From positions 214,047 to 278,046 of the forward strand of contig NZ_JAFFZE010000016.1 of NCBI RefSeq assembly GCF_025165815.1: a DNA stretch of 64,000 nt. Reading direction: 5' to 3'. Both the position numbers and the translations under genes were made by a program. Each line of letters opens with the position of its first letter. Position 1 is the stretch's first letter. Below are positions 1 through 64,000 of the stretch, piece after piece. The notes under the pieces were generated by a model. It was given only the letters and a program-made list of their open reading frames with translations, was not told the origin of the DNA and did not search any database. The DNA is from Actinophytocola gossypii. Lineage in GTDB: Bacteria; Actinomycetota; Actinomycetes; Mycobacteriales; Pseudonocardiaceae.

Positions 1-2
1 GG

Positions 3-1046
3 GTGCTGGCCTCCGGGTGGTACCTGCTCGGCCCCGAGGTCCGCGCGTTCGAGGCGGAGTTCGCCGCGTACTGCGGGGCGGAGCACTGCGTGGCGCTCGG
101 CTCCGGGCTGGACGCGATCACGCTGTCCCTGCGCGGCCTGGACATCGGGCCGGGCGACGAGGTGGTCGTGCCGTCGCACACGTTCATCGCGACCTGGCTC
201 GGGGTGGCCGCGACCGGCGCCACGCCGGTTCCGGTCGAGCCGGATCCCGGCACGCTCAACCTCGACCCGGCCCGACTCGCGGCCGCGATCACCCCGCGCA
301 CCAGGGCCGTGATGCCGGTGCACCTGTACGGGCAGCCGGCCGACCTGGACGCGATCGCCGAGGCCGCCGGGGACGTCCCGGTGATCGAGGACGCCGCGCA
401 GGCGCACGGCGCGCACCACCGGGCGGAGCGGATCGGTTCCCGGTACGCGGCCGCGTTCTCCTTCTACCCCGGGAAGAACCTGGGCGCGCTGGGCGACGGC
501 GGGGCGTTGGTCACCAACGACGCCGAGCTGGCCGAGCGGGTCCGGCTGCTGCGCAACTACGGCTCCCGGGTGAAGTACCAGCACGAGGTCAAGGGCACGA
601 ACTCGCGCCTGGACGAGCTGCAGGCCGCCGTCCTGCGGGTGAAACTGTCCAGGTTGGACGAGTGGAACGCGCGCCGGCGAACGATCGCGGCCCGGTACCT
701 GGCCGAGCTGTCCGACGTGGACGGTCTGGTGCTGCCCGAGGTGCCGGCCTGGGCGGACCCGGTGTGGCACCTGTTCGTGGTCCGCACCCCGCACCGCGAC
801 CGGCTGCGGGACCTGCTCGACACGGCCGGGGTCGGCACGCTCAGCCACTACCCCGTCGCCGCGCACCGCGCACCGGCGTTCGCCGACGCCGGCTGGCCGG
901 CCGGCTCGCTGCCGCTGGCCGAGCGGGCCGCGGCCGAGGTGCTGAGCCTGCCGATGGGCCCGCACCTGACCGACGACCAGGTGACCACGGTGATCGCCGC
1001 GGTGCGGGCCGCCATGGCCGAGATCGGCGGCCGCGCCGCGGCGTGA
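3..1046 (+). CDS. DegT/DnrJ/EryC1/StrS-family PLP-dependent sugar aminotransferase (TylB/DesV-like), 5'-truncated by window edge
   Basis: ORF runs from the window edge. Family-typical similarity (e.g. [37 protein letters not shown]). Adjacent convergently to a TylM1-like dimethyltransferase. Confidence 0.85.
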
Positions 1047-1053
1047 GTCGCGC

Positions 1054-1788
1054 CTACCCGCGCACCCCGACGAACCGGCCCCGGCCGGACGGGCCGTCGA
1101 CCAGGTACTCGACCGTCACACAGCCCGCGTCCCGCAGGGCTGTCTCGTACTGCTCGCGGGTGAACAGCGTGTTGACCACGGTGTTCGTGAAGTGCCGGAT
1201 GCCGTCCTCCTCGGTCGCCACCACGTAGTGCACGGTCATCGTGGTCACCAGGCCGTCGGCGGTGGTGTGCGAGACCCGGGAGATCGTGTAGCCGTCGCGC
1301 CGCACGATGTCGCCGCCGACGTAGTTCGGCAGGAAGTTGTCCGGGAACCACCACGGCTCGACGACCAGCACGCCGCCCGGCTCCAGGTGCGCGACCAGCC
1401 GGTCGGCCGCCGTCCGCAGCTCCTCGACCGTGCGCATGTGGCCGACCGCGGCGAACAGGCAGGTCACCGCGTCGAACGTGCGGCCGAGGTCGAAGTCCCG
1501 CATGTCGCCGACGTGCAGCGGCACGAACGGCAGCCTGCCCTTCGCGATCGTCAGCATGTCCTCGGACAGCTCGACGCCCTCGACGTGCTCGAACCGGTCG
1601 GCGAAGCCGCGCAGGTGCAGGCCGGTGCCGCAGGCGACGTCCACCAGGGAACGGGCGTCCGGGCGCCGCGTGGTGACCAGCTGGGTGAGGTCGGCGGCCT
1701 CGGCGTCGTAGTCCTTGCCCCGGCCCTGGTAGATCAGGTCGTAGATGGTGGCGTAGCGGTCGTCGAACGCGGGACGTGGGTCGTGCAT
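1054..1788 (-). CDS. SAM-dependent dTDP-aminosugar N,N-dimethyltransferase (TylM1/DesVI family)
   Basis: Near full-length similarity to TylM1 (YDLIYQGRGKDY, VACGTGLHLR, VEGVELSEDML, GDMRDF, VVEPWWFPDNF, TLFTREQYE). Pairs with the upstream aminotransferase. Confidence 0.85.
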   Translation of the reverse strand: MHDPRPAFDDRYATIYDLIYQGRGKDYDAEAADLTQLVTTRRPDARSLVDVACGTGLHLRGFADRFEHVEGVELSEDMLTIAKGRLPFVPLHVGDMRDFDLGRTFDAVTCLFAAVGHMRTVEELRTAADRLVAHLEPGGVLVVEPWWFPDNFLPNYVGGDIVRRDGYTISRVSHTTADGLVTTMTVHYVVATEEDGIRHFTNTVVNTLFTREQYETALRDAGCVTVEYLVDGPSGRGRFVGVRG

Positions 1789-1804
1789 CGGTTTCGTTCC
1801 CTCC

Positions 1805-2359
1805 TCAGGCGACCGACCGGCGGGGCTGTTCCTCCGCGCGGTCGACGATCAGTTGCAGCAGCCCGGCGACCGACACCCCGCCGACGATCCGCCTGCTCCG
1901 GATCAGCTCGGGCACGTCGGCGAGCGGGATCCAGTCGATCCGGTCCGACTCGTAGGCGTCCACCGGCGGACCGGTGTAGTGCCCGCGGTCCGCGACGTAG
2001 ATCCACTGCTCGGCGTCGGTGATGCCGGCGACCGGCTGGAGGTACGTCAGCTCACGCAGCCGCGCCGGCCGCCAGCCGGTCTCCTCCTCCGCCTCGCGCG
2101 CCGCGGCCTGCCGGGGCGACTCGCCGGGGTCGACCCAGCCGCCGGGCAGCTCCCAGTTCCAGGTGTCGGTGGTGAACCGGTGCCGCCACACCATGAGCAC
2201 CCGGTCGGCCGGGTCCAGCACGGCGATGCCGACCGACCCGCGCAGCCGGACCACGTGGTGCTCCCAGCGCACGCCGTCCGGCCGCTCTACATCGGACAGT
2301 TCGAGCGACATCCAGGGGCTGCTGTACAACCGCCGCTCCCCGTGCACGGTCCAGCGCAT
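1805..2359 (-). CDS. NUDIX hydrolase
   Basis: Only the C-terminal 184 aa of the long track ORF is plausible. Nudix box GGWVDPGESPRQAAAREAEEETG. ATG lies 5 nt after the upstream MFS stop. Confidence 0.8.
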   Translation of the reverse strand: MRWTVHGERRLYSSPWMSLELSDVERPDGVRWEHHVVRLRGSVGIAVLDPADRVLMVWRHRFTTDTWNWELPGGWVDPGESPRQAAAREAEEETGWRPARLRELTYLQPVAGITDAEQWIYVADRGHYTGPPVDAYESDRIDWIPLADVPELIRSRRIVGGVSVAGLLQLIVDRAEEQPRRSVA

Positions 2360-2364
2360 CGCCG

Positions 2365-3798
2365 CTACCCCTGGACCGCCGCCGGCTCCGGCTCCGGCCC
2401 GGCCGAGGGCGGAACCGGACCCCGGCGGCGCCAGGCGAGCAGCAGCGCGGGCAGCAGGCCGGCGATGGTCAGCACCAGCGGGAGCCAGAACACCACGTCG
2501 AACGCGGCCGCCGGCTCGGGCGCGGTCCGCAGCCTGGCGTCGAGCACCACCACGAACAACGCGACCGCGGTGGACGCACCGAACTCCTGCACGATCGAGA
2601 AGGTGGCGGTCGCGTGCGGGATCTTCATCGGGTTCAGCGCCCGGTAGGCGGCGGTCATCGCCGGCATGATCGTGCAGCCGGCCCCGACGCCGATGATCCA
2701 CAGCGACAGGCCGAGCCGGAGGTAGCCGCCGTCCGCGCCGGCCTGGGTGAAGGAGAAGAAACCCAGCACCAGCAGGGGGATCCCGGCGAGCACCAGCGGC
2801 GCCTGCTTGCCCCGGTCCACCAGCCGGCCGGCGATCGGCATCATCATCGCGACCCCGATCCCCTGCGGCGCCAGCAGCAGCCCGGCGACCAGCGCCGACT
2901 CGCCGTGCACGATCTGGTAGTAGAGCGGGAAGAGCATCATCGAGCCGGACAGCGTGGCGTTCATCAGGAACTGGATGCCGGCCGCGCCGGTGAACACCCG
3001 GTTGCCGAACAACCTGAGGTCCAGCAACGGTTTCGCGGTCCGCAGGGCGTGCCGCACGAACAGCGCGAGCAGCACGATCCCGGCCCCGCCGGGCAGCAGG
3101 AACCCGGTCGAGGCGAGGTCGGCGGCCGAGGAGACGTTGACGATCCCGTAGACCAGCAGCGTCACCCCGGGGCACACCAGCAGGAAACCGCGCAGGTCGA
3201 TACCGTCGCCCGCCTCCCTCGGCGGGTCGCGGTCGAACACGAACCAGGCCAGCGCGACCGCGATGGCGCCGATCGGCAGGTTGATCAGGAAGATCCACCG
3301 CCAGGACACCGTGTCGATCAGCACCCCGCCGAGCACCGGGCCGAGCACCGGGCCGAGCACCAGCGGCACCCCGACCACGCTCATCGCCCGGCCCATCCGC
3401 TCCCGGCCGGCCGTCCTGGCCACGATGGACGTGCCGACCGGCGCGATCAGCCCGGCGCCGATCCCCTGCACGATCCGGAACGCGATCAGGCTGGGCACCG
3501 ACCAGGCCAGCCCGGCGAGCAGCGAGCCGACCGCGAAGATCACCGCCGCCGCCAGCCACAGCCTGCGCGCGCCGAAGAAGTCCGTCGCCCAGCCGGTCAG
3601 CGGCACCACCATGGCCGCGGCCAGGATGTAGGCGGTGGTCACCCACTGGATCGTCGACAGGCCGACGCCGAACTCGTCGGTCAGCGTGTGCAGGGCGACC
3701 CCGATGATCGTCATGTCGATGATCGCGGTCACCGCGCCGAGCGCGACGATCAGGGCGACTCCGAGGACCTTGCGGTCCAGCGGCGGCGCGTCACTCAC
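2365..3798 (-). CDS. MFS transporter, DHA2/EmrB-QacA-like (14 TMS) drug:H+ antiporter
   Basis: Hydrophobic 477-aa protein with MFS signature motifs (e.g. GWATDFFGARR, RIVQGIGAG). GTG start overlaps the stop of the upstream MFS gene. Confidence 0.85.
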   Translation of the reverse strand: MSDAPPLDRKVLGVALIVALGAVTAIIDMTIIGVALHTLTDEFGVGLSTIQWVTTAYILAAAMVVPLTGWATDFFGARRLWLAAAVIFAVGSLLAGLAWSVPSLIAFRIVQGIGAGLIAPVGTSIVARTAGRERMGRAMSVVGVPLVLGPVLGPVLGGVLIDTVSWRWIFLINLPIGAIAVALAWFVFDRDPPREAGDGIDLRGFLLVCPGVTLLVYGIVNVSSAADLASTGFLLPGGAGIVLLALFVRHALRTAKPLLDLRLFGNRVFTGAAGIQFLMNATLSGSMMLFPLYYQIVHGESALVAGLLLAPQGIGVAMMMPIAGRLVDRGKQAPLVLAGIPLLVLGFFSFTQAGADGGYLRLGLSLWIIGVGAGCTIMPAMTAAYRALNPMKIPHATATFSIVQEFGASTAVALFVVVLDARLRTAPEPAAAFDVVFWLPLVLTIAGLLPALLLAWRRRGPVPPSAGPEPEPAAVQG

Positions 3799-5386
3799 CG
3801 GCGCCCACCTTCTCCCGTTCGGGCGCGTCGCCGCCGTGCCCGTGCCCGTGTTCGTCGCGCAGCACGGTGTTGGGCAGGAACCAGGCCAGCAGGAACGCCA
3901 CCACCATCAGCCCGCCGGCCGTCAGGAACACGGTGCGCAGCGAGTCGGTGAACGCCTCGATCACCTGCGGGTACACCTCCGGGTGCGTCGTGGCCAGCTC
4001 CTTGATGGCCGCCGGGTCCTGGTAGACCGCGTTGTCGGTCACGCCGGACGTGCCGGCGGACACGAGCCCGGCGGCCAGCAGCGCGCCGAACACCGCGGCG
4101 CCGATGGCCGAGCCGATCACCCGGATGAAGTTCGCCTGCGCGGTGATCGCGCCGAGCTCGCGGCGGCTCACCAGGTTCTGCACCGCGATGATCAGCTTGG
4201 AGATCACCATACCCATGCCGATGCCGAGCACCGCCTGGAACAGCCACAGCTGCCAGGCCGGGGTCGACGCGTCCAGCAGGGACAGCAGGAACAGGCCGCC
4301 GGCCATGGTCGCCACCCCGGCGACCACCACGACCTTGGTCCGGCCGAGCACCGCGGCGATCAGCCAGCCGGACAGCCCGGAGCCGACCATGACCGCGATC
4401 ATCAGCGGCAGCAGGTTCAGTCCGGCCATCGTCGGGTCGTCCCCGCGCACGACCTGCAGGTAGATCGGGAGGAAGAAGTAGGCGCCGATGGTCGCCACGC
4501 CGATGATGAAGGTGACCACCATGGCCAGCGCGATCTCCGGCACCCGGAAGATGCCCAGCGGCACGATCGGCTCCTTGGCGCGCCGCTCCCAGGCCAGGAA
4601 CGCCGCGATCAGCACCACCGCCGCGGCGATCAGGCCGAGCATCGTCGGCGAGCCCCAGGCGTACTCGGTGCCGCCCCAGATGCTGACCAGCACCAGCACC
4701 GAGATCGTCGCGACCAGCAGCGTGGCGCCGACGTAGTCCACCGACGCGGGCCGGCTGATCCGGGGCAGCTTGAGGTTCCTGGCCAGCACGACCAGCCCGA
4801 TCAAGCCGATCGGCACGTTGATCCAGAAGCACCAGCGCCAGGACACGTACTCGGTGAACGCCCCGCCGACCAGCGGCCCGACCAGCGACGCCAGCGCGTA
4901 CATCGCGCCGACCATGCCCTGCACCCGGCCGAGCTGGCGGGGCGGCACGACGCTCGCGGAGATGGTGAACGCCAGCACCACCAGGCCGCCGGCGCCGAGG
5001 CCCTGGAGGGCGCGGAACAGGACCAGTTGGGTCATGTCCTGGCTGAACCCGACGAGCAGCGAGCCGACGGTGAAGATCGCGATGGACGACATGTAGACGG
5101 GTTTCGGCCCGTACAGGTCGCCCAGCTTCCCGTACAACGCCATCGCGGCGGTGGTGGTCAGCAGGTACGACGTGACGACCAGGGAGAAACTGTCGATCTG
5201 ACCGAACTCGCCCACCATCGTCGGCAGCGCGGTGCCCACGATCGTCTGGTCGAGCGCGGAGAGCAGCTGACCGGTGAGCAGCACGATCAGCACCGTCCGC
5301 AGTTGCCACGGGGCGAGCCCGACCTGCGGAGACGACGCCTCCCCTGTCGCGTCCCCTGCCGCGTCCCTTGGTGTGCCTGCGGCCAT
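3791..5386 (-). CDS. MFS transporter, DHA2 family (second exporter)
   Basis: 14-TMS MFS features (LYGKLGDLYGPKP, RALQGLGAGG). Start placed at the internal ATG (MAAGTPRD), which is preceded by AGGAGGAGG. The longer track ORF has a non-membrane Pro/Gly-rich N-terminus. Confidence 0.8.
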   Translation of the reverse strand: MAAGTPRDAAGDATGEASSPQVGLAPWQLRTVLIVLLTGQLLSALDQTIVGTALPTMVGEFGQIDSFSLVVTSYLLTTTAAMALYGKLGDLYGPKPVYMSSIAIFTVGSLLVGFSQDMTQLVLFRALQGLGAGGLVVLAFTISASVVPPRQLGRVQGMVGAMYALASLVGPLVGGAFTEYVSWRWCFWINVPIGLIGLVVLARNLKLPRISRPASVDYVGATLLVATISVLVLVSIWGGTEYAWGSPTMLGLIAAAVVLIAAFLAWERRAKEPIVPLGIFRVPEIALAMVVTFIIGVATIGAYFFLPIYLQVVRGDDPTMAGLNLLPLMIAVMVGSGLSGWLIAAVLGRTKVVVVAGVATMAGGLFLLSLLDASTPAWQLWLFQAVLGIGMGMVISKLIIAVQNLVSRRELGAITAQANFIRVIGSAIGAAVFGALLAAGLVSAGTSGVTDNAVYQDPAAIKELATTHPEVYPQVIEAFTDSLRTVFLTAGGLMVVAFLLAWFLPNTVLRDEHGHGHGGDAPEREKVGAGE

Positions 5387-5542
5387 CGGGGCCTCCTCCT
5401 GGGCTGGGCGTAGGTCGTTCCAGCGTGACCCGCGCGGCGTCCCAGCGGAGTCTCCCCGAGGTCCCACCGGGGCTGGGAAACCGTCCCGCCGGTCCGTCGA
5501 GTTAGCCTTGAGCACCGTTCGAGTGCCGCCCCGGAAGGTCCC

Positions 5543-6841
5543 TTGCGTCGGGATTCGAGTGGGTCACGAGAACGCGTGGAGCAGCCGGTGGACGACAAGC
5601 GTGCGATCTGGGGCCTGTTCGTGCCCCTCTACATGAGCCAGTTCCTGGCGATCGGGTTCCTCTTCACCGCGCTCACCGCGATCTCCCGCGACCGCGGTGG
5701 GCAGCTCGAGGACATCGGCGCGATCTACGTGCTCGGCATGGTGTGGGCGGTGAAGTTCCTGTGGGCGCCGCTGGTCGACCGGTACGGCTCGGCCACCAGG
5801 GGCCACTACCGCTCGTGGCTGCTGTGGACCCAGCCGATGATGGCCGTGATCCTGCTGGGGATCATCCCGTTCGACGTGGTGGACGACATCTGGGTGATCC
5901 TGGGCATGCTCGCGCTGGTCGCGATCCTGTCGGCCACCCAGGACGTCGCCACCGACGCCATCGCGGTGCGCTCGATCTCCGGCCGCAACCGGGGCGGGAT
6001 CAACGGGGTGCAGATCGGCGCGGGGTTCGTCGGCGACATCATCGGCGGCGGTCTGGTGCTGGTGGTCTACGACCAGTGGGGCTGGACGCCGGCGATCCTC
6101 ACCCTCGCGGTGTGCACCGCGCTGCCGATCCTCAGCGTGCGCCGGTACCGGGAGCCGGCGCTGGTGCGGGTCGACGCGACCGCGCCGCGCCCGTCGATGC
6201 GGTCGCTGTTCCGCCAGCGCGGCGCGGCCCGTTGGGCGTTCGTGCTGACCCCGCTGATGGCGCTCGGCATGCCAGGCGCGTACGGCCTGCTGGTGCCGAT
6301 CATGATCGACGCCGGGGTGTCGGTCGGTTCGGTCGGCCTGCTGACCAACGGCTTCGGCGGCGCGATCGGCTGTGGTGCGGCGATCGTGGCCGGCATGCTG
6401 ATCCACCGGCTCGGCCGCAAGCGGGCGCTGGTGCTCTACGGGCTCGGCCAGGTCGTCGCGATCGCCTCGGTGCTGCCGGTGGTGTGGGCCGGCGGCATGG
6501 CGTGGGTGCTGACCGCGATCGTGCTGCTGAACATCTTCAACACCGCCGGGTACGCGGCGATGTACACGATCAACATGGACTACGCCCGCCCGAACAGCGC
6601 CGGGTCGGACTTCACCGTGCAGACCAGCATCTCCTACGCGGTGCGGTTCGCCGGTGCCGGCGTGATCCTCGGCCTCGCCGGGTCGATGGGCTACGCCTGG
6701 GCGCTGTTCATCTGCCTGGGCCTGGCCGCGCTCGGGGTGCTCGCCACCGTCCTGCTGTTCGTCGAGCGGACCGTCACCCCCGAGCCGGCCGCCGGCGACG
6801 AGGTGGCTCCGCCGTCGAGCACGGTCCCACAGCCGGCCTGA
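5543..6841 (+). CDS. MFS transporter of AmpG/PAT-like family
   Basis: 12-TMS protein with an AmpG-like motif WAPLVDRYGSATRGHYRSWLLWTQ. Start is uncertain; an in-frame ATG at 5633 is possible. Confidence 0.7.
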   Translation: MRRDSSGSRERVEQPVDDKRAIWGLFVPLYMSQFLAIGFLFTALTAISRDRGGQLEDIGAIYVLGMVWAVKFLWAPLVDRYGSATRGHYRSWLLWTQPMMAVILLGIIPFDVVDDIWVILGMLALVAILSATQDVATDAIAVRSISGRNRGGINGVQIGAGFVGDIIGGGLVLVVYDQWGWTPAILTLAVCTALPILSVRRYREPALVRVDATAPRPSMRSLFRQRGAARWAFVLTPLMALGMPGAYGLLVPIMIDAGVSVGSVGLLTNGFGGAIGCGAAIVAGMLIHRLGRKRALVLYGLGQVVAIASVLPVVWAGGMAWVLTAIVLLNIFNTAGYAAMYTINMDYARPNSAGSDFTVQTSISYAVRFAGAGVILGLAGSMGYAWALFICLGLAALGVLATVLLFVERTVTPEPAAGDEVAPPSSTVPQPA

Positions 6842-6958
6842 CGGCACGCGGGCGACGCCGGGTCGGACACGGTTCCGATCCGGCGTTGCGCGGCTCTCGA
6901 GTCACCCTCCGTAGAACGAAAAGCGTTGAGTTCCAACGCGTCGAGGGTAGGTGTGAGC

Positions 6959-7444
6959 ATGTCCGACACCAAACCGTTCCTGTGCGGACCGCAGCAGGGT
7001 CGTGCCATCTGGCACTTCGGCTCGCTGGTCGTGTTCCGCGCGACCGGTGAGGACACCGACGGTCAGTACTGGTTGGCCGAGATGTCGTGCAACCGCGGCT
7101 ACGGTTCGCCGGTGCACGTGCACAGCCGCGAGGACGAGCTGTTCCACATCCTCGAGGGCGAGATGAGCATCGAGGTGGGCGGCCAGCTGTTCAACGCCAC
7201 CGCCGGCTCGTCGGTCTTCCTGCCGAGGAACATCCCGCACTCGTACAAGGCCGAGTCCGACACCGTGCGCACGCTGGTGCTGGGCACCCCGGCCGGCTAC
7301 GAGAACTGGTTCGTCGAGACCGGGACGCCGGCGGAGCGGCTGGAGATCCCGGCGTTCGACCCGTCCACCTTCCCCGACTTCGGCGACGTGATCGCCTCCA
7401 CGCAGAAGTACGGCGGCCAGGTGCTCGGCCCGCCGCGAGACTGA
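6959..7444 (+). CDS. cupin-domain protein
   Basis: Cupin_2-like core GSPVHVHSREDELFHILEGEMSIEVGG. Start set at the internal ATG (MSDTKPF). Confidence 0.7.
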   Translation: MSDTKPFLCGPQQGRAIWHFGSLVVFRATGEDTDGQYWLAEMSCNRGYGSPVHVHSREDELFHILEGEMSIEVGGQLFNATAGSSVFLPRNIPHSYKAESDTVRTLVLGTPAGYENWFVETGTPAERLEIPAFDPSTFPDFGDVIASTQKYGGQVLGPPRD

Positions 7445-7459
7445 CGCGGGACTGAGCAC

Positions 7460-8395
7460 ATGACCATCGATGTGCACGGGCACGTCACGCCGCCCGAGCT
7501 GCTGAAGAAGTTCCCGATGCCGCCGAGTCTCGGTGACATCGACGGCATGGTGGAGCGCAAGGCCGCGCTCGGCATCACCACCACCGTCGTCGGCAGCCCG
7601 GTCGGCGCCGGCACCATGCTGCCGGTGCCGGGGATCGACAACTACGCCCAGCCGGCGGACGCGCTCGCCCGGTTCCACGACTGGGTCGCCGAGACCGTGC
7701 GGGAGAAGGCCGGTGCGCTCGCCGGGTACGTGTACCTGAACCCGCTGGACGGTTCGGCGAGCGTGGCCGCGGCGGCGGAGCTGTTGCGCCGGCCGGAGTT
7801 CGTCGGGCTGATCGTGAACTCGAGCGTGCGTGGGGAGTTCCTGAACGACTCACGCAGCGACGAGTTCTTCGCGATGGCGGCGGAGACCGGGGCGCCGGTG
7901 CTGCTGCACCCGCCGGCGGTCCCGGTCGCCGCGGACGCGATGAAGGCAGTCGGCGCGATCGAGCACGTGGTGCGCCCGTGCGACATCACGATGGGCGTGG
8001 CCGCGATCCTGCTGGCCGGCCGGTTGCGGGCCTTCCCTGGGCTGAAGCTGATCGCGCCCAACGCCGGCGGCGCGCTCGCGCTGCTGGCGGAGAAGCTGGA
8101 CATGGCCCAGCGGCGTGACGGGGTGGACGGTCCGCCGATCTCGGCGCAGCTGCGGTCGCTGTACGTCGACACCGGTACGCCGTCGGTGCCGGCGCTGCGC
8201 GCGGCGGCGGAGGTGTTCGGCCCGGACCGGATGCTGTTCGGCACCGACTCGCCGCCGCTGGCGACCCCGCTGGACGCCGCGCTCGCGTCCGTCGACGCCC
8301 TCGGCCTGTCCGACGAGGACCGGGCGAAGGTGTTGCGGGGCAACGCGACTGCACTGTTCGGGCTGGACGAGGTCGAGTTGAGGAGGGCGTCATGA
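7460..8395 (+). CDS. amidohydrolase-2 family protein (ACMSD-type; likely non-oxidative hydroxybenzoate decarboxylase/hydrolase)
   Basis: HGHVTPPE metal-ligand N-terminus. Overall amidohydrolase_2 (ACMSD/gamma-resorcylate decarboxylase/PatG) pattern, with a conserved downstream His and Asp (FGTDSP). Confidence 0.75.
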   Translation: MTIDVHGHVTPPELLKKFPMPPSLGDIDGMVERKAALGITTTVVGSPVGAGTMLPVPGIDNYAQPADALARFHDWVAETVREKAGALAGYVYLNPLDGSASVAAAAELLRRPEFVGLIVNSSVRGEFLNDSRSDEFFAMAAETGAPVLLHPPAVPVAADAMKAVGAIEHVVRPCDITMGVAAILLAGRLRAFPGLKLIAPNAGGALALLAEKLDMAQRRDGVDGPPISAQLRSLYVDTGTPSVPALRAAAEVFGPDRMLFGTDSPPLATPLDAALASVDALGLSDEDRAKVLRGNATALFGLDEVELRRAS

Positions 8396-9141
8396 GCGAG
8401 CAGCGGGTCCTGGTCGTCGGCGGGTACGGCGGGCTCGGTGCGGTGATCTGCGAGCAGTTCGCCGAGCAGGGCGCGGCGGTGGCGATCGCCGGGCGGTCGC
8501 CGGAGAAGGCGACCGAGCTGGCGGAGAAGCTGACCGCGAACGGGCACACCGCGCTGCCGCTCGCGCTCGACGTGGTCGACCCGGGAAGCATCGACGCCGC
8601 GGTGTCCGAAATGGACAAGGCGTGGGGCGGGATCGATGTGCTGGTGAACTCGGCCAGCAAGCTGGTCACGGTGCCGGCCGAGCACTTCGACCCGGACGAG
8701 TGGACCGAGGTCGTGCGGGCCAACCTGGTCGGCGCGTTCCTGCTGTCGCAACGGGTCGGCCGGCACATGCTGGAGCGCGGGAGCGGCCGGATCATCCACC
8801 TGTCGTCGGTCCGCGGCGACGCGGGCGGGCGGATGGGCTTCTCCGCGTACGGCGCGAGCAAGGCCGGGGTCAACCTGCTGGTCAAGCAGCTCGCCACCGA
8901 GTGGGGCGGGCGCGGGGTCACGGTGAACGCCGTGGCACCCGGGTTCATGCGGACCGACTTCGTGGAGGCCGCGCAGCAGAACCAGCAGTTCGTCGCCCGC
9001 CTGCGACAACGTATCCCGATCGGCCGCTTCGCCGAACCGGACGAGGTGGCGAGCGCGGTGACCTACCTCGCCTCGCCCCTGGCCCGTTTCGTCAACGGCC
9101 AGGTCATCTACGTCGACGGCGGCGTAACAGCCAGCCATTGA
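8392..9141 (+). CDS. SDR family short-chain dehydrogenase/reductase
   Basis: VVGGYGGLG Rossmann motif; YGASK catalytic Tyr-Lys. ATGA start/stop overlap with the upstream gene. Confidence 0.85.
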   Translation: MSEQRVLVVGGYGGLGAVICEQFAEQGAAVAIAGRSPEKATELAEKLTANGHTALPLALDVVDPGSIDAAVSEMDKAWGGIDVLVNSASKLVTVPAEHFDPDEWTEVVRANLVGAFLLSQRVGRHMLERGSGRIIHLSSVRGDAGGRMGFSAYGASKAGVNLLVKQLATEWGGRGVTVNAVAPGFMRTDFVEAAQQNQQFVARLRQRIPIGRFAEPDEVASAVTYLASPLARFVNGQVIYVDGGVTASH

Positions 9142-9170
9142 GAAGGTTCCCGTTCAACGGAGGTCAAGGA

Positions 9171-9551
9171 ATGTCCACCTGGCACGCGCTGCAGTACCCG
9201 ATCAAGCGGGGTAGCGAGGAGGCCGTCAAGGAGCTGTTCCGCAACAGCGGGCGGCCCACGTTCGAGATCACCGGGCCGGACGGCAAGGTCGTCGGGCGGC
9301 TGCTCGCCACCATGGCGTTCGTCGGTGAGGGCCTTGCGATCCGGGCGATCGAGGTCGACGGGCCGCTGCCGCTGGTGGCCGCGCACATGAGCCGCCAGCC
9401 GGAGGTCCGGGAGTTCGAGAAGCAGCTCGAGCAGCACCTGACCGAGCCGCGCGACATGGTCACCCCGGACGGCGCGCGGGCGTTCTTCCAGAAGGCCGGT
9501 ATGGAGAACGTGCTCAACCGGCGCGCTCCCGGGCACGAGGCGGCCGCCTGA
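9171..9551 (+). CDS. small protein, tentatively TcmI-like polyketide cyclase family
   Basis: 126 aa, in frame within track ORF 8622..9551, ATG preceded by GGAGG. Residue-pattern resemblance to TcmI (E.V..F....E......V.RR.L....L..IE.D......P.F.E...YLTP). Assignment from recollection only. Confidence 0.45.
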   Translation: MSTWHALQYPIKRGSEEAVKELFRNSGRPTFEITGPDGKVVGRLLATMAFVGEGLAIRAIEVDGPLPLVAAHMSRQPEVREFEKQLEQHLTEPRDMVTPDGARAFFQKAGMENVLNRRAPGHEAAA

Positions 9552-10408
9552 TGGAGATCGGGGTCGGCCTGCCGGGCGCGATCCGCGGCGCGACCGCGGA
9601 GAACGTGCTCGAGTGGGCCAGGGAGGCCGACCGGGCCGGGTTCTCCAGCCTGGCCACGCTCGACCGGCTGGTGTACGACAACTACGACAGCCTCACCACG
9701 CTCGCGGCCGCCGCGGCGGTCACCGAGCGGGCGCGGCTGACCACGTCGATCCTGATCTCGCCGCTGTACTCGAACACCGCGCTGCTCGCCAAGCAGGCGG
9801 CCACCATCGACCGGCTGTCCGGCGGCCGGCTGGTGCTCGGCGTCGCGGCCGGCTCCCGGCCGGACGACTTCCGCGCCAGCGGGGTCGAGCTGGGCGGGCG
9901 GGGCAAGCGGCTCGAGGCCCAGGTGGCCGAGCTGCGGGCGATCTGGTCGGGTGAGCGGCGCGGGTTCGCCGGCGGCATCGGGCCGTCGGTGACCGCGCCG
10001 CCGATCCTGATGGGCGGCCACTCCCCGGCCGCCCTGTCCCGTACCGCCCGCGTGGCGGACGGCTGGATCTCCGGCGGCGGCGGGGTGGACATGTTCGCCG
10101 GCGGCCTCGCCGCGCTCCGGGCGGCCTGGCAGGAGGCGGGCCGCGAGGGCAAGCCGCGGGTGGTGTCGCTGACGTACTTCGCGCTCGGTTCCCGGGCCGA
10201 GGAGCTGGCCGACCAGTACCTGTCCGACTACTACGGCTTCGCGCCGCCGTACGCGCAGCTCGTCCTCCGCAACGCCGCGGTCGGCGAGGCGAAGCTGACC
10301 GAGACCCTCGCCCGCCTGGAGCAACTCGGCTGCGACGAGGTCCTGCTCGCCCCGTGCGGCGCTGACCTCGACCAGCTGAAGGAACTCCGCGCGGTCACCG
10401 GCAAGTAG
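9551..10408 (+). CDS. LLM-class (luciferase-like) F420-dependent oxidoreductase
   Basis: Typical LLM F420 family sequence (GVGLPG, LATLDRLVYDNYDSLT, VADGWI). Start overlaps the upstream stop (TGATG). Confidence 0.8.
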   Translation: MEIGVGLPGAIRGATAENVLEWAREADRAGFSSLATLDRLVYDNYDSLTTLAAAAAVTERARLTTSILISPLYSNTALLAKQAATIDRLSGGRLVLGVAAGSRPDDFRASGVELGGRGKRLEAQVAELRAIWSGERRGFAGGIGPSVTAPPILMGGHSPAALSRTARVADGWISGGGGVDMFAGGLAALRAAWQEAGREGKPRVVSLTYFALGSRAEELADQYLSDYYGFAPPYAQLVLRNAAVGEAKLTETLARLEQLGCDEVLLAPCGADLDQLKELRAVTGK

Positions 10409-10420
10409 CGGCACAACGGA

Positions 10421-10452
10421 AAAGGGGCCCATCGTCCGCGATGGGCCCCTTC
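10421..10452. terminator. bidirectional intrinsic-terminator-like hairpin between convergent genes
   Basis: aaGGGGCCCATCG-tccg-CGATGGGCCCCtt. A 13-bp perfect stem flanked by A-run and T residues, between the LLM stop (10408) and the ligase stop (10465). Confidence 0.6.
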
Positions 10453-10464
10453 GCCGTGCTCTGG

Positions 10465-12120
10465 TCAGGCCGCCCGGCCCTCGGCTGCGGTGAGGATCTG
10501 CTGGCGCAGCGCCTTCTTGTCCACCTTGCCGACCGGGGTCAGCGGGAAGTCGGCCAGTAGTTCCAGTCGTTCGGGGATCTTGAACTTGGCCACCCCGCGT
10601 GCGGTGAACTCCTCGCGCACCTGGGTCAGGGTGAGCGCCGCGCCGGTGTGCGGGACGACGCAGACGCAGACCGACTCGCCGTACTCCGGGTCCGGCAGGG
10701 CGATCGCGGTGGCCCGGCGGACCTGCGGCAGCGCCTCGACGACCGCCTCGATCTCCGGAGCGGAGATCTTCTCCCCGCCCCGGTTGATCAGGTCCTTCAC
10801 CCGGCCCTCGACCACGAGGTTGCCGGTCTCGTCCCAGCGCACCAGGTCGCCGCTGCGGTACCAGCCGTCCTCGGTGAACGCCCTGGCGTTGTGCTCCGGC
10901 GCGCGGAAGTAGCCGCGCGGGGTGTACGGACCACGGGTGAGCAGCTCACCCGTGCCGCCGGGGGGCACCGGCCGCCCGTCCTCGTCGACGAGCAGCACCT
11001 CGTCCGCGTCGCTGATCGGCCGGCCCTGGGTACGCACGATCGCGTCCACCGGGTCGTCCGGGCGGGTGTAGTTCAGCAGCCCCTCGGCCATGCCGTACAC
11101 CTGCTGCAGGGTCGCGCCGAGCGCGGGGCCGATCCTGGCCGCGAACGCCGGGTCCAGCACCGAGCCGCCGACCTGCACCAACCGCAGGCTGGACAGGTCG
11201 TGCCCGCCGCCCGGCGCCGCCTCCACCCACCGGTACGCGATCGCGGGCACCAGCGAGGTCACCGTGGCGCGCTCCCGCTCGATCACCGGGAACGCGACCT
11301 CCGGCTTGGGCGAGCGGAGCATCACCACCCGTCCACCGTGGATCAGGGTGGCGAGGATGCCGGGCGACCCGAGCGGGAAGTTGTGCCCGACCGGCAGGGT
11401 CACCAGGTACACCGTGTCCGGGCCGAACCCGCACACCTCGCCGCTGCACCGGGCGTTGTACTCGTAGTCGTCGTGCGTCCTGGCGATGATCTTCGGCGTG
11501 CCGGTGGTGCCGCCGGAGAGCAGGAACAGCGCCACCGAGCCGGAGTCCGGCGCGGACGCGTCCAGTCTGGACCGCAGCCGGGCCGGGTCCTGCCACCGCT
11601 CCAGCAGCGAGCGCAGGTCCACCGCCGGGTCGTCGTGCCGCTCGCCGAGGACGAGCACCTCGCACCGCTGCGGCCGGGTGGCCGCCAGGTCGAGGGCCAT
11701 CCGCTGGTGGTCGAAGCCGTGCCACTGGTCCGGCACCACGATCGCCCGGACGTCGGCCAGGTCGGCGAGGTAGCGCAGCTCGTGCTCGCGGTGGGCGAGC
11801 AGGGCCAGCACCGGCGCCACCCCGATCCGCTGGCAGGCCAGGAACAGCGCGAGGAACTCCCAGGTGTTCGGCAGCTGCACGAGGATGTTGTCGCCGTCGT
11901 GCAGGCCAAGGTCGAGCAGGTGGTCGGCCAGCGCGTCGGCGTACTCGGCCAGCTGCCGGTAGGTGATCGACACCTCGCCGTCGACGACCGCCACCCGGTC
12001 GCCGTCCCGCTCGGCCCAGGTCCACATCCAGTGGCCGAGCGGCCGGCCCCGCCAGTAGCCCTCGGCGAGGTACTTCTCGGCCAGCTCCGCCGGCCAGGGG
12101 GTCACTCCGTCCCGATGCAT
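10465..12120 (-). CDS. aryl-acid adenylating enzyme (2,3-dihydroxybenzoate/salicylate-AMP ligase family; DhbE/EntE/NcsB2-like)
   Basis: ANL superfamily motifs (LSGGTTGTPK, GEL, GDLVRW, GRVKDLINRGGEKIS), with typical aryl-acid-ligase length (551 aa) and N-terminus. Confidence 0.85.
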   Translation of the reverse strand: MHRDGVTPWPAELAEKYLAEGYWRGRPLGHWMWTWAERDGDRVAVVDGEVSITYRQLAEYADALADHLLDLGLHDGDNILVQLPNTWEFLALFLACQRIGVAPVLALLAHREHELRYLADLADVRAIVVPDQWHGFDHQRMALDLAATRPQRCEVLVLGERHDDPAVDLRSLLERWQDPARLRSRLDASAPDSGSVALFLLSGGTTGTPKIIARTHDDYEYNARCSGEVCGFGPDTVYLVTLPVGHNFPLGSPGILATLIHGGRVVMLRSPKPEVAFPVIERERATVTSLVPAIAYRWVEAAPGGGHDLSSLRLVQVGGSVLDPAFAARIGPALGATLQQVYGMAEGLLNYTRPDDPVDAIVRTQGRPISDADEVLLVDEDGRPVPPGGTGELLTRGPYTPRGYFRAPEHNARAFTEDGWYRSGDLVRWDETGNLVVEGRVKDLINRGGEKISAPEIEAVVEALPQVRRATAIALPDPEYGESVCVCVVPHTGAALTLTQVREEFTARGVAKFKIPERLELLADFPLTPVGKVDKKALRQQILTAAEGRAA

Positions 12121-12135
12121 CCGAAAGGTCCTCCC

Positions 12136-15100
12136 TCAGGCCGCCACCGCGGGCGGCAGCGGCGTCTCCGGTTCGTCGTCGCCCGGCTCGGTCGCGCTGT
12201 CCGGCGTGAGCAGCTCGGCGAGGAAGTCGCCGATGGCCTGGACCGTCGGGCGGTTCCACAGCAGCGTCGCCGGCAGGCTGACCCGGAACGTCCGCTCCAG
12301 CCGGTTGCGGATGATCTGGGTCATCACCGAGTCGAGGCCCATCTCGATCAGCGGGCGGCGCACGTCGAGCTCGTCGGCGGCGAGCTTGATCTCGCCGGCC
12401 ACCTCGCCCGCGACCTCGCGCACCAGGTACTCGCGCAGGTCGTCGCCGCGCAGCTCCGCCCACGGCGCGGCGGTGCCACCCGGTGCGGCGGCCGGCTCCT
12501 CGGCGGTCAGCTCGCCGAGCAGCGCCGGCCGGGTCATGCCGGGCAGCAGCGGGATCGTGCGCAGCACGGCGACGTGCGCGACGTCGTGCCGGGCCGCGTA
12601 CTCCCAGGAGCGGAACGCCTCGGCAGCGGTGATGTCGGCAGTGCCCCGCGCGGACAGCTCAGCGTCGATGGCCGCCGACGAGGTCGACATGCCCAGGCCG
12701 CGCCAGGACGTCCAGCCGAGGCTGATCGTGTCGGTCCGGCCGCCCGCGCGGCGGTGCGTGGCGAGGCCGTCGAGCACCGCGTTGCCGGCCGCGTAGCTGG
12801 TCTGGCCGGGCAGGCCGAGCAGCAGACCGGCGGAGGAGAACAGGGCAAGGAAGTCCAGGCTCCCCGGCGGGAACAGCTCGTGCAGCACCAGCGCGCCGGC
12901 GACCTTGGGCCGCATCACCGTGACCAGCGACGCCTCGTCGACGTCGGCGGCCATCCGGTTGTCCAGCACACCGGCGGCGTGCACGACCCCGCGGATCGGC
13001 GGCAGACCCAGCTCGTTCGCGGACAGCAGCCGCGCGGCCTGCGCGCGGTCGGCGATGTCCAGCGCCACCACCCGCACGGTCACCCCGGCCGCTTCCAGCG
13101 CCCGCACCGCCTCGATCTGGCTCGCCAGGTTCGGGTCGGTGACGGTGTTCCACGACGACCGGGGCGGCAGCCCTCGGCGGCCGGCGAGCACCAGCCTGCG
13201 GGCGCCGCGGCCGGCGAGCCATTGCGCCACCTCCAGGCCGAGCACGCCGAGGCCACCGGTGATCAGGTAGGTGCCGTCCGGCCGGCAGGACACGCCCGGC
13301 CGGTCGGCGCCACCGTCCACCGGGGACAGCCGGGCGACCTCGATGTCGGTGCCCCGCACGGTGATCACGTCGTCGGCCGGGCGGGCGGCGAGCACCTGCC
13401 GGAGCATGCCGACCGAGCCGAGCGGGTCGGCGCCGTCCAGGTCGACGATGCCGCCCCACAGCCCGGGGTGCTCACCGCCGAGCACCCGCCCGACGCCCCA
13501 CAGCGCGGCGTCGCCGACACCGGCCAGCTCGGTGGCCTCCCGCACGCCGCGGGTCACGCACCACACCGCGGGCTGGGTGTCCCAGGTGGACAGCCGCTGC
13601 ACGGTCCTGGTGAGCAGCCAGGTCGCGGCGAGCGAGGAGTCCCAGGCGTCCTCGGTGCGTCGCGGCAGGACCACGACCGCGGTGGCCGCGGTGACCTCCG
13701 CTCCGTCCAGTTCGGACGGTTCGGTGACCGCCCGACACGGCACGCCGGCCTCGGCGAACGAGGCGCCCAGCTCGCCGCCGAACCCGGTGTCGCCGACGAA
13801 CACGACCTGGTCCAGCTCGTGGGTCCGCTTCGGCAGCTCCAGGGCACGCCAGACGACCTCGTGGACCAGCCGCCGCGGGCTCGCCGGGGCGCCGATGTCG
13901 CCGTCCAGCACGCCGTAGCGCAGGCCGGTGAGGCTGGCGACCACGGAGCCGTCCGGCGCGGCGACCCGCACGTCGACGGTGTCGGTCGAGCCGGGCTGCA
14001 CCCGCACGCTGAGCACCGCCTCCTCCGGCGGGCGGCCGCCGACGACCACCTGCCGGATGTGCGCCGGCATCCGCAGCGTGGCCGGCCCGTCGAACACCAC
14101 CGACGCGGCGGACAGCGCGGCGTCCAGGATCGACGCCCAGGTACGCGGCAACGTGCCGTTCGGGTCGGCGACGACCCGGACGAACAGCTCGCCCGGCCCG
14201 CGCCGGATCCGGTTGATCCGCCACGGGAAGCCCATCGCGGCCACGCCGATCGAGGCGAGCCGGTCCACCACGTAGTCGGGGTCGAGCCGCTCAACGCACC
14301 GGTTGCGCAGCTCCTCCAGCGCGAGCGTGCCGCCCCCGCCGAGGTCGGCCACCGCCGGCACCACCGCGGTGGTGTGCGTCTGCCAGCCGCTGTCCTGCTC
14401 GGCGGCCTCGCCGGGCAACCGGGACGCCAGCCGCAGCGAGCCGTCCATGTGCACGACCTGCAGCTCGCGGGGCGCGGCGACGGACACCGGGACGCGCAGC
14501 GACACGTCGGTCAGCACGTGCCCGCCGGACGCGGCGAGGAACGTGTTCAGCAGCACCGCGGCCGGAATGATCTCGGTGCCCTGCACCGGGTGGTCGCCGG
14601 GGTAGGGCCGGCTGCCGTGGTCCAGCCTGGTCTGCCACAACCGCACGGTCGAGGTCCCGTTCACGGTGAGCGGCGAGCCGAGCAGGGTGTGGCTGTCCTC
14701 GTCGTGCAGTCGCGTGTGGACACCGGCGGCGGGCACCTCGACCCGGAACTCCCGGTGCTGCCAGGCGATCCCCGGCAGCGGCGCCAGCCGCCCGCCGGGG
14801 AACGCGGCCGACCAGTCGACCGGGACGCCGGTGCAGTGCAGGGTGCCGAGGTTGTCCACCAGCGTGGTGCGCTCCGGCCGGTTGCGCCGCAGCGTGTGCG
14901 CGACCACGGCGTCGCCGATCCCCTCGGCGGCGAGCACCTCGTTGATCGAGTACGACACCACCGGGTGCGGGGACACCTCGACGAACGCCCGGTACCCGTC
15001 GGCGAGCGCGGCGCCGACCGCGCCGGCGAACCGGACCGGGTTGCGCAGGTTGCCCGCCCAGTACGAGCCGTCCCGGGGCGCGTCGTCGCGCGGGTCGACC

Positions 15101-17412
15101 AGCGACGTCGAGTACACCGGCAGCGCGGGCTCGCGGACGGTCAGGTCGTGCGCGGCCTCGGCCAGCTCGCCGACCAGGGGGTCCATGTGGTGGCTGTGGA
15201 ACGCGACGTCGGAGTTGACCCGCTGGACGTGCAGCTCCGGGTCGGCGGTCCACTGCTTGACCACCACGTCCAGCACCGCGGTGTCGCCGGCGATCACGGT
15301 CGAGCTCGGCGCCGCGGAGATCGCGGCGACCACGCCGTCGTGCCCGGTCAGGCGGCGCTGTGCCTCCTCGAACGGCAGGTTGACCATGGCCATGCCGCCG
15401 TTGCCGGCGACCCGACGCAGCAGCGCCGAGCGGCGGCAGATGAGCCGGGCGCCGTCGGCGAGGTCGAGGATCCCGGCGACGACCGCGGCCGCGATCTCAC
15501 CGACCGAGTGCCCGATCACCGCGGCCGGCCGGATGCCGTGCTCGTACCAGACCTCGGCCAGCGCCACCTGCATCGCGAAGATCATCATCTGGATGACGTC
15601 GGTGTGCAGCAGGTCGCCCTCGAGCAGCGCGCGGCGCGGCGAGATCCCGGCCTCGTCGAGGAAGACCGGCTCCAGCTCGTCGAGCACCCGCCCGAACGCC
15701 GGCTCGGTGGCCAGCAGCTCCCGGCCCATGCCGATCCACTGCGAGCCGTGCCCGGAGAACACCCACACCGGGCCCTTCGCGGCGCCCTCGAGCGGCTGGC
15801 CCGAGGTGATCCCGTCACCCGGCTCGTCCACCCCCACCTGCCGCAGGCGTGCGATCAGCTCGTCCTGCCCGGTCGCGGTGATCGCGGTGCGGTACGCGAG
15901 GTGGCTGCGCCGGCGGGTGAGCGTGTAGGCAACATCGGCCAGCTCGGCGTCCGCGGCCCGCAGCCCGTCGCCGCCGAGCCACTGCGCCAGCCGGACCGCG
16001 TACTCGCGCACGGCCTCCGGCGAGTTCCCGGACAGCGGGTAGACGCGCTGCGCGGTGCCCTTGTCCAGCGCGGTGACCGGCTGGTCGAGCCGGGGCGCCT
16101 GCTCCAGCACGAGGTGCGCGATCGTGCCGCCGTAGCCGTAGCCGGACACCCCGGCCCGGCGCGCGCCCGCGGTGCTCGGCCACGGGGTGACCTCGGTGAC
16201 CACCCGCAGGCCGGTCTCGGGCCAGGGGATGTCCGGGTTCGGCGTGTCGAAGTTGAGGCTCGGCGGGATGGCCGCGTGCTCGATCGCGAGCACCGCCTTG
16301 ATCACCCCGGCGATTCCGGACGCGGCCTCGAGGTGCCCGATGTTGGTCTTGACCGAGCCGATCAGGCACGGCCGGTCCACCGGACGGCCCGCGCCGTAGA
16401 CCGCGGCCAGCGCGGCGGCCTCGATCGGGTCGCCGGCCCGGGTGCCGGTGCCGTGCGCCTCCACGTAGTCGACCGACTCGGGGGCGACCCCGGCGCGCAC
16501 GCAGGCCTCGCGCAGCATCTCGGTCTGCGCCTCGCCGCTCGGGGCCATGATCCCGTTCGTCCGGCCGTCCTGGTTCACCGCGCTGCCCCGGATGACCGCG
16601 AGCACCCGGTCGCCGTCCCGGCGGGCGTCGGAGAGTCGTTTGAGGACGACGATCCCGCAGCCCTCGCCCCGGCCGTACCCGTTGGCGGAGGCGTCGAAGG
16701 ACTTGGAGCGGCCGTCCGGGGCGAGCGCGCCGGCGGTGTCCATCACCATCGTGAGGCCCGGGGCGACCATCAGCATGATCCCGCCGGCGATCGCCACCGG
16801 GGTCTCGCCCTGGCGCAGGCTCTGGCAGGCCAGGTGCAGCGCCACCAGGGAGGACGAGCACGCGGTGTCCACGACCATGCTCGGCCCGTGCAGGTCGAGC
16901 ACGTAGGACACCCGGTTGGCGACCGCGCACATGGACGACCCGATGCCGGTCCAGGCCTCGATCCTGGGCAGGTCCTCGAGGAGCTTGCGGCCGTGGTCGT
17001 CGGTGTTGACGCCGACGAACACACCGGCGTTGGTGCCGGCGAGGTCGCCCGGCACGATCCCGGCGTGCTCCAGGGCCTCCCAGGTGACCTCCAGGGTCAT
17101 CCGCTGCTGCGGGTCCATCAGGGTGGCCTCGCGCGGGGACACCCCGAAGAAGGCGGCGTCGAACTCGTCCACGTTGGACACGAAGCCGCCCTGTTTGGAC
17201 ACCTTCCGCACCGCGGCCGCGTTCTCCGGCGCGGCCTCGTAGTGTTCCCACCGGTCCGGTGGTACCTCGCCGATCGCGTCGAAGCCGTCCACGAGCGCGT
17301 TCCAGAACGCCTCGGGTGAGTTGATGTCGCCGGGCAGCCGACAGCCCATACCGACGATCGCCACCGGCTCCGGAGCGTCGGGCTGTCGGTCGGCTTCGTT
17401 CGAAGTCACCAT
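12136..17412 (-). CDS. iterative type I polyketide synthase, KS-AT-DH-KR-ACP, no TE (6-MSAS / naphthoate-synthase architecture)
   Basis: KS active site DTACSSSL plus HGTGT. AT GHSVGE. DH HPVQGTEIIP. KR Rossmann GTYLITGGLGVLG. ACP GLDSV. Start set at the internal ATG (MVTSNEADR), which is preceded by GGAGGA; about 1758 aa. Confidence 0.9.
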   Translation of the reverse strand: MVTSNEADRQPDAPEPVAIVGMGCRLPGDINSPEAFWNALVDGFDAIGEVPPDRWEHYEAAPENAAAVRKVSKQGGFVSNVDEFDAAFFGVSPREATLMDPQQRMTLEVTWEALEHAGIVPGDLAGTNAGVFVGVNTDDHGRKLLEDLPRIEAWTGIGSSMCAVANRVSYVLDLHGPSMVVDTACSSSLVALHLACQSLRQGETPVAIAGGIMLMVAPGLTMVMDTAGALAPDGRSKSFDASANGYGRGEGCGIVVLKRLSDARRDGDRVLAVIRGSAVNQDGRTNGIMAPSGEAQTEMLREACVRAGVAPESVDYVEAHGTGTRAGDPIEAAALAAVYGAGRPVDRPCLIGSVKTNIGHLEAASGIAGVIKAVLAIEHAAIPPSLNFDTPNPDIPWPETGLRVVTEVTPWPSTAGARRAGVSGYGYGGTIAHLVLEQAPRLDQPVTALDKGTAQRVYPLSGNSPEAVREYAVRLAQWLGGDGLRAADAELADVAYTLTRRRSHLAYRTAITATGQDELIARLRQVGVDEPGDGITSGQPLEGAAKGPVWVFSGHGSQWIGMGRELLATEPAFGRVLDELEPVFLDEAGISPRRALLEGDLLHTDVIQMMIFAMQVALAEVWYEHGIRPAAVIGHSVGEIAAAVVAGILDLADGARLICRRSALLRRVAGNGGMAMVNLPFEEAQRRLTGHDGVVAAISAAPSSTVIAGDTAVLDVVVKQWTADPELHVQRVNSDVAFHSHHMDPLVGELAEAAHDLTVREPALPVYSTSLVDPRDDAPRDGSYWAGNLRNPVRFAGAVGAALADGYRAFVEVSPHPVVSYSINEVLAAEGIGDAVVAHTLRRNRPERTTLVDNLGTLHCTGVPVDWSAAFPGGRLAPLPGIAWQHREFRVEVPAAGVHTRLHDEDSHTLLGSPLTVNGTSTVRLWQTRLDHGSRPYPGDHPVQGTEIIPAAVLLNTFLAASGGHVLTDVSLRVPVSVAAPRELQVVHMDGSLRLASRLPGEAAEQDSGWQTHTTAVVPAVADLGGGGTLALEELRNRCVERLDPDYVVDRLASIGVAAMGFPWRINRIRRGPGELFVRVVADPNGTLPRTWASILDAALSAASVVFDGPATLRMPAHIRQVVVGGRPPEEAVLSVRVQPGSTDTVDVRVAAPDGSVVASLTGLRYGVLDGDIGAPASPRRLVHEVVWRALELPKRTHELDQVVFVGDTGFGGELGASFAEAGVPCRAVTEPSELDGAEVTAATAVVVLPRRTEDAWDSSLAATWLLTRTVQRLSTWDTQPAVWCVTRGVREATELAGVGDAALWGVGRVLGGEHPGLWGGIVDLDGADPLGSVGMLRQVLAARPADDVITVRGTDIEVARLSPVDGGADRPGVSCRPDGTYLITGGLGVLGLEVAQWLAGRGARRLVLAGRRGLPPRSSWNTVTDPNLASQIEAVRALEAAGVTVRVVALDIADRAQAARLLSANELGLPPIRGVVHAAGVLDNRMAADVDEASLVTVMRPKVAGALVLHELFPPGSLDFLALFSSAGLLLGLPGQTSYAAGNAVLDGLATHRRAGGRTDTISLGWTSWRGLGMSTSSAAIDAELSARGTADITAAEAFRSWEYAARHDVAHVAVLRTIPLLPGMTRPALLGELTAEEPAAAPGGTAAPWAELRGDDLREYLVREVAGEVAGEIKLAADELDVRRPLIEMGLDSVMTQIIRNRLERTFRVSLPATLLWNRPTVQAIGDFLAELLTPDSATEPGDDEPETPLPPAVAA

Positions 17413-17539
17413 GGTTGCTCTCGTCCTCCTCACCACACCAACGGCAAGTCTGCGGTGAGGGACGTCCCGAGAGCATCGGTCGGTGATCACGGACGGGCTG
17501 GGACAGTGACCCGACAGCGACCCGCGCCGAACCGGAAAG

Positions 17540-18217
17540 CTAACGCTCGCGCGCTCTCGCCGGGAGCAGGAAGCCGACCGCGACCAGCCAGAGCAGCGCG
17601 GCGAACCGGCCGACGGGAATGAGCGTCGTCGCCGGCTCGGTGACGAAGGTGAGGCTGGACGCCAACGACAGCCCGGCGATCACCAGACCGGCGGCGGACA
17701 GCCAGCCGGGCAGCAGCGCGGCCCGCCGGGCGACCAGGCTGACCGCGCCCACGAGCAGCGCGCCGGCGGCGACGTGCGCGAACCCGCCGAGACCGAAGTA
17801 CAGGTAGTGCATGGCCCGCCGGACGGCCGGCTCCTCGGTCACGCCCGGGTGCGCGAGGACCCACTGCACCAGGCCGTTCAGCGCGAGGAACGCCGCCGCG
17901 ACCAGGCCACCGGCGGCGGCGACCGCCGTGTGCGCGGGGAGCCCCGGCGCGAGCGAGCGCAGCCGGACGACCAGCGTCGCGGTGAGCACGGCGAGGGCGA
18001 GCCCGGTGCCGAACTGGAGGAAGCCCACCCAGGACACCAGCGTCGGGTGCCCGGCGTAGAACGCGGCGATGCCGGCGTCGTCGCCGAACGGGTTGGTGTA
18101 GACCGCGCCGGCGAACACCAGGCCGGCGAGCAGGCTCACGACGAACAGGCCCGCGGTGACCAGTGCCGGGACGGCGACCGACGCACCGCTGGTGGAACGG
18201 GAAACCGTTGTGGTCAT
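17540..18217 (-). CDS. integral membrane protein (DUF4386-like), 6 predicted TM helices
   Basis: Hydrophobic ORF. Start set at the internal ATG (MTTTVSRS). Confidence 0.55.
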   Translation of the reverse strand: MTTTVSRSTSGASVAVPALVTAGLFVVSLLAGLVFAGAVYTNPFGDDAGIAAFYAGHPTLVSWVGFLQFGTGLALAVLTATLVVRLRSLAPGLPAHTAVAAAGGLVAAAFLALNGLVQWVLAHPGVTEEPAVRRAMHYLYFGLGGFAHVAAGALLVGAVSLVARRAALLPGWLSAAGLVIAGLSLASSLTFVTEPATTLIPVGRFAALLWLVAVGFLLPARARER

Positions 18218-18308
18218 TGACAAATCGTAGAATCGGGATCGATCGGGCACGAGGGTTCCCGGCCCGCCGTCGAGTGGGTCTCGAGACGACCGGGCCTATG
18301 GTCGGGGC

Positions 18309-18698
18309 ATGACTGTTTCCGACACCATCGAGCGGTTCGCCGCCGCCGAGCGCGTTGGCGACGCGGAGGCGCTGGACGTCCTGCTGGCCGCCGACTTCCA
18401 GGGCGTCGGCCCGCTCGGGTTCGTACTCACCAAGGACCAGTGGATCGACCGCTACCGGTCGGGCGCGCTCGTGCCCAAGGCGTTCGAGCTGCGGGACACG
18501 CAGGTGCGCGAGTACGGCGACACCGCGCTGGTGCTGGCCGTGCAGCGGCAGGAGGGCAGCTACCACGGCCACGCGGCCGACGGCGAGTTCCGGGCCACGA
18601 TCGTGCTGACCCGGCGCGACGGGAGCTGGCTGATCGCGCACTGCCACCTGTCCGGGCCGCTCGGGCCGCCGCCGGGACGTCCCCCGCGGGCTCAGTAG
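18309..18698 (+). CDS. SnoaL-like / NTF2-fold protein (DUF4440-like)
   Basis: 129 aa, NTF2-like pattern (FAAAERVGDAEALDVLLAADF ... SWLIAHCHLS). Confidence 0.65.
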   Translation: MTVSDTIERFAAAERVGDAEALDVLLAADFQGVGPLGFVLTKDQWIDRYRSGALVPKAFELRDTQVREYGDTALVLAVQRQEGSYHGHAADGEFRATIVLTRRDGSWLIAHCHLSGPLGPPPGRPPRAQ

Positions 18699-19327
18699 GC
18701 GATCTCCACGGTGGACCGGAAGGTCGACGCGTCGCCGACGTGGGCGAGCAGGTGGTGCGCCACGTCGGCGCGGGAGATCGACCAGCAGCCGCGCAGCTTC
18801 CCGTTCCGCGCGGTGCGGTAGCGACCGGTGACCGGGCCGTTGGTGAGCCGGGCGGCCCGCACCAGGGTCCAGTCGACGTCGCTGGCTCGGACCCGCCGCT
18901 CCATCTCGGCCATGTCCGCGTACGGCTTGGCCAGGATCCGGTGCAGCAGGAACCGCGCCAGGAACCACTCCGCGACGTGCTTCGGCGGCGGGATCTCCAG
19001 CGACGACGTGGACACCACGAGCAGCCGCCGGGTGCCCTCGGCGCGCATCGCGTCGAGGATGTTGCCGGTGCCCTGCGAGTAGACCGTTGTGGCGTGCCGG
19101 TGCATGCCGATGCCGAGCGCGGAGACCACCGCCTCCGAGCCGGCGACCACCCGGCCGACCGCGTCCGGATCGAGCACGTCCCCGCCCACGACCGTGATCC
19201 GGTCGCCGAACTCCGCCAGCGCGCCGGGATCCCTGGCCAGCGCGGTCACCTTGTCGCCGGCCTCCAGGGCCTGCGCGATCGCCGCGCGCCCGGTCCCGCC
19301 GGTCGCACCGAACACCGCCAGCCGCAT
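18692..19327 (-). CDS. NAD(P)H-binding protein (NmrA/atypical SDR, BVR-B-like reductase)
   Basis: N-terminal MRLAVFGATGGTGRA Rossmann motif; 211 aa. Confidence 0.75.
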   Translation of the reverse strand: MRLAVFGATGGTGRAAIAQALEAGDKVTALARDPGALAEFGDRITVVGGDVLDPDAVGRVVAGSEAVVSALGIGMHRHATTVYSQGTGNILDAMRAEGTRRLLVVSTSSLEIPPPKHVAEWFLARFLLHRILAKPYADMAEMERRVRASDVDWTLVRAARLTNGPVTGRYRTARNGKLRGCWSISRADVAHHLLAHVGDASTFRSTVEIAY

Positions 19328-19408
19328 GGCTCCTCCTCGCGGGTGTGTGCCATGAAGGTCACCTTCGGGACGCTCATGGTCTCGAAGGTGACCCTCATGG
19401 CTTTCGGA

Positions 19409-20842
19409 TCAGGCGGCCTGCTGGCCCGCGGTGGCCGCCCGGACGGCGGCGACCAGGTCCGCGCGGCTCGCGCCGGGCAGCTGCGGCGGGGGACCGCCGG
19501 CCAGCGCCCTGCCGACCCGTTCCTTGATCTCGTCGTTGGCGTACAGCTCGGCCGGGGACACCAGCGACATCATCACCTGGGCGACCCGGCGCCAGATCTC
19601 GGCGTCCTTCGTGGACGCTCCGACCACCGCGCCGAAGGTGAGCACGCCGGGCGGCGGCGCCTGCGGGCGCTCGCCGGCGATCGTGGCCGCCCACAGCCCG
19701 CCACGGCCGCGGTCGTTGGCGATCGACTCGCCGAGCCACGGCGCGAGCAGCGCCTTGCTGGCCCCGGCGAACCGCGCGGCCTGCGCGCGGTCCACGGTCG
19801 GGTGCTCGGCGAGCAGGTCGACCAGCTCGAACACGTGCGCCAGCGCCAGCGACACGCCCCGCCCGTACGCCGGGTTGGTCGTGCACACCGAGTCGCCGAG
19901 GCCGTAGAAGCCGACCGGCAGGTCACCGGCCGGATCCGCCAGCCGCGAGCTGTTGTCCAGCCCGCCCATCGCGTACACCGGCGAGGTCGGCTCGGAGTTG
20001 CCCGGCGCGACCCAACCCGCGAGCAGCGGGGTGGCCCGGATCGCCGCGGTGAACGCCTCCTCGGTGCGCAACGCCTTCATCTCCTTGTCGTCCGGCAGCA
20101 CGCCGAGCGAGATGGAGAAGGTGTCGTTGTCCCCGAGGAACAGCACCGCGGTGTAGCTGTCCCACAGCCCGCCCGCGCCGAACCCGCGGTTCAGCGGGCC
20201 GGGCGGCGCCGGGGTGAGCCGGCGGTAGTAGCGGGTGTAGTACGTGATCCGGCAGCTCTCGCTGGTCTGCTCCGGCACCGGCAGACCGGCCGCGTCCAGC
20301 CACTGCGGCGCGGCGGTCTTCCGGCCGCTGGTGTCCAGCACCAGGTCGGCGGTCAGCTCGGTGCCGTCGGCCAGCCGCACGCCGCGGACCGGGCCGCCGT
20401 CGGTGAGCAGGCCGCGGACCGTGGCGCCGGTACGCACCGACACCCCGGGCCGGGACAGCGCCCGCTCCCGCAGCACGAACTCGAACACCGAGCGCCGCGC
20501 GGTGATCATGTTCAGCTCGTCGTCCTCGGGCTTGCGCTCGAAGTCGCCGAGCGTCGGCGGCGGGTAGTCGGCCAGGTTGAGCGTGCCCGCGCCGGCCGCG
20601 AGCAACGCCTCGTACACGTCCGGGAGCCGGTCGCGCAGCAGGTTGGTGCCGCGCGAGCCGAAGGCGTGCGAGTGCGCCGCCTGCGGCACGGTCGGCCGGG
20701 CCCAGCCGTCCGCCGCGTCGTCCAGTGTGGACGGCGGGGCGGCGGATTCTCGTTCGACCAGCAGCACCTCGTGACCGGCGTCGGCCAGCGCGGCCGCGGC
20801 GGCCAGGCCGGTGACGCTCGCTCCGACAGCGATGATCCTCAT
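19409..20842 (-). CDS. FAD-dependent oxidoreductase / monooxygenase
   Basis: Start set at the internal ATG giving MRIIAVGASVTGLAAAAALADAGHEVLLVERE (dinucleotide-binding GxGxxG). The track ORF N-terminal extension is Arg-rich non-coding read-through. Confidence 0.75.
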   Translation of the reverse strand: MRIIAVGASVTGLAAAAALADAGHEVLLVERESAAPPSTLDDAADGWARPTVPQAAHSHAFGSRGTNLLRDRLPDVYEALLAAGAGTLNLADYPPPTLGDFERKPEDDELNMITARRSVFEFVLRERALSRPGVSVRTGATVRGLLTDGGPVRGVRLADGTELTADLVLDTSGRKTAAPQWLDAAGLPVPEQTSESCRITYYTRYYRRLTPAPPGPLNRGFGAGGLWDSYTAVLFLGDNDTFSISLGVLPDDKEMKALRTEEAFTAAIRATPLLAGWVAPGNSEPTSPVYAMGGLDNSSRLADPAGDLPVGFYGLGDSVCTTNPAYGRGVSLALAHVFELVDLLAEHPTVDRAQAARFAGASKALLAPWLGESIANDRGRGGLWAATIAGERPQAPPPGVLTFGAVVGASTKDAEIWRRVAQVMMSLVSPAELYANDEIKERVGRALAGGPPPQLPGASRADLVAAVRAATAGQQAA

Positions 20843-20847
20843 CCGGC

Positions 20848-21249
20848 TCACGCGTTCCAGAACTCGTCGACGGCGTACACGTCGTTCGGGTAGGTCCAGA
20901 ACTCCTTGATCTTCCCGTCGACGATCCGCGCCACGTTGATGAACGGCATCTCCAGCACGCGGCCCTTGCGCTCGTACCGGGTGTGCAGGATGGCGAACGC
21001 GTGGTTGTCGCTGCCGCCGATCTCCAGCACGTCCATCCGCATGTTGCCGTTCGTCAGCTCCCACATCTTGTTGGCGAACGCGGTGGAGTCCTTGATGCCG
21101 ACGTGCTCACCGGACAGCGGGCTGCGCCCCGGGTAGTGGTGCACCGAGTCCTCGTGCCAGTAGGTGGCGGCGGTCTCGACGTCGCCGACACCGAACGAGG
21201 CGTAGACCTTCTCCATCAGCTGGACGTTGGGGTGGTCCGACATTGTCAA
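20848..21249 (-). CDS. SnoaL-like polyketide cyclase / NTF2-like domain protein
   Basis: 133 aa, ketosteroid-isomerase/SnoaL-like pattern (YASFGVGDVETAATYWHEDSVHHYPG ... FINVARIVDGKIKEFW). Confidence 0.7.
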   Translation of the reverse strand: MTMSDHPNVQLMEKVYASFGVGDVETAATYWHEDSVHHYPGRSPLSGEHVGIKDSTAFANKMWELTNGNMRMDVLEIGGSDNHAFAILHTRYERKGRVLEMPFINVARIVDGKIKEFWTYPNDVYAVDEFWNA

Positions 21250-21253
21250 CTCC

Positions 21254-22285
21254 TCAGGATGCCTTGCTGGTTACCGAACTCGGGAGGGTGGAACGAACCG
21301 CGTCGACGATCTTGTCGGCGTTGGGCGGGAACGCGTCCTCCAGCGCCGGGCTGAACGGCACCGGGGCGTGCGGACCGGTGACCGTGCGCACCGCGGCCGA
21401 CAGCGAGGAGAACCGGTTCTCCGCGACCGTGCCGGCGATGTCGGTGGCCACCGAGCAGCGCGGGTTGGACTCGTCGACCACCACGAGCCGGCTGGTCTTC
21501 TCCACGCTCGCGTAGACCGTGTCGAAGTCGAAGGGGGACAGCGTGCGCGGGTCGACGACCTCGGCCCGCACGCCCTCGGCCTCGAGCCGCTCGGCCGCGG
21601 CCAGTGCCTCGTTCACCATCCGCCCGATCGCGACGATGGTGACGTCGTCGCCCTCGCGCACGACCTTCGCCTGGCCGAGCGGGATCGTGTACCGCTCCTC
21701 GGGGACCACCGCGCGGCTGCCGAAGTACAGCAGCTTGTGCTCGAAGAAGATCACCGGGTCGTCGTCCTGGATGGACGCGGCCAGCAGGCCCTTGGCGTCG
21801 ACCGGGTTGGACGGCGCGACCACCTTCAGCCCGGGGATGTGGGTGAACAGCGAGTACAGCGCCTGCGAGTGCTGGGCGCCGCGGCGCATCCCGGTACCCC
21901 ACATGCAGCGCAGCACCATCGGCACGGCCGCCTTGCCGCCGACCATGTACCGCAGCTTGGCGGCCTGGTTGAGGATCTGGTCGAAGCAGACCCCGGCGAA
22001 GTCGACGAACAGCAGGTCGGCCACCGGACGCAGCCCGGTCGCCGCGGCCCCGACCGCGGCGCCGACGAACGCGGACTCGGTGATCGGCGCGTCCAGGATC
22101 CGGTCCGGGAACTGGTTGTGCAGTCCGCGGGTCGGGCCCCAGGCGTGGCCCATGGTGCCGTCGCAGCCGTGCCCACCGACGGCGTCCTCGCCGAACACGA
22201 CCACCGACGGGTCGGCGGCCAGCTCCTGCGCGAGCGCCTCGTTCAGTGCATCCAGGTAGGACAGCACCCGTTGCGGCTGAGTCAT
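21254..22285 (-). CDS. ThDP-dependent 2-oxoacid dehydrogenase E1 component, beta subunit (transketolase-like Pyr and C-terminal domains)
   Basis: Typical E1-beta sequence (LNEALAQEL, VVFGEDAVGGHG, HSQALYSLFTHIPGLKVV). Start at the internal ATG (MTQPQ). Stop is 5 nt after the E1-alpha stop, giving an alpha-then-beta operon. Confidence 0.85.
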   Translation of the reverse strand: MTQPQRVLSYLDALNEALAQELAADPSVVVFGEDAVGGHGCDGTMGHAWGPTRGLHNQFPDRILDAPITESAFVGAAVGAAATGLRPVADLLFVDFAGVCFDQILNQAAKLRYMVGGKAAVPMVLRCMWGTGMRRGAQHSQALYSLFTHIPGLKVVAPSNPVDAKGLLAASIQDDDPVIFFEHKLLYFGSRAVVPEERYTIPLGQAKVVREGDDVTIVAIGRMVNEALAAAERLEAEGVRAEVVDPRTLSPFDFDTVYASVEKTSRLVVVDESNPRCSVATDIAGTVAENRFSSLSAAVRTVTGPHAPVPFSPALEDAFPPNADKIVDAVRSTLPSSVTSKAS

Positions 22286-22309
22286 CTCTTTCCTCTCCCT
22301 CAAGTGCTG

Positions 22310-23284
22310 TCAGTAGGACACGTAGACGTCGGTGAGCAGCTCGGCGGCCTCCGGGGCGGGCGCGGCCTTCGCCTCGGCGACCGCGACCTCGACGGCCGCC
22401 TCGACCGTCACGTCGACCCCGTTGACGTCCTCGGTGGACAGTCCGGCGGCGGCGGTGAACCGGACCAGGCAGTCCTCGGCGCGCAGCCGGTCGACCTCGC
22501 CCTCGCCGCGGTAGCCCTGCTGGTCGAAGCCCTCCATGTGCCCGAAGAACCGGCCGGCCTTGCACTCGATGAACGAGGGTCCGCCGCCCGAGCGGGCACG
22601 CTCCACCGCGGCGTCCGCGGCCGCGCGCACCGCGAGGTAGTCGGTGCCGTCCACGATGGCGGCCGGCATGCCGAACGCCTCCGCGCGGCGGGCGACGTCC
22701 AGCCCACGCAGGTGGTAGCGGGTGCCGGTGGCCTGCGCGTACCCGTTGTCCTCCACGACGAACACGACCGGGAGCTGCCAGACCGTGGCCAGGTTCAGGC
22801 TCTCGGCGAAGGAGCCCTGGTTGGCCGCGCCGTCCCCGACGAAGGCGACCGAGACGTGCCGCTTGCCCAGGATCTTCGCGGTCAGCGCCGACCCGCAGGC
22901 CAGCGGTGCGCCGCCGGCCGCGACCCCGTTCGCGCCGAGCATCCCGCGCTCGAAGTCGGCGATGTGCATCGAGCCGCCCTTGCCGTTGCAGGAGCCGCCG
23001 GCCTTGCCGTACAGCTCGCGCATCATGGCGCCGATGTCGCAGCCCTTGGCGATCGCGTGACCGTGGCCGCGGTGGGTGCTGGCGATGTAGTCGCCCTCGA
23101 CGAGCGCGCCGCACACGCCGGCGGCGACCGCCTCCTGGCCGGCGTAGAGGTGCACCGCCCCGGGCAGCTCACCGGAGCCGAACTCGGCGTGGACCCGCTC
23201 CTCGAACGCCCGAATGGTCCGCATCACCCGGTACGCCTCGATCAGTTCCTCGCGGCCGAGCGTGCCGGCGGATTCTGTGGCCAT
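22310..23284 (-). CDS. ThDP-dependent 2-oxoacid dehydrogenase E1 component, alpha subunit
   Basis: Only the C-terminal 324 aa of track ORF 22310..24277 is coding. ThDP motif GDGAANQG...N; YRxHGH-like region (STHRGHGHAIAKG). Confidence 0.85.
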   Translation of the reverse strand: MATESAGTLGREELIEAYRVMRTIRAFEERVHAEFGSGELPGAVHLYAGQEAVAAGVCGALVEGDYIASTHRGHGHAIAKGCDIGAMMRELYGKAGGSCNGKGGSMHIADFERGMLGANGVAAGGAPLACGSALTAKILGKRHVSVAFVGDGAANQGSFAESLNLATVWQLPVVFVVEDNGYAQATGTRYHLRGLDVARRAEAFGMPAAIVDGTDYLAVRAAADAAVERARSGGGPSFIECKAGRFFGHMEGFDQQGYRGEGEVDRLRAEDCLVRFTAAAGLSTEDVNGVDVTVEAAVEVAVAEAKAAPAPEAAELLTDVYVSY

Positions 23285-23410
23285 GAGACGGTTCCTTTCC
23301 ACATGATTGCCTGCGGTGGAAGCTAGGGCGATTTGCGCAATTACCCCTCGAAGGTCGAGCAACGCACCCCCGTACGCTGGGCTGACGCGACACTGATGAG
23401 GAGGCGCACC

Positions 23411-24565
23411 GTGCGGGATTCCCGGATCGAGACGATGGCCGTGCACGCCGGCGAGCGGTCGCCGGGACCGGACAACTCGGTGGTGTTCCCGATCTACCAG
23501 GGCACGGTGTTCCGCTCCGAGCCCGGCGAGAGCTACCACGACATCCAGTACCTGCGGCTGAACTCGACCCCGTCGCAGGCGTACCTGCACGACAAGCTGG
23601 CCGCGCTGGAGGGAGCGGAGGACGCGGTGGCCACGGCGTCCGGCATGGCCGCGGTGACCACGACCCTGCACGCGCTGCTCAAGGCCGGCGACCACCTGCT
23701 GGTGGGTGACGTGCTGTACGGCGGCACCCACGGGTTCCTCACCGCGCACGCCGAACGACTGGGCTGGACGTACACGTTCGTCGACCCGCACGACCCGGCG
23801 TCCTGGGCGGCCGCTCGCCGGCCGGAGACGAAGGCGTTCCTGGTCGAGACGATCACGAACCCGCTGATGCGGGTGGGGGCGTTGACCGAGGTGGTGTCGT
23901 TCGCGCGGGCGGAGGGCCTGGTCAGCGTGGTCGACAACACGTTCGCGAGCCCGGTCAACTTCCGCCCGCTGGCGGCCGGGTTCGACCTGGTCTTCCACAG
24001 CGCGACGAAGTACCTGAACGGTCACTCCGACCTGGTCGCCGGTGCCGTCGCGGGCTCCGCGGAGCTGGTCGGCCGGATCCGCGAGACCCTGAACATCTAC
24101 GGCGGCAGCCTGGACCCGCACGCCGGGTTCCTGCTGGCCAGGGGTCTGAAGACGCTCGCATTGCGGGTCCGGGCGCAGAACGCGAACGCGATGGCGCTGG
24201 CCGAGTTCCTGGCCGGGCGGGACGAGGTGTCGGTGGTGAACTACCCGGGCCTCGGCGACCACCCCGACCACGCGCACGCGAAGGCCCTGCTGTCCGGCTT
24301 CGGCGGCATGCTGAGCTTCCGCCTGGCCGGCGGCGTGCCGGCCGCGGAGTCGTTCCTGTCGGCGCTGCGCCTGCCGGCGGTGGCCCCTTCCCTGGGTGGG
24401 GTCGAGTCGCTGGTCACCCGCCCGGCGCTGACCTCACACGCGGGCATGACCCCCGAGGCCCGCGCCGCCGCCGGCGTGCACGACGACCTGATCCGACTCA
24501 GCTGCGGCATCGAGCACGCGGACGACCTCATCGAGGACGTGTCCGGGGCGCTGGCGAACCGGTGA
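23411..24565 (+). CDS. Cys/Met-metabolism PLP-dependent enzyme (cystathionine gamma-synthase/gamma-lyase/methionine gamma-lyase family)
   Basis: AVHAGE N-terminus; PLP-lysine motif SATKYLNGHSD. Start chosen at the GTG six nt after GAGGAGG. Alternative ATGs at 23396 and 23435. Confidence 0.8.
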   Translation: MRDSRIETMAVHAGERSPGPDNSVVFPIYQGTVFRSEPGESYHDIQYLRLNSTPSQAYLHDKLAALEGAEDAVATASGMAAVTTTLHALLKAGDHLLVGDVLYGGTHGFLTAHAERLGWTYTFVDPHDPASWAAARRPETKAFLVETITNPLMRVGALTEVVSFARAEGLVSVVDNTFASPVNFRPLAAGFDLVFHSATKYLNGHSDLVAGAVAGSAELVGRIRETLNIYGGSLDPHAGFLLARGLKTLALRVRAQNANAMALAEFLAGRDEVSVVNYPGLGDHPDHAHAKALLSGFGGMLSFRLAGGVPAAESFLSALRLPAVAPSLGGVESLVTRPALTSHAGMTPEARAAAGVHDDLIRLSCGIEHADDLIEDVSGALANR

Positions 24566-24704
24566 GGCGGGGCGGCGAGAGCCGCAGCCACAGGGCGTTG
24601 CGCAGCACCTGCCAACTCGCCCCCCGGTCGAGCACCGTGCGGCGGATGTCGACTCCGAGCCCGTGCAGTGCCTGCGGCGAGTGTGGGACGCGCGGGCCGG
24701 GTGC

Positions 24705-25943
24705 TCACCGCGTCGCCGGTCCGGACGCGGGATCCGGCACCCGTGCGTGTGGGGACGACCGGGGGAGCCACAGCGCCAGCGCGCCCGCGGCGAGCAGCAG
24801 CAGCCCCGCGACGGTCAGGGAGTTCGACTCGAGCTGCCCGCCCAGCGTGGTCGGGGTGTGTCGGACCCACGGTTCGACCCAGGTGTAGGGCGCGACGAAG
24901 GACGCGGCCGCGGCGAGCAGCACCGCGACGCCCCACGTCCGGGACCGGGTGCGCACGACGAGCGCGGTCAGCACCACGAACACCGGCACCAGCCAGACCC
25001 AGTGGTAGGCCCACGAGATCGGGGAGACCAGGAGAGCGACCACCCCGACCAGCACCGCCCCCTCGCGGACGAGCCCGCGCCGGTGCAGCCCGACGCACAC
25101 GGCGAGCCCGCCGACGAGCACGACCAGGGCGACGGCCAGCCAGGACACGAACACGTCTGGGTCGTGCAGCAGCCTGGCCATCATGCCGCGCAGGTTCTGG
25201 TTGAGGGAGATGCCGGGGTCCTGGTGGATCCGGTCGGTGTCCCAGGCGTGGCCGGTCCAGTAGCTCCAAGCCGCCCCCGGCATGACCGCGAACCCGACGG
25301 CGACGGTCACCGCGAACGACGCGACCGCCGTCCACGCCTCCCGGAACCGGTGGGTGAGCAGGAAGTAGAGGATGAACAGGCCGGGCGTGAGCTTGATGCC
25401 GGCCGCGACGCCGATCATGACGCCGCGCCCGCGCGCCCCGTCACGCCGGCACAGGTCCGCGACGATCAGCAGCGCGAGGAACATGTTGACCTGACCGGAC
25501 CACAGCTCCTGCCAGCCCGGGTCGAACACGACGAACGCACCGGCGGCGGCGAGCCCGACCCCGAGCCGCACCCGGACCCGCCGGACACCGACCCACCCGG
25601 TGGTGAGCCAGACGGCACCCTGGAGGGCGAGGAAGATCCCGGTGAACCAGACGATCCGCACGGCCTCCAGGGACAGCAGCGACAGCGGGGCGAGCAGCAA
25701 CCCGGCGAAGGGCGGGTAGACGAGGCTGAGCTCGCGCTGCGGGAGCCAGAACAGGTACGGGTTGTCCCCGTTCCACACGGCGGTACCGCTGGCATGGAAG
25801 ACCTGCAGGTCGAACGTGGTCCATGGCCCGCCCTCCACCAGCCGCCGGGCCAGGAGTGCCAGTGCGACCGACCAGCCGAGCGCGCCGAGCACGATGAGCG
25901 CGGACCGCCAGCCGGCGGGTCTGATGGGAGTCCGAACGTCCAT
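24705..25943 (-). CDS. polytopic membrane glycosyltransferase, GT87/DUF2029 family (mannosyl/arabinosyl-transferase-like)
   Basis: 412 aa with about 10 TM helices. Resembles actinobacterial alpha-(1,2)-mannosyltransferase / DUF2029 proteins. Confidence 0.65.
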   Translation of the reverse strand: MDVRTPIRPAGWRSALIVLGALGWSVALALLARRLVEGGPWTTFDLQVFHASGTAVWNGDNPYLFWLPQRELSLVYPPFAGLLLAPLSLLSLEAVRIVWFTGIFLALQGAVWLTTGWVGVRRVRVRLGVGLAAAGAFVVFDPGWQELWSGQVNMFLALLIVADLCRRDGARGRGVMIGVAAGIKLTPGLFILYFLLTHRFREAWTAVASFAVTVAVGFAVMPGAAWSYWTGHAWDTDRIHQDPGISLNQNLRGMMARLLHDPDVFVSWLAVALVVLVGGLAVCVGLHRRGLVREGAVLVGVVALLVSPISWAYHWVWLVPVFVVLTALVVRTRSRTWGVAVLLAAAASFVAPYTWVEPWVRHTPTTLGGQLESNSLTVAGLLLLAAGALALWLPRSSPHARVPDPASGPATR

Positions 25944-26112
25944 GACGCCGCCCTCGGATGGCTGTCGACCGAACCGGCCGAGCCGAAACTTTTTCGGCTT
26001 TCATCGAGGGTCCGGGAGACAGGTCCCTCGGACATGAGTCCGAGGTCCCGGCGGCGTGGGAATGCCCGTAACGATCCGGACGGGCGGCGTCAGGCCTGGC
26101 GGCGGTCTCGGG

Positions 26113-29100
26113 TCAGGTCGGCTCCCGGTTCACGGCTCGGGTGATCGCGGACTCCACCGCGGCCACCCGGTCGGCGAGCAGGCCGACGGCGCCGATCGCC
26201 CTGGTCATGGGGTCTTCGGCGGTGCCGCCGAGGGCCTTGTCGCGGAGGTAGGCGGCCTTGACGTCGGACCAGCGGGCGGCCTGCTCCTCGGTCAGCCGGC
26301 CGCGGAGTTCGGCGAGCTTGAGCAGGTTGGCCTCCGCGCCGGCGGTGAGGGTCTGGGCCTCGCCGAGGTAGTGATCGTCGATCATCGACTCCAGTTCGGC
26401 GTCGTTCATCACCGGGACGATGCGTTCGGCCAGCTTGTTCATGTTGCGGTACGAGCCCTGCAGCAGGAACGGTGGCTCGGTGCGGGACGCGTCGGCCTGG
26501 GCCGCTGACGCGATGTACGCCTTGTTGTTCGCCAGCACCACCTGTTGGACCCGCAGCAGCTTGCGCAGCACCGACAGCACCTGCTCCAGCTCGACCGACG
26601 AGTACGGGTGCGTCAGCGAATCCGCGCGCACCGACTCGTCGCCGCGGGCGAGGCGGACCAGCAGCTCGATGTCCGAGCGCTCCCGTGTGGACAGTGGCGC
26701 CAGGACCTCGTTGGACGTCAACGAGTTCTCGATGTAGCTCAGCGCGAACAGCTCGTCCTTCCCGGACAGCACGTCACCGAGGTTCCACACGTCGGCGCGG
26801 TTGGCGAGCATGTCCGGGATACGGAACCGCTTGCCCTGCTCGGTGTACGGGTTGCCGGCCATGCACACCGCGAACCGCTTGCCGCGCAGGTCGTAGGTGC
26901 GGGTCCGGCCGCGCCACACGCCCTCCATCCGGCGCTGGGCGTCGCACAGGCTGATGAACTTCTGCAGCAGCTCGGGGTTGGTGTGCTGGATGTCGTCCAG
27001 GTACAGCAGCACGTTGTTCCCCAGCTCCAGCGCGAAGCTGATCTTCTCGACCTCCTGCCGCGCGGTCGCGTTGGGCGCGTCGGCCGGGTCCAGCGAGGTC
27101 ACGTCGTGGCCGAGTGCGGGACCGTTGACCTTGACGAACACCAGGCCGAGGCGGTTCGCCACGTACTCCATCAGCGTGGTCTTGCCGTAGCCGGGCGGGG
27201 AGATCAGCAGCAGCAGGCCCATCTGGTCGGTCCGCTTGCCCTCGCCGGTCGCACCGAGCTGCTTGGCCAGGTTGTCGCCGATCAGCGGCAGGTACACCTC
27301 GTCCAGCAGCCGGTTGCGCACGAACGCGCTCATCACCGTCGGGCGGAACTCGTCCAGGCGCAGCCGGGCGCGCTCGCGGGCGACCAGGTCGTTGCGCCGG
27401 CGCTGGTACGCCCGGTAGGCCGGCACCGTCTCGTCGCGGAACCGGCGGGTGCGGGTGAGCAGCTCGTCGACCCGGACCTCCAGCCCGCGGTCGACGATCC
27501 TCGGGTGCGCGCCGAGCAGGGACTCCACTGTGGACGACAACGGCGCCGACGAGTCGTGTCGGGGCAACGTCGAGCCGCACAGCTCGATCGCCACCGCCTC
27601 GGGAAGGTCGTCGGGTCGACCGTCCACTGTGGGCAGGAAGGCGGCCAGCCAGGCGTGGGCCAGCTGGTGCCGTGCCGCGAGGTCGTCGCCGAGGGCGCGC
27701 AGGTCGTCGTCGAAGTCGGTGCGGTCGCCGAGCGCGCGGCGGAACCGTTCCACCAGGGTGCGGGCGGCGGCGCTGGTGACGAACCCGAGCGGGGTCGACG
27801 CCAGCTCCTCGACCAGGTACTCGGCCGCCAGCGCGGGTGGCTCGCCGAGGCCGGTGGCGCGGTGGAACTCGGCCATCGCCGCCGCCAGTTCGGTGCACAG
27901 GTCGGCGATCGCGGGTACCGGGCCGAACGCCGACCGGGCCCTGGCCAGCGAACCGGCGCGGGTGGACCAGCGCTGCCTTGCCGGCTCGTCGGTGCCGAAC
28001 GCCCAGAACAGCTGGGCCGCGGCCCGCGCGTCCGGCGGGTACCGCAGCAGCCCGGCCCCGGCGGACAGGCGCAGCAACGTCGCCAGGATCGCGGCCGCGT
28101 CGTGGTCGTGCACGCCGCGCTCGTAGCCCTCGTCGTAGCGGGCCTCGGCGGCGGCGCGGACCAGGTCGAGCAGGTCGTCGGGCGGGGTGTCGGGCGGCAC
28201 GTCGGCGAGCATGCTCGCGGCCAGGTACTCCGCCCGGTACACCTCCGCCGACTCCGAGACCAGCGACTGGTCCCAGAACGGGCGGGTGGCGGCGAACTCC
28301 GGGTCGGCCAGCGGCTCGCGGAAGTCCGTGCCGGTGACCGCGAGCGCCATCTCGCCGTCCTTGGGCACCAGCGTGAGGTCGACGGCCTGGGTGTTGACCG
28401 CGAACCGGTGCCGGCCGAACCGGACGGTCTCGCCGCCGTCACCGAACAGGTCCGCGCGGTCGCGCAGGGACCGGCCCGCCTCCTGCCGGGCGGCCTTGAG
28501 CCGGCCGGCCAACTCCTCCGCGCGCACCGAGTCGTCCAGCGTGCGCAACTCGTCGGCCACGGCGCGGACCTTGGCGACCATCGGGTCGGAGGCGAAGTAG
28601 GTGTTCACCTCGTCCACCGAGGACAGCGTGGCGACCCGGCGATTGACGCTGGTGAGCACCCGCTCGGCGGAGTCCACCAGCCGGTCCGCGCGCCGGGCCT
28701 GCTCGTCCACCAGCGACTGCTTGCGTGAGGAGAACGCCTCGTAGACCTCGGTGCGCTTCTCGGCGAGCTCGGCGAGGAAGTCGTCGAACTCGGCGAACCG
28801 GGACTCCAGGTTCTCCAGCCGGAGCAGCAGCGTGCCCAGCCCGTCGTCGCAGCGGCGAGGGGTGTCGGCGACCGCGAGCGCGCCGGTGATCGCCTGCCCG
28901 AGCAGCGCGAACTCGGCGGCGAACGCGGCCCTGCCCTCGGTGGACAGCAGCTCCCGGCGCCGGCCGTCCAGCGTGGCGCGGGCCCGGTTGACGCCGCCGA
29001 GCACCTCGCCGATCCGCTCCAGGATCCCGGTGCGCACGGTCGCGTCGGCGATCTCCAGCCCGCCGACGACCTCGGTGACGATCTCCAGTGCCGCCGCCTG

Positions 29101-31020
29101 CTCGCCCAGCCGCTCGCCGACGGGCCCGGCCTCGGCGACCGTCGCGATCGCCTCGGCGTCGGCGACCAGCGCGGCGACCCGCTCGTGGTAGCCGGTGAAC
29201 GCGTCCGGGCCGCGCAGGAACTCCACCGCGCGCCCGGCGGTCGCGTCCAGCTCGGCCGACAGCAGCTCGGCCAGCTCGTCGATCCGCGTGGTGTCGACAT
29301 ACCGCAGCTCACGCAGGGTGACCAGCCTGCCCTGTGCGCGGCGCAGCTCGGCGAGCTGGGCCACCCACTGGTCGGCGGTCTTCGGCGCCTCGCCGCGCGC
29401 CCGCCGCACCAGCGACCGGATCTCCCCGTCGGCCTCGGCGAGGGCCTTCGCCGACGACGCGGTCAGCTCCTGCACGGTCTCGAACTCGGCCAGCACCTGC
29501 TCGGCGGTGGCACGCACGTCGGCGACCGGGGTGCGCAGGTCGCCCAGCTCCGGCTCGCCGAGCCAGTGGTAGCTGTCGAACGCCCTGGTGCACGCGGCGA
29601 TCAGGCCCTCGAACATCGCCGTCGACGGGGACATCTCGCCGACCATCCTGGCCACCGACAGGCAGTCGGAGACGCCACGCACCAGGTCGGCGTTGCCGAT
29701 CCGTTCCAGCGGGCCGGTGCCGACCGGCTGCGCGGCGGCGTAGCTGTCCGATGTGTACGGTGTCTGCCACACCTGCATCGGGTGCACCCGCGTGGGTTCC
29801 TCCGAATCGGCGCGGAACGCGACCAGCGTGCCGTCGTCGAACAGCGAGTACCCGTGGCAGGGCAGCGGGGTGGCGACCTCCTTGCGGATCACGTTGTACG
29901 GCAACAGGAGCGTGCGGCCCTCCCGCCGGGCGTGGAAGACGTAGAGCACGTCCTCGCCGTTGGGCGACCGGACGACCCCCTCGAACTCCAGGTCGTCGGT
30001 GTCGGTGTCGAAGGTCCTGGACGCGCCGGTGGCCAGGTAGTAGCCGCCGGGGAAGATGAGCCCCTGGTCCTCGGGCAGCCGCTGGCACGCCTGCCCGATG
30101 CCGTCGAGCCGCACCACCGACCTGGTGCGGGTGTTGAAGACCAGGTACCGCCAGACCGTCTCGTTGTAGGGCAGGATCTTCAGCAGGATCAGCGGGCCGA
30201 CCCTGGCGTGGTACACGGCGGCGTCGGCGAGGCTCTGCAGCGGCTCGTCCACCGGCTCGGAGTAGACGCCCTCGCCGGACTCGGTGTTGTTCTCCACCTT
30301 GATGGTGAGGTCGCCGTTCAGCGTCTCGATGAACACCTCGTCGCCGATCGAGATGTGCGGGTGCCGGCCGAGCACGTGGTCGTCCCGCGTGGTCTCGGTC
30401 CACTCGAAGTCGTGCGACGCCGGGAAGACGTGATCGCGCTCGCCCGCGTTGTCCAGATAGGACACCGTGCCGTTCGGGTCGATCCGCCAGCGCAGCACCT
30501 TGATGTCCTCGGTGCGCGGGCCGGTCTGGAACACCGCGAGCAGCTTGCCCTCAACCGGGCGCAGCTGCAGCAGCCTGGTCTCCCGGTAGTAGCGGTACAG
30601 CTCGGTGAAGTCGCGGCGGAACCGCTCGTCCCGCAACAGCTCCGGCCGCTCGTCGGCGCCCGCGTCGGCGAACCGGAACGCGTCGCCGTCCCGGGTGAAC
30701 CGGTGCAGCGAGAACACGTCCTCGATCGTGGTCTCCGGCTTGAGGCCGATGAACACGTTGTAGCCGAACAACATCAGCCCACGGGTACCGTCCTGGATGG
30801 ACAGGATGTCGCGCGGAACGCAGTTGTTGACGGTGCGGATCCGCTCGGCACCGACCAGCCGCAGCTCGGTGCTGCCGAACACCTCGAGCCGCCGCGCGTT
30901 GAGCGCCTCCGCGCGGCGGGCCAGCTCCCCGGCCTGTTCGGCGAGCCGGGCGCGCAGCACCTCGTAGGTGCGCGCGTCCAGCCCGTCCACGGTGGCCGGG
31001 GCCTCCTCGGTCGTCGTCAC
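26113..31020 (-). CDS. giant (1635 aa) flotillin-associated protein with a C-terminal AAA+ ATPase module
   Basis: Walker A SPPGYGKTT, Walker B LLYLDDI, sensor CMAGNP at about residues 1150-1400. Long predicted helical/coiled-coil middle region and a beta-rich N-terminal 400 aa without recognisable motifs. GTG start overlaps the flotillin TGA. Confidence 0.8.
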   Translation of the reverse strand: MTTTEEAPATVDGLDARTYEVLRARLAEQAGELARRAEALNARRLEVFGSTELRLVGAERIRTVNNCVPRDILSIQDGTRGLMLFGYNVFIGLKPETTIEDVFSLHRFTRDGDAFRFADAGADERPELLRDERFRRDFTELYRYYRETRLLQLRPVEGKLLAVFQTGPRTEDIKVLRWRIDPNGTVSYLDNAGERDHVFPASHDFEWTETTRDDHVLGRHPHISIGDEVFIETLNGDLTIKVENNTESGEGVYSEPVDEPLQSLADAAVYHARVGPLILLKILPYNETVWRYLVFNTRTRSVVRLDGIGQACQRLPEDQGLIFPGGYYLATGASRTFDTDTDDLEFEGVVRSPNGEDVLYVFHARREGRTLLLPYNVIRKEVATPLPCHGYSLFDDGTLVAFRADSEEPTRVHPMQVWQTPYTSDSYAAAQPVGTGPLERIGNADLVRGVSDCLSVARMVGEMSPSTAMFEGLIAACTRAFDSYHWLGEPELGDLRTPVADVRATAEQVLAEFETVQELTASSAKALAEADGEIRSLVRRARGEAPKTADQWVAQLAELRRAQGRLVTLRELRYVDTTRIDELAELLSAELDATAGRAVEFLRGPDAFTGYHERVAALVADAEAIATVAEAGPVGERLGEQAAALEIVTEVVGGLEIADATVRTGILERIGEVLGGVNRARATLDGRRRELLSTEGRAAFAAEFALLGQAITGALAVADTPRRCDDGLGTLLLRLENLESRFAEFDDFLAELAEKRTEVYEAFSSRKQSLVDEQARRADRLVDSAERVLTSVNRRVATLSSVDEVNTYFASDPMVAKVRAVADELRTLDDSVRAEELAGRLKAARQEAGRSLRDRADLFGDGGETVRFGRHRFAVNTQAVDLTLVPKDGEMALAVTGTDFREPLADPEFAATRPFWDQSLVSESAEVYRAEYLAASMLADVPPDTPPDDLLDLVRAAAEARYDEGYERGVHDHDAAAILATLLRLSAGAGLLRYPPDARAAAQLFWAFGTDEPARQRWSTRAGSLARARSAFGPVPAIADLCTELAAAMAEFHRATGLGEPPALAAEYLVEELASTPLGFVTSAAARTLVERFRRALGDRTDFDDDLRALGDDLAARHQLAHAWLAAFLPTVDGRPDDLPEAVAIELCGSTLPRHDSSAPLSSTVESLLGAHPRIVDRGLEVRVDELLTRTRRFRDETVPAYRAYQRRRNDLVARERARLRLDEFRPTVMSAFVRNRLLDEVYLPLIGDNLAKQLGATGEGKRTDQMGLLLLISPPGYGKTTLMEYVANRLGLVFVKVNGPALGHDVTSLDPADAPNATARQEVEKISFALELGNNVLLYLDDIQHTNPELLQKFISLCDAQRRMEGVWRGRTRTYDLRGKRFAVCMAGNPYTEQGKRFRIPDMLANRADVWNLGDVLSGKDELFALSYIENSLTSNEVLAPLSTRERSDIELLVRLARGDESVRADSLTHPYSSVELEQVLSVLRKLLRVQQVVLANNKAYIASAAQADASRTEPPFLLQGSYRNMNKLAERIVPVMNDAELESMIDDHYLGEAQTLTAGAEANLLKLAELRGRLTEEQAARWSDVKAAYLRDKALGGTAEDPMTRAIGAVGLLADRVAAVESAITRAVNREPT

Positions 31021-32984
31021 GGCTTGGGCGCGACCGCGGCCGCCGCGTCGTCACCGACGGTCACCGGCAGCGTCTTCAGGTCGACGCCGTCGCGCACCAT
31101 CTTCATCAGCATGGCCGACATCGAGAGGTTCTTGACGTCGTCGGTGCCCATCGAGCCGAGGATCTGCTTGACGTCGTCGGTGAAGTCGGCCGACCCGTTC
31201 AGCCACGGCCCGGCGAGCGTCCGCGCCACGTCGGAGTGCTCGACGAACCCGTCGACGCCCTTGCCGAGCGCGATCGAGCCCATCAGCTTGTCGAAGAACA
31301 CCGAGTCGCCGCCGACGATGTCGATGTCGGCCTGCTCCAGGCCCTTCGCGAGCACGGCGGCTTGGGCCTCGGCGACCTCGCGCTGCGCGGTGATGCCGGC
31401 CATCCGGACGTCCTTCTCGGTCTCCAGGCGGAGCCGGAACTCCTCGTGCGCGCGGGAGGTGTCGTCCAGCGCGGCGAGCGCGGCGGCCTTCTCGGTGAGG
31501 CCCTCGGCCTCGCCCTTGAGCCGCTCGCGCAGCGCGTCCGCGCCGGCCAGCGCCTTCTCCCGGATCACGACGGACTCCGCGCGGCCCTCCTTCTCGATGA
31601 CCTCAGCACCGCGCTCGCGCACCTGCACGTCGGCCAGGCCCTCGGCCGCGGCCTCGGCCTGGACGCCCTCGGCGAGCCGGATCTTCGCCGCGGCCTCCAG
31701 CTCGGCGGCCTGCCGGCCGGCCTCGGCGAGCTCCAGCTGCTCGCGCGCCTTGTGCTTGGCGGCGGCCTCCGCGGCCTCGGCCGCCTTGATGTCCTTGACC
31801 AGGTTCTCCTGGGCCTCGGCCTCCGCGCGGATGACGATGGCCTGGCGCTCCCGCTCGGCCTCCTCGACCGCGCGCAGCCGCTTGATGTTCTCCTCCTGCT
31901 CGGCGACCGTCCGGTCGACCGCGACCCGCTCCCGCACGACCTCGGCGACCGAGCGCTTCTCGACCTCGACCTCCTTGTCCTTGGCGGTGTTGGCCATCGC
32001 GATCTCCCGCTCGCGGGCGACGACCTCGAGCTGCCGGTCCTTCTCGATCCGCTCGGTCTCGATGGCGATGACCCGCTCGCGGTTCTTCTCCGCGACGGCG
32101 ACCTCGCGGGCGCGGTTCTGGTCCTGGATGCCGAGCTGCTCGTCGGTGCGCAGGTTCGCGGTCTGGGCCTTGAGCCGCTCCTCGGCCTGGACCTTGGCGG
32201 TCTCGGCCTCCTCGCGGGCCTTCATGGTCTCGATCTCGCGGCGCTGCCGGTTCTCCGCGTCGGCCTGCCGGCGCTCCAGCTCGAGGATGGCCTCGCGCGC
32301 GTCGACGTTCTGCCGGGTGATCTCCTTCTCCTCGTTGCGGGTGAACTCGTTGGTGCGCACGTGCTCGATCGCGGTCAGCTCGGTGATCTTGCGGATGCCC
32401 TGCGCGTCGAGGATGTTGTTGGTGTCCAGTTGGGACAGCGGGGTCTGCTCGAGGAAGTCGATCGCCGCGTCCTCGAGGCTGTACCCGTTGAGGTCGGTCC
32501 CGATGACCGCGAGGATGCGGTCCCGGAACTCGTCGCGCTTGGTGTAGAGGTCGACGAAGTCGAGGTGCTTGCCGACGGTCTTGAGCGCCTCGGAGAACTT
32601 GGCGTTGAACAGCTCCTGCAGGGTAATCTGGTCCGACGCCCGCTCGGTCCCGATCGCCTGCGCGACCTTGATGACGTCCTCACTGGTCTTGTTGACCCGG
32701 ACGAAGAACGTGATCCGGATGTCCGCCCGGATGTTGTCCTGGCAGATCAGCCCTTCGTGGCCGGTGCGCTCGATCTCGATGGTCTTGACGGAGATGTCCA
32801 TGTACTCCGCCTTGTGCAGCACCGGAAGCACGACGGCCCCGGTGAACGTGACATGCACGTTCCGCACCTTCGAGACGATGAGCGCCTTCCCCTGCTCCAC
32901 CTTGCGGAAGAGCCGGCTGATGGCGATCAGCAGAATGAGCGCGACGGCGAGCACCACGCCGACCGCGATGAAGATAGCCTCCAT
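31017..32984 (-). CDS. flotillin family SPFH/band-7 protein (FloT/YqiK-like)
   Basis: N-terminal TM helix, SPFH domain and a long E/A/R-rich coiled coil (EA repeats). 655 aa, ATG preceded by AAAGG. Confidence 0.9.
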   Translation of the reverse strand: MEAIFIAVGVVLAVALILLIAISRLFRKVEQGKALIVSKVRNVHVTFTGAVVLPVLHKAEYMDISVKTIEIERTGHEGLICQDNIRADIRITFFVRVNKTSEDVIKVAQAIGTERASDQITLQELFNAKFSEALKTVGKHLDFVDLYTKRDEFRDRILAVIGTDLNGYSLEDAAIDFLEQTPLSQLDTNNILDAQGIRKITELTAIEHVRTNEFTRNEEKEITRQNVDAREAILELERRQADAENRQRREIETMKAREEAETAKVQAEERLKAQTANLRTDEQLGIQDQNRAREVAVAEKNRERVIAIETERIEKDRQLEVVAREREIAMANTAKDKEVEVEKRSVAEVVRERVAVDRTVAEQEENIKRLRAVEEAERERQAIVIRAEAEAQENLVKDIKAAEAAEAAAKHKAREQLELAEAGRQAAELEAAAKIRLAEGVQAEAAAEGLADVQVRERGAEVIEKEGRAESVVIREKALAGADALRERLKGEAEGLTEKAAALAALDDTSRAHEEFRLRLETEKDVRMAGITAQREVAEAQAAVLAKGLEQADIDIVGGDSVFFDKLMGSIALGKGVDGFVEHSDVARTLAGPWLNGSADFTDDVKQILGSMGTDDVKNLSMSAMLMKMVRDGVDLKTLPVTVGDDAAAAVAPKP

Positions 32985-32997
32985 AGTGGACCTTTCG

Positions 32998-33573
32998 TCA
33001 AGCCGGCGCGACCCAGAAGAACTCGCCGTCGGTGTCGTAGTCGAAGATCAGCGCCCGGTGCCCGGCGGCGAGCGCGTGCTCCCCGGTCTGCCGAACCTGG
33101 ACGATCGCGGAGGACCCGTCCGCGGCGGTGACCTCGGCCTGCCCGAAGTCCGCCGAGACCCGCCCGGTCCGAATCACGCACTCCCGCCCGACGAAGTCGC
33201 TGCGCGAGGCTTCCGTGGTGGTGGTGTAGAGGCGCCGCAACGGCACCGCGACCACCCGCGCGGCGAGCAGCCCCAGGAACAGGGCCACGAGCAGCACCCC
33301 GATCCCCACCAGCACGTTCCCGCCGAGGAGCACCCCACCCACCAGCGAGACGAACCACGCCACCACGACCAGCACGGACAACGTCACGGTGACCGGAACG
33401 CCGCCGAGCCCCACCCCGTCGAGCAACCCGCCGTCGTCGCCCCCGTCGCCACCGGCCAGCTCGACGTCGAACGTGCCGAGCAGCACGAGCACCCAGTACA
33501 GAACGACGACGACGAGCAGGAAACTGAGCAGGACGGCCGGAAAGGACAACGCGGCATCGACGAACTCGGCCAT
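32998..33573 (-). CDS. NfeD-like membrane protein (short YuaF/YqiJ type) with C-terminal OB-fold
   Basis: TM helices followed by a C-terminal beta domain (ECVIRTGRVSADFGQAEVTAADGSSAIVQVRQ). Sits 13 nt upstream of the flotillin gene in the classic nfeD-flotillin arrangement. Start at the internal ATG (MAEFVDA). Confidence 0.7.
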   Translation of the reverse strand: MAEFVDAALSFPAVLLSFLLVVVVLYWVLVLLGTFDVELAGGDGGDDGGLLDGVGLGGVPVTVTLSVLVVVAWFVSLVGGVLLGGNVLVGIGVLLVALFLGLLAARVVAVPLRRLYTTTTEASRSDFVGRECVIRTGRVSADFGQAEVTAADGSSAIVQVRQTGEHALAAGHRALIFDYDTDGEFFWVAPA

Positions 33574-33867
33574 GGTGCCTCCCCTGAACCCCTGCTGGCC
33601 GGACTCTACCCAGCTCGAACGCCCGCCGACGACGAAACGACAAAACTTCACCAGGCCGAGGGCAGCCTCACATGCGCACGACCACCGGATCGAGGATCGT
33701 CACCAACGCCCCGGGATCGGCCGTGCGCGAACTGTGACGGGAGGCGCGGATGTCGCCGTGGGACGCGTCCGAACCTCGAGTCCTCTGTGGAGCTGCGAAA
33801 CACCTGCTGCTAGTCGTCGTCGAGTTCCACGCCTTCGAGCGCGGATCATACCCAGGTGGCGTGGTCG

Positions 33868-34503
33868 TCACCGGAGTTCGCGTACCGGTGCGCCTCGGGT
33901 GATCACGATGACGTTGTCGATCACCGTGGCGCGGCGGCCGTCGGGGCCGGTGGCCTCGCGGGGGCGGCGTTCCAGGACGGCCGCGTGGCAGTCGGCGGGT
34001 AGGTCGATCCCGGTCGCGACCTCTTCGGGGGTGGGGTAGCGGAAGTCCGGGCTCGGTTCCCAGCCCCACGGGCGGGTCGAGCCGTGGTCGACGATCACCA
34101 GGCGGCCGCCGGGGCGCAGCCGGCCGGCGGCCGTGGCGAACACGGCCGAGCGGGGGAAGTCCAGCGGGGTGTGCAGGTACAGGGCCGCGATCAGGTCGAA
34201 CTCGCCAGTGGGAAAGCTGTGTGCGAGGTCGTGTCGCTGGGCGTCGATCGGCAGGCCGGCGGCCGCGGCTCGTTCGGTCACTCGCTCGACGGCGGTGGCG
34301 GACACGTCGACCGCCGTCACCGTCCAGTCGCGTTCGGCCAGCCAGAGGGAGTCGGTTCCGTTGCCGCAGGCCAGTTCCAGCGCCCGGCCGGGTGACAGGT
34401 CCGCGACGAGGTCGGCGAGCACCGGGTTCGGTGTGCCCGCGGCGGCGCGGCGGCTGTAGTGGTTGTCCCAGAACACTTGTGCGTCGGTCGTCATGACGGA
34501 CAC
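33868..34503 (-). CDS. class I SAM-dependent methyltransferase
   Basis: SAM motif LELACGNGTDSLWLA followed by VTAVDVS. Confidence 0.75.
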   Translation of the reverse strand: MSVMTTDAQVFWDNHYSRRAAAGTPNPVLADLVADLSPGRALELACGNGTDSLWLAERDWTVTAVDVSATAVERVTERAAAAGLPIDAQRHDLAHSFPTGEFDLIAALYLHTPLDFPRSAVFATAAGRLRPGGRLVIVDHGSTRPWGWEPSPDFRYPTPEEVATGIDLPADCHAAVLERRPREATGPDGRRATVIDNVIVITRGAPVRELR

Positions 34504-34562
34504 TCTCCGCGCGGGGTGACCAGGGTTGCAACGTATGTTGCCGGTTCGGCAAGCTGGGGCGT

Positions 34563-35141
34563 ATGGACGAGCTCGCGGACGTGTTGGCGGCGGTCGGGCC
34601 GAGGCTGCGCGCGCTGCGCCGGAAGCGCGGGGTCACCCTCGCCGACCTGGCCGAGAGCACGGGCATCTCGGAGAGCACGCTGTCCCGCCTGGAGAGCGGG
34701 CAGCGACGACCCAACCTGGAGCTGCTGCTGCCGCTGGCCAGCGCCTACGGCGTCCCGCTCGACGAACTGGTCGGCGCCCCGCAGACCGGCGACCCGCGCG
34801 TCCACCTGCGGCCGGTGCGCCGAGGCGACATGACCTACATCCCGTTGAGCAGGCGCGCCGGCGGGCTGCAGGCGTTCAAGATGATCATCCCAGTGCGGCC
34901 GGACAGCGGCGAGCCGGAGCCGCGCAGCCACGAGGGCTACGAGTGGCTCTACGTCATCGACGGCACCCTGCGGCTCATCCTGGGCGACCGCGACCTGCGG
35001 CTCAAGCCGGGCGAGGCGGCGGAGTTCGACACCCACCTGCCGCACTGGCTCGGCTCGGCCGGCCCTGGCCCGGTCGAGCTGCTCATCCTCGCCGGTCCGC
35101 AGGGGGAACGCGCCCACCTGCGCGCCCGCGCCGGCCGCTAG
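34563..35141 (+). CDS. XRE-family HTH transcriptional regulator with C-terminal cupin sensor domain
   Basis: HTH_3 (VTLADLAESTGISESTLSRLESGQRRP) plus cupin_2 (YEWLYVIDGTLRL...GEAAEFDTHLPH). Divergent from the methyltransferase; upstream of the Mo-hydroxylase operon. Confidence 0.8.
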   Translation: MDELADVLAAVGPRLRALRRKRGVTLADLAESTGISESTLSRLESGQRRPNLELLLPLASAYGVPLDELVGAPQTGDPRVHLRPVRRGDMTYIPLSRRAGGLQAFKMIIPVRPDSGEPEPRSHEGYEWLYVIDGTLRLILGDRDLRLKPGEAAEFDTHLPHWLGSAGPGPVELLILAGPQGERAHLRARAGR

Positions 35142-35178
35142 GGCGTGTGGAGCGTCACGGAGTGGGAACCCGACCCGC

Positions 35179-35676
35179 ATGGACTCCGAGATCGGCCTGC
35201 GCGTGGACGGGACGCCACGCCGGCTCACCGTCGACACCCGCACCACACTGCTCGACGCCCTGCGCGAGCGCCTCGGCGTGACCAGCCCGAAGAAGGGCTG
35301 CGACCACGGCCAGTGCGGCGCCTGCACCGTCCTGGTCGACGGCCGCCGCGTGCTCAGCTGCCTGACCCTCGCGGTCGCCAGGGACGGCGCCGAGGTGGTG
35401 ACCGCCGAGGGGCTGGCCCCGGACGGCGAGCTGCACCCCGTGCAGCGGGCGTTCATCGACCGGGACGCGTTCCAGTGCGGGTACTGCACGCCCGGCCAGG
35501 TCGTCTCGGCGGTCGGGATGCTCGACGAGCTCGACCGGGGCTGGCCGAGCGCGGCGACCGGCACCGGCGAACCCGAGCTGGACGACGCCGAGATCGCCGA
35601 GCGGATGAGCGGCAACCTGTGCCGCTGCGCCGCCTACGCCAACATCGTGCCCGCCGTCCGGGAGGCCGGGCGATGA
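35179..35676 (+). CDS. (2Fe-2S)-binding small subunit of xanthine dehydrogenase / CO dehydrogenase family molybdenum hydroxylase (CoxS-like)
   Basis: Two [2Fe-2S] cysteine clusters (CDHGQCGACTV... and QCGYCTPG...CRCAAY). Confidence 0.9.
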   Translation: MDSEIGLRVDGTPRRLTVDTRTTLLDALRERLGVTSPKKGCDHGQCGACTVLVDGRRVLSCLTLAVARDGAEVVTAEGLAPDGELHPVQRAFIDRDAFQCGYCTPGQVVSAVGMLDELDRGWPSAATGTGEPELDDAEIAERMSGNLCRCAAYANIVPAVREAGR

Positions 35677-36674
35677 GGCCGTTCACCTACCAGGCACCCG
35701 CCGACGCGGCGTCCGCCGTGCGGGCCGTCACGCGGGACCCGACCGCGGTGTTCCTCGGCGGCGGCACGAACCTGGTCGACCACCTCAAGCTCGGCATCCT
35801 CGATCCCGGGCTGGTCGTGGACGTCACCGGGCTCGCCTCGGTCGAGATCACCGACCTCGGTGGCGGCGCGCTGCGGGTCGGCGCGGGGGTGCCGAACAGC
35901 GACCTGGCCGCCGACCCCCTGGTCCGCGAGCGGTTCCCGGTGCTGTCCCAGGCGCTGCTCGCCGGCGCCTCCGGGCAGCTGCGCAACATGGCCACCACCG
36001 GCGGCAACCCGTTGCAGCGCACCCGGTGCGTCTACTTCCAGGACGTCACCACGCCGTGCAACAAGCGCGAGCCCGGCTCCGGCTGCTCGGCGATCGGTGG
36101 CTGGACCCGCAACCACGCGATCCTCGGCGCGTCCGCGCACTGCATCGCCACCCACCCGTCCGACCTGGCGGTGGCACTCGCCGCGCTGGACGCCGAGGTG
36201 CGGGTGCTCGGCCAGGACGGCGAGCGCGTGATCCCGTTCACCGACCTGCACCGGCTGCCCGGCGACCACCCTGAGCACGACACCGTGCTCGGCCACGGCG
36301 ACCTGATCACCGCGATCGACCTGCCGGCCAGGCCGATCGCCCGGCGTTCGGCGTACCGGAAGGTGCGCGACCGGGCGTCGTACGCGTTCGCACTGGTCAG
36401 CGTGGCCGCCGCGGTCGAGGTCGACGGCGGGGTGGTGCGGGACGCCCGGATCGCGTTCGGCGGCGTCGCGCACAAGCCGTGGCGGGCGTACCGGGCCGAG
36501 GAGGCGCTGCGCGGGGCCACCGCGGCCGACGACAGCTACCGCGCCGCGGCCGACGCCGAGCTCGCCGACGCCGTCGCCCAGGACGGGCTGGACGGCGGGA
36601 ACGCGTTCAAGATCCCGCTGCTGCGCCGCACCCTCGTCGCCACCCTCCGCGACCTGGCCCGGGAGGACGCCTGA
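35673..36674 (+). CDS. FAD-binding medium subunit of molybdenum hydroxylase (CoxM-like)
   Basis: FAD_binding_5 pattern (LGGGTNLVD, HCIATHPSD), CO-dehydrogenase flavoprotein C-terminal pattern. ATGA overlap with the upstream gene. Confidence 0.85.
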   Translation: MRPFTYQAPADAASAVRAVTRDPTAVFLGGGTNLVDHLKLGILDPGLVVDVTGLASVEITDLGGGALRVGAGVPNSDLAADPLVRERFPVLSQALLAGASGQLRNMATTGGNPLQRTRCVYFQDVTTPCNKREPGSGCSAIGGWTRNHAILGASAHCIATHPSDLAVALAALDAEVRVLGQDGERVIPFTDLHRLPGDHPEHDTVLGHGDLITAIDLPARPIARRSAYRKVRDRASYAFALVSVAAAVEVDGGVVRDARIAFGGVAHKPWRAYRAEEALRGATAADDSYRAAADAELADAVAQDGLDGGNAFKIPLLRRTLVATLRDLAREDA

Positions 36675-38737
36675 TGACCGCCATCGGCACGGATCTCGCC
36701 CGTCGGGACGGCACCGTCAAGGTCACCGGAACCGCGACCTACGCCTACGAGGCCCCGGTGGAGCGCCCGGCGTACGCGCACCCGGTGCAGGCCACCATCG
36801 CCCGCGGCCGGATCCGGGACATCGAGATCGAGGACGCCGAGACGCTGGACGGCGTGCTCACCGTGCTCACCCCGGACAACGCCGAGCGCCTGGCCGACAC
36901 CGACGACAAGGAGCTCGCCGTCCTGCAGAGCGACGAGGTCGCCTTCCGCGGCCAGCTCGTCGGCGTGGTCGTCGCCGAGACCTCCGAGGTGGCCCGTGAG
37001 GCCGCCGGCCTGGTCCGGGTGACCTACGACGAGGCGGAGCACGACGCCGAGCTGGCCACCGAGCGCGGCTCGTACGTGCCGGAGCAGCTCAACGCCGGCT
37101 ACCCGACGGAGAGCGCCCAGGGCGACGTCGACGCCGCGATGGCGTCCGCCGAGACGACGATCGAGCGGACGTACACCACCGCGATGTACCACAACAACCC
37201 GCTGGAACCGCACACCACGACCGCGCTCTGGGACGGCGACTCGCTGACCCTGTGGGACTCCACCCAGGGCGTGCACCCGCTGCGAAGCACGATCGCGCCC
37301 ATCTTCGGCCTGGACGAGGAGCGGGTGCGGGTGATCTGCCCGTACGTCGGCGGCGGGTTCGGATCCAAGGGCACCGCGCACGCCAACGTCACGCTCGCCA
37401 CGCTGGCCGCGCGCGCGGTGCCGGGCCGCCCGGTGCGGCTGGCGCTGACCCGGCAGCAGATGTTCTCCCTCGCCGGCTACCGCACGCCGACGATCCAACG
37501 GATGCGCCTCGCCGCCGACGCAGATGGCCGGCTGAGCGCGATCGCCATCGACGTGGTCGAGCAGACGTCCCGGATCAAGGAGTACGCCGAGCAGACCGGC
37601 ACCCCGACGCGGATCATGTACGCGGCGGAGAACCGGAGCGTCACGCACCGCCTGGTGCCACTCGACGTGCCGGTGCCGTCGTGGATGCGCGCGCCCGGCG
37701 ACTGCCCCGGCATGTTCGGTCCCGAGGTGGCGATGGACGAGCTGGCCGAGCGCCTTGGCGTCGACCCGATCGAGCTGCGGATCCGCAACGAGCCGTCGGT
37801 CGACCCGGACACGGGCAAGCCGTTCTCCAGCCGCAACCTGGTCGCCTGCCTGCTCGCGGGCGCGGACCGCTTCGACTGGGCCGACCGCGACCTCCGCCCC
37901 GGCGTGCGCCGCTCCGGCGACTGGCTCGTCGGCACCGGCGTCGCCGCGTCGACGTACCCGGTGCACCGGATGCCCGCGTCCACGGCCGTGATCCGCCGCG
38001 AGGCCGGCCGGTACGTCGTCGAGATCGGCGCGGCGGACCTGGGCACCGGCACCTGGACCACCCTCCCGCAGATCGCCGCCGACGCACTCGACGTGCCGGT
38101 GTCCGATGTGGAGGTACGCATCGGCGACACGCGCTACCCCATGGCGTCGGTCGCGGGTGGCTCGTCCGGCATGACCACCTGGGGCTCCGCGGTCGTCGAG
38201 GCGGCGAGGGCGTTCCGCGACAAGTTCGGCCAAGATCCAGCGGACGGCGACGAGGCCGACGGCTCGGTCGGCCCGGCGGACGAGGACCACGCCATGCACG
38301 CGTTCGGTGCCCAGTTCGTCGAGGCACACGTGCACGCCGACACCGGCGAGCTCCGGGTGCCGCGCCTGCTCGGGGTGTTCGCCGCCGGCCGGATCATCAA
38401 CCCGCGCACCGCGCGCTCCCAGTTCATCGGCGGCATGACGATGGGGTTGTCGATGGCGCTGCACGAGCACAGCGTGCTGGACCCGCGTACCGGGCACGTG
38501 GTCAACCACGACCTGGCCGAGTACCACGTGTCCGTCAACGCCGACGTCACCGACGTCGAGGCGACGTGGATCGACGAGCACGACCCGTACGTGAACGCGA
38601 TGGGCTCCAAGGGAATCGGGGAGATCGGCATCGTCGGCACCGCCGCCGCGGTGTCCAACGCCGTCTGGCACGCGACCGGTGTCCGGGTGCGGGACCTCCC
38701 GATCACCCTGGACAAGGTCCTGGCCGCACTGCCCTGA
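36674..38737 (+). CDS. molybdopterin-cytosine/guanine-dinucleotide-binding large subunit of xanthine dehydrogenase family enzyme (CoxL-like)
   Basis: 688 aa, aldehyde oxidase/xanthine dehydrogenase a/b hammerhead and MoCo-binding regions (GGGFGSK, GE at the active-site region). Start overlaps the upstream TGA. Confidence 0.9.
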   Translation: MTAIGTDLARRDGTVKVTGTATYAYEAPVERPAYAHPVQATIARGRIRDIEIEDAETLDGVLTVLTPDNAERLADTDDKELAVLQSDEVAFRGQLVGVVVAETSEVAREAAGLVRVTYDEAEHDAELATERGSYVPEQLNAGYPTESAQGDVDAAMASAETTIERTYTTAMYHNNPLEPHTTTALWDGDSLTLWDSTQGVHPLRSTIAPIFGLDEERVRVICPYVGGGFGSKGTAHANVTLATLAARAVPGRPVRLALTRQQMFSLAGYRTPTIQRMRLAADADGRLSAIAIDVVEQTSRIKEYAEQTGTPTRIMYAAENRSVTHRLVPLDVPVPSWMRAPGDCPGMFGPEVAMDELAERLGVDPIELRIRNEPSVDPDTGKPFSSRNLVACLLAGADRFDWADRDLRPGVRRSGDWLVGTGVAASTYPVHRMPASTAVIRREAGRYVVEIGAADLGTGTWTTLPQIAADALDVPVSDVEVRIGDTRYPMASVAGGSSGMTTWGSAVVEAARAFRDKFGQDPADGDEADGSVGPADEDHAMHAFGAQFVEAHVHADTGELRVPRLLGVFAAGRIINPRTARSQFIGGMTMGLSMALHEHSVLDPRTGHVVNHDLAEYHVSVNADVTDVEATWIDEHDPYVNAMGSKGIGEIGIVGTAAAVSNAVWHATGVRVRDLPITLDKVLAALP

Positions 38738-38745
38738 CCGCCCGC

Positions 38746-39276
38746 TCAGCGGCCCTGGAGGATCGGCGTGGCTGGCCGCCCGATCAGCTCCTCGAGCGTG
38801 GGGTCGGTGGTCGCGAACTCGCCACGCCGAGCCGCGCGGAACATGCCGAGCAGCATCGCCGCCCGATCCGCCGGCACGCCCTGCCCGACCAGCCCGGCCG
38901 CCCACTCGTCGTCGTCCACCACGACCCGTTCGATCGTGCGCCCGTGGACCTCACCGAGGATCCCGGCGACGTCCGCGAGGTCGAGCGCGATCGGCGCGGT
39001 CAGTGGTGGGGTCGGCGAGGACGATCGCCGCCGCCTCGGCGAGGTCGTCGTGCGCGGTCCACGAGACCGGGCCGATCGGCCTCGCGTACTACACAGGGTC
39101 AATCGTCGCTCCCGGCAGACGAGATGGTCAGTAGGTACGGCGTCACGCCAACGTCCGGAGCCAGGACGTGAGGTACGCGTGGAGGTCCTCGAACTCGCTG
39201 ACCTCCGAGCCCGCATAGACGACACGGGGTTCAGGCGCTCCGTCGAACACGAGATAGGCGCGGTCGAACGGGGCAT
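38746..39276 (-). pseudogene. gene fragment: only the C-terminal ~85 aa resembles the C-terminus of an NmrA/NAD(P)H-binding family protein; N-terminal part is out-of-family
   Basis: C-terminal segment ALDLADVAGILGEVHGRTIERVVVDDDEW...TLEELIGRP is family-like. The rest of the ORF is Ser/Arg/Thr-rich nonsense. It overlaps another fragmentary ORF (39143..39388). Confidence 0.3.
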
Positions 39277-40019
39277 CGCGGTTGTCGAGTGCGAACAACA
39301 CGCTGTTCGACGGGCTCATCCCCGAGACGGAGATGTTGCCGCGCCTGAAGTCGCCGTCGACCATGTCCTGGACCGGTGATTCGGACATGATCGCGGCGAT
39401 GTCACACCGCGTAGCCGTAGAACTCTCGAACCTGACGGGAAGCCGGTTGCGTGACAACGCCATCCACACACAGCAGATCCGTAACCACGACACCGCGCGG
39501 CCCCATCTCCAACTGGCCGAACTCCACGGCCGAATCCGCGTCTGTTGCATTGATCTTCTCGATACGACCGAGCACGTCGACGACGCCCACGCCTCCATCC
39601 TTTCGTCGAGATCATGACGATCTTCCGCCGATCCCAGGCAGAGTCCACAGTAGACCAACCGTCGCCGTCCCCGCACTCCACGACCTCTGACCCGACCACC
39701 GCACCGGACGATGCGTACCGGCTGGTCGTGAACCAAACGCGTCGGCACGAGACTCTCAGCGGCTCGTGGACCTGACGCGCCAGCACAGGAAACCGTCCGG
39801 TAGCGAACCCAGGTCCGCCGCCCATCCGACCGACCAGCGCGATACCGGTACCCCCAGCCCTCGCGTTGGCGGCCCGGGTCGTTCTCGTCGCCCCACCCGA
39901 GCGCGCAACTGATCGTCGCGCCCTCGTGGTCGGCGGCGGCCGCCACGTACAGACCGAGGCGCCCGTCGCGTTCGGCCAGCCGCTACCGACAACGGAGACC
40001 CGGTTCGCGCACCGGCTGA

Positions 40020-40095
40020 TGGTGGGCCGCCTGGGGCTCGAACCCAGAACCTACGGATTAAAAGTCCGCAGCTCTACCAATTGAGCTAACGGCCC
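40020..40095 (-). tRNA. tRNA-Lys (anticodon TTT), CCA encoded
   Basis: Reverse complement GGGCCGTTAGCTCAATTGGTAGAGCTGCGGACTTTTAATCCGTAGGTTCTGGGTTCGAGCCCCAGGCGGCCCACCA folds as a cloverleaf. D-arm GCTC/GAGC; anticodon stem GCGGA/TCCGT with loop CTTTTAA; T-arm CTGGG-TTCGAGC-CCCAG; 7-bp acceptor stem. Confidence 0.85.
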
Positions 40096-40177
40096 GTGCT
40101 CGGGTCATGCTACCGAGGCGCCGGAGCCGTGTCCGGTATGGGCGTACTCGTGTCACCCGTCGGGGCGGATGGCCTGC

Positions 40178-42670
40178 TCAGCTTGTCATGCGGACCGCGC
40201 CGATGACGGGTTCGTGCTCGTCGACGGCGGTGAAGGCGCAGACGAGGTAGTCGCCGACCCGGACCGTCGCGTCGGCGCCGGGGAGCTTCTTGACCACCTC
40301 GGGGTCCAGGCCGGAGGTCTGGACGGCCTCGTTCGGGCCGGCGACCGTGTACAGGGTGGCCGGGCCGGGCGTGACCACCAGGAGGGTCACGGCGTGGTCG
40401 GCGACGGCCAGCAACCGCACCTCGGTCGCGTCGGGTACGGCGTACTCCCAGGGCTGGCCCTCGGACGTCCGGACCACGCCGTCGGTCTCCCCCTCCTCGC
40501 CCCGGACGACGAACACGCCGTCGCCGTCGGTCAGGAGGTTCGTCGGGGGGTGTCCGGCGGTGCGGTCCTCGACCGAACCGACCCCGGCGCCGGAGATGTC
40601 GACGGGTCTGGCGAAGTGTCCACTTCCCACCAGGTGGAGACGTCGCAGGCCCGCGGCGTCGAAGCAGCCGGCCAGTAGGTGGTGCTTGCCGGCGGGCCGC
40701 AGGAAGCCGCCGCCCATGAAGTTGGAGAACTCACCGCATCCCTCCAGCTCCGTGCCCGGCGCCCAGCCGGGGTCGTCCTTGCTCCACTCGAGCAACCTCG
40801 TCGAATCGGCACACCTCGACACCGCCAGGACGCTGTCGTCCACCGCGTGGGCGAAGCCGGTCAGCCGGCAGGACGGTTCCACCGGCTCGGCACCGACGTC
40901 CGTCGACCCCAGGCGCTCTCCCGTCCTGGTGTCGAACCAGGTCAGGTCCGTGCTGTGCTCGGTCTGGGACGCACCGCCGCCGTAGGACGCGGTCACCAGG
41001 CCGTCGCTGATCGACAGCGACGTCCCGCCGGTCTTGCCCACCGCGCCGGAGAAGCCCTCGTCGACCAGGGAGACCGGCTCGTCCCACTCGGGTTCGCCCG
41101 ACTCCACCGAGATGACCTGCAGGGTGTGGCACCGTTGCCCGCCGTCCCCGCCCCGCGGTCCGTAGGTGACCGCGCCGAGGCCGCTCGCCGTGACGTTCGG
41201 GCTCAGGTTGCACAGGAAGGCGTCCCCGGGGACCTCCCACGACCACAGCTCCGCACCGGTCTCGACGTCGTACGCGGTCAGCCCCTTCCAGTGGCCGAAC
41301 ACCACACCGTCCGGCAGGGGCCACATGCCCTCGTAGAAGCCCGCCTCCTCCCTGGTCATCGCCCAGTGGAACCCGCCGACACCGTTGGGGCCCGGCTGCT
41401 CGGCGGCGATGCCGTCGTCCGACCCGGACGACGGACCGTCCCGCCAGGGCGCCAGGACGACGACCGCGACGACGGCGGCGACGATCAGCACCGACAGCGC
41501 GCCGACCACGGCGGCCCCACCCGTCCGGCGCCCGGACGGGCGGTGCGGCGGCGGGTACGGGGCGGCGGCGGCCGGGACGTCCCAGGTGCGCGCTCCGAGA
41601 CTGCCCAGGCCGATCTGGTGCGCGCCGAGCGCGACCGCGGTCTCGGGCTGGTCCAGGGCCGTCGGGACGACCCCCAGCTGCTCGGCCATGAGCGTCGCCA
41701 CCAGCGGGATCCGGCTCGATCCGCCGACCAGGTACACCCCGGCCAGCCAGCCGACGTCCATGCCGGCGCCTCGGGTCGTGGAGCCAAGCAGCTCGACGCT
41801 GCGCAGCAGGCCCGGCCGGACCGGCGTCTCCAGCTCCGCCCGCGTGACCAGCACCGAACCGAACGGCTCCGGCATCGCCACCTCGGTCTGCGGGTGCTCG
41901 GACAACGCCTCCTTGGCGACCCGGACGTCCTCCCGCAACGCCAGCGACGCCCGGCGGTCCTCGGCCGAGCCCGGGGTGACGAGGCGACGCCAGGCGTCCG
42001 GGTCCCGCCCGCCGACCTGGCGGCCGAGGTGGTCGAGCAGCGCCTGGTCGATGTCCAGGCCGCCCAGGTCGGACAACCCGGACTCGGCCAGCACGGTGAG
42101 GCCGTGCTGGCCGGCGCCGACGACCGCCGCGTCGAACGTGCCGGCGCCGAGGTCGTAGACCGCCAGCGCCTGTCCCGGCGCGAGTACCCGCCCGGTCGCC
42201 GACGCGAAGTGCGCCGCGGCCGCCACCGGCTCGGGCACCAGCTGGACGACCGCGCCGACGCCGGCCTGCCGGGCGGCCTCCAGCAGGACCGCGCAGCGCG
42301 CGGTGCCCCACCGCACGGGGTGGGTGAGCCGAACCTGGTCCGGCAGCACACCCCCGAGCTGCCGGCTCGCCTCCGCGACGACCTTGCCGAGCACCGCGCC
42401 GAGCGCGGACGCCACCGGCACCACGACGTCGCCGAGCAGCAGCGTGCCGTCGTCGACCCGGCGCTTGGGGTTGGGCTCGAACCGGGCGGGCGCGGACCGG
42501 GCCAGCCGGACCGCCTCACGACCGGCCACCAGCCGGCCGTCCTCGGTGGCGAACACCGCCGACGGCATCGCCGACGCTCCGTCCACATCGACCACTCTCG
42601 GCGGCCGGCCGGGCGCGGACAGCACCGCCACCGTGTTGGACGTTCCCAGGTCAACGGTCAGTACGCGCAC
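40178..42670 (-). CDS. Hsp70-family actin-like ATPase domain fused via a TM helix to a C-terminal PQQ-like beta-propeller (predicted extracytoplasmic)
   Basis: N-terminus VDLGTSNTVAV and later DLGAGTFD (Hsp70/actin phosphate-1 and -2 motifs). Hydrophobic segment AAVVGALSVLIVAAVVAVVVLA. C-terminal half rich in repeated W/G/D beta-strand motifs (PQQ/WD-like). Start placed at the GTG (VRVLTVDLG). Confidence 0.75.
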   Translation of the reverse strand: MRVLTVDLGTSNTVAVLSAPGRPPRVVDVDGASAMPSAVFATEDGRLVAGREAVRLARSAPARFEPNPKRRVDDGTLLLGDVVVPVASALGAVLGKVVAEASRQLGGVLPDQVRLTHPVRWGTARCAVLLEAARQAGVGAVVQLVPEPVAAAAHFASATGRVLAPGQALAVYDLGAGTFDAAVVGAGQHGLTVLAESGLSDLGGLDIDQALLDHLGRQVGGRDPDAWRRLVTPGSAEDRRASLALREDVRVAKEALSEHPQTEVAMPEPFGSVLVTRAELETPVRPGLLRSVELLGSTTRGAGMDVGWLAGVYLVGGSSRIPLVATLMAEQLGVVPTALDQPETAVALGAHQIGLGSLGARTWDVPAAAAPYPPPHRPSGRRTGGAAVVGALSVLIVAAVVAVVVLAPWRDGPSSGSDDGIAAEQPGPNGVGGFHWAMTREEAGFYEGMWPLPDGVVFGHWKGLTAYDVETGAELWSWEVPGDAFLCNLSPNVTASGLGAVTYGPRGGDGGQRCHTLQVISVESGEPEWDEPVSLVDEGFSGAVGKTGGTSLSISDGLVTASYGGGASQTEHSTDLTWFDTRTGERLGSTDVGAEPVEPSCRLTGFAHAVDDSVLAVSRCADSTRLLEWSKDDPGWAPGTELEGCGEFSNFMGGGFLRPAGKHHLLAGCFDAAGLRRLHLVGSGHFARPVDISGAGVGSVEDRTAGHPPTNLLTDGDGVFVVRGEEGETDGVVRTSEGQPWEYAVPDATEVRLLAVADHAVTLLVVTPGPATLYTVAGPNEAVQTSGLDPEVVKKLPGADATVRVGDYLVCAFTAVDEHEPVIGAVRMTS

Positions 42671-42785
42671 CAGTTCTCCACCCCTGCCACTCGGCCGTGC
42701 TGGTGCCAGAGGGTCGGGGTCGGTACGCGTCAGCGACAAGGCAAGTGCGGCGGCCACTTCTGGCCGGGTGGGCCTACCAGGGGGT

Positions 42786-44228
42786 CTACTCGAAGATGCC
42801 CTGCCCGGGAGCGAGCACGTGCCGCGGGTCGTAGGTCGCCTTGGCCAGGGCGAACCGCGGGTACCGGTCGCCGTAGTGGGCGCGCCAGTCGGCCGGGGTG
42901 AGCGGGATCGCGCCAACCGGGTAGTGGGTGCCGCCGACCGCGCGGACCTGGTCGTACAGGTCGCGGTTCACGCCGAGCAGGCGCTGCACGTCCGCCTCGT
43001 TCGGCGGGTCCACGGCGCGCAGGATCGCCAGCAGGAAGATCACCTCGCTGTCCGGCACCGTCACGAACGGCAGGGTCAGCAGCTCCCTCGGCACCGGGTA
43101 CAGCAGGACCACGCCGCCCGCGTCGGCCGGGGTCAGGTCGGCCAGGACGTCGGCGACGTAGGCGTCGGTCGCGGCGTCGGGGACGAACACGTTGATCCAC
43201 GGGCCGGGCAGGCGCAGCGGCTTGAGGTCCTCGACCAGGGCGTAGATCCGGTTCAGCCAGTCGAAGTACGGCATGTCCACGATCTCGGTGGACGCCGGGT
43301 CGAGGCCGGCCAGGAGCGCCGCGTCGTCCGGCACCTCCGGCGGGGTGTGGTACTCGACGCCTTCCAGCATGTACCGCCAGCCGCCCTCGGCGGGGATCAG
43401 CTGGCCCTCCAGGTAGCTGAACCGGCGGTCCGCCAACGCCGTGCGCTGGGCGGCGGTCATCGACGCCAGGTCCGGGTAGTACAGGTTGTAGACCCGCGCC
43501 GTCGACTCCGCCGGCACCAGGCGAACGGCGGCGCGGACGATGATCGCGAACTGGCCGAGCCCGCCGAGCACCGATCGGAACAGTGCCGGGCGCACGGTCG
43601 GCGAGCAGCGCAGGTGCCGGCCGGAACCCGTCACGACCTCCAGCTCCAGCACGTTGTCGACCTGCATGCCGTGGTGCGAGCTGGCCCCGCCGATCCCGCC
43701 GACCGACAGCGTGCCGCCGACCGACAGGCCGAGGTAGTCGGTGTTCACCGGCGGCGTCAGGCCCTCGGCCACCGTGGCGCGCACCAGGTCCAACCACTGC
43801 ACGCCGGCGTCGACGACCGCGCGGTCCTGGTCGATCCGGTGGATCGTGGCCAGCGTGCGAGAGTCGATCACCACCCCGCCGCCGGCCTGGGCCTGGCCGA
43901 ACGTCGAGTGGCCCTGGCCGCGCATCGCGACCTTCAGGCCGTGCTCGCCCGCGTACTGGACCATCCGCACCACGTCGCGCACCGACCCGGGCCGCAGCAC
44001 CGCGACCGGGCGGCGGTGCACGAGGTGGCCGTAGTCGTCGGCCGCCTCGGCCAGGGACTCCTCGTCGACGACCAGCTCGCCGTCCAGGTGCGGCACGCCC
44101 ACCGCGCCCGGCTGGGTCGCCGACGCGTCGGCCTCGGTGACCCAGCCCAGCCCGGCGGGGTCGAACGCGACCACGGCCGCGGCGGCCGAGCCGGCCAGGA
44201 AGGTTCGCCGGCCGAGACGGGAGTCCAT
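42786..44228 (-). CDS. Tat-exported FAD-linked oxidase (FAD_binding_4, cytokinin-dehydrogenase/BBE-like fold)
   Basis: Twin-arginine signal MDSRLGRRTFLAGSAAAAVVAF. FAD-binding PCMH domain (VAVLRPGSVRDVVRMVQYAGEHGLKVAMRGQGHS). Start ATG preceded by AAGGAG. Confidence 0.8.
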   Translation of the reverse strand: MDSRLGRRTFLAGSAAAAVVAFDPAGLGWVTEADASATQPGAVGVPHLDGELVVDEESLAEAADDYGHLVHRRPVAVLRPGSVRDVVRMVQYAGEHGLKVAMRGQGHSTFGQAQAGGGVVIDSRTLATIHRIDQDRAVVDAGVQWLDLVRATVAEGLTPPVNTDYLGLSVGGTLSVGGIGGASSHHGMQVDNVLELEVVTGSGRHLRCSPTVRPALFRSVLGGLGQFAIIVRAAVRLVPAESTARVYNLYYPDLASMTAAQRTALADRRFSYLEGQLIPAEGGWRYMLEGVEYHTPPEVPDDAALLAGLDPASTEIVDMPYFDWLNRIYALVEDLKPLRLPGPWINVFVPDAATDAYVADVLADLTPADAGGVVLLYPVPRELLTLPFVTVPDSEVIFLLAILRAVDPPNEADVQRLLGVNRDLYDQVRAVGGTHYPVGAIPLTPADWRAHYGDRYPRFALAKATYDPRHVLAPGQGIFE

Positions 44229-44332
44229 TGGGCACGCTCCTTGCTGTTCGGAGTGGACGCCCGGCGGACGATAGTCCACGATCGACTCGCCCGGTTCCCC
44301 CTTTTGCCGAGCCCGATAAGGCAAACGGCCGC

Positions 44333-45670
44333 TCAGAACGCCGGTGCCAGCGCCGGCTTCGCGACGCTCGGCACCCGCCGGGTCGGCAGCTGGTGACGTC
44401 CGGTCGCACGGTTGCGGTTCGGGGCCCGGCTCGCCATCGCCGCCGCGGGGATCGGCGTCGGCTCGGCCGGCGCGCGCCGCTCGCCGGGCGCCGGGTTGTG
44501 CCGCATCACGGTCTCGGTCCAGGTCAGCACCGCGCCGGGGCTGTCCAGGCCGATCACACCCATCAGGCGGCCGTCGGCGACGTAGCCGACGACGGTGCCG
44601 TTGCCCTCCCTCGGGGTGCCGAGCGAGATCGTCTCCGTGCCCAGCTTCGGCACGCCGGCGGCCTGGATCCGCACGCCGAACTGCTCGGTCCAGAACCGGG
44701 GCATCGGCGTGAACGGCCGGGCGGCGGACCGACCGGCGAGCAGGCTCTCCGCCGCCGCGCGGCCCATCTCGACCGCGTTCAGCCAGTGCTCGATCCGGCG
44801 GGGCTTGTCGTCGAAGCGCAGGTTGGGCCACTGCGCCACGTCACCGGCGGCGACCACGTCCTCCGCGCCGACCACGTGACAGGTCGCCTCGCAGACCACG
44901 CCGTCGTCCAGCGGCAGGCCGGACCCGCGCAGCCAGGTCGTCGCCGGCACGGTGCCCGCGGCCACGATCGCGCACGCGGCCAGCATGAACGTGCCGTCGG
45001 ACAGGTGCAGCTCGATCCCGTCCGGTCGGGGCACCCAGTGCCGCACGGACGTCTCCAGGGCGAGGTCGACGTCGTGGTGGCGGTGCATCGAGGTCATCCA
45101 CTCGCCGAGCTGCGGGCCGAGCACGTTGCCGAGCAGGTTGGGGCCGCGGGCGACGATCGTCACCTCGCGGTTGAGGTGCCGCAGGCTGCACGCGATCTCG
45201 CAGCCGGTGAACCCGCCGCCGACGATCGCCACCGGGCCGCGGCCGGCCGACACCGCCCGCTCGATGCCGAGCGCGTCCTGCATGGTGCGCAGGCCGAGCA
45301 CCCGCGGGTCGTGGTACGGAACGCCGGGGATCCGCCTGGCCTCCATGCCGGTGGCGATGACCAAACCGTCGTAGGTGAGGTCCTCACCGCCGGGCAGGCG
45401 CAGGGTGCGCTTCTGCGGCACGAGGTACTGGACGCTGGTGTCGAGCCGCCACTTCGCGCCGATCTCCCGGTACGCGGGCAGCATCAGGTCGACCGGCTTC
45501 ATCGCGCCGGTGAGCAGCTGCTTGGACAGCGCGGGCCGGTGGTAGGGCGGGGTGGCCTCGTCGCCGATGATCACCAGCTCGCCGTTGAACCCGAGCTCCC
45601 GGAGCCGCTCCGCCGCGCGCAGGCCGGCCAACCCGGCACCCACGACGACCACACGTTCGAGCCGGCTCAT
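44333..45670 (-). CDS. FAD-dependent pyridine-nucleotide-disulfide-oxidoreductase-type ferredoxin reductase
   Basis: Two Rossmann motifs (VVVVGAGLAGLRAAE and VAIVGGGFTGCEIA), with ferredoxin/putidaredoxin-reductase-like length and order. ATGA overlap with the upstream membrane-ferredoxin gene. Confidence 0.85.
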   Translation of the reverse strand: MSRLERVVVVGAGLAGLRAAERLRELGFNGELVIIGDEATPPYHRPALSKQLLTGAMKPVDLMLPAYREIGAKWRLDTSVQYLVPQKRTLRLPGGEDLTYDGLVIATGMEARRIPGVPYHDPRVLGLRTMQDALGIERAVSAGRGPVAIVGGGFTGCEIACSLRHLNREVTIVARGPNLLGNVLGPQLGEWMTSMHRHHDVDLALETSVRHWVPRPDGIELHLSDGTFMLAACAIVAAGTVPATTWLRGSGLPLDDGVVCEATCHVVGAEDVVAAGDVAQWPNLRFDDKPRRIEHWLNAVEMGRAAAESLLAGRSAARPFTPMPRFWTEQFGVRIQAAGVPKLGTETISLGTPREGNGTVVGYVADGRLMGVIGLDSPGAVLTWTETVMRHNPAPGERRAPAEPTPIPAAAMASRAPNRNRATGRHQLPTRRVPSVAKPALAPAF

Positions 45671-46494
45671 TTGCTTCCTACCTCCTGCAACTGGATGGCC
45701 CGCATGGGACAGGCGCGTGCCGCGGCCTGCGCGCCCGCCCGGTTCTCGTCGTCCGGATCGCGGACGTAGCGCAACCGTCCGTCCTCCAGCAGGGTGAACA
45801 GCTCCGGTGACTCCATCTGACAGATGCCGTACCGCTTGCACCGCTGGTTGTCCACGGCCACCCGAACGGTGCGCGCGACCCCGTTCTGCACGCCAGACGG
45901 CTCCTGGATCGGGGAGGCGGCGACCGGTGCCGCGCCGAGCAGGCCCGCGCTGATCAGCAGCCGGGGCGGCAGGAAGCGCAGCACGGTCAGGGTGACCGCC
46001 GGGACCAGCACGGTGAACCCGCCGAGCCACATCGCCGACAGGTGCCCGTTGGCGATCGCGCCGAACCAGGAGTGCACCACGAGCATCGCCACCGCCGGGT
46101 AGGCGAGCTGGTGGAACCGCAGCCAGCGCCGGTAGTTCACGAACCGCTTGAGCCCGACCCCGATGGCGATCGCGATCATCAGCTCCAGACCGAGGATGCC
46201 GAGCGTGTGCCGGAACAGCCCGCTGAACGGGATCGTGATGCCGGTGAGCGACAACCCCTGTTCCCGCAGCAGCAGGAACACGATCGCGTGCGTCATCCCG
46301 GCGGCGATCGTGAACGACGCCAGGATCATGTGCCCGGACCGGATGGCCTGGTACCCGGTGAGCCTGCGGATCCAGCCGGTCGCGGTCAGCACACCCCAGC
46401 ACAGCGTGAAGCACATCAGCACGTAGGCGGCACGGGCGGAGAGCGCGGCGACCTCCCGGACGCCGATGTCGTGGCCGGGCAGGGCGATGATCAT
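45667..46494 (-). CDS. fusion protein: 5-TM membrane domain with paired intramembrane histidines (candidate b-haem, ferric-reductase/MsrQ-like) + C-terminal [3Fe-4S]/[4Fe-4S] ferredoxin
   Basis: His pairs in TM2 (GHMILASFTIAAGMTH; 14 residues apart) and TM4 (VVHSWFGAIANGH). C-terminal ferredoxin VAVDNQRCKRYGICQMESPELF...ARACPMRAI (CxxGxC...CP). ATGA overlaps on both sides. Confidence 0.65.
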   Translation of the reverse strand: MIIALPGHDIGVREVAALSARAAYVLMCFTLCWGVLTATGWIRRLTGYQAIRSGHMILASFTIAAGMTHAIVFLLLREQGLSLTGITIPFSGLFRHTLGILGLELMIAIAIGVGLKRFVNYRRWLRFHQLAYPAVAMLVVHSWFGAIANGHLSAMWLGGFTVLVPAVTLTVLRFLPPRLLISAGLLGAAPVAASPIQEPSGVQNGVARTVRVAVDNQRCKRYGICQMESPELFTLLEDGRLRYVRDPDDENRAGAQAAARACPMRAIQLQEVGSK

Positions 46495-47204
46495 GCCGTC
46501 CCGCCTTTGCTGAAGCCGCGGACGAGCCCGAGGGTCGCGCCGACCACGAAGACGCCGAGGATCCCGGCGAGCGCGAGGTCGCTGCCGCCGAGCGTGTTCT
46601 CCGGGTTGTCGGCGGAGCGGGCGGAGGCCTCGCTGAACAGCCCTTCGGCGGTGACGTGTCCGGTGCCCTCGAGGATCGTCATGTGCTTCATGACCACGGT
46701 GTTGGCCGACGTGGCGAACTCCCGGATGGTGTCGTTGCGGGTGCCGGCGCGGACCTCGGCGATCAGCCCGAACACGGTGCCGTGCGCGGCCCGGAGCCGG
46801 TTGGCGAAGACCCGGTCGAACTCGTCGCCGGTGGCGGCGCTGATCTCGTCCATCCACTGCTGGTGGTTGGCCTTCGGGGCGTCCGGCAGGTCGACGCCGA
46901 ACTGCTGGGCCAGCTCCTCGATCTGGACGTTGAGCTGCTTGTGGTCGGCGTTGATGGTGCGGCCGACCTCGCGCACGTTCTCGGAGTTCCCGCGTTGGGC
47001 GGCCAGGTCGCCCATCGGGATCTCCCAGAGGTTGGCGAACCGGATGGTGAACAGGAACTCCCGGTCCCGGTCGCTGAACTCGTCGCCGTCGGGCTGCTGA
47101 GCCTGCCGCGGCTGCTCGGCGAACGCGAGCCAGGCGGCCGGGAACGCCGACACCAGGAGAGCGAGGAGACCGGCCGCCACCGAGCGGATGACCGCGCGCC
47201 GCAT
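46491..47204 (-). CDS. secreted DUF4142 (ferritin-like four-helix) domain protein
   Basis: Signal peptide MRRAVIRSVAAGLLALLVSAFPAAWLAFA. Repeated DUF4142-like helices (FDRVFANRLRAAHGTVF...). Start at the internal ATG of the track ORF. Confidence 0.65.
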   Translation of the reverse strand: MRRAVIRSVAAGLLALLVSAFPAAWLAFAEQPRQAQQPDGDEFSDRDREFLFTIRFANLWEIPMGDLAAQRGNSENVREVGRTINADHKQLNVQIEELAQQFGVDLPDAPKANHQQWMDEISAATGDEFDRVFANRLRAAHGTVFGLIAEVRAGTRNDTIREFATSANTVVMKHMTILEGTGHVTAEGLFSEASARSADNPENTLGGSDLALAGILGVFVVGATLGLVRGFSKGGTA

Positions 47205-47212
47205 CGTGTGTC

Positions 47213-47338
47213 TCACTTCTGTACGTGGGTGACCGGAGCGCCGTACTCGCTGCTGTCGCCTTCGCGGAAGTTGCAGGCCCCCAGCAAGGCCACGGCCATC
47301 GCCGTGACCACCACCAGCCCTACCACCCGAGACGACAT
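47213..47338 (-). CDS. possible 41-aa lipoprotein (MSSRVVGLVVVTAMAVALLGAC-NFREGDSSEYGAPVTHVQK)
   Basis: Small ORF not in the track, with signal peptide and lipobox LLGAC. Stop is 9 nt upstream of the DUF4142 start. Only weak support. Confidence 0.3.
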   Translation of the reverse strand: MSSRVVGLVVVTAMAVALLGACNFREGDSSEYGAPVTHVQK

Positions 47339-47442
47339 CAGCGACTCCTTCCGGCCCGATCGACGCCCCTATATACGGTGGCCGGCACCCCGTCGTTCAA
47401 CCCGGCGGCCACATTCCGCGCACCGGTTCCCGACCTGCGACG

Positions 47443-47700
47443 ATGGACGCCATGGGCAGCTACCAGGGACAGGCGACCCTCGTCCTCCGCGACGAGACCA
47501 CGATCGAGGGTCAGGCGACGATCCGGACCAGCAAGCGCCTGTGGGAGGGCACGATCGTGCTCGGCGAGGAGGACCGGGACCGCGCCGGGGAGTTGACCCG
47601 CATCGAGCTGCCGACCGGCGAGACCCGCCCGGTCACCGCGACCCGAACGGTGCCGGACGGCGACACCGGCCGTTACGTGGTGACGTTCACCAGCGGCTAG
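47443..47700 (+). CDS. DUF4873-like small protein
   Basis: 85 aa (GQATLVLRDETTIEGQATIRT...GRYVVTFTSG). Family recollection only. Confidence 0.45.
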   Translation: MDAMGSYQGQATLVLRDETTIEGQATIRTSKRLWEGTIVLGEEDRDRAGELTRIELPTGETRPVTATRTVPDGDTGRYVVTFTSG

Positions 47701-48914
47701 CGGCGGAGCCGGCGAGCGACGGCGAGCACCCGGCGCCCGTAGCCGGCCGCCCGGGGGTGCCTGCGGTCCAGCCAGCTCCGGAACGGCTTGTCCAACGCGC
47801 GGCGCAACACCGCCAGCTCGTCCCGTTCCCGCCCGAGCTGCCCGAGCAGCCCGCTGATCGCGACGATCGCCGGTTCGAGCAGTTCGTCGGCGGACACGTC
47901 CTCGGGTTGTGGCGCCGGCGTGGTGGCGGTCGCCGGCATCAGCTCGGCGAGGTCGCCGACGACGTCGTACTCGGCCTTGCGCAGCCCGTCGACCAGATGC
48001 TGGGACCAGTCGGTCACCCACGCCATCCGGCGCTCGGGCAGCGTCGGCTTCGGTGCGCCCGCGCTGTCGCGCACCAGGATGTCCTCGCCGAGCAGCACCC
48101 GCATCAGGTCGTCGGAGTGCCGGGGAGGTACGACGTCGTTGGTGAGCACGGCGTTGACCCGACGCAACAGCTCCGCCTGCGCGACGCCGATCGACGGGTT
48201 GCCGCCCGGGACGTCGGTGTCGTACCGGGCGGCGTCGATGCCGAGCACCCGCGCGAACCGCTGCCACAGCAGGTCCCGGGGAGCCCCCGCCTGCGGCACG
48301 GTCACGACGTGGATGTTCTCCGCCGGCACGACCTCTTCCCAGCGGGCGAGTACCTCGACCGCGTGGTGCAGGCTCCAGAACATCTCCCCGTAGGGCGGCG
48401 GCGCGTCCCGCCCGAGCCGGATGAGGTCGTCGACGAACTTCTCGAACGTGACCGGGAGCCGGTGCTTGAGGTGCTCCTGCCACCCCGAGGCGAGCTGCCG
48501 GGCGAGGTCCCGGGCGGTGAACACGACCTCGACCCGCGCCGGCCGCAGGGTGTCGACGGCCCGGGCGATCTGCTCGACGTCCGCGCCGCCGAGGATCTCG
48601 TTCGAGATGACCGAGGCCGGCCCGGACCACTCGCGTACCCGCCCGGCGAGCCGGTCCCAGGCGCCGGCCCACGCGGGGTCGCGCTTACCGTCCCAGTGCA
48701 TGCCACGCAGGTCCATGGTGGCGTGGAAGTGCTCGAACGGTCGTTGGAGCGGGTAGAGGAGCCCGTCGCCGGCCAGCGCCGTGCGGTTGTGCCAGAGGAC
48801 GTTCTGCAGGTGGGTGGTGCCGGTCTTGGGCGCACCGACATGCAGGAACACGCGGGCCCCGACTCCCACAGGATGCTCCTCGCCTAGGTCCTGGCCTCGG
48901 TTGGAAGCAAGCAT
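47697..48914 (-). CDS. sulfotransferase family protein (PAPS-dependent)
   Basis: N-terminal 5'-phosphosulfate-binding P-loop VFLHVGAPKTGTTHLQN and later RD..ARQLAS segment, typical of bacterial sulfotransferases. Start may be a downstream GTG. Confidence 0.7.
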   Translation of the reverse strand: MLASNRGQDLGEEHPVGVGARVFLHVGAPKTGTTHLQNVLWHNRTALAGDGLLYPLQRPFEHFHATMDLRGMHWDGKRDPAWAGAWDRLAGRVREWSGPASVISNEILGGADVEQIARAVDTLRPARVEVVFTARDLARQLASGWQEHLKHRLPVTFEKFVDDLIRLGRDAPPPYGEMFWSLHHAVEVLARWEEVVPAENIHVVTVPQAGAPRDLLWQRFARVLGIDAARYDTDVPGGNPSIGVAQAELLRRVNAVLTNDVVPPRHSDDLMRVLLGEDILVRDSAGAPKPTLPERRMAWVTDWSQHLVDGLRKAEYDVVGDLAELMPATATTPAPQPEDVSADELLEPAIVAISGLLGQLGRERDELAVLRRALDKPFRSWLDRRHPRAAGYGRRVLAVARRLRR

Positions 48915-48937
48915 GGTTGTTCATCGAGGGCGTTACG

Positions 48938-50035
48938 TCAAGCTGCCCGGCCGGCCAACCAGTCGAACACGTCATCCGCGGCGGCGGCGAGCACCTCGCC
49001 GTGGTCGGCGCCCGGATACACGCGGTGGTCGACGGTGGTGCCCTGCCTCCGCGCCTGCTCGACCAGCGCCGCGGTGTACTCGGGATACACGATCCGGTCC
49101 GCGGAGCCCTGAGCGACCAGGACCGGCGCGGAGACCCGGCGCCGTGCGAGCTCGTTCTCGGCGAACCACCCCCGCAGCCGGTCCGCGGCGGCCGCGTCCT
49201 TCGGCTCGAACTCCGAGCCGGGCAGGTCGGCCTCGGCGTACCGGGCCGCCAGCTCGTCGACGCACGCCTCACGCGCGACCGGCAGGATTTCGAGCGCGCG
49301 GGGTCCGAGGTAGTCGGCGAAGTCCAACTCGGGATGCTGGGTCTTGAGCCCGACGAGCATGAGCGTGTAGTAGGTCTGCTCGGCCAGAACGACCTGACCG
49401 AGCCGGTCCACCTCGTCGGTCATGTTCGGCGCCGGTGCGTAGGAGACCACTCCCACCAGGTCGTGTCCGTCGGCCACCTCCGCCGCCGCGATGGCCGCGT
49501 GCCCACCCTGCGAGTGCCCGATCGCGACCCAGCGGTCACCGAGGTCCGGATGCAGGTCGCGGATCGCCCGCACCGAATCGACAACCGACCGTCCAGCCGA
49601 CTCTGGAATCAGGTACGGGTGGTCCCCCGGCGTCCCCAACCCCGCGTAGTCGGTGGCGGTGACGGCGTACCCGGCCTCGAGAAACGCGGCGAGCTGCTCG
49701 GTGTACCCCGCGAGAGACGGATCCTCGGACGGCGCACAGTCGTCACCGATGCCCGTCGTCCCGTGCGCCCAAGCCAGCACCGGCAGTTCGGGATCGAGTT
49801 CCGCTGGCACGAGCGTGATCCCACTGACCGTGTCCGCTTCGCCCGAAGGGGTCACCGACCGGTACGTGATCCGGTGAACGGAGGTCCCTTCCGGCAACCC
49901 GTTCAGCCCACGCACAACCTCAGAATCGACCAGCGTCCGCGGCTCACTCTCATCCTGTTCGGCAGGTTCCCCCGCCGAACAGCCACTCCCCACCAACGCG
50001 ACACCCACCAACACGGAAACGAACCGGTTGCCCAT
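48938..50035 (-). CDS. secreted lipase / alpha-beta hydrolase lipoprotein (LIP family)
   Basis: Lipoprotein signal MGNRFVSVLVGVALVGSGCS; nucleophile elbow GHSQGG. Confidence 0.75.
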   Translation of the reverse strand: MGNRFVSVLVGVALVGSGCSAGEPAEQDESEPRTLVDSEVVRGLNGLPEGTSVHRITYRSVTPSGEADTVSGITLVPAELDPELPVLAWAHGTTGIGDDCAPSEDPSLAGYTEQLAAFLEAGYAVTATDYAGLGTPGDHPYLIPESAGRSVVDSVRAIRDLHPDLGDRWVAIGHSQGGHAAIAAAEVADGHDLVGVVSYAPAPNMTDEVDRLGQVVLAEQTYYTLMLVGLKTQHPELDFADYLGPRALEILPVAREACVDELAARYAEADLPGSEFEPKDAAAADRLRGWFAENELARRRVSAPVLVAQGSADRIVYPEYTAALVEQARRQGTTVDHRVYPGADHGEVLAAAADDVFDWLAGRAA

Positions 50036-50073
50036 GTAGTCGACCGTCCCATACAGACGTAAGGTAAGCAACC

Positions 50074-50655
50074 GTGGCCACGACGGAAGAAGGAACCCAG
50101 GCGCGCAACCGAGTGATCGAGGCCCTGATCGAGTTGGTCGCCGACGAGGGCATGGACGCCGTCAGCGTGCGCGCGGTGGCCGCGAGAGCGGGCGTAACCG
50201 GCGGGATGGTCCAACACCACTTCGCCACCAAGCACGCGATGCTCCTAGCAGCGGCACGTGCCGTCACGGCCCGGGTAGCCGCGACCCTCACCACGTTCCG
50301 CGACCTCCCACCCGAGCAGGCACTGCACCGCACCGCGCTGCTCGTCGTCCCCGTCGACGACACCCGCACCGCAGAAGCCCGAGTGTGGCTGGCGTTCATG
50401 GCCCGAGCCGCCGTGGACCCCGACCTGGCCGCCGAACACCAACGCACATGGTCCGAGCTGGAGTCCTTCCTGACATCCCTGGTGGCCGCGGCCCACGACC
50501 ACCCCACCCCCACCCGCCCCGACCGCGACGCCGCCGCCCTACTCCTGGCCACCCTCGACGGCCTGGCAACCGGAGGCCTGGTCGAACCAACCCGCCTGAG
50601 CCGCTCCCGGATCCGGGCGCTGGTCAAGCAGGCGGTAGCGACCGCACTCAAGTGA
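50074..50655 (+). CDS. TetR/AcrR-family transcriptional regulator
   Basis: N-terminal HTH (RNRVIEALIELVADEGMDAVSVRAVAARAGVTGGMVQHHF). GTG start; divergent from the lipase. Confidence 0.8.
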   Translation: MATTEEGTQARNRVIEALIELVADEGMDAVSVRAVAARAGVTGGMVQHHFATKHAMLLAAARAVTARVAATLTTFRDLPPEQALHRTALLVVPVDDTRTAEARVWLAFMARAAVDPDLAAEHQRTWSELESFLTSLVAAAHDHPTPTRPDRDAAALLLATLDGLATGGLVEPTRLSRSRIRALVKQAVATALK

Positions 50656-50725
50656 CCGGCGCGGGCCATCGGGTTCGTCGATCAGCACGCGCCCTGAGGC
50701 GCGCCCGGCGTGTTCGCCGCCCAGC

Positions 50726-51610
50726 TCACGTCGTGCCCACGGCGATGTCCAGGATCTGGTGGTGCAGGGCGGGGGCCGAGAACAGGGCGCTCCTGGTGTC
50801 GCCGTGCCGGTCGTCGGACAGGTCGCTGTAGACGCCCCCGGCTTCCTCGACGATCGGAACGAGTGCGGCGATGTCCCACGGTCCTACTCCCTGTAGCAGG
50901 AAGGCATCGAGTTTGCCGGTGGCCACGAGCAGGGCGCCGTGGCATGTCCCGGATCCGGTCGACGGCTTGCGGACGGTGGCTGTCGGCGTGTGGGTGCTGT
51001 GCCAGTCCAGCGCCGGGAGCGTGGTTCGGACGTGCATCGCAAGGTTCGCGGCGCGCCGTCGGTCGCGTGCGTCAAGTCGGGCAGGCGGCGGCCAGATACC
51101 GATCGCGGCGTCGCGGAGGTCGGCGGCCGCGGTGACGGCGAGCCGCGTTGGCGTCGCGGCGGGGCCCATCGGCAGGCTGGCGCACCAGGCTCCCGAGCCG
51201 CGTACGGCCCACCACCGGGTACGACAGGCCGCAGCGGTGACCACACCGAGCGAGACAGCATCGCCTTCAGCCAGGGCGATCAACGTGCCCCACTCGGGTT
51301 CGCCAGCGAGAAAACTGGCGGTGCCGTCGATGGCATCGACGATCCACCGGCGCCGGCCGTGGCCATGAGCGCCGAATTCCTCGCCGAGAAAGGCGTCATC
51401 GACACGTTCCTGATTGATCAAGGTGCGAACCGCACGTTCGATCTCACGGTCGGCGACGGTGACCGGGCTGTCGTCGCTCTTGGCCTGCCAGACGATGTCG
51501 CCGCTCGCGAAATAGCGCGCGGCGATGGCGTCCGCGTGGTCAGCCAGCCGGTGCGCCAGCTCCAGATCAGCTGGTGCGCCGTGGACCTGAGGGACGTCGT
51601 CGCTTGTCAT
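50726..51610 (-). CDS. inositol-monophosphatase-family phosphatase (HisN/histidinol-phosphatase-like)
   Basis: IMPase motifs (WIVDAIDGTASF, WD..A). Start at the internal ATG (MTSDDV). Confidence 0.75.
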   Translation of the reverse strand: MTSDDVPQVHGAPADLELAHRLADHADAIAARYFASGDIVWQAKSDDSPVTVADREIERAVRTLINQERVDDAFLGEEFGAHGHGRRRWIVDAIDGTASFLAGEPEWGTLIALAEGDAVSLGVVTAAACRTRWWAVRGSGAWCASLPMGPAATPTRLAVTAAADLRDAAIGIWPPPARLDARDRRRAANLAMHVRTTLPALDWHSTHTPTATVRKPSTGSGTCHGALLVATGKLDAFLLQGVGPWDIAALVPIVEEAGGVYSDLSDDRHGDTRSALFSAPALHHQILDIAVGTT

Positions 51611-51792
51611 GCCGCACCCGCTGCCATGAACATCTTGGGATCTTATTGACAATCCCTCGTTCAGTGCCGATGAGACCTACTGCGAAGTGAACTTCGGCGC
51701 CGGCCGTGAGTGAGACTGCGACCGAGACCGTTCTGTACGTGGTGGAGTTGACCAGGCGCCAACTCCACCCCCGTTTCCGCTGGTAAAGACCG

Positions 51793-51877
51793 CGGAGGCG
51801 GAGGGATTTGAACCCCCGGACCCGTGAAGGTCTCCTGTTTTCAAGACAGGTGCATTCGGCCGCTCTGCCACGCCTCC
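51793..51877 (-). tRNA. tRNA-Ser (anticodon TGA), long variable arm, CCA not encoded
   Basis: Reverse complement GGAGGCGTGGCAGAGCGGCCGAATGCACCTGTCTTGAAAACAGGAGACCTTCACGGGTCCGGGGGTTCAAATCCCTCCGCCTCCG. Anticodon loop CTTGAAA. T-arm GGGGG-TTCAAAT-CCCTC. Confidence 0.85.
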
Positions 51878-51899
51878 CTACGGGTGCAGGGTAGCGGGC

Positions 51900-52376
51900 T
51901 CAGGTGTCCAGGTCGTCGAGGTGTTCCAGGACTCGTTCGAAGATGGTGGCCAGGGCCTGGTGGTCCTGCTCGGTGAGCAGGTCGATCAGGTGGGTGCGGA
52001 CACCGTCCACGTGGGTGGGGGCGGTGGTGCGGAGGCGGGACATGCCGGCCTCCGTCAACTCCGCGAACACGCCTCGGGCGTCGTCGCCGCATTCCACCCG
52101 TTGGACCAGGCCGGCCGCTTCCAGGCGGCTGATCTGGTGGGACAGGCGGCTCTTGGAGCTGGCTACCTCCCCGGCCAGTTGGGCCATGCGCATGCGGCGA
52201 CCCTCGCGCTCGGACAGGCGGACCAGGACCTCGTAGTCGGCCAGCGCCAGACCATGGCCGTCCTGGAGCTCTCGGTTCAGTTGTTTGCGCAGCAGCTCGC
52301 TGCCGATCACGTACGCACGCCAGGCGCGCATCTCGCTCTGGCTCAGCCATCGCGTTTGTTCCTGGGGCTCGGACAC
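51900..52376 (-). CDS. MarR-family transcriptional regulator
   Basis: wHTH core (LALADYEVLVRLSEREGRRMRMAQLAGEVASSKSRLSHQISRLEAAGLVQR). Start placed at the GTG (VSEPQEQ); the upstream Pro-rich extension of the track ORF is unlikely to be coding. Confidence 0.7.
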   Translation of the reverse strand: MSEPQEQTRWLSQSEMRAWRAYVIGSELLRKQLNRELQDGHGLALADYEVLVRLSEREGRRMRMAQLAGEVASSKSRLSHQISRLEAAGLVQRVECGDDARGVFAELTEAGMSRLRTTAPTHVDGVRTHLIDLLTEQDHQALATIFERVLEHLDDLDT

Positions 52377-52712
52377 TCCACCAGGGTAGATCGCGGGTGG
52401 CTTCGGAACGTGATCGGGCGTTTCACCAGGTCGGGTGGGGTGGGTGGGGTTGTGAGCCCGGGATCGCGGGTGCATGCTGGGGGTACGGCTGGGAACGCTA
52501 GTGCCGGGAGAGGGCAGGTGGTGCGGTGACATTCGCAGGAGACCGACCATCGGTTCGTTGCTGGCGCGTTTCCCCAGCTCTTGGCTGACGGGACACGGGC
52601 GCCGGGGATTGGGTGCAGCGGCACCCCGACGATGTTGAACCTCGTTTCAGGGCCCCGAACTACGCCTGGCGGGGATCCACGCCGACCTGGTTGAGGCAAC
52701 GGACCTCGAGAT

Positions 52713-52760
52713 GCCATGAACGGCGCCTCCCCGGCGGGTCGGGCAAGCGCCGTTCATGGC
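52713..52760. terminator. strong hairpin just downstream of the M28 peptidase gene
   Basis: GCCATGAACGGCGC-N20-GCGCCGTTCATGGC: 14-bp perfect inverted repeat, 12 nt beyond the peptidase stop (52772, minus strand). No T-tract, so factor-dependent or structural. Confidence 0.5.
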
Positions 52761-52771
52761 CTTCGTCTTGA

Positions 52772-54304
52772 CTAGCGCAGTTCGGAGTGGGGGTCGGCTG
52801 CCACCTCAGCCGCCATGGTGCGCTTGTCCGCCACGCGGGTCTTCGCCCTGGCCGCGCGGGGTGGGACGCCGTTGACGTCCTCCGTGGACGTCGCGTAGGA
52901 GCCGATCACCCACGCCACGCCGTCGGACATCCGGTCGAACGCGACGCGGTCGACGTTGCCCAGGTTGTCGCGGGACGTGTGGTAGTTCGGGTCGTAGTTC
53001 TGACCGGCGACGCCACCCCACTTCGCGACCTGCTCCTCGGTCTTCACGCCGTCCCCACCGGTGAACAGGCCACCCGCCGGAATGCCGTTGAGGATGAACT
53101 CGCCGTAGTCCGAGCGGCCGTTGAAGTCCGTGCCCTCGGTCGGCAGGCCGACCTCCTCGAAGTAGTTCGCGAACGCGGCCTCGATCTGGGCCGAGCCGTA
53201 CGGACCCGCACCGGCACCCTCGCCGTCCGAGTCGTCGCCGTCGAAGATGAAGTAGCCGGCGTTCGGCGAGCCGATCATGTCGAAGTTCAGGTACAGCGCG
53301 ATGTCCAGCTGCTCCTCGAACGTCAGGTTCTGCACGTAGTGCGTCGAACCGACCAGGCCGTGCTCCTCAGCACCCCACCAGGCGAACCGCACCGCGTTGT
53401 TCACCTTCGGCGAGCCGCCCATCTGGATGGCCGTCTCCAGGAGCGCGGCGCTGCCGGTGGCGTTGTCGTTGATCCCGGCACCGTCCCCGACGCTGTCGAG
53501 GTGCGCACCGGCCATCACGACGTTGTTGTGCCGGCCGGTCTGGGTCTCGGCGATCACGTTGTACGTCGTGCGGTCCTCGACCAGGCCCTGCAGGTCGATC
53601 GTGACCGACGCGCCCTCCTGGGCGATCAGCGCGGCGCCCTGCTCCTGGGTGACACCCGCCGCGGGGGCACTCGCCGGGTCGACCTCACCGAGCGTGCCGT
53701 TCAGCGCGCCGGGGCCGTTGTTGTAGATGATCACCGCCGCGGCGCCCATCTCGCCCGCGACCAGCGCCTTCTGGCCGAAGGTGCACGATCCGCGGCTGAC
53801 CAGCACGACCGCGCCCTCGGCGGCCACGCCGTCATAATCCGCTGCCTCGCAGCCCGGGGTGTCGTCGGCCGGCACCACCGCGAGCGGGCCGGTCACGCCA
53901 CCCACCGGGGTGTCCTGGCTGTAACCCATCCGGGCGACCGGGAGGTCAGCGCCGTCGACCGTCGCGGTGGCCAGCTCGGTCTCGTCGTAGACGAACGGGA
54001 ACTCCTGCCGGGTGACGACGAAGCCGGCGTTCTCGAGCTTGGTCGCGATGTACTCGGCCGACGCCACGTGCCCGGGAGAGCCGGCGGCACGGTTCCCGCC
54101 GTTGCGGTCGGCTAGGCGCTGGAAGGCGATCAGGTGCCGGTTGAGGTTGGTGATGCTGACCTTCTTGACCAGCTGGCGGGCCAGCTTCGGTCCGTCCGGC
54201 ACGTGCTGCTGTGCGGCGGACGCGGGCGCCGCGGCCAGGCTGAGGCCGGTCGCGGCCGCGAGTAACGCGACCCCGGCGCGGAGTGTCGTCTTGCGGGACG
54301 GCAT
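52772..54304 (-). CDS. secreted M28-family aminopeptidase with PA domain
   Basis: Signal peptide. Zn-ligand regions (HLDSVGDGAGINDNATG, WWGAEEHGLVGS, LNFDMIG). Confidence 0.85.
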   Translation of the reverse strand: MPSRKTTLRAGVALLAAATGLSLAAAPASAAQQHVPDGPKLARQLVKKVSITNLNRHLIAFQRLADRNGGNRAAGSPGHVASAEYIATKLENAGFVVTRQEFPFVYDETELATATVDGADLPVARMGYSQDTPVGGVTGPLAVVPADDTPGCEAADYDGVAAEGAVVLVSRGSCTFGQKALVAGEMGAAAVIIYNNGPGALNGTLGEVDPASAPAAGVTQEQGAALIAQEGASVTIDLQGLVEDRTTYNVIAETQTGRHNNVVMAGAHLDSVGDGAGINDNATGSAALLETAIQMGGSPKVNNAVRFAWWGAEEHGLVGSTHYVQNLTFEEQLDIALYLNFDMIGSPNAGYFIFDGDDSDGEGAGAGPYGSAQIEAAFANYFEEVGLPTEGTDFNGRSDYGEFILNGIPAGGLFTGGDGVKTEEQVAKWGGVAGQNYDPNYHTSRDNLGNVDRVAFDRMSDGVAWVIGSYATSTEDVNGVPPRAARAKTRVADKRTMAAEVAADPHSELR

Positions 54305-54456
54305 GTAGCTTCCTCTCCATCACGGGCGGATGCCGGCGCAGGAGGATCGGCCCCGAACCACGATCGCCGCATCCGGCCAGCACACCCTTGTCGGGATCAC
54401 AGCGGCTGGTCAAGACCCGTTCGCGTTCTGTTATCGGAACCGATTACGGTCATCAC

Positions 54457-55437
54457 ATGCAGGCCATCGTGATCTCTGAGCCAGGCGGTCCGGACGTGTT
54501 GACCTGGACGGAGCAACCCGATCCCCGGCCCGGCCCAGGCGAGGTTCTGCTGGATGTCGCGGCCTCCGCGGTCAACCGGGCCGACCTGTTGCAGCGGCAG
54601 GGCGTGTACCCGCCGCCGCCCGGGGCGAGCGAGGTGCCGGGCCTGGAGTGCTCCGGCGTGGTGGCCGCGCTCGGCGAGGGCGTGGCTGAGTTCCGGGTCG
54701 GCGACGAGGTGTGCGCGCTGCTCGCCGGCGGCGGGTACGGCCAGCGGGTGGCGGTACCCGTCGGGCAGGTGCTGCCGGTGCCGGCGGGGGTGGACCTGGT
54801 GACGGCGGCGTCGCTGCCGGAGGTCGCCTGCACGGTGTGGTCCAACGTGGTGCTGACCGCGGGTCTGGTGGCCGGCGAGGTGCTGCTGGTGCACGGCGGC
54901 GCGGGTGGGATCGGCACGCACGCGATCCAGGTCGGCAAGGCGCTCGGGGCCACGGTGGCGGTGACCGCGGGGTCGCGGGAGCGGCTGGACCGGTGCGCGG
55001 TGCTCGGCGCGGACGTGCTGGTGAACTACGGCGAGCAGGACTTCGTCGAACAGGTGCGCGCGGCCACCGACGGGCACGGGGCGGACGTCGTGCTGGACAA
55101 CATGGGGGCGAAGTACCTGCCGGGCAACGTGTCGGTGCTGGCGCGCAACGGGCGGCTGGTGGTCATCGGCATGCAGGGCGGGGTGAAGGGCGAGCTGAAC
55201 CTGGGCAAGCTGCTCGCGAAGTGCGGCTCGGTCACGGCGACGACGTTGCGGAACCGGCCGCTGGAGGAGAAGGCCGCGATCGTGGACGAGGTCGCCACAC
55301 AGCTGTGGCCACTGGTGGAGGCGGGCACGGTGCAGCCGGTCGTGCACGAGGTGCTGCCGGTGGAGCGGGCGGCGGACGCGCACCGGGCGATGGAGGACGG
55401 CGGGGTCTTCGGGAAGCTGATCCTGCGGATGCCCTGA
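54457..55437 (+). CDS. NAD(P)H:quinone oxidoreductase (Qor; zinc-independent MDR family)
   Basis: MQAIVISEPGGPDVL ... LVHGGAGGIGTHAIQ Rossmann motif. Start at the internal ATG of the track ORF. Confidence 0.85.
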   Translation: MQAIVISEPGGPDVLTWTEQPDPRPGPGEVLLDVAASAVNRADLLQRQGVYPPPPGASEVPGLECSGVVAALGEGVAEFRVGDEVCALLAGGGYGQRVAVPVGQVLPVPAGVDLVTAASLPEVACTVWSNVVLTAGLVAGEVLLVHGGAGGIGTHAIQVGKALGATVAVTAGSRERLDRCAVLGADVLVNYGEQDFVEQVRAATDGHGADVVLDNMGAKYLPGNVSVLARNGRLVVIGMQGGVKGELNLGKLLAKCGSVTATTLRNRPLEEKAAIVDEVATQLWPLVEAGTVQPVVHEVLPVERAADAHRAMEDGGVFGKLILRMP

Positions 55438-55446
55438 CGGACGCCC

Positions 55447-55508
55447 AACGTACGACTCGCGCGACGGGAACGTACGACTCGCGCGACGGGAACGTACGAC
55501 TCGCGGGG
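55447..55508. repeat. tandem array (2 full + 1 partial) of 22-bp unit AACGTACGACTCGCGCGACGGG
   Basis: Direct repeats seen in sequence, between the convergent qor (stop 55437) and aminotransferase (stop 55509) genes. The unit contains palindromes CGTACG and TCGCGCGA. A near-identical array lies at 58646..58706. Confidence 0.8.
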
Positions 55509-56720
55509 TCAGCGGGCGGGGTTGGTCAGGGCGGCTACGGCTTCCACGAGGGCATCTACCTCGGCGGCGGTGGTGTAGTGGGCGAGGCCGACGCGGACGG
55601 CGCCGCCGACTTCGGCTACGCCGAGGGCGGCGAAGACGCCGCTGGGAACGTCGTCGGCGAAGGCGCAGATGCCCCGGTCGGCCAGGTGGACGATGGCCTC
55701 GGCGGCCTTGATGTCGGTGACGGTGAAGGCCAGGGCGGGGATGCGGCGCATGGCGTCGCCGATGACGGTGACGTGGAGGAGACCGCGTAGCTCGGAGATC
55801 AGCTTGCCGAGCATGCCGGCCTGGTACGACTTCGCCGAGCCGATCGAGGTCTGCAGGCGCTCGCGGCGGCTGCCGGTGGCCGCGTCGTCGAGGTTCGCCA
55901 GGTAGTCGATCGACGCGACCAGGCCGGCGAGCAGCGGGTACGCGTGCTGGCCGAGCTCGAGCCGGCCGGGGCCGCTCTGGTTCGGGCCGAGCGCGTACGA
56001 CGGCAGCCGGTCGAGCACCGACGGATCGGCGAACGCGAGCGCGCCGACGGTCGGGCCGCCCCACGCGGTGGCCGACACCGCGACCACGTCGGCACCCATC
56101 GCCTTGATGTCCATCGGCACGAACGGGGCCGACGACGTCGCGTCCACCACCACCAGGGCCTGCGCCTCGGCGGCCAGCTTGGTGATCTTGGCGAGGTCGG
56201 GGCGGGTGCCGACCACCCCGGACGCGGCGGTGACCGCGACCAGCTTGGTGCGGTGCGAGACGAGGCTCTCGTACTGCCACGCGGGCAGTTCGCAGGTCTC
56301 GATGTCGATCTCGGCCCAGCGCACGGACGCCCCGGCGCGCTGCGCCACACCCAGCCACGGAGCGATGTTCTGCTGGTGGTCGAGCCGGGAGACCACGATC
56401 TCGTCGCCGATCACCCAGCCGCTGCCGACCGCCTCGGCGAGGCGTTGCAGCAGCACCGCGGGGTTGGGGCCGAGCACAACGCCCGCCGGGTCGCAGCCGA
56501 CCAGGTCGGCGACGGCACGACGGGCGGCGTCGACGATGGCCTCGGCGCGTTGGGAGGCCGGGAAGACCCCGCCCGGTCCGGACACCGGCGCGCGGAGGGC
56601 CGTGGACACCGCGGTGGCGACCTGCTCCGGTACCTGCATCCCGGCCGGGGCGTCCAGGTGAATCCAGCCATCACCCAACGCGGGAAACTGACCCCGAATC
56701 GCAGCGACGTCGAACGCCAT
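55509..56720 (-). CDS. class V aminotransferase / cysteine-desulfurase-like PLP enzyme
   Basis: Only the C-terminal 403 aa of the track ORF is coding. AT-V pattern (VAVTAASGVVGTRPDLAKITKLAAEAQALVVVDA, SATAWGGPTVGALAF). Confidence 0.8.
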   Translation of the reverse strand: MAFDVAAIRGQFPALGDGWIHLDAPAGMQVPEQVATAVSTALRAPVSGPGGVFPASQRAEAIVDAARRAVADLVGCDPAGVVLGPNPAVLLQRLAEAVGSGWVIGDEIVVSRLDHQQNIAPWLGVAQRAGASVRWAEIDIETCELPAWQYESLVSHRTKLVAVTAASGVVGTRPDLAKITKLAAEAQALVVVDATSSAPFVPMDIKAMGADVVAVSATAWGGPTVGALAFADPSVLDRLPSYALGPNQSGPGRLELGQHAYPLLAGLVASIDYLANLDDAATGSRRERLQTSIGSAKSYQAGMLGKLISELRGLLHVTVIGDAMRRIPALAFTVTDIKAAEAIVHLADRGICAFADDVPSGVFAALGVAEVGGAVRVGLAHYTTAAEVDALVEAVAALTNPAR

Positions 56721-56807
56721 GTACACACCGTACGGAGCCTGGTGAACGCCCTGTTCCCGGGGGCATCCCCCGGTTTCCCGGCGGGCGGCGGCGGTTACCC
56801 TCGGTGG

Positions 56808-57365
56808 GTGACTTCGACAGGCGAGAACGATCCGCAGGGCCGCTCCGAGCAGCCGCAACACGTGGTGGTCATGGGCCCCGACGGCTCGCCGCTGGGCACC
56901 GCGAAGATTCCCGACGGCGAGGACGGTCCGAACCCCGAGTCGGTCGGCGACATGGTCGAGCAGCCGGCGAAGGTCATGCGCATCGGCACGATGATCAAGC
57001 AGCTGCTCGAGGAGGTCCGGGCGGCACCGTTGGACGACGCCTCGCGCAATCGTTTGCGGGAGATCCACAAGCGCTCGATCGCGGAGCTGGAGGACGGGCT
57101 CGCCCCGGAGCTGCGCGAGGAGCTGGAGCGGCTGTCGCTGCCGTTCACCGAGGAGGGCGCCCCGTCGGACGCGGAGCTGCGGATCGCGCAGGCGCAGCTC
57201 GTTGGCTGGCTCGAAGGACTGTTCCACGGGATCCAGACCGCGTTGTTCGCCCAGCAGATGGCGGCGCGGGTGCAGCTGGAGTCGATGCGCCGCGGGCTGC
57301 CGCCGGGAGCGGGCGGCGACGTGCAGGAGGGCCCGTCGATCCGGGGAACCGGCCAGTACCTCTGA
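56808..57365 (+). CDS. bpa: bacterial proteasome activator Bpa (PafE)
   Basis: Near-identical core to mycobacterial Bpa as recalled (VEQPAKVMRIGTMIKQLLEEVRAAPLD, RIAQAQLVGWLEGLFHGIQTALFAQQMAAR). Diagnostic C-terminal GQYL proteasome-gate-opening motif. Start (GTG vs ATG at 56872) is uncertain. Confidence 0.85.
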   Translation: MTSTGENDPQGRSEQPQHVVVMGPDGSPLGTAKIPDGEDGPNPESVGDMVEQPAKVMRIGTMIKQLLEEVRAAPLDDASRNRLREIHKRSIAELEDGLAPELREELERLSLPFTEEGAPSDAELRIAQAQLVGWLEGLFHGIQTALFAQQMAARVQLESMRRGLPPGAGGDVQEGPSIRGTGQYL

Positions 57366-57833
57366 TCACCTGGGCCTGGTCTCCAGGTCCAGGAGGAAGC
57401 GCTTGCGGTCCAGGCCGCCGCCGTAGCCGGTGAGTCCGGTGGTGCCGACCACGCGGTGGCACGGGACCACGATGCTGATCGGGTTGTGGCCGTTGGCATG
57501 CCCGACCGCCCGCGCGGCGGTGGGACGACCGATGCGCTGGGCCAGCTCGCCGTAGGTGATCGTCTCGCCGTAGGGGATCTCCAGCAGGGCCTGCCAGACC
57601 GTGTGCCGGAACGGGGTGCCCTCGGGGCGCAGCGGGACGGTGAACTCGGTGCGGTCGCCGGCGAAGTACTCGTTCAGCTGGGTGACGGCGTCGGCGAACT
57701 GGTCGTCGTCGCGGTCGCCGAACCCGTTGTCGGCCGGGCGGTGGCGCTGGTCGGTCATGTAGAGGCCGGACAACGCGCCCTCGTCGCCGACCAGGGTCAA
57801 CGGTCCGACGGGGCTGTCCATGACGGTGTACAT
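57366..57833 (-). CDS. ogt: methylated-DNA--protein-cysteine methyltransferase (Ogt/MGMT)
   Basis: Active-site PCHRVV; DNA-binding HTH region ETITYGELAQRIGRPTAARAVGHANGHNPISIVVPCHRV. Start at the internal ATG (MYTVMD). Confidence 0.85.
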   Translation of the reverse strand: MYTVMDSPVGPLTLVGDEGALSGLYMTDQRHRPADNGFGDRDDDQFADAVTQLNEYFAGDRTEFTVPLRPEGTPFRHTVWQALLEIPYGETITYGELAQRIGRPTAARAVGHANGHNPISIVVPCHRVVGTTGLTGYGGGLDRKRFLLDLETRPR

Positions 57834-57959
57834 GGCTCCACTGTGCACTGGGCGCGCGACGCCGCGCTGGCGGGAATCGGACTCGACTCTGGCCGGTGGG
57901 AACCGGAGCGGGCGCGCCGGCATCTACTCTCAGCTGGTCCATCTGGAACGGGGGAGAAC

Positions 57960-58631
57960 ATGCCCGACATCGAGTACCGCTTCGGCACGGGCGAGGGTGA
58001 CCCGAACGTGCACACGTCCGAGGCCGATGTGGACGTCGACGGCGACGGCACGGCGGACGCCGTCGCGCTGGACTTCGACGGGGACGGCCGCGTCGACGAC
58101 ATGATGTGGGACTCGGACGGGGACGGCGTCGCCGACACCGCCGTGCTCGACCTCGACGACGACGGTACGGCGGAGGCGGAGTACTCGGACCCGACCGGCA
58201 TGGGCACGTGGAACGAGGACGGCCGAGGCGGTGCCTCGGCGGCGGATCCGGCGGCGGAGGTCACGCCGGCGGACACCTCGCACGGCACGGACGCGGGCGG
58301 CGAGTACGAGCCGGTGCCGGCGGAGGACGGCGCCGACGCCGGTCCCGGGGGATCCGATGACTCCGAGGGCGACTCCGTGGGCGACGGCGAGGGCGACGTC
58401 GGTGCGGAGGCGGACTCCGGCGACGGGGGCGGGTTGCCGGGGATCGGCGGCGGAGCGGAGCCCGGTGCCGAGGAGCCGACCAGCGAGGACCCGGTGGCGG
58501 AGGAGCCGACCGAGTACGAGCCCCGACCGAACGACGACCCGAACGACGAGGCCGACGAGCTGTACACCGACGACGGTTCGGACGTCGACACGGACGCGTT
58601 CGGCGAGTGGTTCGACAGCGATCTGAGCTGA
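57960..58631 (+). CDS. acidic low-complexity protein with four tandem DxDGDG(x)xD calcium-binding-type loops; no signal peptide
   Basis: DVDGDGTADAVALD / DFDGDGRVDDMMWD / DSDGDGVADTAVLD / DLDDDGTAEAEYSD, followed by a D/E/G-rich tail. Clean ATG at 57960. Confidence 0.6.
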   Translation: MPDIEYRFGTGEGDPNVHTSEADVDVDGDGTADAVALDFDGDGRVDDMMWDSDGDGVADTAVLDLDDDGTAEAEYSDPTGMGTWNEDGRGGASAADPAAEVTPADTSHGTDAGGEYEPVPAEDGADAGPGGSDDSEGDSVGDGEGDVGAEADSGDGGGLPGIGGGAEPGAEEPTSEDPVAEEPTEYEPRPNDDPNDEADELYTDDGSDVDTDAFGEWFDSDLS

Positions 58632-58645
58632 CCGGGAGCCACGCG

Positions 58646-58706
58646 AACGTACGACTCGCGCGACGGGAACGTACGACTCGCGCGACGGGAACGTACGACT
58701 CGCGGG
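58646..58706. repeat. second tandem array of the 22-bp unit AACGTACGACTCGCGCGACGGG (2 full + 1 partial)
   Basis: Same unit and same degenerate last copy (…ACGACTCGCGGGTCAG) as at 55447..55508. Again between convergent gene ends (stops 58631 and 58707). Confidence 0.8.
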
Positions 58707-59204
58707 TCAGTCGGAGTTGTTGTCGCCGTTGAGTTGGTAGCGGCGGAGCAGGGGGAGGCCGAACCAGAGGACGCCGAACATCAGGGCGGCGAACGTGGAC
58801 ACGGCGATGGCGAGCCAGTTGCCCAGCACGGCGTCGGTGAGCAGGAGGACGGTGGCGGACATCGCGATCCCCAGGCAGGCCATGCCGGCGACGGCGAAGC
58901 GGTTGGCGATCTCGACGATCTTGGGGCGCTGACCCTGCCGGAACAGCATGCGGTGCCACGCCGCGGGTGCGCTCAGCAGGGCGACGGCGGCGGTCGCGAA
59001 CACCACGGCGACCAGGTGGACTCCATGCTGGAAGGACGTTCCGCGCAAGTACGGCTCGGTGAACGCGACGGCGAGCAGAAAACCGAACAGGAACTGCACG
59101 CCCGCCTGCGCCACGCGCAGTTCCTGGAGTAACTCGTTGACGTTCCGCTTCAGCTTCTCGTGCTCGGGCTCGTCGTGATAGGCGTCGTCGCGGCTCTCCG
59201 GCAT
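58707..59204 (-). CDS. DUF6328-like membrane protein
   Basis: 165 aa, charged N-terminus then 3-4 TM helices. Family common in actinobacteria (recollection). Confidence 0.55.
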   Translation of the reverse strand: MPESRDDAYHDEPEHEKLKRNVNELLQELRVAQAGVQFLFGFLLAVAFTEPYLRGTSFQHGVHLVAVVFATAAVALLSAPAAWHRMLFRQGQRPKIVEIANRFAVAGMACLGIAMSATVLLLTDAVLGNWLAIAVSTFAALMFGVLWFGLPLLRRYQLNGDNNSD

Positions 59205-59213
59205 TCCACCGGA

Positions 59214-59975
59214 TTACCTCCGCGTCACCTGCCGAAAACCTCCCGGTTCTGGCCGGTGCGCCGGCCACGCCAGCGTCCGCCACGGGCTGTCCGCCTCGGT
59301 CAGCAGGGCGCGGTGTGCCTCGCGGAGAGCCTCGTACCGGTCCTCGTCGCCGGCCAGCAGGCGACCGAGTGCGAACGCGGCCGAGAGGTCGGACCACGAC
59401 ATGTAGTGCCGGGCGCACAGCTCCCCCACCCGCAGCACCGCCTCCTCGGCCGCCGCCCGGTCGCAGTACCCGGCGCGCAGTCCGCAGCGCGCCAGGTTGG
59501 CCGCCCGACCCCAGTCGTACGCCCGGACGCCGTGCACGACCCCGTGCGGCGACAGCAGCCCGTCGGCGCGGAACCGGTCCTCGTACCGGGAGATCCGCTC
59601 CGCCGCCTCGATCAGCATCGGCACGGCGTGCCAGCTCAGTTCCCCGTCCTCGGCGGCCTGCCGGACGATCCGGCGCCAGCCGGCCAGGTCCGGCGGCACG
59701 GTCCGCACGACGGTGGCCTGCCAGCGCAGCTCCAGCGCGAGGTCGTTCGGCCGCTCACCGCGCTCGGCGAGCAGGCCGTCCATCATCCGCTGCCACTCGG
59801 TCGCGCCGCGCACGCCCCACCACGACGCCAGCCGCTCGCGCAGCACCAGCTTGCTCAGCCCCGCGCCGGCCGGGTCGTGCCAGTCCTCGCCCTGCTCGAC
59901 GGCCACGTGCGCGCCGCACGCGAGCCCGAACGCCGGCGGGCCGGCGGGTCTGGTCCGCACCCTGGACAGGATCAT
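59214..59975 (-). CDS. DUF1266-domain protein
   Basis: 253 aa soluble protein. Family guess from W/R-rich pattern (SWWGVRGATEWQR...YDWGRAANLARCGLRAGY). Confidence 0.5.
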   Translation of the reverse strand: MILSRVRTRPAGPPAFGLACGAHVAVEQGEDWHDPAGAGLSKLVLRERLASWWGVRGATEWQRMMDGLLAERGERPNDLALELRWQATVVRTVPPDLAGWRRIVRQAAEDGELSWHAVPMLIEAAERISRYEDRFRADGLLSPHGVVHGVRAYDWGRAANLARCGLRAGYCDRAAAEEAVLRVGELCARHYMSWSDLSAAFALGRLLAGDEDRYEALREAHRALLTEADSPWRTLAWPAHRPEPGGFRQVTRR

Positions 59976-60640
59976 GGGCGTCCTCCCAACTCGTCGGGCG
60001 ACTCGGCGCGCAGGCGACCGACCGGGGGTGGGTCGGGGTCCAGCAGGGGTTCGCGCGGCGCCGGCAGGTCGTACATCGCGTAGACGCGGGCGCGGACCCG
60101 TTCCAACGGGTAGCTGTCCGCGTAGATCGCCGCCTTGAAGATCACGCCCTCCATGACGCTGCGGAACATGACCTCCTCCAGCGCCGGGTCGGCGGCCCCG
60201 CGCTCGGCGAACAGGTCGCGCAGGGTGTCCTCGAGCAGCGCGATCTGGGTGTCCTTGACGACCTCGACGCGGGCGAACAGCGGATGCGTCGACGGGTGGG
60301 TCATCAGGCTCAGCGCCAGCCGCTGCACGGGCAGCGTGGCGGCCGCGCCGGCCAGGATCCCGTCGATCATCGCGGCGAGCCGCTCGTCCGGGGTGCCGGT
60401 GACCCCGAGCAGGCCGGTCAGGCCCTCCAGGTACCGGCCGAGGAGTTCCACGACCAGTTCGTGCTTGCCGGGGAAGTAGTAGGTGACCAGCCCTCGGGAG
60501 ACGCCGGCGCGCCCGGTGATGTCGGAGATCGTGGCGTTGTGGAAGCCCTTCTCGGCGAACACCTCGAGCGCGGCGCCCAGGATCCGCTCGCGCGACTGTT
60601 CCCGCAGGTGTTCGTTGGCCTGCGCCGACCGGGGCGACAC
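59972..60640 (-). CDS. TetR/AcrR-family transcriptional regulator
   Basis: HTH (ILGAALEVFAEKGFHNATISDITGRAGVSRGLVTYYFPGKHEL). ATGA overlap with the downstream gene. Confidence 0.8.
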   Translation of the reverse strand: MSPRSAQANEHLREQSRERILGAALEVFAEKGFHNATISDITGRAGVSRGLVTYYFPGKHELVVELLGRYLEGLTGLLGVTGTPDERLAAMIDGILAGAAATLPVQRLALSLMTHPSTHPLFARVEVVKDTQIALLEDTLRDLFAERGAADPALEEVMFRSVMEGVIFKAAIYADSYPLERVRARVYAMYDLPAPREPLLDPDPPPVGRLRAESPDELGGRP

Positions 60641-60729
60641 AAGCGTTGACTGTACATCCGTCCAGTGAACACGGCTACCCGCGGGCGGCCCGGGCGTGGG
60701 TGATCGGGCTCACCGGTGACAATGGAGGG

Positions 60730-61869
60730 ATGACCGCCACTCTGAGCAAGCCGGCGTTGCGGATCGGGCCATACCAGGTGGATCCGCCGGTGGTGCTCGC
60801 GCCGATGGCGGGGATCACGAACGTGGCGTTCCGGCGGCTGTGCCGGGAGTACGGGGCCGGGCTGTACGTCTGCGAGATGATCACCGCGCGGGCGTTGTTG
60901 ATCGGCGACCCGAAGACGATGCACATGATGACCTTCGACGCCAGCGAGTCGCCGAGGTCGGTGCAGTTGTACGGGGTCGACCCGGCGACGATGCGGGAGG
61001 CGGTCAAGGTCATCGTCGGTGAGGGGTTGGCCGACCACGTCGACACGAACTGGGGTTGTCCGGTCACCAAGGTCACCCGGAAGGGTGGCGGGGCCGCTCT
61101 GCCGTACAAGCGGCGGCTGTTCGCGGACATCATCCGGGCCTGTGTGGAGGCGGCGGAACCGGCCGGGGTGCCGGTGACCGCGAAGTTCCGCATCGGGATC
61201 GACGACGAGCACCACACCTATCTCGACGCGGGGCGGATCGCCGAGGGCGAAGGCGCGGTGGCTGTCGCGTTGCACGCGCGGACGGCGGCGCAGCGGTACT
61301 CCGGGCAGGCGGACTGGAGCCACATCGCCCGGCTCAAGGAGGCCGTGACCACGATCCCGGTGCTCGGCAACGGTGACATCTTCACCTCCGGGGACGCGCT
61401 GGCGATGATGGAGCGAACCGGGTGCGACGGCGTCGTCGTGGGGCGCGGCTGTCTCGGGCGGCCGTGGCTGTTCGGGGAGTTGCAGGCGGCGTTCGCCGGT
61501 GAGCCGGTGCCGGAGGGGCCGAACCTGGGCGAGGTCGCGCGGGTGTTGCGCCGGCACGCCGAACTGCTCGTCGAGCACGACGGCGAGGAGAAGGGCGTGC
61601 GGGACCTGCGCAAGCACATGGCCTGGTACCTCATGGGCTTCCCGGTCGGCTCGCCGCTGCGTCGCCGGCTCGCGATGGTGTCGACGCTCGCCGAGTTGGA
61701 CGACCTGCTCGGGGAGCTCGACCACGACGCGCCGTTCCCGTCCGCGGGCGAGGGGCCGCGCGGCCGGCAGGGCTCGCCGGGCCGCGTGACGCTGCCGTAC
61801 GGCTGGCTCGACGACCCGGACGACCCGACCGTGCCGGCCGGCGCGGACATGATGCACTCGGGCGGCTGA
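60730..61869 (+). CDS. dus: tRNA-dihydrouridine synthase (Dus)
   Basis: LAPMAGITN...FRRL N-terminus; catalytic Cys region NWGCPVTKV; K..RIG. ATG preceded by GGAGGG. Confidence 0.85.
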   Translation: MTATLSKPALRIGPYQVDPPVVLAPMAGITNVAFRRLCREYGAGLYVCEMITARALLIGDPKTMHMMTFDASESPRSVQLYGVDPATMREAVKVIVGEGLADHVDTNWGCPVTKVTRKGGGAALPYKRRLFADIIRACVEAAEPAGVPVTAKFRIGIDDEHHTYLDAGRIAEGEGAVAVALHARTAAQRYSGQADWSHIARLKEAVTTIPVLGNGDIFTSGDALAMMERTGCDGVVVGRGCLGRPWLFGELQAAFAGEPVPEGPNLGEVARVLRRHAELLVEHDGEEKGVRDLRKHMAWYLMGFPVGSPLRRRLAMVSTLAELDDLLGELDHDAPFPSAGEGPRGRQGSPGRVTLPYGWLDDPDDPTVPAGADMMHSGG

Positions 61870-62664
61870 TCAACTCAGCCGGGCGGAGACCTGTCGGGTG
61901 ACGCTCAGCAGCAGCGGGGCGATCCGTTCGGCACGGGCCGAGGTGAGGCGGGAGCGTGGCCCACACACGCTGATCGCCGCGATGACCACGCCGCGGACGC
62001 CGAAGACCGGGGCGGCGACCGCGCCGGCGTCCGGGTTCCGTTCGCCGCTCGACATCACGTAGCCACGCTCGCGGGCGTGGTCGAGGTCCCGGTTCAGTGC
62101 CGCGATCGCGTCCTGGTCGAGGTCGTACTGCTCCGACTCCAGGGCGATCGCGCGTTCGCGGAACTCGGGGTCGGCGTGGGCGAGCAGGATCTTGCCGCTC
62201 GCGCCGGCGTGCCACGGGCGGAAGACGCCGAGTTCCACGGTCATCCGCACGTGTCGCGGGCTCTCGAACTGCGCCACGTGCACCCGGCCGCCCGCGACCG
62301 GGCGGGACAGCAGCGTCGTCTCCTCCGTCCGGTCGCGCAGGTCGCGCAGCAGGGGCGCGGCCTCGCTCTCCAGCTTGGACAGGCTCAACGCCCTGGCGCC
62401 CATCGCCACCGCCGCGGAGCCGAGCAGGTAGCCCATCGTGCCGGGGTCCTGCTCGACCAGGTTCCGCGAGGTCAGCGAGCGGAGCACGCGGTGGGCGACC
62501 GACTTGCCCATGCCCAGCTCCGCGGCCACCTCGGTGACCCCGAGCGGTTCGGTCGAGTCCATCAACAGCAACAGGACGTCGGCGACGCGGTCGGCCGATT
62601 CCGTTCCACCGGTGGTTCCGCTGAGAGGAACCGCATGATGTAGCGACACCTGGATATCCCTCAT
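61870..62664 (-). CDS. IclR-family transcriptional regulator
   Basis: N-terminal wHTH (RVADVLLLLMDSTEPLGVTEVAAELGMGKSVAHRVLRSL) plus IclR effector domain. Confidence 0.85.
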   Translation of the reverse strand: MRDIQVSLHHAVPLSGTTGGTESADRVADVLLLLMDSTEPLGVTEVAAELGMGKSVAHRVLRSLTSRNLVEQDPGTMGYLLGSAAVAMGARALSLSKLESEAAPLLRDLRDRTEETTLLSRPVAGGRVHVAQFESPRHVRMTVELGVFRPWHAGASGKILLAHADPEFRERAIALESEQYDLDQDAIAALNRDLDHARERGYVMSSGERNPDAGAVAAPVFGVRGVVIAAISVCGPRSRLTSARAERIAPLLLSVTRQVSARLS

Positions 62665-62768
62665 TTTGAGCCGACGGCTTGACGCTCGATGCGGATAATC
62701 CTAGCGTACGAGCCTGTTGAACACCTCGAAACCGTGTTCCTCCCAAAGGAATTCCGAGGAGATTCGCG

Positions 62769-63983
62769 ATGCTGCAATCGGCCAGGGTTCTCGATCTGAC
62801 CTGGGTGCTCGGCGGCCCGTTCGGCGGCCAGCTCCTGGCTCAGCTCGGCGCCGAGGTGATCAAGGTCGAGCCGGCGGGAGGTGATCCCGCGCGGGAGATT
62901 CCACCGCACTACGTCGGCGATCTCTCGTCGTTCTTCCTGTCGGTCAACCGGGGGAAGAAATCGATCGCGCTCGATCTGAAGACCGAGGCCGGGCTGACCG
63001 CCTTCTACGACCTCGTACGCCGGTCCGACGCGGTGCTCTACGGGTTCGCACCCGATGTTCCCGAGCGGCTCGGCATCGACTACGAACGCCTTCGCGAGAT
63101 CAATCCGGCGATCGTCGTGGGTGAGCTGATCGGGATTCACGACAGCGGCCCGTACAAGCGGGCGCCCGCCTACGACCTGGTGGTGCAGGCGCTCAGCGGC
63201 GTCATGAGCATCACCGGTGCTGAGGACGGCGAGCCGGCGCGCGTCGGGTACCAGATCGCCGACCTGGCCGGCGGGCTGTATCTGGCGCTGGGCGTGTCCG
63301 GGGCGTTGTACTCGGCGGGCAGGACCGGGCGCGGCGAGAAGGTGCAGGTCTCGCTGCTCGACGCGCAGTTGGGCCTGTTGACCTGGCAGGCGCAGAACTA
63401 CTTCATCTCCGGTGAGGAGCCCCGGGCCAAGGGATCGCGCAGCCCGAACATCGCGCCGAGCGAGGCGTTCCGCTGCCGCGACGGTCGCTATCTCGCCGTG
63501 TCGCCGACCGGCGCGAGCTACTGGCGGGCTTTCTGCGCCGCCATGGGTGTGCCGGAGCTGGCCGACGACCCGCGGTTCAGCGACCGGTACAGCCGGCTGA
63601 CGAATGTCGAGCAGCTGGTCGAGATCCTGCGGCCGCTGTTCCTCACCCGGGACGCCGCGACCTGGGGCAAGCACTTCTTCGACCTGCGGATTCCGGCCGC
63701 CCCGGTGCTCACCGTCTCCGAGGCGCTCGACCAGGAGACCGCGCGGTTGCGCGACATGGTCGAGGTCGCCGAGGACCCGAGGTCCGGCGAGCAGGTGAGC
63801 CTGCTCGGCAGCCCGGTCAAGTTCGATGGCGCGCGGCAGCTGCGTTATCCACCGAGACACGGCGCGGACACCGCCGACGTACTGGCGGAGCTGTGTGGCT
63901 ATTCCGCCGAACGCATCGGCGAAGTCCTCGTCACCGATCCGAACCACGAACAGCAGAGGGAGCAGCATGACCAGGCCGAGTGA
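62769..63983 (+). CDS. family III CoA-transferase (CaiB/BaiF/Frc-like)
   Basis: RVLDLTWVLGGPFGGQLLAQLGAEVIKVEP N-terminus and catalytic Asp region, typical of this family. Confidence 0.85.
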   Translation: MLQSARVLDLTWVLGGPFGGQLLAQLGAEVIKVEPAGGDPAREIPPHYVGDLSSFFLSVNRGKKSIALDLKTEAGLTAFYDLVRRSDAVLYGFAPDVPERLGIDYERLREINPAIVVGELIGIHDSGPYKRAPAYDLVVQALSGVMSITGAEDGEPARVGYQIADLAGGLYLALGVSGALYSAGRTGRGEKVQVSLLDAQLGLLTWQAQNYFISGEEPRAKGSRSPNIAPSEAFRCRDGRYLAVSPTGASYWRAFCAAMGVPELADDPRFSDRYSRLTNVEQLVEILRPLFLTRDAATWGKHFFDLRIPAAPVLTVSEALDQETARLRDMVEVAEDPRSGEQVSLLGSPVKFDGARQLRYPPRHGADTADVLAELCGYSAERIGEVLVTDPNHEQQREQHDQAE

Positions 63984-64000
63984 TGTGAAGCCGCGGGAAG

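What the first reader, a model, noticed from the sequence alone, without database searches (positions are those of the whole stretch)
10465..17412. Single iterative type I PKS (KS-AT-DH-KR-ACP, no TE) paired with an aryl-AMP ligase: aromatic-acid cassette of 6-methylsalicylate/naphthoate type
The ~1758-aa PKS has the domain order and size of bacterial iterative type I aromatic PKSs (ChlB1/MdpB 6-MSAS; NcsB/AziB naphthoate synthases) as recalled. It lacks a loading module or thioesterase. The gene immediately downstream is a DhbE/NcsB2-like aryl-acid adenylating enzyme, the usual partner that activates the released aromatic acid for ester or amide attachment. Nearby are an ACMSD-type amidohydrolase (PatG-like 6-MSA decarboxylases belong to this fold), two SnoaL-like proteins, an FAD monooxygenase and TylB/TylM1-type dimethylamino-sugar genes. 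Together these imply a glycosylated natural product carrying a (methyl)salicyl or naphthoyl unit. The cluster is cut by the window edge, so the core scaffold genes may lie upstream.
Basis: partly seen in the sequence, partly recalled or inferred. Interest (0 to 1): 0.6.

Follow-up and report, generated by a model that had tools for sequence, protein, structure and literature searches.

The report
6-Methylsalicylate-type PKS and CoA ligase pair
Two adjacent genes in an Actinophytocola genome encode a single-module iterative polyketide synthase and an aryl-acid ligase that match the characterised 6-methylsalicylate pair PokM1/PokM3, and they sit in an uncharacterised sugar-decorating antibiotic-type gene cluster, which makes this a correct but fairly ordinary finding.

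Summary
On the minus strand, 12136-17412 encodes a 1758-aa KS-AT-DH-KR-ACP synthase with no loading module and no thioesterase. A 551-aa DhbE/CahJ-type adenylate-forming ligase (10465-12120) starts 15 bp downstream.

The PKS is 58% identical to PokM1 and 60% to the S. gandocaensis 6-MSAS. The ligase is 58% identical to PokM3, a characterised 6-MSA:CoA ligase that occupies the same position after PokM1. The most likely function is 6-methylsalicylate synthesis followed by CoA activation. A naphthoate product could not be excluded because no NcsB/AziB reference sequences were obtainable.

The pair lies in a ~40-kb orphan cluster conserved across Actinophytocola. It contains PDH-E1-like alpha/beta, a MonCI-like flavin epoxidase, SnoaL-like proteins, an F420 oxidoreductase, SchA/CurD, an SDR, an ACMSD-family amidohydrolase, a quercetinase-like cupin and three MFS pumps. 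In relatives, the sugar genes at the window's left edge continue into a ketoisomerase, a GT1 glycosyltransferase and NDP-sugar genes. A glycosylated product is therefore plausible.

In the two closest relatives no further scaffold genes follow. One more distant relative has a type II PKS there. No KASIII-type acyltransferase and no free carrier protein is present.

Verdict: a new member of a known kind, of moderate-to-low interest.

The parts
12136..17412 (-). Iterative type I PKS, 1758 aa, KS-AT-DH(TH)-KR-ACP, no loader, no TE; predicted 6-methylsalicylate synthase
   Evidence: Pfam domains. Translation and motifs. 95% identical to an Actinophytocola MAG protein, 60% to S. gandocaensis 6-MSAS, 58% to PokM1.
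16246..17370 (-). KS domain (active-site Cys in DTACSS; His in HGTGT and NIGH)
   Evidence: Pfam PF00109/PF02801; motifs.
14824..15768 (-). AT domain (GHSVG; VAFH at the malonyl-specificity position)
   Evidence: Pfam PF00698; motifs.
13912..14691 (-). DH-like domain (HPVQGTEIIP). In 6-MSAS-type enzymes this domain is thought to act in dehydration and product release.
   Evidence: Pfam PF21089/PF14765; motif. The release role comes from my knowledge of fungal 6-MSAS and was not tested.
12700..13275 (-). KR domain (GLGVLG Rossmann motif, LDN, YAAGN)
   Evidence: Pfam PF08659 E 5e-55; motifs.
12220..12417 (-). ACP domain (GLDS). This is the only phosphopantetheine-attachment motif in window 1-26000.
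   Evidence: Pfam PF00550; motif scan.
10465..12120 (-). Aryl-acid adenylate-forming ligase, 551 aa; predicted 6-methylsalicylate:CoA ligase (PokM3 orthologue)
   Evidence: Pfam. NCBIfam DHB_AMP_lig 585 bits, below the 723 cutoff. PDB best hit is CahJ 5wm2, E 2e-169. 58.4% identical to PokM3 over 539 aa.
9551..10408 (+). Luciferase-like, probably F420-dependent oxidoreductase
   Evidence: Pfam Bac_luciferase; NCBIfam TIGR03619 family. Conserved in all Actinophytocola loci.
9171..9551 (+). SchA/CurD-like protein (126 aa)
   Evidence: ORF. Pfam SchA_CurD on the L001 orthologue. PDB hit to the WhiE ORFI-type protein 9lmn, E 1e-14.
8392..9141 (+). Short-chain dehydrogenase/reductase
   Evidence: Pfam adh_short_C2 E 6e-62.
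7460..8395 (+). Amidohydro_2 (ACMSD/LigW superfamily) protein; candidate non-oxidative aryl-acid decarboxylase or hydratase
   Evidence: Pfam E 1e-33. PDB best hits are ACMSD and LigW at E 1e-11 to 1e-9.
6926..7444 (+). Cupin, quercetin 2,3-dioxygenase-like
   Evidence: Pfam Cupin_2. PDB YxaG/QueD E 8e-20.
2365..6841 (.). Three MFS transporters (2365-3798 -, 3791-5515 -, 5543-6841 +)
   Evidence: Pfam MFS_1. Syntenic in L001, L056 and L059.
1805..2359 (-). NUDIX hydrolase lying between the pumps and the sugar genes
   Evidence: ORF translation. 100% identical to an A. gossypii protein. Same position in L056, L057 and L059.
1054..1788 (-). Sugar N,N-dimethyltransferase (TylM1/DesVI family)
   Evidence: Pfam. 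Homologues are named dTDP-3-amino-3,6-dideoxyglucose N,N-dimethyltransferase.
3..1046 (+). DegT/DnrJ/EryC1 sugar aminotransferase, 5' end cut by the window edge
   Evidence: Pfam E 3e-115. 87% identical to the A. xanthii orthologue, which is followed by FdtA and GT1.
17540..18250 (-). Polytopic membrane protein with no family match, directly upstream of the PKS; present in 8 of 13 related loci
   Evidence: Translation. No Pfam or NCBIfam hit. Presence/absence table.
18309..18698 (+). SnoaL_3/DUF4440 NTF2-fold protein
   Evidence: Pfam.
18692..19327 (-). NmrA-like NAD(P)H-binding protein
   Evidence: Pfam NAD_binding_10 E 7e-43.
19409..20842 (-). Flavin monooxygenase related to the polyether epoxidases MonCI and Lsd18
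   Evidence: Pfam (weak). PDB MonCI/Lsd18 E 6e-20.
20848..21249 (-). SnoaL-like NTF2-fold protein
   Evidence: Pfam SnoaL_2/SnoaL. PDB 1tuh, IdmH and NgnD.
21254..23281 (-). PDH-E1-like ThDP enzyme: alpha (22310-23281) and beta (21254-22303) subunits, with no E2 or E3
   Evidence: Pfam E1_dh and Transket_pyr/Transketolase_C. NCBIfam PDH E1 alpha/beta, just below cutoffs. PDB human PDH E1 alpha E 5e-50.
23411..24565 (+). Cys/Met-metabolism PLP enzyme, divergent from E1 alpha; the last gene of the conserved block
   Evidence: Pfam E 1e-122. Synteny breaks beyond it in several loci.

Best explanation
The 1758-aa protein is a bacterial partially reducing iterative type I PKS of the 6-methylsalicylic acid synthase family. 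It would build a tetraketide from one acetyl and three malonyl units on its single KS-AT-DH-KR-ACP module, reduce one keto group, aromatise the chain and release 6-methylsalicylate without a thioesterase.

The co-transcribed 551-aa ligase then adenylates the free acid and, like its orthologue PokM3, most probably converts it to 6-methylsalicylyl-CoA.

The pair is a portable cassette found in many actinomycete genera. Here it sits in a ~40-kb orphan cluster conserved in Actinophytocola. The CoA-activated or free acid would be oxidatively tailored by a flavin epoxidase/monooxygenase, cupin dioxygenase, ACMSD-type amidohydrolase, SDR, F420 oxidoreductase and NTF2-fold proteins. A single GT1 would join it to a dimethylamino sugar. 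The PDH-E1-like pair may add a two-carbon branch to that sugar. Three MFS pumps would export the product.

Shown: gene structure, domain order, intact motifs, orthology to PokM1/PokM3, synteny. Inferred: the product (6-MSA), CoA thioester formation, the order and roles of tailoring steps, glycosylation.
For: - Domain order and intact catalytic motifs.
- PKS 58% identical to PokM1 and 60% to the S. gandocaensis MSAS, which are themselves 60% identical to each other.
- The ligase is 58.4% identical to PokM3 over 539 aa and has the same length. The gene order PKS then ligase matches the polyketomycin cluster.
- PokM3 is a characterised ATP-dependent 6-MSA CoA ligase, used functionally in E. coli (PMC7247197 and PMC12519201).
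- The best solved relative is CahJ (E 2e-169), which accepts salicylate and 6-MSA.
- Pocket residues are N-F-S/S/V-L, against CahJ N-F-C/S/V-L and DhbE N-Y-S/A/V-V. They are as bulky as or bulkier than in monocyclic-acid enzymes and invariant in 14 distinct Actinophytocola orthologues.
- A natural PKS-ligase fusion protein exists.
- The pair recurs in Streptomyces, Amycolatopsis, Sphaerimonospora, Salinactinospora and Rhizohabitans.
- Sugar and GT genes are contiguous with the cluster in A. xanthii, L056, L057 and L006. NDP-sugar dehydrogenase plus an SDR sit next to the pair in Amycolatopsis and Rhizohabitans.
- There is precedent for PDH-E1-like pairs branching keto-sugars (PMC4425429, PMC10338323).
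Against: - No reference sequences of the naphthoate synthases (NcsB, AziB) could be obtained, so phylogenetic discrimination of chain length was not done. 58-60% identity to 6-MSAS anchors is typical of the whole family.
- The S. gandocaensis enzyme is assigned by bioinformatics and feeding only.
- The window has no PokM2/ChlB3-type KASIII acyltransferase, no C-methyltransferase, and no other recognisable acyl-CoA-using transferase. The fate of the CoA ester is therefore unexplained.
- Ser replaces the Cys typical of salicylate-specific enzymes at pocket position 240.
- An ACMSD-type decarboxylase and a carboxylate-activating ligase would compete for the same carboxyl group.
- The GT and NDP-sugar genes are inferred from relatives, not seen in the window.
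- One relative (L006) lacks the E1/epoxidase arm entirely, so that arm may be a separate module.
Confidence: 0.65

Rival explanations
1. The PKS is a naphthoate synthase of the NcsB/AziB type (penta- or hexaketide). The ligase is an NcsB2-like naphthoate:CoA ligase.
For: The architecture (KS-AT-DH-KR-ACP, about 1750 aa) and the pairing with a ligase are identical in both types. No reference sequences were available to exclude this.
Against: - The named relatives among the top hits are 6-MSAS-type (PokM1, cahMSAS). None of the 120 best hits carries a naphthoate-synthase name.
- The ligase is orthologous to the 6-MSA ligase PokM3 and has a CahJ-like pocket with bulky residues (S308, V329, L337) that leave little room for a second ring.
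- There is no NcsB1-type O-methyltransferase, no NcsB3-type P450, and no enediyne or azinomycin genes in the window or flanks.
Confidence: 0.1
2. The cassette supplies an acyl decoration or starter unit for a larger aromatic scaffold made by a type II PKS just beyond the left window edge. This would follow polyketomycin logic: a dimethylsalicylyl ester on a sugar of a tetracyclic quinone.
For: - In MAG contig_71 (L011 and L057) the NUDIX-MT-AT-FdtA block lies next to KS-alpha/KS-beta/ACP/cyclase genes, about 30 kb from the iPKS.
- PokM1/PokM3 sit inside a type II PKS cluster.
- SchA/CurD, SnoaL, cupin, NmrA and LLM proteins are typical type II PKS tailoring families.
Against: - In the two relatives closest to the window at this edge, A. 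xanthii (MT 88%, AT 87%) and L056 (85%), the sugar block is followed by GT1, an NDP-sugar dehydrogenase and an SDR, then unrelated genes. No type II PKS lies within about 9-10 kb.
- L057 has a different gene order (GT between the MFS and NUDIX genes).
- There is no KASIII-like transferase in the window.
Confidence: 0.15
3. The ligase is a DhbE/EntE/CahJ-type stand-alone NRPS adenylation enzyme. It would load the aryl acid onto an aryl carrier protein of a siderophore-like or other NRPS line encoded elsewhere, as 6-MSA is used for cahuitamycin C.
For: The strongest solved-structure matches are CahJ, DhbE, PchD and EntE. NCBIfam's best model is DHB-AMP ligase. The cahuitamycin case shows an unlinked 6-MSAS feeding an NRPS.
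Against: - The score is below the DHB_AMP_lig cutoff (585 vs 723).
- There is no aryl carrier protein, condensation domain or isochorismate-pathway gene in the window. The only PP-attachment motif in 1-26000 is the PKS ACP.
- The co-located orthologue PokM3 is a CoA ligase.
- The ligase always travels with the PKS, not with NRPS genes.
Confidence: 0.07
4. The ligase acts upstream of the PKS. It would load an aromatic acid starter onto the PKS ACP, and the PKS would extend it rather than make 6-MSA de novo.
For: A natural PKS-ligase fusion places the ligase next to the ACP. No other acceptor for the activated acid is evident.
Against: - No salicylate or benzoate-forming genes lie in the cluster.
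- The gene order is PKS then ligase, and in the fusion the ligase is C-terminal, not N-terminal as loading domains are.
- The orthologue PokM3 acts on the PKS product.
Confidence: 0.03

Closest known systems
PokM1/PokM3 of the polyketomycin cluster (Streptomyces diastatochromogenes Tu6028): 6-MSA synthase plus 6-MSA:CoA ligase
   Same: - Same domain order and size (1739-1742 vs 1758 aa).
- The ligase is 551 aa in both.
- Same gene order, with the ligase directly after the PKS.
- Both proteins are 58% identical to their window counterparts.
- Both sit in clusters with sugar aminotransferase, GT1 and NDP-sugar genes.
   Different: - The pok cassette also has the KASIII-like transferase PokM2 and the C-methyltransferase PokMT1, and is embedded in a type II PKS cluster. 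The window has no homologue of either and no type II PKS.
- Pocket residues differ: PokM3 N-Y-S and V-I, window N-F-S and V-L.
- The tailoring set here (E1 alpha/beta, MonCI-like epoxidase, cupin, Amidohydro_2, SchA/CurD, LLM) is absent from the pok region shown.
CahJ and the unlinked 6-MSAS of cahuitamycin biosynthesis (Streptomyces gandocaensis)
   Same: The PKS is 60% identical to the cah MSAS. The ligase's best solved relative is CahJ (E 2e-169), with five of six pocket positions identical. CahJ accepts 6-MSA.
   Different: CahJ loads an NRPS carrier domain and is encoded with NRPS genes, unlinked to the PKS. Here the ligase is fused to the PKS operon and no carrier protein or NRPS is present. 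Position 240 is Ser here and Cys in CahJ.
Other bacterial aromatic iterative type I PKS cassettes: ChlB1 (chlorothricin), MdpB/MdpB2 (maduropeptin), NcsB/NcsB2 (neocarzinostatin), AziB (azinomycin), AviM (avilamycin)
   Same: A single iterative module makes an aromatic acid that is then activated and attached to a larger glycosylated molecule (general knowledge, plus for MdpB1/MdpB2-type CoA-tethered chemistry). Avilamycin and everninomicin also combine an iPKS with a PDH-E1-like pair and UDP-glucuronate-derived pentoses.
   Different: - AviM-type enzymes lack the KR that is present here.
- There are no enediyne, spirotetronate, azabicycle or orthosomycin genes here.
AviB1/AviB2, Pau11/Pau12, EvdU5/EvdS3: PDH-E1-like pairs that add a two-carbon branch to 4-keto sugars
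   Same: An E1 alpha/beta pair without E2 or E3 sits inside a secondary-metabolite cluster. That cluster, in relatives, also has an NDP-sugar dehydrogenase, a decarboxylase/dehydratase-like SDR and a GT.
   Different: Here the pair is co-transcribed with a SnoaL-like protein, an epoxidase and an NmrA-like protein, about 20 kb from the sugar genes. It is missing from one otherwise similar locus (L006). No direct sequence comparison with AviB1/AviB2 was possible.

Membership tests
Bacterial iterative type I PKS, 6-methylsalicylic acid synthase type (PokM1/ChlB1/MdpB) | Single module KS-AT-DH(TH)-KR-ACP of about 1700-1800 aa, with no loading module and no TE | tested here: met
   Pfam domain order and boundaries; N- and C-terminal tails of about 14 and 27 aa.
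Bacterial iterative type I PKS, 6-methylsalicylic acid synthase type (PokM1/ChlB1/MdpB) | Intact catalytic residues in every domain, including the KR (which separates it from the KR-less orsellinate synthases) | tested here: met
   DTACSS, HGTGT, NIGH, GHSVG, HPVQGTEIIP, GLGVLG, YAAGN and GLDS all present.
Bacterial iterative type I PKS, 6-methylsalicylic acid synthase type (PokM1/ChlB1/MdpB) | Full-length homology to an experimentally anchored 6-MSAS | tested here: met
   58% to PokM1 (ACN64831.1, in the P0068 cluster) and 60% to the S. gandocaensis MSAS over at least 96% of the length. These two anchors are 60% identical to each other.
Bacterial iterative type I PKS, 6-methylsalicylic acid synthase type (PokM1/ChlB1/MdpB) | Phylogenetic separation from naphthoate synthases (NcsB/AziB) | not testable with these tools
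   No NcsB or AziB sequence could be retrieved. Literature searches gave no usable identities or motifs.
Bacterial iterative type I PKS, 6-methylsalicylic acid synthase type (PokM1/ChlB1/MdpB) | Product is 6-methylsalicylic acid | not testable with these tools
   Requires expression and LC-MS.
PokM3/MdpB2-type aryl acid:CoA ligase | ANL-superfamily two-domain enzyme encoded next to the iterative PKS | tested here: met
   AMP-binding plus AMP-binding_C. 15-bp gap after the PKS gene. The same arrangement is seen in L060 (pok), in 14 distinct Actinophytocola loci and in 8 loci of other genera.
PokM3/MdpB2-type aryl acid:CoA ligase | Orthology to the characterised 6-MSA CoA ligase PokM3 | tested here: met
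   58.4% identity over 539 of 551 aa, equal to the PKS/PokM1 divergence. PokM3 function is taken from PMC7247197 and PMC12519201.
PokM3/MdpB2-type aryl acid:CoA ligase | Forms a CoA thioester, not only the adenylate | not testable with these tools
   Needs an enzyme assay.
DhbE/EntE/CahJ stand-alone NRPS aryl-acid adenylation enzymes | Scores above the curated family threshold for (2,3-dihydroxybenzoyl)adenylate synthase | tested here: not met
   TIGR02275 584.7 bits vs cutoff 723.55; NF008192 556.4 vs 783.
DhbE/EntE/CahJ stand-alone NRPS aryl-acid adenylation enzymes | Partner aryl carrier protein and NRPS condensation machinery in the cluster | tested here: not met
   No PP-binding protein other than the PKS ACP in 1-26000. 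No NRPS domains in any window gene scanned.
Polyketomycin/chlorothricin-type aroyl-sugar decoration cassette | KASIII-like acyltransferase (PokM2, ChlB3/ChlB6) that transfers the aroyl group | tested here: not met
   tblastn of PokM2 against the window found no hit at E 1e-3. No ACP_syn_III domain in any gene.
Polyketomycin/chlorothricin-type aroyl-sugar decoration cassette | A separate scaffold synthase (type II PKS or modular PKS) in the same cluster | tested here: inconclusive
   None in the window, or within about 10 kb past the edge in A. xanthii and L056. A type II PKS is present in L057. The source contig itself could not be read.
Benzoxazole pathway (NatL2/NatAM, nataxazole type) | PaaK-type ester-forming ligase plus a ~494-aa two-domain zinc amidohydrolase, and 3-hydroxyanthranilate genes | tested here: not met
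   The ligase is DhbE/CahJ-type. The amidohydrolase is 311 aa and of the ACMSD family (Amidohydro_2). There are no ADIC or isochorismatase genes.

The most novel reading that the evidence does not exclude
The iterative PKS is the only scaffold-forming enzyme of a self-contained, genus-wide Actinophytocola cluster. Its CoA-activated 6-methylsalicylate is not a decoration but the aglycone precursor. It would be remodelled while CoA-tethered by a MonCI-like epoxidase, a quercetinase-like dioxygenase and an ACMSD-type enzyme. It would then be glycosylated with a dimethylamino sugar, possibly a pentose and possibly carrying a two-carbon branch added by the PDH-E1-like pair. That would be a structurally new family of small aminoglycosylated aromatic polyketides.
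Probability: 0.25. Interest if true: 0.5.

Novelty: new member of a known kind. Interest (0 to 1): 0.3.

Why it matters
The PKS-ligase pair itself adds nothing conceptually new. It is a further copy of a well-studied cassette, and its function can be predicted by orthology to PokM1/PokM3.

Its value is practical. It marks an uncharacterised ~40-kb cluster that is conserved across a little-explored genus (Actinophytocola). The cluster has an unusual tailoring set and an aminosugar module, so it is a reasonable target for natural-product discovery. The comparison also shows that the same cassette travels between genera with different tailoring and sugar genes. That is useful for genome-mining rules: iPKS plus a 551-aa ligase indicates a CoA-activated methylsalicylate unit.

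Tried and rejected
1. I first concluded that the sugar genes are not part of the conserved cluster, because the methyltransferase and aminotransferase were absent from all related loci and L001 seemed to have a NUDIX gene instead. This was an artefact. The window has the same NUDIX gene, and the 10-kb flanks simply stop before the sugar genes. Walking out from methyltransferase and NUDIX homologues reversed the conclusion.

2. The benzoxazole (nataxazole) pathway was rejected. It combines a 6-MSAS, ligases and an amidohydrolase, but NatL2 is PaaK-type and NatAM is a 494-aa two-domain enzyme.

3. An NRPS aryl-capping role was rejected for lack of any carrier protein or NRPS gene.

4. A polyether-like reading of the MonCI-like epoxidase plus NTF2-fold neighbour was dropped. 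There is no modular PKS, and the SnoaL-like protein does not hit Lsd19/MonB-type hydrolases.

5. Attempts to obtain NcsB/AziB/ChlB1 reference sequences or published identity values failed.

6. Exact look-ups of the window's own methyltransferase and of the identical A. gossypii NUDIX protein found no retrievable contig, so the true left flank could not be read.

7. PADLOC found nothing for the large ATPase/SPFH genes to the right of the cluster.


Full report
**Observation**

The window is high-GC (about 72%) actinomycete DNA. Third-position GC singles out two adjacent minus-strand genes that fill the reported interval exactly: 12136-17412 and 10465-12120.

The first gene encodes 1758 aa from the ATG at 17412. 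An in-frame GTG at 17490 would add 26 residues, but the 95%-identical homologue P0001 is also 1758 aa. Pfam finds KS, KS C-terminal domain, KS-AT linker, AT, PKS-type DH, KR and PP-binding, in that order, with E-values from 1e-89 to 1e-10. About 14 residues precede the KS and about 27 follow the ACP, so there is no loading module and no thioesterase. All catalytic motifs are intact: DTACSS, HGTGT, NIGH, GHSVG, HPVQGTEIIP, GLGVLG, YAAGN and GLDS.

The second gene starts 15 bp after the PKS stop and encodes a 551-aa AMP-binding/AMP-binding_C enzyme.

**Source organism**

The closest PKS homologues are from Actinophytocola, at 95%, 87% and then 73-82% identity. The window's NUDIX protein is 100% identical to one from Actinophytocola gossypii, family Pseudonocardiaceae. 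The source contig itself could not be retrieved.

**What the two genes are**

- Of the 120 best PKS homologues, 114 are single-module proteins of about 1700-1840 aa, and many are annotated 6-methylsalicylic acid synthase. The remaining six are five partial (about 50% coverage) matches to multimodular synthases of 2900-3100 aa and one 2368-aa PKS-ligase fusion.
- Two hits give named anchors. P0033 is the S. gandocaensis 6-MSAS, proposed to feed cahuitamycin C (60% identity). The 90% cluster of P0068 contains PokM1 of S. diastatochromogenes, the polyketomycin 6-MSAS (58% identity). These two anchors are 60% identical to each other, so the window protein is as close to each as they are to one another.
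- The ligase's best solved relative is 5wm2, 'Salicylate-AMP ligase' (E 2e-169), which from my own knowledge is CahJ. DhbE, PchD and EntE follow.
- It scores below NCBIfam's DHB-AMP ligase cutoff (585 vs 723 bits).
- In DhbE numbering the pocket reads N235, F236, S240, S308, V329, L337. CahJ reads N-F-C-S-V-L and DhbE reads N-Y-S-A-V-V. This signature is invariant in 14 distinct Actinophytocola orthologues.
- In the polyketomycin producer, the gene directly after PokM1 is a 551-aa AMP ligase (PokM3) that is 58.4% identical to the window ligase over 539 residues. PokM3 is described as an ATP-dependent 6-MSA CoA ligase and has been used in E. coli to make 6-MSA-CoA.
- Both partners show the same divergence and the same gene order, so the window pair looks like a co-inherited orthologue of PokM1/PokM3.
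- One metagenomic protein (P0052, 2368 aa) is a head-to-tail fusion of the two. This is Rosetta-stone support for functional coupling, but it rests on a single record.

**The cassette is portable**

tblastn of the window proteins against 54 related genomic loci shows two patterns.

- In 14 distinct Actinophytocola-type loci (L001 and L008 are the same MAG contig) almost the whole block from the cupin to the Cys/Met-PLP gene is conserved.
- In Streptomyces, Salinactinospora, Amycolatopsis, Sphaerimonospora, Dactylosporangium and Rhizohabitans only the PKS-ligase pair recurs (53-62% identity). There it sits with other tailoring genes: an O-methyltransferase, a FAD_binding_3 monooxygenase, an alpha/beta-hydrolase, GT1 and MFS.

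**The surrounding cluster**

The genes are tightly packed, with no gap over 140 bp.

- To the right of the PKS, on the same strand, lies an apparent operon: PDH-E1-like alpha and beta subunits without E2 or E3, a SnoaL-like protein, a flavin enzyme whose nearest solved relatives are the polyether epoxidases MonCI and Lsd18 (E 6e-20), and an NmrA-like protein.
- A SnoaL_3 gene and a membrane protein of unknown family lie between that operon and the PKS.
- To the left lie an F420-type luciferase-like oxidoreductase, a SchA/CurD protein (related to WhiE ORFI), an SDR, an Amidohydro_2 protein only distantly related to the ACMSD/LigW decarboxylases (E 1e-11), a quercetinase-like cupin (E 8e-20), three MFS pumps, a NUDIX hydrolase, a TylM1-family N,N-dimethyltransferase and a truncated DegT aminotransferase.
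- The right-hand boundary is at the Cys/Met-PLP gene, because synteny breaks beyond it. Genes past 24.7 kb are unrelated.

**Are the sugar genes part of the cluster?**

My first answer was no. That was an artefact of the 10-kb flanks (see 'tried and rejected'). Walking out from methyltransferase and NUDIX homologues gave four findings.

- In A. xanthii (methyltransferase 88%, aminotransferase 87% identical to the window) and in a metagenomic contig (L056, 85%), the same gene order continues: NUDIX, MT, AT, FdtA-type ketoisomerase, GT1, NDP-sugar dehydrogenase, and a 4,6-dehydratase/UDP-glucuronate-decarboxylase-like SDR. Unrelated genes follow.
- L006 lacks the E1/epoxidase arm but still has an NDP-sugar dehydrogenase and two DegT aminotransferases beside the PKS core.
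- The dehydrogenase and SDR (67-73% identical) also flank the pair in Amycolatopsis and Rhizohabitans.
- In a more distant MAG (methyltransferase 62%) the sugar block abuts a type II PKS.

The cluster is therefore cut by the window edge, and a glycosylated product is well supported. In the closest relatives, however, what lies beyond the edge is a sugar/GT module rather than a second scaffold synthase.

**Mechanism**

- Shown: gene structure, domains, motifs, orthology and synteny.
- Inferred: the PKS makes 6-methylsalicylate. The ligase adenylates it and forms the CoA thioester. [quoted passage not shown] GT1 attaches a dimethylamino sugar.
- The PDH-E1-like pair has a documented role elsewhere. 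AviB1/AviB2, Pau11/Pau12 and the proposed EvdU5/EvdS3 add a pyruvate-derived two-carbon branch to 4-keto sugars. UDP-glucuronate decarboxylases supply a 4-keto-pentose. That is the best available guess here. It is weakened because the pair is co-transcribed with the epoxidase 20 kb from the sugar genes and is absent from L006.

**Unexplained points**

- There is no KASIII-type or other recognisable acyltransferase and no free carrier protein, so the acceptor of the activated acid is unknown.
- An ACMSD-type enzyme and a carboxylate-activating ligase would compete for the same carboxyl group.

**Rivals**

- A naphthoate synthase remains possible because no NcsB/AziB sequences were available. 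The named relatives, the PokM3 orthology, the compact ligase pocket and the absence of partner O-methyltransferase or P450 genes all argue against it.
- A hidden type II PKS scaffold is possible but is not seen in the closest relatives.
- An NRPS hand-off is disfavoured by the lack of any carrier protein.
- A benzoxazole route is excluded by enzyme type.

**Verdict**

This is a new member of a known kind: a PokM1/PokM3-type methylsalicylate cassette inside an orphan, genus-conserved, probably glycoside-forming cluster. Interest is moderate to low for mechanism and somewhat higher as a natural-product discovery lead.

Noticed in passing
window 17540-18250 (-): A roughly 225-236-aa polytopic membrane protein with no Pfam or NCBIfam match sits directly upstream of the PKS on the same strand. 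Homologues (47-78% identity) occur at the same place in 8 of 13 Actinophytocola-type loci. It is missing from the 95%-identical relative.
   Followed up: partly
P0052 (JGI metagenome protein, 2368 aa): A natural head-to-tail fusion of the PKS (residues 1-1816, 58% identity) and the ligase (1817-2368, 69% identity). It is a single record, so it could be a lost stop codon or a gene-calling artefact.
   Followed up: partly
L057 14831-19636 (ENA contig_71, same contig as L011): In this MAG a complete minimal type II PKS (KS-alpha, KS-beta, ACP, ARO/CYC, TcmI-like cyclase, ABM) lies directly beside the NUDIX-MT-AT-FdtA sugar block, about 30 kb from the iterative PKS. This suggests a hybrid or neighbouring aromatic polyketide cluster in that genome only.
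   Followed up: partly
L015, L016, L017, L023, L027 (Amycolatopsis, Sphaerimonospora, Rhizohabitans): A second, widespread orphan cluster type is built on the same PKS-ligase cassette. It combines a ~580-aa FAD_binding_3 monooxygenase, an alpha/beta-hydrolase directly after the ligase, an O-methyltransferase, GT1, MFS, an NDP-sugar dehydrogenase and an SDR. The ligase pocket there reads N-F-N / V-V, not N-F-S / V-L.
   Followed up: partly
between ligase and LLM genes: L059 901-1476, L056 236-1285, L004 and L005 equivalents: The short spacer between the ligase and the luciferase-like gene is an insertion hot spot. It holds a TIR_2-domain gene in A. xanthii, a 349-aa Stv-like gene in L056 and one to three extra genes in L004, L005 and L009. 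The window has nothing there.
   Followed up: no
window 12136-17412 (-), AT domain residue ~736: The AT specificity motif reads VAFH rather than the canonical malonyl-type HAFH. The KR has LDN where B-type KRs have LDD. The significance of both is unknown.
   Followed up: no
window 26113-33699 (-): An apparent operon encodes a 1635-aa DUF3686/DUF7902/AAA+ ATPase, a 655-aa SPFH (Band 7) protein and a 233-aa protein with a weak match to a membrane-protein family. It gives no match in PADLOC, and its function is unknown.
   Followed up: partly
window 40178-44840 (-): A 929-aa protein with only a partial Hsp70 ATPase domain overlaps a 684-aa FAD_binding_4/cytokinin-dehydrogenase-like protein. This is an unusual pairing and was not examined further.
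   Followed up: no
window 1805-2359 (-): A NUDIX hydrolase is conserved between the MFS pumps and the sugar N-methyltransferase in every relative that has the sugar block (L056, L057, L059). This suggests a role with nucleotide sugars rather than housekeeping.
   Followed up: partly

Follow-up and report, generated by a model that had tools for sequence, protein, structure and literature searches.

A gene pair for the two subunits (E1alpha and E1beta) of a ThDP-dependent E1 lies within a polyketide cluster in the 64,000-nt stretch of Actinophytocola gossypii DNA that was analysed here (the window; Table 1), and raises the question of what such an enzyme would do there without the lipoyl E2 and E3 that accompany its canonical relatives. 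Our analysis suggests that the pair probably makes or breaks a carbon-carbon bond on the natural product, because it is an E1 without partner subunits that heads an operon conserved in polyketide clusters across many actinomycetes.

Table 1. Features of the window, in order of position, with the evidence used for each assignment.
Feature	Position (nt)	Strand	Evidence and remarks
Left part of cluster	3..6841	mixed	Pfam, tblastn
DegT-type sugar aminotransferase	3-1046	+	cut by window edge
Methyltransferase	1054-1788	-	
NUDIX	1805-2359	-	
Three MFS transporters	within 3..6841		Pfam
Tailoring block	6926..10408	+	Pfam, NCBIfam; tblastn with A. xanthii genes
Cupin	6926-7444	+	tailoring block
Amidohydro_2	7460-8395	+	tailoring block
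SDR	8392-9141	+	tailoring block
SchA/CurD-domain protein	about 9171-9551	+	tailoring block
F420-type luciferase-like oxidoreductase	9551-10408	+	tailoring block
Aryl-acid adenylating enzyme, DhbE/EntE-like	10465..12120	-	551 aa; Pfam AMP-binding
Type I PKS, KS-AT-DH-KR-ACP	12136..17490	-	1784 aa; Pfam; core synthase of the cluster
Polytopic membrane protein	17540..18250	-	236 aa; hydrophobic sequence
SnoaL_3/DUF4440 protein	18309..18698	+	129 aa; Pfam DUF4440 4e-20
NmrA-like/NAD_binding_10 reductase	18692..19327	-	211 aa; Pfam NAD_binding_10 7e-43
FAD-dependent monooxygenase, MonCI/Lsd18-like	19409..20842	-	477 aa; PDB phmmer
SnoaL_2/NTF2-like protein	20848..21243	-	131 aa; Pfam SnoaL_2 1.3e-13
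E1beta	21254..22285	-	343 aa from ATG; Pfam Transket_pyr 4e-38, Transketolase_C 5e-42
E1alpha, ThDP-binding subunit	22310..23284	-	324 aa; Pfam E1_dh E=1e-72
Cys/Met-metabolism PLP enzyme	23333 (TTG) or, likelier, 23396 (ATG)..24565	+	Cys_Met_Meta_PP E=1e-122

The E1alpha and E1beta genes and the adjoining PLP gene are each intact, with scores far above chance. E1beta was read from the ATG at 22285, as the start called in the first-pass annotation (22303) is an in-frame TTG upstream, and it begins 24 nt beyond the E1alpha stop codon with a separate ribosome-binding site. E1alpha has kept the ThDP motif G150-D-G...N180-x-Y182 and the catalytic His249, and in E1beta the cofactor Glu of ITES and the His of GAQHSQ, which we take to be the catalytic histidine, align with the corresponding residues of B. 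stearothermophilus E1beta (TPLAES/ELHSDS). Two-subunit E1s of this type form alpha2beta2 heterotetramers among relatives of the pair. The nearest relatives of E1alpha were acoA genes, and E1alpha-type matches in plasmid records were labelled 'acetoin dehydrogenase E1 component alpha-subunit'. The pair scored under the cut-offs of the NCBIfam PDH models, and among the PDB matches BCKDH was far weaker than PDH.

Partner subunits were sought in the window and in the 10 kb flanks of the compared loci. Among the 34 gene calls that were scanned with Pfam, none had a Biotin_lipoyl, 2-oxoacid_dh or E3 architecture; Bacillus AcoC and AcoL, used as tblastn queries, gave no match in the window, and a lipoyl-domain HMM matched none of its six-frame ORFs of at least 60 aa. 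The nine genomic loci that carry the E1 genes together with the operon partners described below (cassette loci) likewise had no lipoyl ORF within 10 kb, the sole HMM matches there being ACC biotin carriers. In contrast, the same HMM detected a lipoyl ORF directly 3' of E1beta in 71/71 canonical acoAB loci, as in the textbook acoA-acoB-acoC-acoL operon of Bacillus mycoides (L070). Because the pair is about 56% identical to the acoAB genes of these 71 loci, each with its lipoyl-domain ORF, and E1alpha 50–60% identical to their acoA, the pair is best interpreted as a predicted ThDP-dependent E1 that descended from the acetoin dehydrogenase E1 (AcoA/AcoB) as an E2-less offshoot, and the cassette E1 lineage appears to have lost its lipoyl-E2 and E3 partners. 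The family scores further indicate that the pair is not a primary PDH or BCKDH. Earlier claims of an orphan, non-primary E1 pair situated inside a biosynthetic region were upheld by these searches and by the position of its operon within the polyketide cluster.

An ordinary catabolic or primary E1 that uses an E2 and E3 encoded elsewhere, its proximity to the PKS being fortuitous, would be consistent with the high acoAB similarity, with the catalytic residues that are all intact and with a partner search that covers the window and 10 kb flanks. We consider this very unlikely, as E2 is kept in the operon in every canonical relative and in no cassette locus. In a midpoint-rooted NJ tree, 128 sequences formed one separate group without canonical members. 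The signature residues of this E2-less clade in E1alpha are A43, Q50, A123, Q184 and M250. Both Q184 and M250 were found in all 120 of the closest database clusters, position 43 was A or V in all but one of them (the exception has R; one further is gapped), and M250 occurred in 0/71 canonical sequences. The changes relative to canonical Aco E1 are F43A, E184Q and F250M in the alpha subunit and F112L and AA136-137RG in the beta subunit. E1alpha A43 replaces the Phe of a G-F-x-H-L motif, M250 is aligned with the serine that human PDH E1alpha has directly after its catalytic histidine, and the AA to RG change of E1beta lies 3–4 residues upstream of the conserved GAQHSQ His. Cofactor and catalytic residues themselves are unchanged, and the substitutions lie at the active site or in the active-site channel; their fixation in the closest 120 clusters is a further point against an ordinary E1, as is an association with polyketide clusters that recurs across families and survives rearrangement in Kitasatospora. 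The cassette E1 has the two-subunit architecture of AcoA/AcoB (acetoin:DCPIP oxidoreductase) together with its ThDP/Mg motif and its catalytic His and Glu residues. It differs in having neither acoC (lipoyl E2) nor acoL (E3) downstream, in forming a monophyletic clade of its own and in being followed, in polyketide clusters, by SnoaL, FAD and NmrA-like genes.

The order of the operon is E1alpha, E1beta, a SnoaL-like gene, a MonCI/Lsd18-like flavoprotein gene and usually, in fifth place, an NmrA-like reductase gene. Intergenic gaps from E1alpha through the flavoprotein gene are 5–24 nt, with the SnoaL start 10 nt past the E1beta stop and the flavoprotein start 5 nt past the SnoaL stop. A SnoaL-like gene directly followed E1beta in 25/26 informative loci, which span at least seven genera of actinomycetes (8/9 genomic loci and 17/17 informative metagenome loci), the exception being Kitasatospora (L004), where the SnoaL and FAD genes are 6–8 kb off in the same PKS cluster. 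Flavoprotein orthologues (60–91% identity) were found in every cassette locus and NmrA-like orthologues (58–88% identity) in most, being missing in L086 and L004. These conserved partners downstream of E1beta had been overlooked in the first-pass annotation.

Functions of the partners were assigned from modest homology (about E=1e-20 to MonCI/Lsd18) and are accordingly putative. In a phmmer search of the PDB the flavoprotein matched MonCI (5e-20) and Lsd18/LasC (8e-20), followed by a halogenase at 3e-6, and its sequence does not contain the WxWxI halogenase motif. The best PDB matches of the SnoaL-like protein were 1TUH, IdmH and NgnD/StmD, none of them informative, and known epoxide hydrolases of the NTF2 type were not among the relatives detected there; its single-sequence AlphaFold model (pLDDT 56) was too poor for use. 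Flavin epoxidases with an NTF2-fold partner are represented by MonCI/MonB, Lsd18/Lsd19 and AuaJ/AuaI. MonCI and Lsd18 are the only strong PDB relatives of the cassette flavoprotein, which likewise has a small NTF2/SnoaL-fold partner; the SnoaL-like protein, however, was not detectably related to MonB or Lsd19 in the PDB search, and no polyether-type PKS is present. Our literature search found no description of an epoxidase/NTF2-fold pair coupled to a ThDP E1, and the coupling predicted here is apparently undescribed in the literature found.

All cassette clusters are polyketide clusters, with a type I synthase in the window and type II synthases in Lentzea, Amycolatopsis, Plantactinospora, Kibdelosporangium and Kitasatospora. 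The type I PKS had MAS and DEBS modules as its best PDB matches and orthologues of 72–76% identity in L001 and L087, the Actinophytocola-type clusters to which the SnoaL_3/DUF4440 protein is confined. The adenylating enzyme scored 585 bits with NCBIfam DHB_AMP_lig, below the cut-off of 723.55. Type I and type II cassette clusters also have in common a cupin, an esterase-like gene and the membrane protein: the window cupin is 45–47% identical to the cupin after E1beta in Kitasatospora (L004), and the membrane protein, albeit with no Pfam or NCBIfam match, has a counterpart in the Lentzea type II cluster (42% identity by tblastn). A set shared across different synthase types points to a common aglycone-level step.

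The reading that we favour, with somewhat less than even confidence and on sequence comparison, is that the AcoAB-derived, E2-less E1 of this polyketide tailoring operon acts as a stand-alone ThDP carboligase with a pathway carbonyl as acceptor. ThDP would take up a C2 unit, with pyruvate (through decarboxylation), an acyloin or a diketone as the donor, and the hydroxyethyl-ThDP carbanion would add to a ketone or aldehyde of a polyketide-derived intermediate, with the adjoining oxidoreductases creating or processing the acceptor carbonyl. The product would be an alpha-hydroxy-ketone (acetyl) branch that the NmrA-like reductase could reduce, and neither a lipoyl arm nor a carrier protein would take part. 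The sequence comparisons show to which family the pair belongs, that E2 is missing from the loci, which genes accompany the pair, where its active site is substituted and that the PLP gene (below) stands apart. We infer the direction of the reaction, the donor and an acceptor on the aglycone rather than on a sugar, and the carboligation could instead run as cleavage. The Bacillus Ao:DCPIP oxidoreductase alone catalyses E2-independent carboligation onto activated ketones in vitro (PMC12247030 section 2.2), and stand-alone E1alpha/beta pairs in clusters add pyruvate-derived C2 branches (PMC12247030 section 2.2; PMC4425429).

The latter pairs, the 'alphaKADH2' group of AviB1/B2, EvdU5/EvdS3, Pau11/12, AlmDI/DII and KbDH-alpha/beta, act on keto-sugars, likely by the same addition of pyruvate-derived hydroxyethyl-ThDP to a ketone (PMC12247030; PMC4425429; PMC10338323). 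They are likewise E2-less, lie in natural-product clusters with a reductase downstream and have similar subunit sizes (Pau11 325 aa, Pau12 345 aa). The cassette E1 could correspondingly transfer acetyl from pyruvate onto an NDP-4-keto (or 3-keto) sugar, with a reductase yielding a hydroxyethyl branch, and keto-sugar branching is the sole experimentally supported role of E2-less E1 pairs in clusters (PMC12247030 section 2.2; PMC4425429; PMC10338323). The DegT-type sugar aminotransferase at the window start, the NmrA-like reductase later in the operon and a GT1 gene after the cassette in Amycolatopsis nigrescens are compatible with this role. The orthologous A. xanthii cluster, moreover, extends leftwards with FdtA, GT1, UDP-glucose dehydrogenase and a UXS-like SDR, a route to UDP-4-ketopentose, which is the proposed acceptor in eurekanate biosynthesis (PMC10338323). 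Nevertheless, the sugar genes and the E1 pair are separated by over 20 kb, as opposed to gaps of 5–10 nt for the SnoaL and FAD genes, and in Lentzea, Kibdelosporangium and Kitasatospora the 10 kb to each side of the cassette contain no NDP-sugar gene, the neighbours being SnoaL-like and epoxidase-like flavoprotein genes instead of sugar enzymes. We know of no part for SnoaL-like proteins or MonCI-like epoxidases in sugar branching, and regard sugar branching as an unlikely alternative. Gene context sets the cassettes apart from the keto-sugar pairs. Pau11 and AviB1 are only 37% identical (PMC4425429), and the sugar enzymes therefore do not form one tight clade from which membership could be read off.

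Alternatively, the E1 may be an acyloin lyase in an oxidative carbon-carbon cleavage module that removes a C2 unit. The flavoprotein would act first, turning an alkene into an epoxide for the SnoaL-like protein to open. Oxidation of the resulting diol by a dehydrogenase would give an alpha-hydroxy-ketone, an acyloin that the AcoAB-type E1 would cleave as it does acetoin. Such a module parallels the limonene-epoxide-hydrolase pathways. Gene order and content fit it (MonCI/Lsd18-like epoxidase, NTF2-fold protein, NmrA-like oxidoreductase), and the changes of Phe to Ala, Met and Leu are consistent with space for a leaving aldehyde larger than acetaldehyde. However, hydroxyethyl-ThDP would have no efficient exit in the absence of E2 or another oxidant, and the PDB search detected no known epoxide hydrolase of the NTF2 type as a relative of the SnoaL-like protein. 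We know of no natural-product precedent for this module and give it a rather small chance, although acyloin cleavage is the ancestral AcoAB reaction (PMC12247030 section 2.2.1).

Carboligation onto a pathway carbonyl also differs from a model built on the first-pass annotation, in which a carrier protein or PKS would receive its starter or extender, an acyl or glycolaldehyde-type unit, from the E1 pair, with the PLP enzyme supplying a 2-oxoacid such as 2-oxobutyrate. E1/transketolase-type ThDP enzymes have been recruited for two-carbon unit delivery in the quinocarcin/naphthyridinomycin (QncN/QncL, NapB/NapD) and ecteinascidin (EtuP1/P2) systems, where a lipoyl/E2-like component hands the unit on to a dedicated ACP. 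In contrast, neither a lipoyl/E2-like transferase nor a free-standing ACP was found in the window or related loci, and a hydroxyalkyl-ThDP cannot become a thioester without an oxidant, so that carrier-protein transfer in this manner did not find support.

Several observations speak for the supply of a 2-oxoacid by the PLP enzyme. The Cys/Met-family PLP gene is intact and divergent from E1alpha, as had been reported, with a gap of 48–111 bp depending on the start codon; the arrangement recurs at all Actinophytocola-type loci, and the Lentzea cluster has an unrelated CysK-like PLP enzyme. The enzyme carries a SATKY lysine motif and its best NCBIfam models were methionine gamma-lyase and CGS, both below cut-off, with no equivalog cut-off reached. 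On the other hand, the PLP gene adjoins a DUF3686/Band_7 block and also lies beside this block in Actinophytocola algeriensis and A. oryzae (L090, L091), where no E1, SnoaL, FAD or PKS gene occurs within 10 kb of it. Homologues far outside the genus keep 72–76% identity even between orders, a degree of conservation typical for housekeeping genes, and in six other genera the cassette loci lack the gene. The functional link between the PLP enzyme and the E1 is largely refuted by these observations, and the transfer model as a whole appears highly improbable. Because the DUF3686/Band_7 synteny persists without E1 or cluster in two species, the PLP gene is best regarded as a housekeeping neighbour on the chromosomal backbone, outside both cassette and cluster, and the right-hand border of the cluster falls between it and E1alpha.

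Owing to the high G+C content of the window (~72%), genes were called by third-position GC and then checked against profile libraries, and the resulting features are collected in the table below together with those from related loci. The end of E1beta placed at 22303 in the first-pass annotation is an in-frame TTG upstream of the ATG; 24 nt separate the E1alpha stop codon from the E1beta start, which is preceded by the ribosome-binding site GGGAGAGG. The two-subunit E1_dh and Transket_pyr/Transketolase_C architecture was present in Pfam, and E1alpha residues GDG150-152, N180, Y182 and H249, comprising the ThDP-Mg motif and the catalytic His, were conserved. The E1beta Glu and His aligned with the Glu and His in matching motifs of the B. 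stearothermophilus chain. Pfam detected no lipoyl, 2-oxoacid_dh or E3 architecture in the 34 window gene calls, Bacillus AcoC and AcoL used as tblastn queries had no match in the window, and a lipoyl-domain HMM matched none of the six-frame window ORFs of at least 60 aa. As these three tests agree, the earlier observation that the pair stands without E2 or E3 in the window is confirmed, and it constitutes an E2-less E1alpha/beta pair within a natural-product gene cluster. The lipoyl HMM likewise gave no match 3' of E1beta in any other locus carrying the same operon, referred to here as the cassette (E1alpha, E1beta, a SnoaL-like protein, a MonCI/Lsd18-like FAD protein and usually an NmrA-like reductase).

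Features of the window and of related cassette loci
Feature	Sequence	Position	Strand	Details
NUDIX hydrolase	window	1805-2359	-	recovered by A. xanthii comparison, outside third-position GC calls
SDR and SchA/CurD-domain protein	window	8392-9551	+	recovered by A. xanthii comparison, outside third-position GC calls
Type I PKS (one)	window			cluster core; KS-AT-DH-KR-ACP
DhbE-like aryl-AMP ligase	window			cluster
Cupin, Amidohydro_2, SDR, SchA/CurD-domain protein, F420-type luciferase-like oxidoreductase	window			cluster
Three MFS pumps, NUDIX protein, methyltransferase, DegT-type aminotransferase	window			cluster
FAD protein	window	start 20842		477 aa
E1beta	window	21254-22285	-	343 aa from ATG; Transket_pyr 4e-38, Transketolase_C 5e-42
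E1alpha	window	22310-23284	-	324 aa; Pfam E1_dh E=1e-72
Cys/Met-metabolism PLP enzyme	window	23333 (TTG) or 23396 (ATG) to 24565	+	full-length; PF01053, E=1e-122, 409.6 bits
GT87 mannosyltransferase-like gene	window	24705-25943	-	between PLP gene and DUF3686 block
DUF3686/Band_7 block	window	26113-33651	-	1635-aa DUF3686/DUF7902 AAA-ATPase, 655-aa SPFH/Band_7 protein, 217-aa protein without family
tRNA-Lys(ttt)	window	40020-40095	-	
Hsp70-like-domain protein and FAD_binding_4/cytokinin-dehydrogenase-like protein	window	40178-44831	-	912 aa and 681 aa; overlapping or abutting
tRNA-Ser(tga)	window	51792-51877	-	
PQQ-type beta-propeller dehydrogenases	Kitasatospora viridis L004	13501-18506 and 810-2438 (with pqqA-E-like set)		
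PQQ-type beta-propeller dehydrogenase	Lentzea nigeriaca L002	14621-16252		
CysK-like fold-type II PLP enzyme	Lentzea nigeriaca L002	19214-20170	-	334.8 bits, cut-off 350.95
Non-coding stretch 5' of E1alpha	Kibdelosporangium phytohabitans L089	9037-10001		
RCC1-repeat beta-propeller protein	L004	20972-		
RCC1-repeat beta-propeller protein	L089	15225-16334		
RCC1-repeat beta-propeller protein	locus L119	9928-11424		

Comparison with known E1 families placed E1alpha at 296.1 bits against NCBIfam TIGR03182 (PDH_E1_alph_y; cut-off 393.85) and E1beta at 318.8 bits against the PDH beta model PRK09212 (cut-off 321), while a PDB search with E1alpha returned human PDH E1alpha at 4.5e-50 in comparison to about 1e-24 for BCKDH chains. 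Judged by these scores, the window E1 is neither PDH nor BCKDH at the equivalog level, which upholds the earlier view that it is not a primary-type E1. In a contig search, 79 of the at least 80 loci listed showed 50-60% identity to the window E1alpha, and 71 of the 79 had a lipoyl-domain ORF directly 3' of E1beta, the contigs of the remaining 8 mostly ending soon after E1beta. Those with a lipoyl E2 gene form our canonical set (lipoyl HMM match directly after E1beta in 71/71), which includes the textbook acoA-acoB-acoC-acoL operon of Bacillus mycoides; equivalent matches occurred in plasmid records annotated as acetoin dehydrogenase E1 alpha, and many homologues carry the JGI name acetoin:DCPIP oxidoreductase. 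Together with the PDH and BCKDH scores, these matches point to AcoA/AcoB as the nearest characterised family. The window E1 resembles AcoA/AcoB in its heterodimeric architecture, ThDP-Mg motif and catalytic His/Glu, and a primary-type complex served by a distant E2/E3 would be in keeping with this likeness. We consider such a complex very unlikely: unlike AcoA/AcoB, the window E1 lies outside the canonical clade and lacks acoC (lipoyl E2) after E1beta, where acoL (E3) is usual too.

The 120 closest database clusters shared 64-92% identity with the window E1alpha and originated from Actinophytocola, Lentzea, Actinosynnema, Kibdelosporangium, Amycolatopsis, Actinokineospora, Kutzneria, Plantactinospora, Kitasatospora and soil metagenomes. 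Combined with the genomic loci, these clusters formed one group (n=128) that contained zero canonical members in a midpoint-rooted NJ tree of 128 versus 71 sequences, built without an outgroup and on a biased canonical sample. Mean identity was 73% inside this group and 56% against canonical acoA. Residues invariant in eight genomic cassette sequences were contrasted with those conserved in at least 85% of canonical sequences, giving the signature changes (canonical to cassette) F43A, E50Q, G123A, E184Q and F250M in E1alpha and V52P, E91D, M93L, F112L, A136R and A137G in E1beta, the latter numbered from a translation begun one codon 5' of the ATG. Q184 and M250 were found in 120/120 database clusters, and M250 in 0/71 canonical sequences. 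M250 aligns with a serine of human PDH E1alpha that immediately follows its catalytic histidine; this serine is phosphorylation site 1, located where the active site opens. In the G-F-x-H-L motif the Phe has given way to A43, and the beta AA-to-RG change lies 3-4 residues ahead of the conserved, presumably catalytic, His in the GAQHSQ motif. The ThDP/Mg motif and H249 are kept throughout the clade and the cofactor-activating Glu of E1beta (ITES motif) is unchanged. These positions suggest a substrate channel that has been re-tuned, and probably enlarged, on an otherwise competent catalyst. Loss of the cofactor-activating glutamate through E91D was considered and ruled out, as that glutamate is the E of ITES and D91 lies in the RPVA(E/D) motif.

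Gene order around the pair was compared in nine distinct genomic loci, and in eight of these (the window, A. xanthii, Lentzea nigeriaca, Amycolatopsis nigrescens, Plantactinospora, Kibdelosporangium phytohabitans and the MAG loci L087 and L005) a SnoaL_2 protein directly followed E1beta and was itself followed by the FAD protein and, usually, by a NAD_binding_10/NmrA-like reductase. The ninth, Kitasatospora viridis, has SnoaL and FAD orthologues 6-8 kb off in the same PKS cluster. A metagenome search with the clade motif RF[FY]GHMEG added 28 further E1alpha loci; where sufficient downstream DNA was present, SnoaL followed E1beta in 17/17 and the FAD gene was also found in 15/17. Intergenic gaps in the window cassette were 24, 10, 5 and 81 nt. 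Functions of the partner enzymes are assigned by remote homology and are thus putative: the FAD protein had strong PDB relatives only in the polyether epoxidases MonCI (5e-20) and Lsd18/LasC (8e-20) and contained no WxWxI halogenase motif, and the SnoaL-like protein had only weak relatives (1TUH, IdmH, NgnD/StmD) and a single-sequence AlphaFold model (pLDDT 56) whose quality did not permit a fold search. No consensus promoter or terminator was found around the operon. The Lentzea, Amycolatopsis, Plantactinospora and Kibdelosporangium loci have 500-960 bp of non-coding DNA between a two-component regulator and E1alpha, which held no convincing ORF and no Rfam match to a TPP riboswitch or other RNA, and which possibly serves as a regulated leader or as a promoter.

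The cassette forms the right-hand end of the window's cluster. The gene content of positions 6926-21249 (KS-AT-DH-KR-ACP PKS, aryl-AMP ligase, Amidohydro_2 of the decarboxylase family, cupin, two SnoaL-like proteins, SDR, NmrA-like reductases and epoxidase-like flavoprotein) recalls, to our mind, 6-methylsalicylate-derived epoxyquinone pathways such as that to patulin; the SchA/CurD domain is associated with type II spore-pigment clusters, and the present cluster is built on a type I PKS. The genes that precede the cassette in Lentzea, Amycolatopsis, Plantactinospora and Kibdelosporangium are instead those of a type II PKS (KSalpha, KSbeta, cupin, cyclase, ACP and acetyl-CoA carboxylase) and the two-component regulator, and in Kitasatospora the arrangement is altered and includes pqqA-E and PQQ-type dehydrogenases. 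Apart from the cassette itself, the Actinophytocola and Kitasatospora clusters have in common a cupin (45-47% identity) and an esterase-like gene (59%), and the Actinophytocola and Lentzea clusters a membrane protein (42%). The erythromycin-esterase-like gene was rejected as a left insertion border, as the A. xanthii copy is unrelated to the PLP-adjacent copy of A. algeriensis and 59% identical to that of the Kitasatospora cluster. Similarly, the Kibdelosporangium protein P0094 is not the kibdelomycin enzyme KbDH, its locus belonging to the type II PKS and cassette family.

Several further observations were made in the cassette-bearing clusters. PQQ-type beta-propeller dehydrogenases occur in the type II clusters of Kitasatospora and Lentzea, and the pqqA-E-like set of the former (a 42-aa peptide, Lactamase_B_2, PqqD and a radical SAM protein) is an unusual component of polyketide clusters. 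Three unrelated loci have RCC1-repeat beta-propeller proteins within a few kb of the cassette, and the CysK-like enzyme of the Lentzea cluster, which is unrelated to the window PLP gene, may point to chemistry of the sulfur or beta-substitution type there.

The analyses above show an AcoAB-type E1 that is catalytically intact by its residues and has lost its E2, and a gene order in which it is constantly associated with an epoxidase-like flavoprotein, an NTF2-fold protein and a reductase, whether the polyketide synthase of the cluster is of type I or type II. The Bacillus Ao:DCPIP oxidoreductase can by itself join an activated C2 unit to ketones and aldehydes (PMC12247030), and in gene clusters E1alpha/beta pairs lacking E2 attach acetyl branches derived from pyruvate, which reductases then reduce (PMC12247030; PMC4425429; PMC10338323). 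On these grounds we lean, tentatively, towards the E1 pair acting on its own as a carboligase, with a C2 unit added to the carbonyl of a pathway intermediate, most likely a polyketide-derived one because the co-travelling partners are aglycone-type enzymes. Like the AviB1/B2-type pairs that branch sugars with C2 units, the window pair is E2-less and inside a natural-product cluster, and past the window's left edge the orthologous A. xanthii cluster encodes FdtA, GT1, UDP-glucose dehydrogenase, a UXS-like SDR and an erythromycin-esterase-like gene. Branching of a ketopentose or ketohexose is unlikely in our estimate. The A. xanthii NDP-ketosugar and GT genes lie >20 kb from the E1 pair, and none was seen within 10 kb of E1 in Lentzea, Kibdelosporangium and Kitasatospora, flanks that cover part of each cluster. 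The epoxidase-like flavoprotein would also suit cleavage of an acyloin formed by epoxidation, opening and oxidation, a role that we regard as rather improbable. It is possible, on balance somewhat doubtful, that the cassette is an undescribed polyketide-tailoring module in which an E2-less ThDP enzyme of acetoin-dehydrogenase ancestry forms or cleaves a C-C bond directly on the aglycone, and that type I and type II PKS clusters of Pseudonocardiaceae, Micromonosporaceae and Streptomycetaceae have exchanged this module among themselves.

The first-pass annotation had proposed donation of a C2 or acyl unit, for instance to a carrier protein, with the neighbouring PLP lyase as a possible partner of E1. 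Unlike quinocarcin-type C2 loading, which uses E1, a lipoyl/E2-like component and an ACP, the window has no lipoyl/E2-like transferase and no dedicated ACP beside E1: no small carrier-protein ORF was found in positions 1-27000, and the sole PP-binding domain forms the C-terminal end of the PKS. The PLP gene is divergent from E1alpha and its product has the SATKY lysine motif, and as no equivalog-level NCBIfam cut-off was reached it is assigned to family PF01053 only. Its homologues are still 72-76% identical well outside the genus, as is typical for trans-sulfuration enzymes with a housekeeping role. In A. algeriensis and A. oryzae it lies, as in the window, beside a DUF3686 AAA-ATPase, a Band_7 protein and a small protein (block identities to the window 74-76%, 81% and 82-86%), with no E1, SnoaL, FAD, reductase or PKS gene within 10 kb, and it was not found in the cassette loci of other genera. 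The partnership therefore could not be sustained, and a supply of 2-oxobutyrate from the PLP enzyme to E1 was rejected on this synteny. The carrier-protein model with its PLP partner is most improbable; the PLP gene is a neighbour outside the biosynthetic cluster, which was evidently inserted next to it, so that the right border lies between 23284 and the PLP start. This fixes the right-hand border and removes a misleading partner.

The DUF3686/Band_7 block adjoins the PLP gene at 66-86% identity in four Actinophytocola-type genomes (L087, A. algeriensis, A. oryzae and the window) and looks like a stress or defence-type module. The GT87-like gene is 48% identical in A. xanthii and missing at that position in L087, A. 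algeriensis and A. oryzae, and is for this reason regarded as a variable insertion outside the cluster.

Orphan E1 pairs in clusters are already known, so the window pair is not new in kind. What appears to be new is an AcoAB-derived subfamily marked by signature residues, the invariable company that SnoaL-like and MonCI-like genes keep with it, and its presence in an apparently uncharacterised, widespread aromatic polyketide cluster family. No description of the E1 cassette in polyketide clusters was found in the full-text literature, whose incomplete coverage makes this absence of evidence only. Biocatalysts for chiral tertiary alcohols are in demand, stand-alone E1 pairs among them, and these pairs have so far been tied only to sugar branching; action on polyketide aglycones, if true, would extend E1-type ThDP chemistry to such substrates, in place of sugars, for the first time. 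The subfamily is well delimited by diagnostic residues that line the substrate channel, and it is abundant, comprising 128 or more sequence clusters; with its fixed partner enzymes it offers a ready target for new ThDP chemistry on polyketide scaffolds, while the cassette may serve as a genome-mining handle for the cluster family.

Elsewhere in the window, the two tRNA genes were the only Rfam matches, and the Hsp70-like-domain protein and the FAD_binding_4/cytokinin-dehydrogenase-like protein form an odd pair unrelated to the E1 finding.

Follow-up and report, generated by a model that had tools for sequence, protein, structure and literature searches.

A giant AAA+ ATPase encoded with a flotillin and a small membrane protein forms a conserved three-gene unit with a possible role in membrane remodelling

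The role of bacterial flotillins, and the way in which flotillin assemblies are built and dismantled, are still unsettled. In the window studied here, a 64,000-nucleotide stretch of DNA from Actinophytocola gossypii, a flotillin-type gene is placed between a gene for a small membrane protein and a very large gene whose product carries a DNA repair name. The locus raises the question whether this giant ATPase belongs to the flotillin, and what such a partner would do. The three open reading frames run in the same direction with a GC3 of 0.91-0.97 and are arranged as follows:

32998..33573, minus strand: gene 1, small membrane protein, 191 aa, ATG start
32985..32997, minus strand: spacer between gene 1 and the flotillin gene, 13 nt, holding a Shine-Dalgarno-like GAAAGG
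31017..32984, minus strand: gene 2, flotillin-type SPFH protein, 655 aa, ATG start
31017..31020, minus strand: GTGA overlap of flotillin stop and ATPase start, read from the sequence
26113..31020, minus strand: gene 3, soluble ATPase, 'DNA repair ATPase' in databases, 1635 aa, GTG start

The start sites of all three genes agree with the public record (exact sequence, or 100% identity and coverage). The initial annotation had described three tightly coupled minus-strand genes, and the open reading frame calls and GC3 values match that layout exactly. Its 13-nt gap was also recovered, as the TGA of gene 1 is followed by the spacer cgaaaggtccact and then by the flotillin ATG, and the overlap it gave between the flotillin TGA and the GTG of the giant gene was read as GTGA. 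A GT87 gene downstream, a gene for an XRE-cupin protein upstream and metabolic enzymes occupy the flanks in the window. The GT87 and XRE-cupin genes were considered as operon members and ruled out, being conserved at no related locus. A promoter and terminator scan of the locus, in DNA of 71% GC, yielded nothing useful.

The product of gene 2 is named 'flotillin family protein' in databases. It has an SPFH/Band_7 domain at residues 28-171 (PF01145, 29.6 bits against a cut-off of 23.6), and hydropathy places a membrane anchor at the N-terminus, in residues 1-30. A long helical region rich in Glu and Ala (~230-560), which aligns with the helical region of YqiK, is followed by a C-terminal domain. 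In BLASTP the SPFH and helical regions matched E. coli YqiK with an E-value of 4e-36 and 29% identity over 429 aa. The NCBIfam FloT equivalog gave 19 bits against a cut-off of 700, the Flot C-terminal domain of Pfam was not matched at E <= 0.1, and a sequence search of solved structures returned no significant match. On sequence grounds, gene 2 encodes a member of the flotillin family and not a FloT orthologue. The flotillins linked to the ATPase were more alike among themselves than to E. coli YqiK, which lacks the ATPase.

The first gene had been taken as NfeD, an assignment which was not retained. No match to NfeD, YqiJ_N or YqiJ_OB of Pfam was found for the window protein and 13 orthologues, and the NCBIfam search was likewise without NfeD or YqiJ. 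A Deinococcus orthologue matched PF01957 NfeD weakly and below the cut-off (E 0.0024). The single sequence had no significant match among solved structures. The best PDB match of a profile of 14 orthologues was the OB domain of B. subtilis YuaF (2K14), at an E-value of only 0.78, and hhalign against E. coli YqiJ gave only 6.9% probability, with a collinear alignment. The same profile matched a Hymenobacter 'DUF1449 family protein' at 99.6% probability, and DUF1449 is the UniRef name of the window protein and the NCBI name of family members. Hydropathy marks residues 1-41 and 50-113 as N-terminal hydrophobic segments, and the C-terminus is a beta domain of ~65 aa. The protein thus has the NfeD/YqiJ/YuaF-type layout of a multi-pass N-terminus and a small soluble C-terminal domain, encoded directly upstream of an SPFH gene, and is better called YqiJ/YuaF-like (DUF1449), a divergent NfeD-type partner of flotillin. 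The pairs yqiJ-yqiK of E. coli and yuaF-floT of B. subtilis were reportedly described as the SPFH2 operon by Hinderhofer et al. in 2009. These pairs resemble the window in that a small multi-pass protein with a C-terminal OB-like domain precedes an N-terminally anchored flotillin. They differ in having no ATPase gene, and the window flotillin is ~100 aa longer than YqiK.

Gene 3 encodes a protein for which hydropathy predicted no hydrophobic or membrane segment. The initial annotation had considered the AAA+ domain as its sole recognisable module, which was wrong, as DUF3686 and DUF7902 were both matched in Pfam. The following features were distinguished:

29566..30927, minus strand: DUF3686, residues 32-485 (Pfam E 1.3e-219)
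28951..29205, minus strand: DUF7902, residues 606-690, within a helical-bundle arm of residues ~425-860 (Pfam E 9e-34)
28312..28428, minus strand: small conserved beta domain, residues 865-903, motif G-HRF-VN
26761..27240, minus strand: AAA+ core, residues ~1261-1420
27178-27201, minus strand: Walker A SPPGYGKT of the AAA+ core
26983-27009, minus strand: Walker B LLYLDDIQH of the AAA+ core
26311..26760, minus strand: conserved C-terminal helical module, residues 1421-1570, QGSYRNM with invariant R1525

The DUF3686 region comprises an N-terminal helix, a beta-propeller-like domain (~54-419, ~27 strands) and the start of the helical bundle. A beta-propeller is a typical protein-docking module. 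In the AlphaFold model the helices are 4-47 residues long, most of them 15-47, and pack into bundles in residues 425-860 and 929-1148, with the small beta domain between the two bundle regions. The ~700 aa of coiled coil given earlier do not show in this model, and a long SMC-like coiled coil was ruled out by the bundles. Conservation peaks in the AAA+ core (column identity 0.78). Besides the Walker motifs, the core has a beta-hairpin that precedes sensor 1, a sensor-1 MAGNPY and a PDMLANRAD segment with R1408. Invariant residues are the Lys of Walker A, the DD of Walker B, the sensor-1 Asn, R1408 and R1525. About 150 more conserved residues extend past the core, and this C-terminal module is presumed to be a lid or an oligomerisation region. 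The Walker B acidic pair is D-D, the second residue being Asp instead of Glu. With such a replacement, hydrolysis may be slow, or the protein may work as a switch and not as a motor.

When the ATPase and a profile of its AAA region were searched against solved structures, the matches, to classical AAA proteins, midasin and RuvB, covered nothing beyond the P-loop. As the similarity is confined to the P-loop, a sequence search is unable to assign the clade. Structure comparison of the model places the AAA+ fold nearest to CbbQ and NorQ, remodellers of MoxR type, and to dynein and midasin. Membership in the classical clade, suggested by PF00004 and Cdc48 matches, was ruled out because the model structure is closer to MoxR. 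The core is of the MoxR/AAA_5 structural type, including the hairpin before sensor 1. MoxR ATPases are compact proteins of ~300-500 aa which normally work with a VWA/MIDAS partner. In comparison with the MoxR family (CbbQ, NorQ, RavA), the giant protein has an N-terminal extension of 1260 residues and D-D instead of D-E in Walker B. It has no match to Pfam AAA_3 (MoxR), and no VWA/MIDAS partner was found in the trio by Pfam or among the conserved neighbours of 20 loci. The lack of a VWA partner and the length of 1635 aa make it a distinct lineage with a MoxR-like core and not a member of the MoxR family.

These features also bear on the database label, which is present on the giant protein as stated earlier. 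If the label were right, the protein would be a DNA repair ATPase of the SMC, RecN or Rad50 kind and its position beside a flotillin incidental. The only point in favour is the Pfam and NCBI name 'ATPase involved in DNA repair', and we regard this explanation as highly improbable. In the profile and structure comparisons, residues 1-1100 had no counterpart among characterised repair families (SMC and RecN, for example), and Pfam found no SMC_N, Rad50, nuclease or DNA-binding domain. The AAA+ domain is contiguous and of MoxR/dynein type, unlike the ABC-type head that a coiled coil divides in SMC-like proteins, and the helical region consists of bundles rather than an antiparallel coiled coil. 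The gene is syntenic with membrane proteins in all phyla sampled, and DUF3686 or PF12458 was not mentioned in the literature searched. The 'DNA repair' label has no support here.

The partnership with the flotillin is best seen in gene order. In 77/77 related loci with upstream DNA, the gene just upstream of the ATPase gene encodes a flotillin homologue; these loci come mostly from ~25 actinomycete genera, with four from assemblies labelled Deltaproteobacteria, Clostridia, proteobacterium and Acidobacteriota. Linkage to flotillin was also found in eight of nine distant contexts. The trio is kept where the ATPase homologue is only ~29-48% identical, namely on the metagenome contigs L082, L083, L087 and L088 and in Vibrio alginolyticus, Deinococcus grandis, Hymenobacter and plasmid pQBR103 of P. 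fluorescens. Clustering of open reading frames from 20 diverse loci left the trio genes as the only conserved ones. The homologue of Aureibacter tunicatorum has no adjoining SPFH gene, which indicates that the ATPase can exist unlinked. The flotillin-ATPase arrangement is far beyond chance, and the three-gene unit is retained across many bacterial phyla. One scan recovered the family from at least 586 species, and at 50% identity it comprises 1426 clusters; some copies are on megaplasmids. Across actinomycete orders, ATPase identity is 61-85% over 1600 aa, a level of sequence conservation which would fit a core cellular machine.

The earlier view of the ATPase as a dedicated partner of the flotillin/NfeD-like pair is well supported by this linkage; a giant gene usually unlinked to flotillin was looked for and not found. 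The stoichiometric partnership which had been argued from the coupling does not follow. Translational coupling is no basis for stoichiometry, and the stop/start overlap is missing from most orthologous loci, being present in 17/70. The GTGA-type overlap is lineage-specific.

The trio itself is not undescribed. Ravi et al. 2024 (mSystems, PMC11237479) listed in silico an operon of CesT/Tir, PspA, YqiJ/YuaF, a Band-7/flotillin protein (Band-7, coiled coil and flotillin) and a protein with beta-propeller, coiled coil and AAA+ domain, of which abbreviated versions without PspA are widespread. Chaperone-like assembly roles and a contextual link to PSP were proposed in that purely computational work, which left the ATPase without a mechanism, fold class or family name. 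The window trio has the same three genes, order and domain architectures. A five-gene operon of this type in Hymenobacter (CesT/Tir, PspA/IM30, DUF1449, flotillin, ATPase) encodes an ATPase 44.7% identical to that of the window. In contrast to the full form, the window and all actinomycete loci have three genes only, with CesT/Tir, PspA and phospholipase D not nearby. By these likenesses of sequence and order, the window trio is an abbreviated form of the operon of Ravi et al. Among the literature searched, including that on flotillin, SPFH and Streptomyces, no experimental work on the trio or the ATPase was found, and DUF3686, PF12458 or 'DNA repair ATPase' was not mentioned with flotillin.

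The trio follows CesT/Tir and PspA in Hymenobacter and on the Pseudomonas plasmid pQBR103, and is thus PspA-adjacent in two phyla. The pQBR103 cluster runs YjfI, PspA, rhomboid, DUF2491, DUF350, DUF1190 and a glutathionylspermidine-synthase-like gene, then the trio. PspA lies 6 kb from the trio on L082, TelA adjoins it in L087 and L089, and L088 also has a rhomboid protease in or beside the cluster. In Vibrio the trio is part of a variable island that also carries HipA, TnpB and an RNA-repair-like RNA-ligase/kinase/R2K cassette. No PspA was found by tblastn with one distant PspA query in the window or the other fetched loci, actinomycete ones included. The PspA, TelA, HipA and RNA-repair genes of single loci do not recur among the other loci fetched and are therefore outside the conserved core.

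The Vibrio island bears on a reading of the trio as an anti-phage or conflict system, in which the propeller would detect invaders or damage to the membrane, whereupon the ATPase would trigger a flotillin-dependent response of the membrane such as abortive infection. The megaplasmid copies and the large multidomain NTPase with its sensor-like propeller could be taken the same way. We nevertheless consider it quite improbable, and the effector idea of the initial annotation found little support. PADLOC matches to the ATPase were marginal and of P-loop length (IetA and mad8, E 0.002-0.04; the IetA match at E 0.002 covers ~29 residues), and the flotillin and the small protein matched no PADLOC model. 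No phage-borne copies were found, and Pfam found no nuclease, pore or other effector domain. Defence genes evolve fast, which is at odds with the 61-85% identity across actinomycete orders and the intact synteny, and the window flanks are metabolic.

The context is best accommodated by the membrane-remodelling or repair role which had been suggested at the outset, PspA/IM30 being adjacent in two phyla. The three genes probably form one membrane-associated machine, flotillin-bound and ATP-driven, which remodels its target under membrane stress. The YqiK-type flotillin, anchored at its N-terminus, would build a cage or scaffold of the SPFH kind at the cytoplasmic side of the membrane, with the YqiJ/YuaF-type protein as its membrane partner. 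The soluble ATPase, dedicated to this module, may oligomerise through its MoxR/dynein-like AAA+ ring, and each subunit would carry a helical-bundle arm whose propeller-like tip docks on the flotillin assembly or on clients. ATP turnover could then remodel the scaffold or the proteins held by it, whether by building, dismantling or opening the assembly or by extracting clients. [quoted passage not shown] Counting against a remodelling machine are the missing VWA/MIDAS partner, the D-D of Walker B and the unlinked Aureibacter tunicatorum copy. In addition, the tblastn search with one distant query found no PspA in the window, the neighbouring genes there are metabolic, and the Vibrio island would also fit a conflict role. 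As a whole, the initial observation was partly confirmed and its interpretation partly supported.

At the membrane, HflK/C-FtsH and prohibitin-m-AAA are known pairs of an SPFH cage and a hexameric AAA+ enzyme. The trio may share this principle of SPFH scaffold and AAA+ machine by analogy. FtsH is a membrane-anchored classical-clade AAA protease inside a periplasm-facing cage, whereas the window ATPase is soluble, MoxR-like and without a protease domain, and its partner flotillin presumably faces the cytoplasm.

The flotillin may also be a platform only, with the ATPase recruited to microdomains but acting there on another target. This could be PspA/IM30 polymers, which are ESCRT-III-like and would be handled much as Vps4 handles ESCRT-III, or membrane-protein complexes that are misfolded or stalled. 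The PspA genes adjoining the trio in Hymenobacter and on pQBR103, the rhomboid protease of pQBR103 and L088 and the chaperone-like assembly roles put forward by Ravi et al. (PMC11237479) are consistent with it. We judge it rather unlikely, since PspA is outside the conserved core and the flotillin and the small protein are the only universally co-inherited partners; moreover, the AAA+ domain is not Vps4-like, has no MIT domain and is nearer to MoxR in fold. A more specific version of the flotillin-bound machine, offered tentatively and as somewhat doubtful, makes the giant protein the first ATP-driven regulator of a flotillin scaffold. Six propeller-tipped arms of a hexameric MoxR/dynein-like ring would grip the flotillin cage and then open, disassemble or recycle it. 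If this is true, the ATPase would do for flotillin in bacteria what Vps4 does for ESCRT-III, and the turnover of flotillin assemblies during membrane repair would be explained.

The window trio adds a member to an operon type that was already noted but uncharacterised. The flotillins that have served as models, FloT of B. subtilis and YqiK of E. coli, are without the third gene. A co-inherited, conserved ATPase with intact catalytic residues offers an experimental handle, as the ATPase can be mutated and the flotillin watched, and Streptomyces, Vibrio alginolyticus and P. fluorescens pQBR103 are tractable carriers. Because the family is mislabelled 'DNA repair ATPase' throughout databases, its renaming is of practical value. 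The recurrent joining of the trio to PspA/IM30 operons ties together two membrane-protection systems which are usually studied apart.

The genome of Actinophytocola gossypii (Pseudonocardiaceae, GC about 71%) carries three genes which run in the same direction on the minus strand at 26113-33573 of the window:

32998-33573, minus strand: gene 1, small membrane protein, 191 aa, ATG start
31017-32984, minus strand: gene 2, flotillin-type SPFH protein, 655 aa, ATG start
26113-31020, minus strand: gene 3, giant ATPase, 1635 aa, GTG start

The GC3 of the three ORFs ranges from 0.91 to 0.97, and such a very high third-position GC is typical for real genes in this genome. A 13-nt spacer (cgaaaggtccact) separates the stop codon of gene 1 from the flotillin ATG, and the flotillin TGA overlaps the GTG start of the giant ATPase gene as GTGA. 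As ORF coordinates, spacer, overlap and the identical start sites of the public annotation all agree, the layout proposed in the initial annotation was correct to the base. The giant protein was identical (100%, full length) to a same-species NCBI record. A GT87 glycosyltransferase gene is situated on one flank of the trio after a 169-nt gap, while the other flank has a divergently transcribed XRE-cupin regulator; the wider surroundings on both sides are metabolic genes. A perfect 8-bp hairpin (AGCCGAAA-AAG-TTTCGGCT) without a T-tract is present at 25981-25999, 114 nt past the stop codon of the ATPase gene and about 38 nt ahead of the GT87 start; it could be a terminator or regulatory element. 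Elsewhere in the window, 10465-17679 (minus strand) encodes a type I polyketide synthase module (KS-AT-DH-KR-ACP, about 1847 aa) adjoining an AMP-binding (fatty-acyl-AMP-ligase-like) gene, and 40178-44840 encodes a 929-aa protein, whose sole match is a partial Hsp70 (residues 190-450), next to a FAD_binding_4/cytokinin-dehydrogenase-like protein.

Residues 1-1200 of the giant protein served as the query against 1.84 billion cluster representatives. The family comprised 1426 clusters at E < 0.001 and 483 at E < 1e-30, and the matches were collinear and full-length (about 1600-1900 aa) with identity down to 28%. With one genome scanned per species, relatives were found in at least 586 species. 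Synteny was analyzed in the best 80 loci along with a single Streptomyces locus. All loci with upstream DNA (77/77) have a gene homologous to that of the window flotillin directly ahead of the ATPase gene, and a gene 1 homologue was detected by tblastn in 62 of these. Three Streptomyces loci without a tblastn-detected gene 1 have an ORF of 165-197 codons at the same position. GT87 and XRE-cupin genes showed zero recurrence in this sample, and when the ORFs of 20 diverse loci were clustered all against all, exactly three genes proved to be conserved. The trio was also intact, at about 29-48% identity, in four metagenome contigs, Vibrio alginolyticus, the Pseudomonas fluorescens megaplasmid pQBR103, Deinococcus grandis and a Hymenobacter plasmid. 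Aureibacter tunicatorum was the only distant homologue examined without an adjacent SPFH gene; there (7253-12830) a PRiA4_ORF3-domain gene lies upstream and an HflX-like GTPase gene downstream of the homologue. The linkage of flotillin and ATPase, suspected from a single locus, is overwhelmingly real and far stronger than could be known from that locus. In the 70 loci where the ATPase start was assignable, the two genes overlap in 17, are 0-30 nt apart in 8, 31-150 nt in 32 and more than 150 nt in 13. The trio is likely co-transcribed. The stop/start overlap is not conserved across loci, and with only 17 of 70 loci showing it, the stoichiometry which had been deduced from translational coupling finds no general basis in it.

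Gene 2 encodes a flotillin-type SPFH protein. It has a hydrophobic N-terminal anchor (residues 1-30, by hydropathy), a Band_7 domain above the Pfam cut-off and a long Glu/Ala-rich helical region after it, and BLASTP aligned it with E. coli flotillin YqiK across 429 residues (E 4e-36). Assignment as a FloT orthologue was rejected, since the NCBIfam FloT model scored 19 bits where its cut-off is 700. Across phyla, the ATPase-linked flotillins are closer to one another than any is to the ATPase-less E. coli YqiK, taken as single outgroup. The gene 1 protein has hydrophobic segments at 1-41 and at 50-113, and its C-terminal part, some 65 residues, forms a beta domain. It is built like the YqiJ/YuaF (short NfeD-like) flotillin partners. 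Pfam and NCBIfam gave no NfeD or YqiJ match for it or for 13 orthologues. Searched against 177,635 PDB sequences, the orthologue profile matched the Bacillus subtilis YuaF OB domain best (E 0.78), and the Deinococcus orthologue has a below-threshold Pfam NfeD match in the same region. UniRef names the window protein 'DUF1449 family protein', and its profile matched the Hymenobacter protein annotated DUF1449 with 99.6% probability. All these observations point in one direction and weakly suggest a YqiJ/YuaF-like protein; for NfeD proper, the earlier label, it is no more than a candidate.

The giant protein had been described as having one C-terminal AAA+ domain as its only recognizable module. 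Pfam additionally recognized DUF3686 (residues 32-485, E 1.3e-219) and DUF7902 (606-690, E 9e-34) along with AAA and AAA_5 at about 1270-1396. Hydropathy predicted no membrane segment. AlphaFold modelling of residues 1-560 with 50 diverse homologues (pLDDT 90.4, pTM 0.86) gave a helix at 15-48, about 27 beta strands at 54-419 and a helical bundle at 425-560. Every top Foldseek match in the PDB was a beta-propeller (DCAF1, WDR5, eIF3i, the prolyl-oligopeptidase propeller, clathrin; E-values 1e-6 to 1e-5) with TM-scores of only about 0.1-0.4, so the N-domain is predicted to be propeller-like and close to no solved family. A second model (residues 436-1635, pLDDT 81.8) placed helices of 4-47 residues, mostly 15-47, in bundles up to about residue 860, followed by a small conserved beta domain (865-903), a helical domain (929-1148), the AAA+ core and, at the C-terminus, a helical module. 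The single long coiled coil of about 700 aa anticipated earlier was rejected in favour of these bundles. The AAA+ core is MoxR-like; sequence searches against solved structures matched only the P-loop, and the fold could therefore not be assigned by them alone.

The motifs were compared across 26-43 homologues, whose identity ranges from 31 to 63%. Walker A (SPPGYGKT), Walker B (LLYLDDIQH, window 26983-27009, residues 1338-1346, with both Asp, Gln and His fixed), sensor-1 Asn1390, Arg1408 and Arg1525 were invariant. This invariance, together with a conservation that peaks in the AAA+ core, speaks for an active NTPase. Its Walker B has D-D where MoxR has D-E, and the D-D-I-Q motif is more like the Walker B of DnaA. 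It may confer slow turnover and switch-like hydrolysis.

The surroundings of the trio in other phyla hint at its role. In Hymenobacter, the genes for the molecular chaperone Tir and for PspA/IM30 come first, and DUF1449, flotillin (722 aa) and 'DNA repair ATPase' follow. In pQBR103 (record 84437-97641) the trio ends a row of ten co-directional genes: YjfI (CesT/Tir), PspA/IM30, rhomboid, DUF2491, DUF350, DUF1190, glutathionylspermidine-synthase-like, small membrane protein, SPFH and ATPase. This cluster resembles a yjfI-yjfJ(PspA)-yjfKLMC-like polyamine/PSP operon with a rhomboid protease, joined to the trio. PspA lies 6 kb downstream in metagenome contig L082, a rhomboid gene (4192-4857) just upstream of the trio in contig L088, and TelA adjoins the trio in contig L087 and in V. 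alginolyticus. Searches by tblastn with single distant queries, of limited sensitivity, found no PspA, TelA or rhomboid neighbours in the actinomycete loci or the window. With PspA so placed, flotillin might be a mere platform and PspA polymers or other clients the target of the ATPase, a possibility of some weight which we consider the lesser one.

In V. alginolyticus (2575-16304) an RNA-repair-like cassette (RNA_ligase, HD/KTI12/AAA_33 kinase-like gene, R2K ATP-grasp gene) immediately precedes the trio in the same orientation, with an HTH-HipA toxin pair and TelA downstream and an IS605 OrfB/TnpB gene at the left edge. This context is island-like, unlike the actinomycete one, and would fit a conflict or defence system, yet such a role is unlikely in view of the conservation of the family, the lack of an effector domain and of PADLOC matches beyond the P-loop, and its absence from 50,697 phage records. 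The family occurs on 13 of 72,556 'plasmid' records (PLSDB), all megaplasmids, chromids or mislabelled chromosomes, a count inflated by chromosome-sized records filed as plasmids. Entries of that size include NZ_OL790812.1 and NZ_OL790811.1 (Proteus mirabilis, 4.08 Mb) and NZ_LT559118.1 (Nonomuraea, 11.85 Mb).

The initial annotation knew of no described function for the ATPase partner, and the association itself turns out to be described already, in a purely computational survey of PspA neighbourhoods (Ravi et al., mSystems 2024, PMC11237479; preprint 2020), where the three partners are a 3TM protein of which YqiJ/YuaF is the type, a protein with Band-7, coiled coil and flotillin, and one with beta-propeller, coiled coil and AAA+, and where shortened versions of the operon are said to be widespread. 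The window genes are connected with this published operon through the Hymenobacter locus. A flotillin-YuaF operon without the ATPase was reported by Hinderhofer et al. 2009. The literature searched yielded neither a paper that names DUF3686 or PF12458 nor experimental work on the ATPase. That the giant protein is a true DNA-repair ATPase has the database name as sole support and is highly improbable. The trio is a known system, and its largest member is mislabelled in databases. Gene layout, domain content, fold class, invariant catalytic residues, synteny and the adjacency to PspA were established by the analysis, and the interaction, oligomeric state, substrate and physiology are inferred from them. 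The three proteins probably form one membrane-associated machine. The flotillin scaffold would lie on the cytoplasmic membrane face together with its YqiJ/YuaF-type membrane partner, served by a dedicated soluble ATPase, a MoxR/dynein-like ring bearing helical arms and propeller-like docking domains. This ATPase would spend ATP on remodelling the scaffold or its clients in membrane maintenance and envelope stress, and would act with PspA wherever PspA is present.
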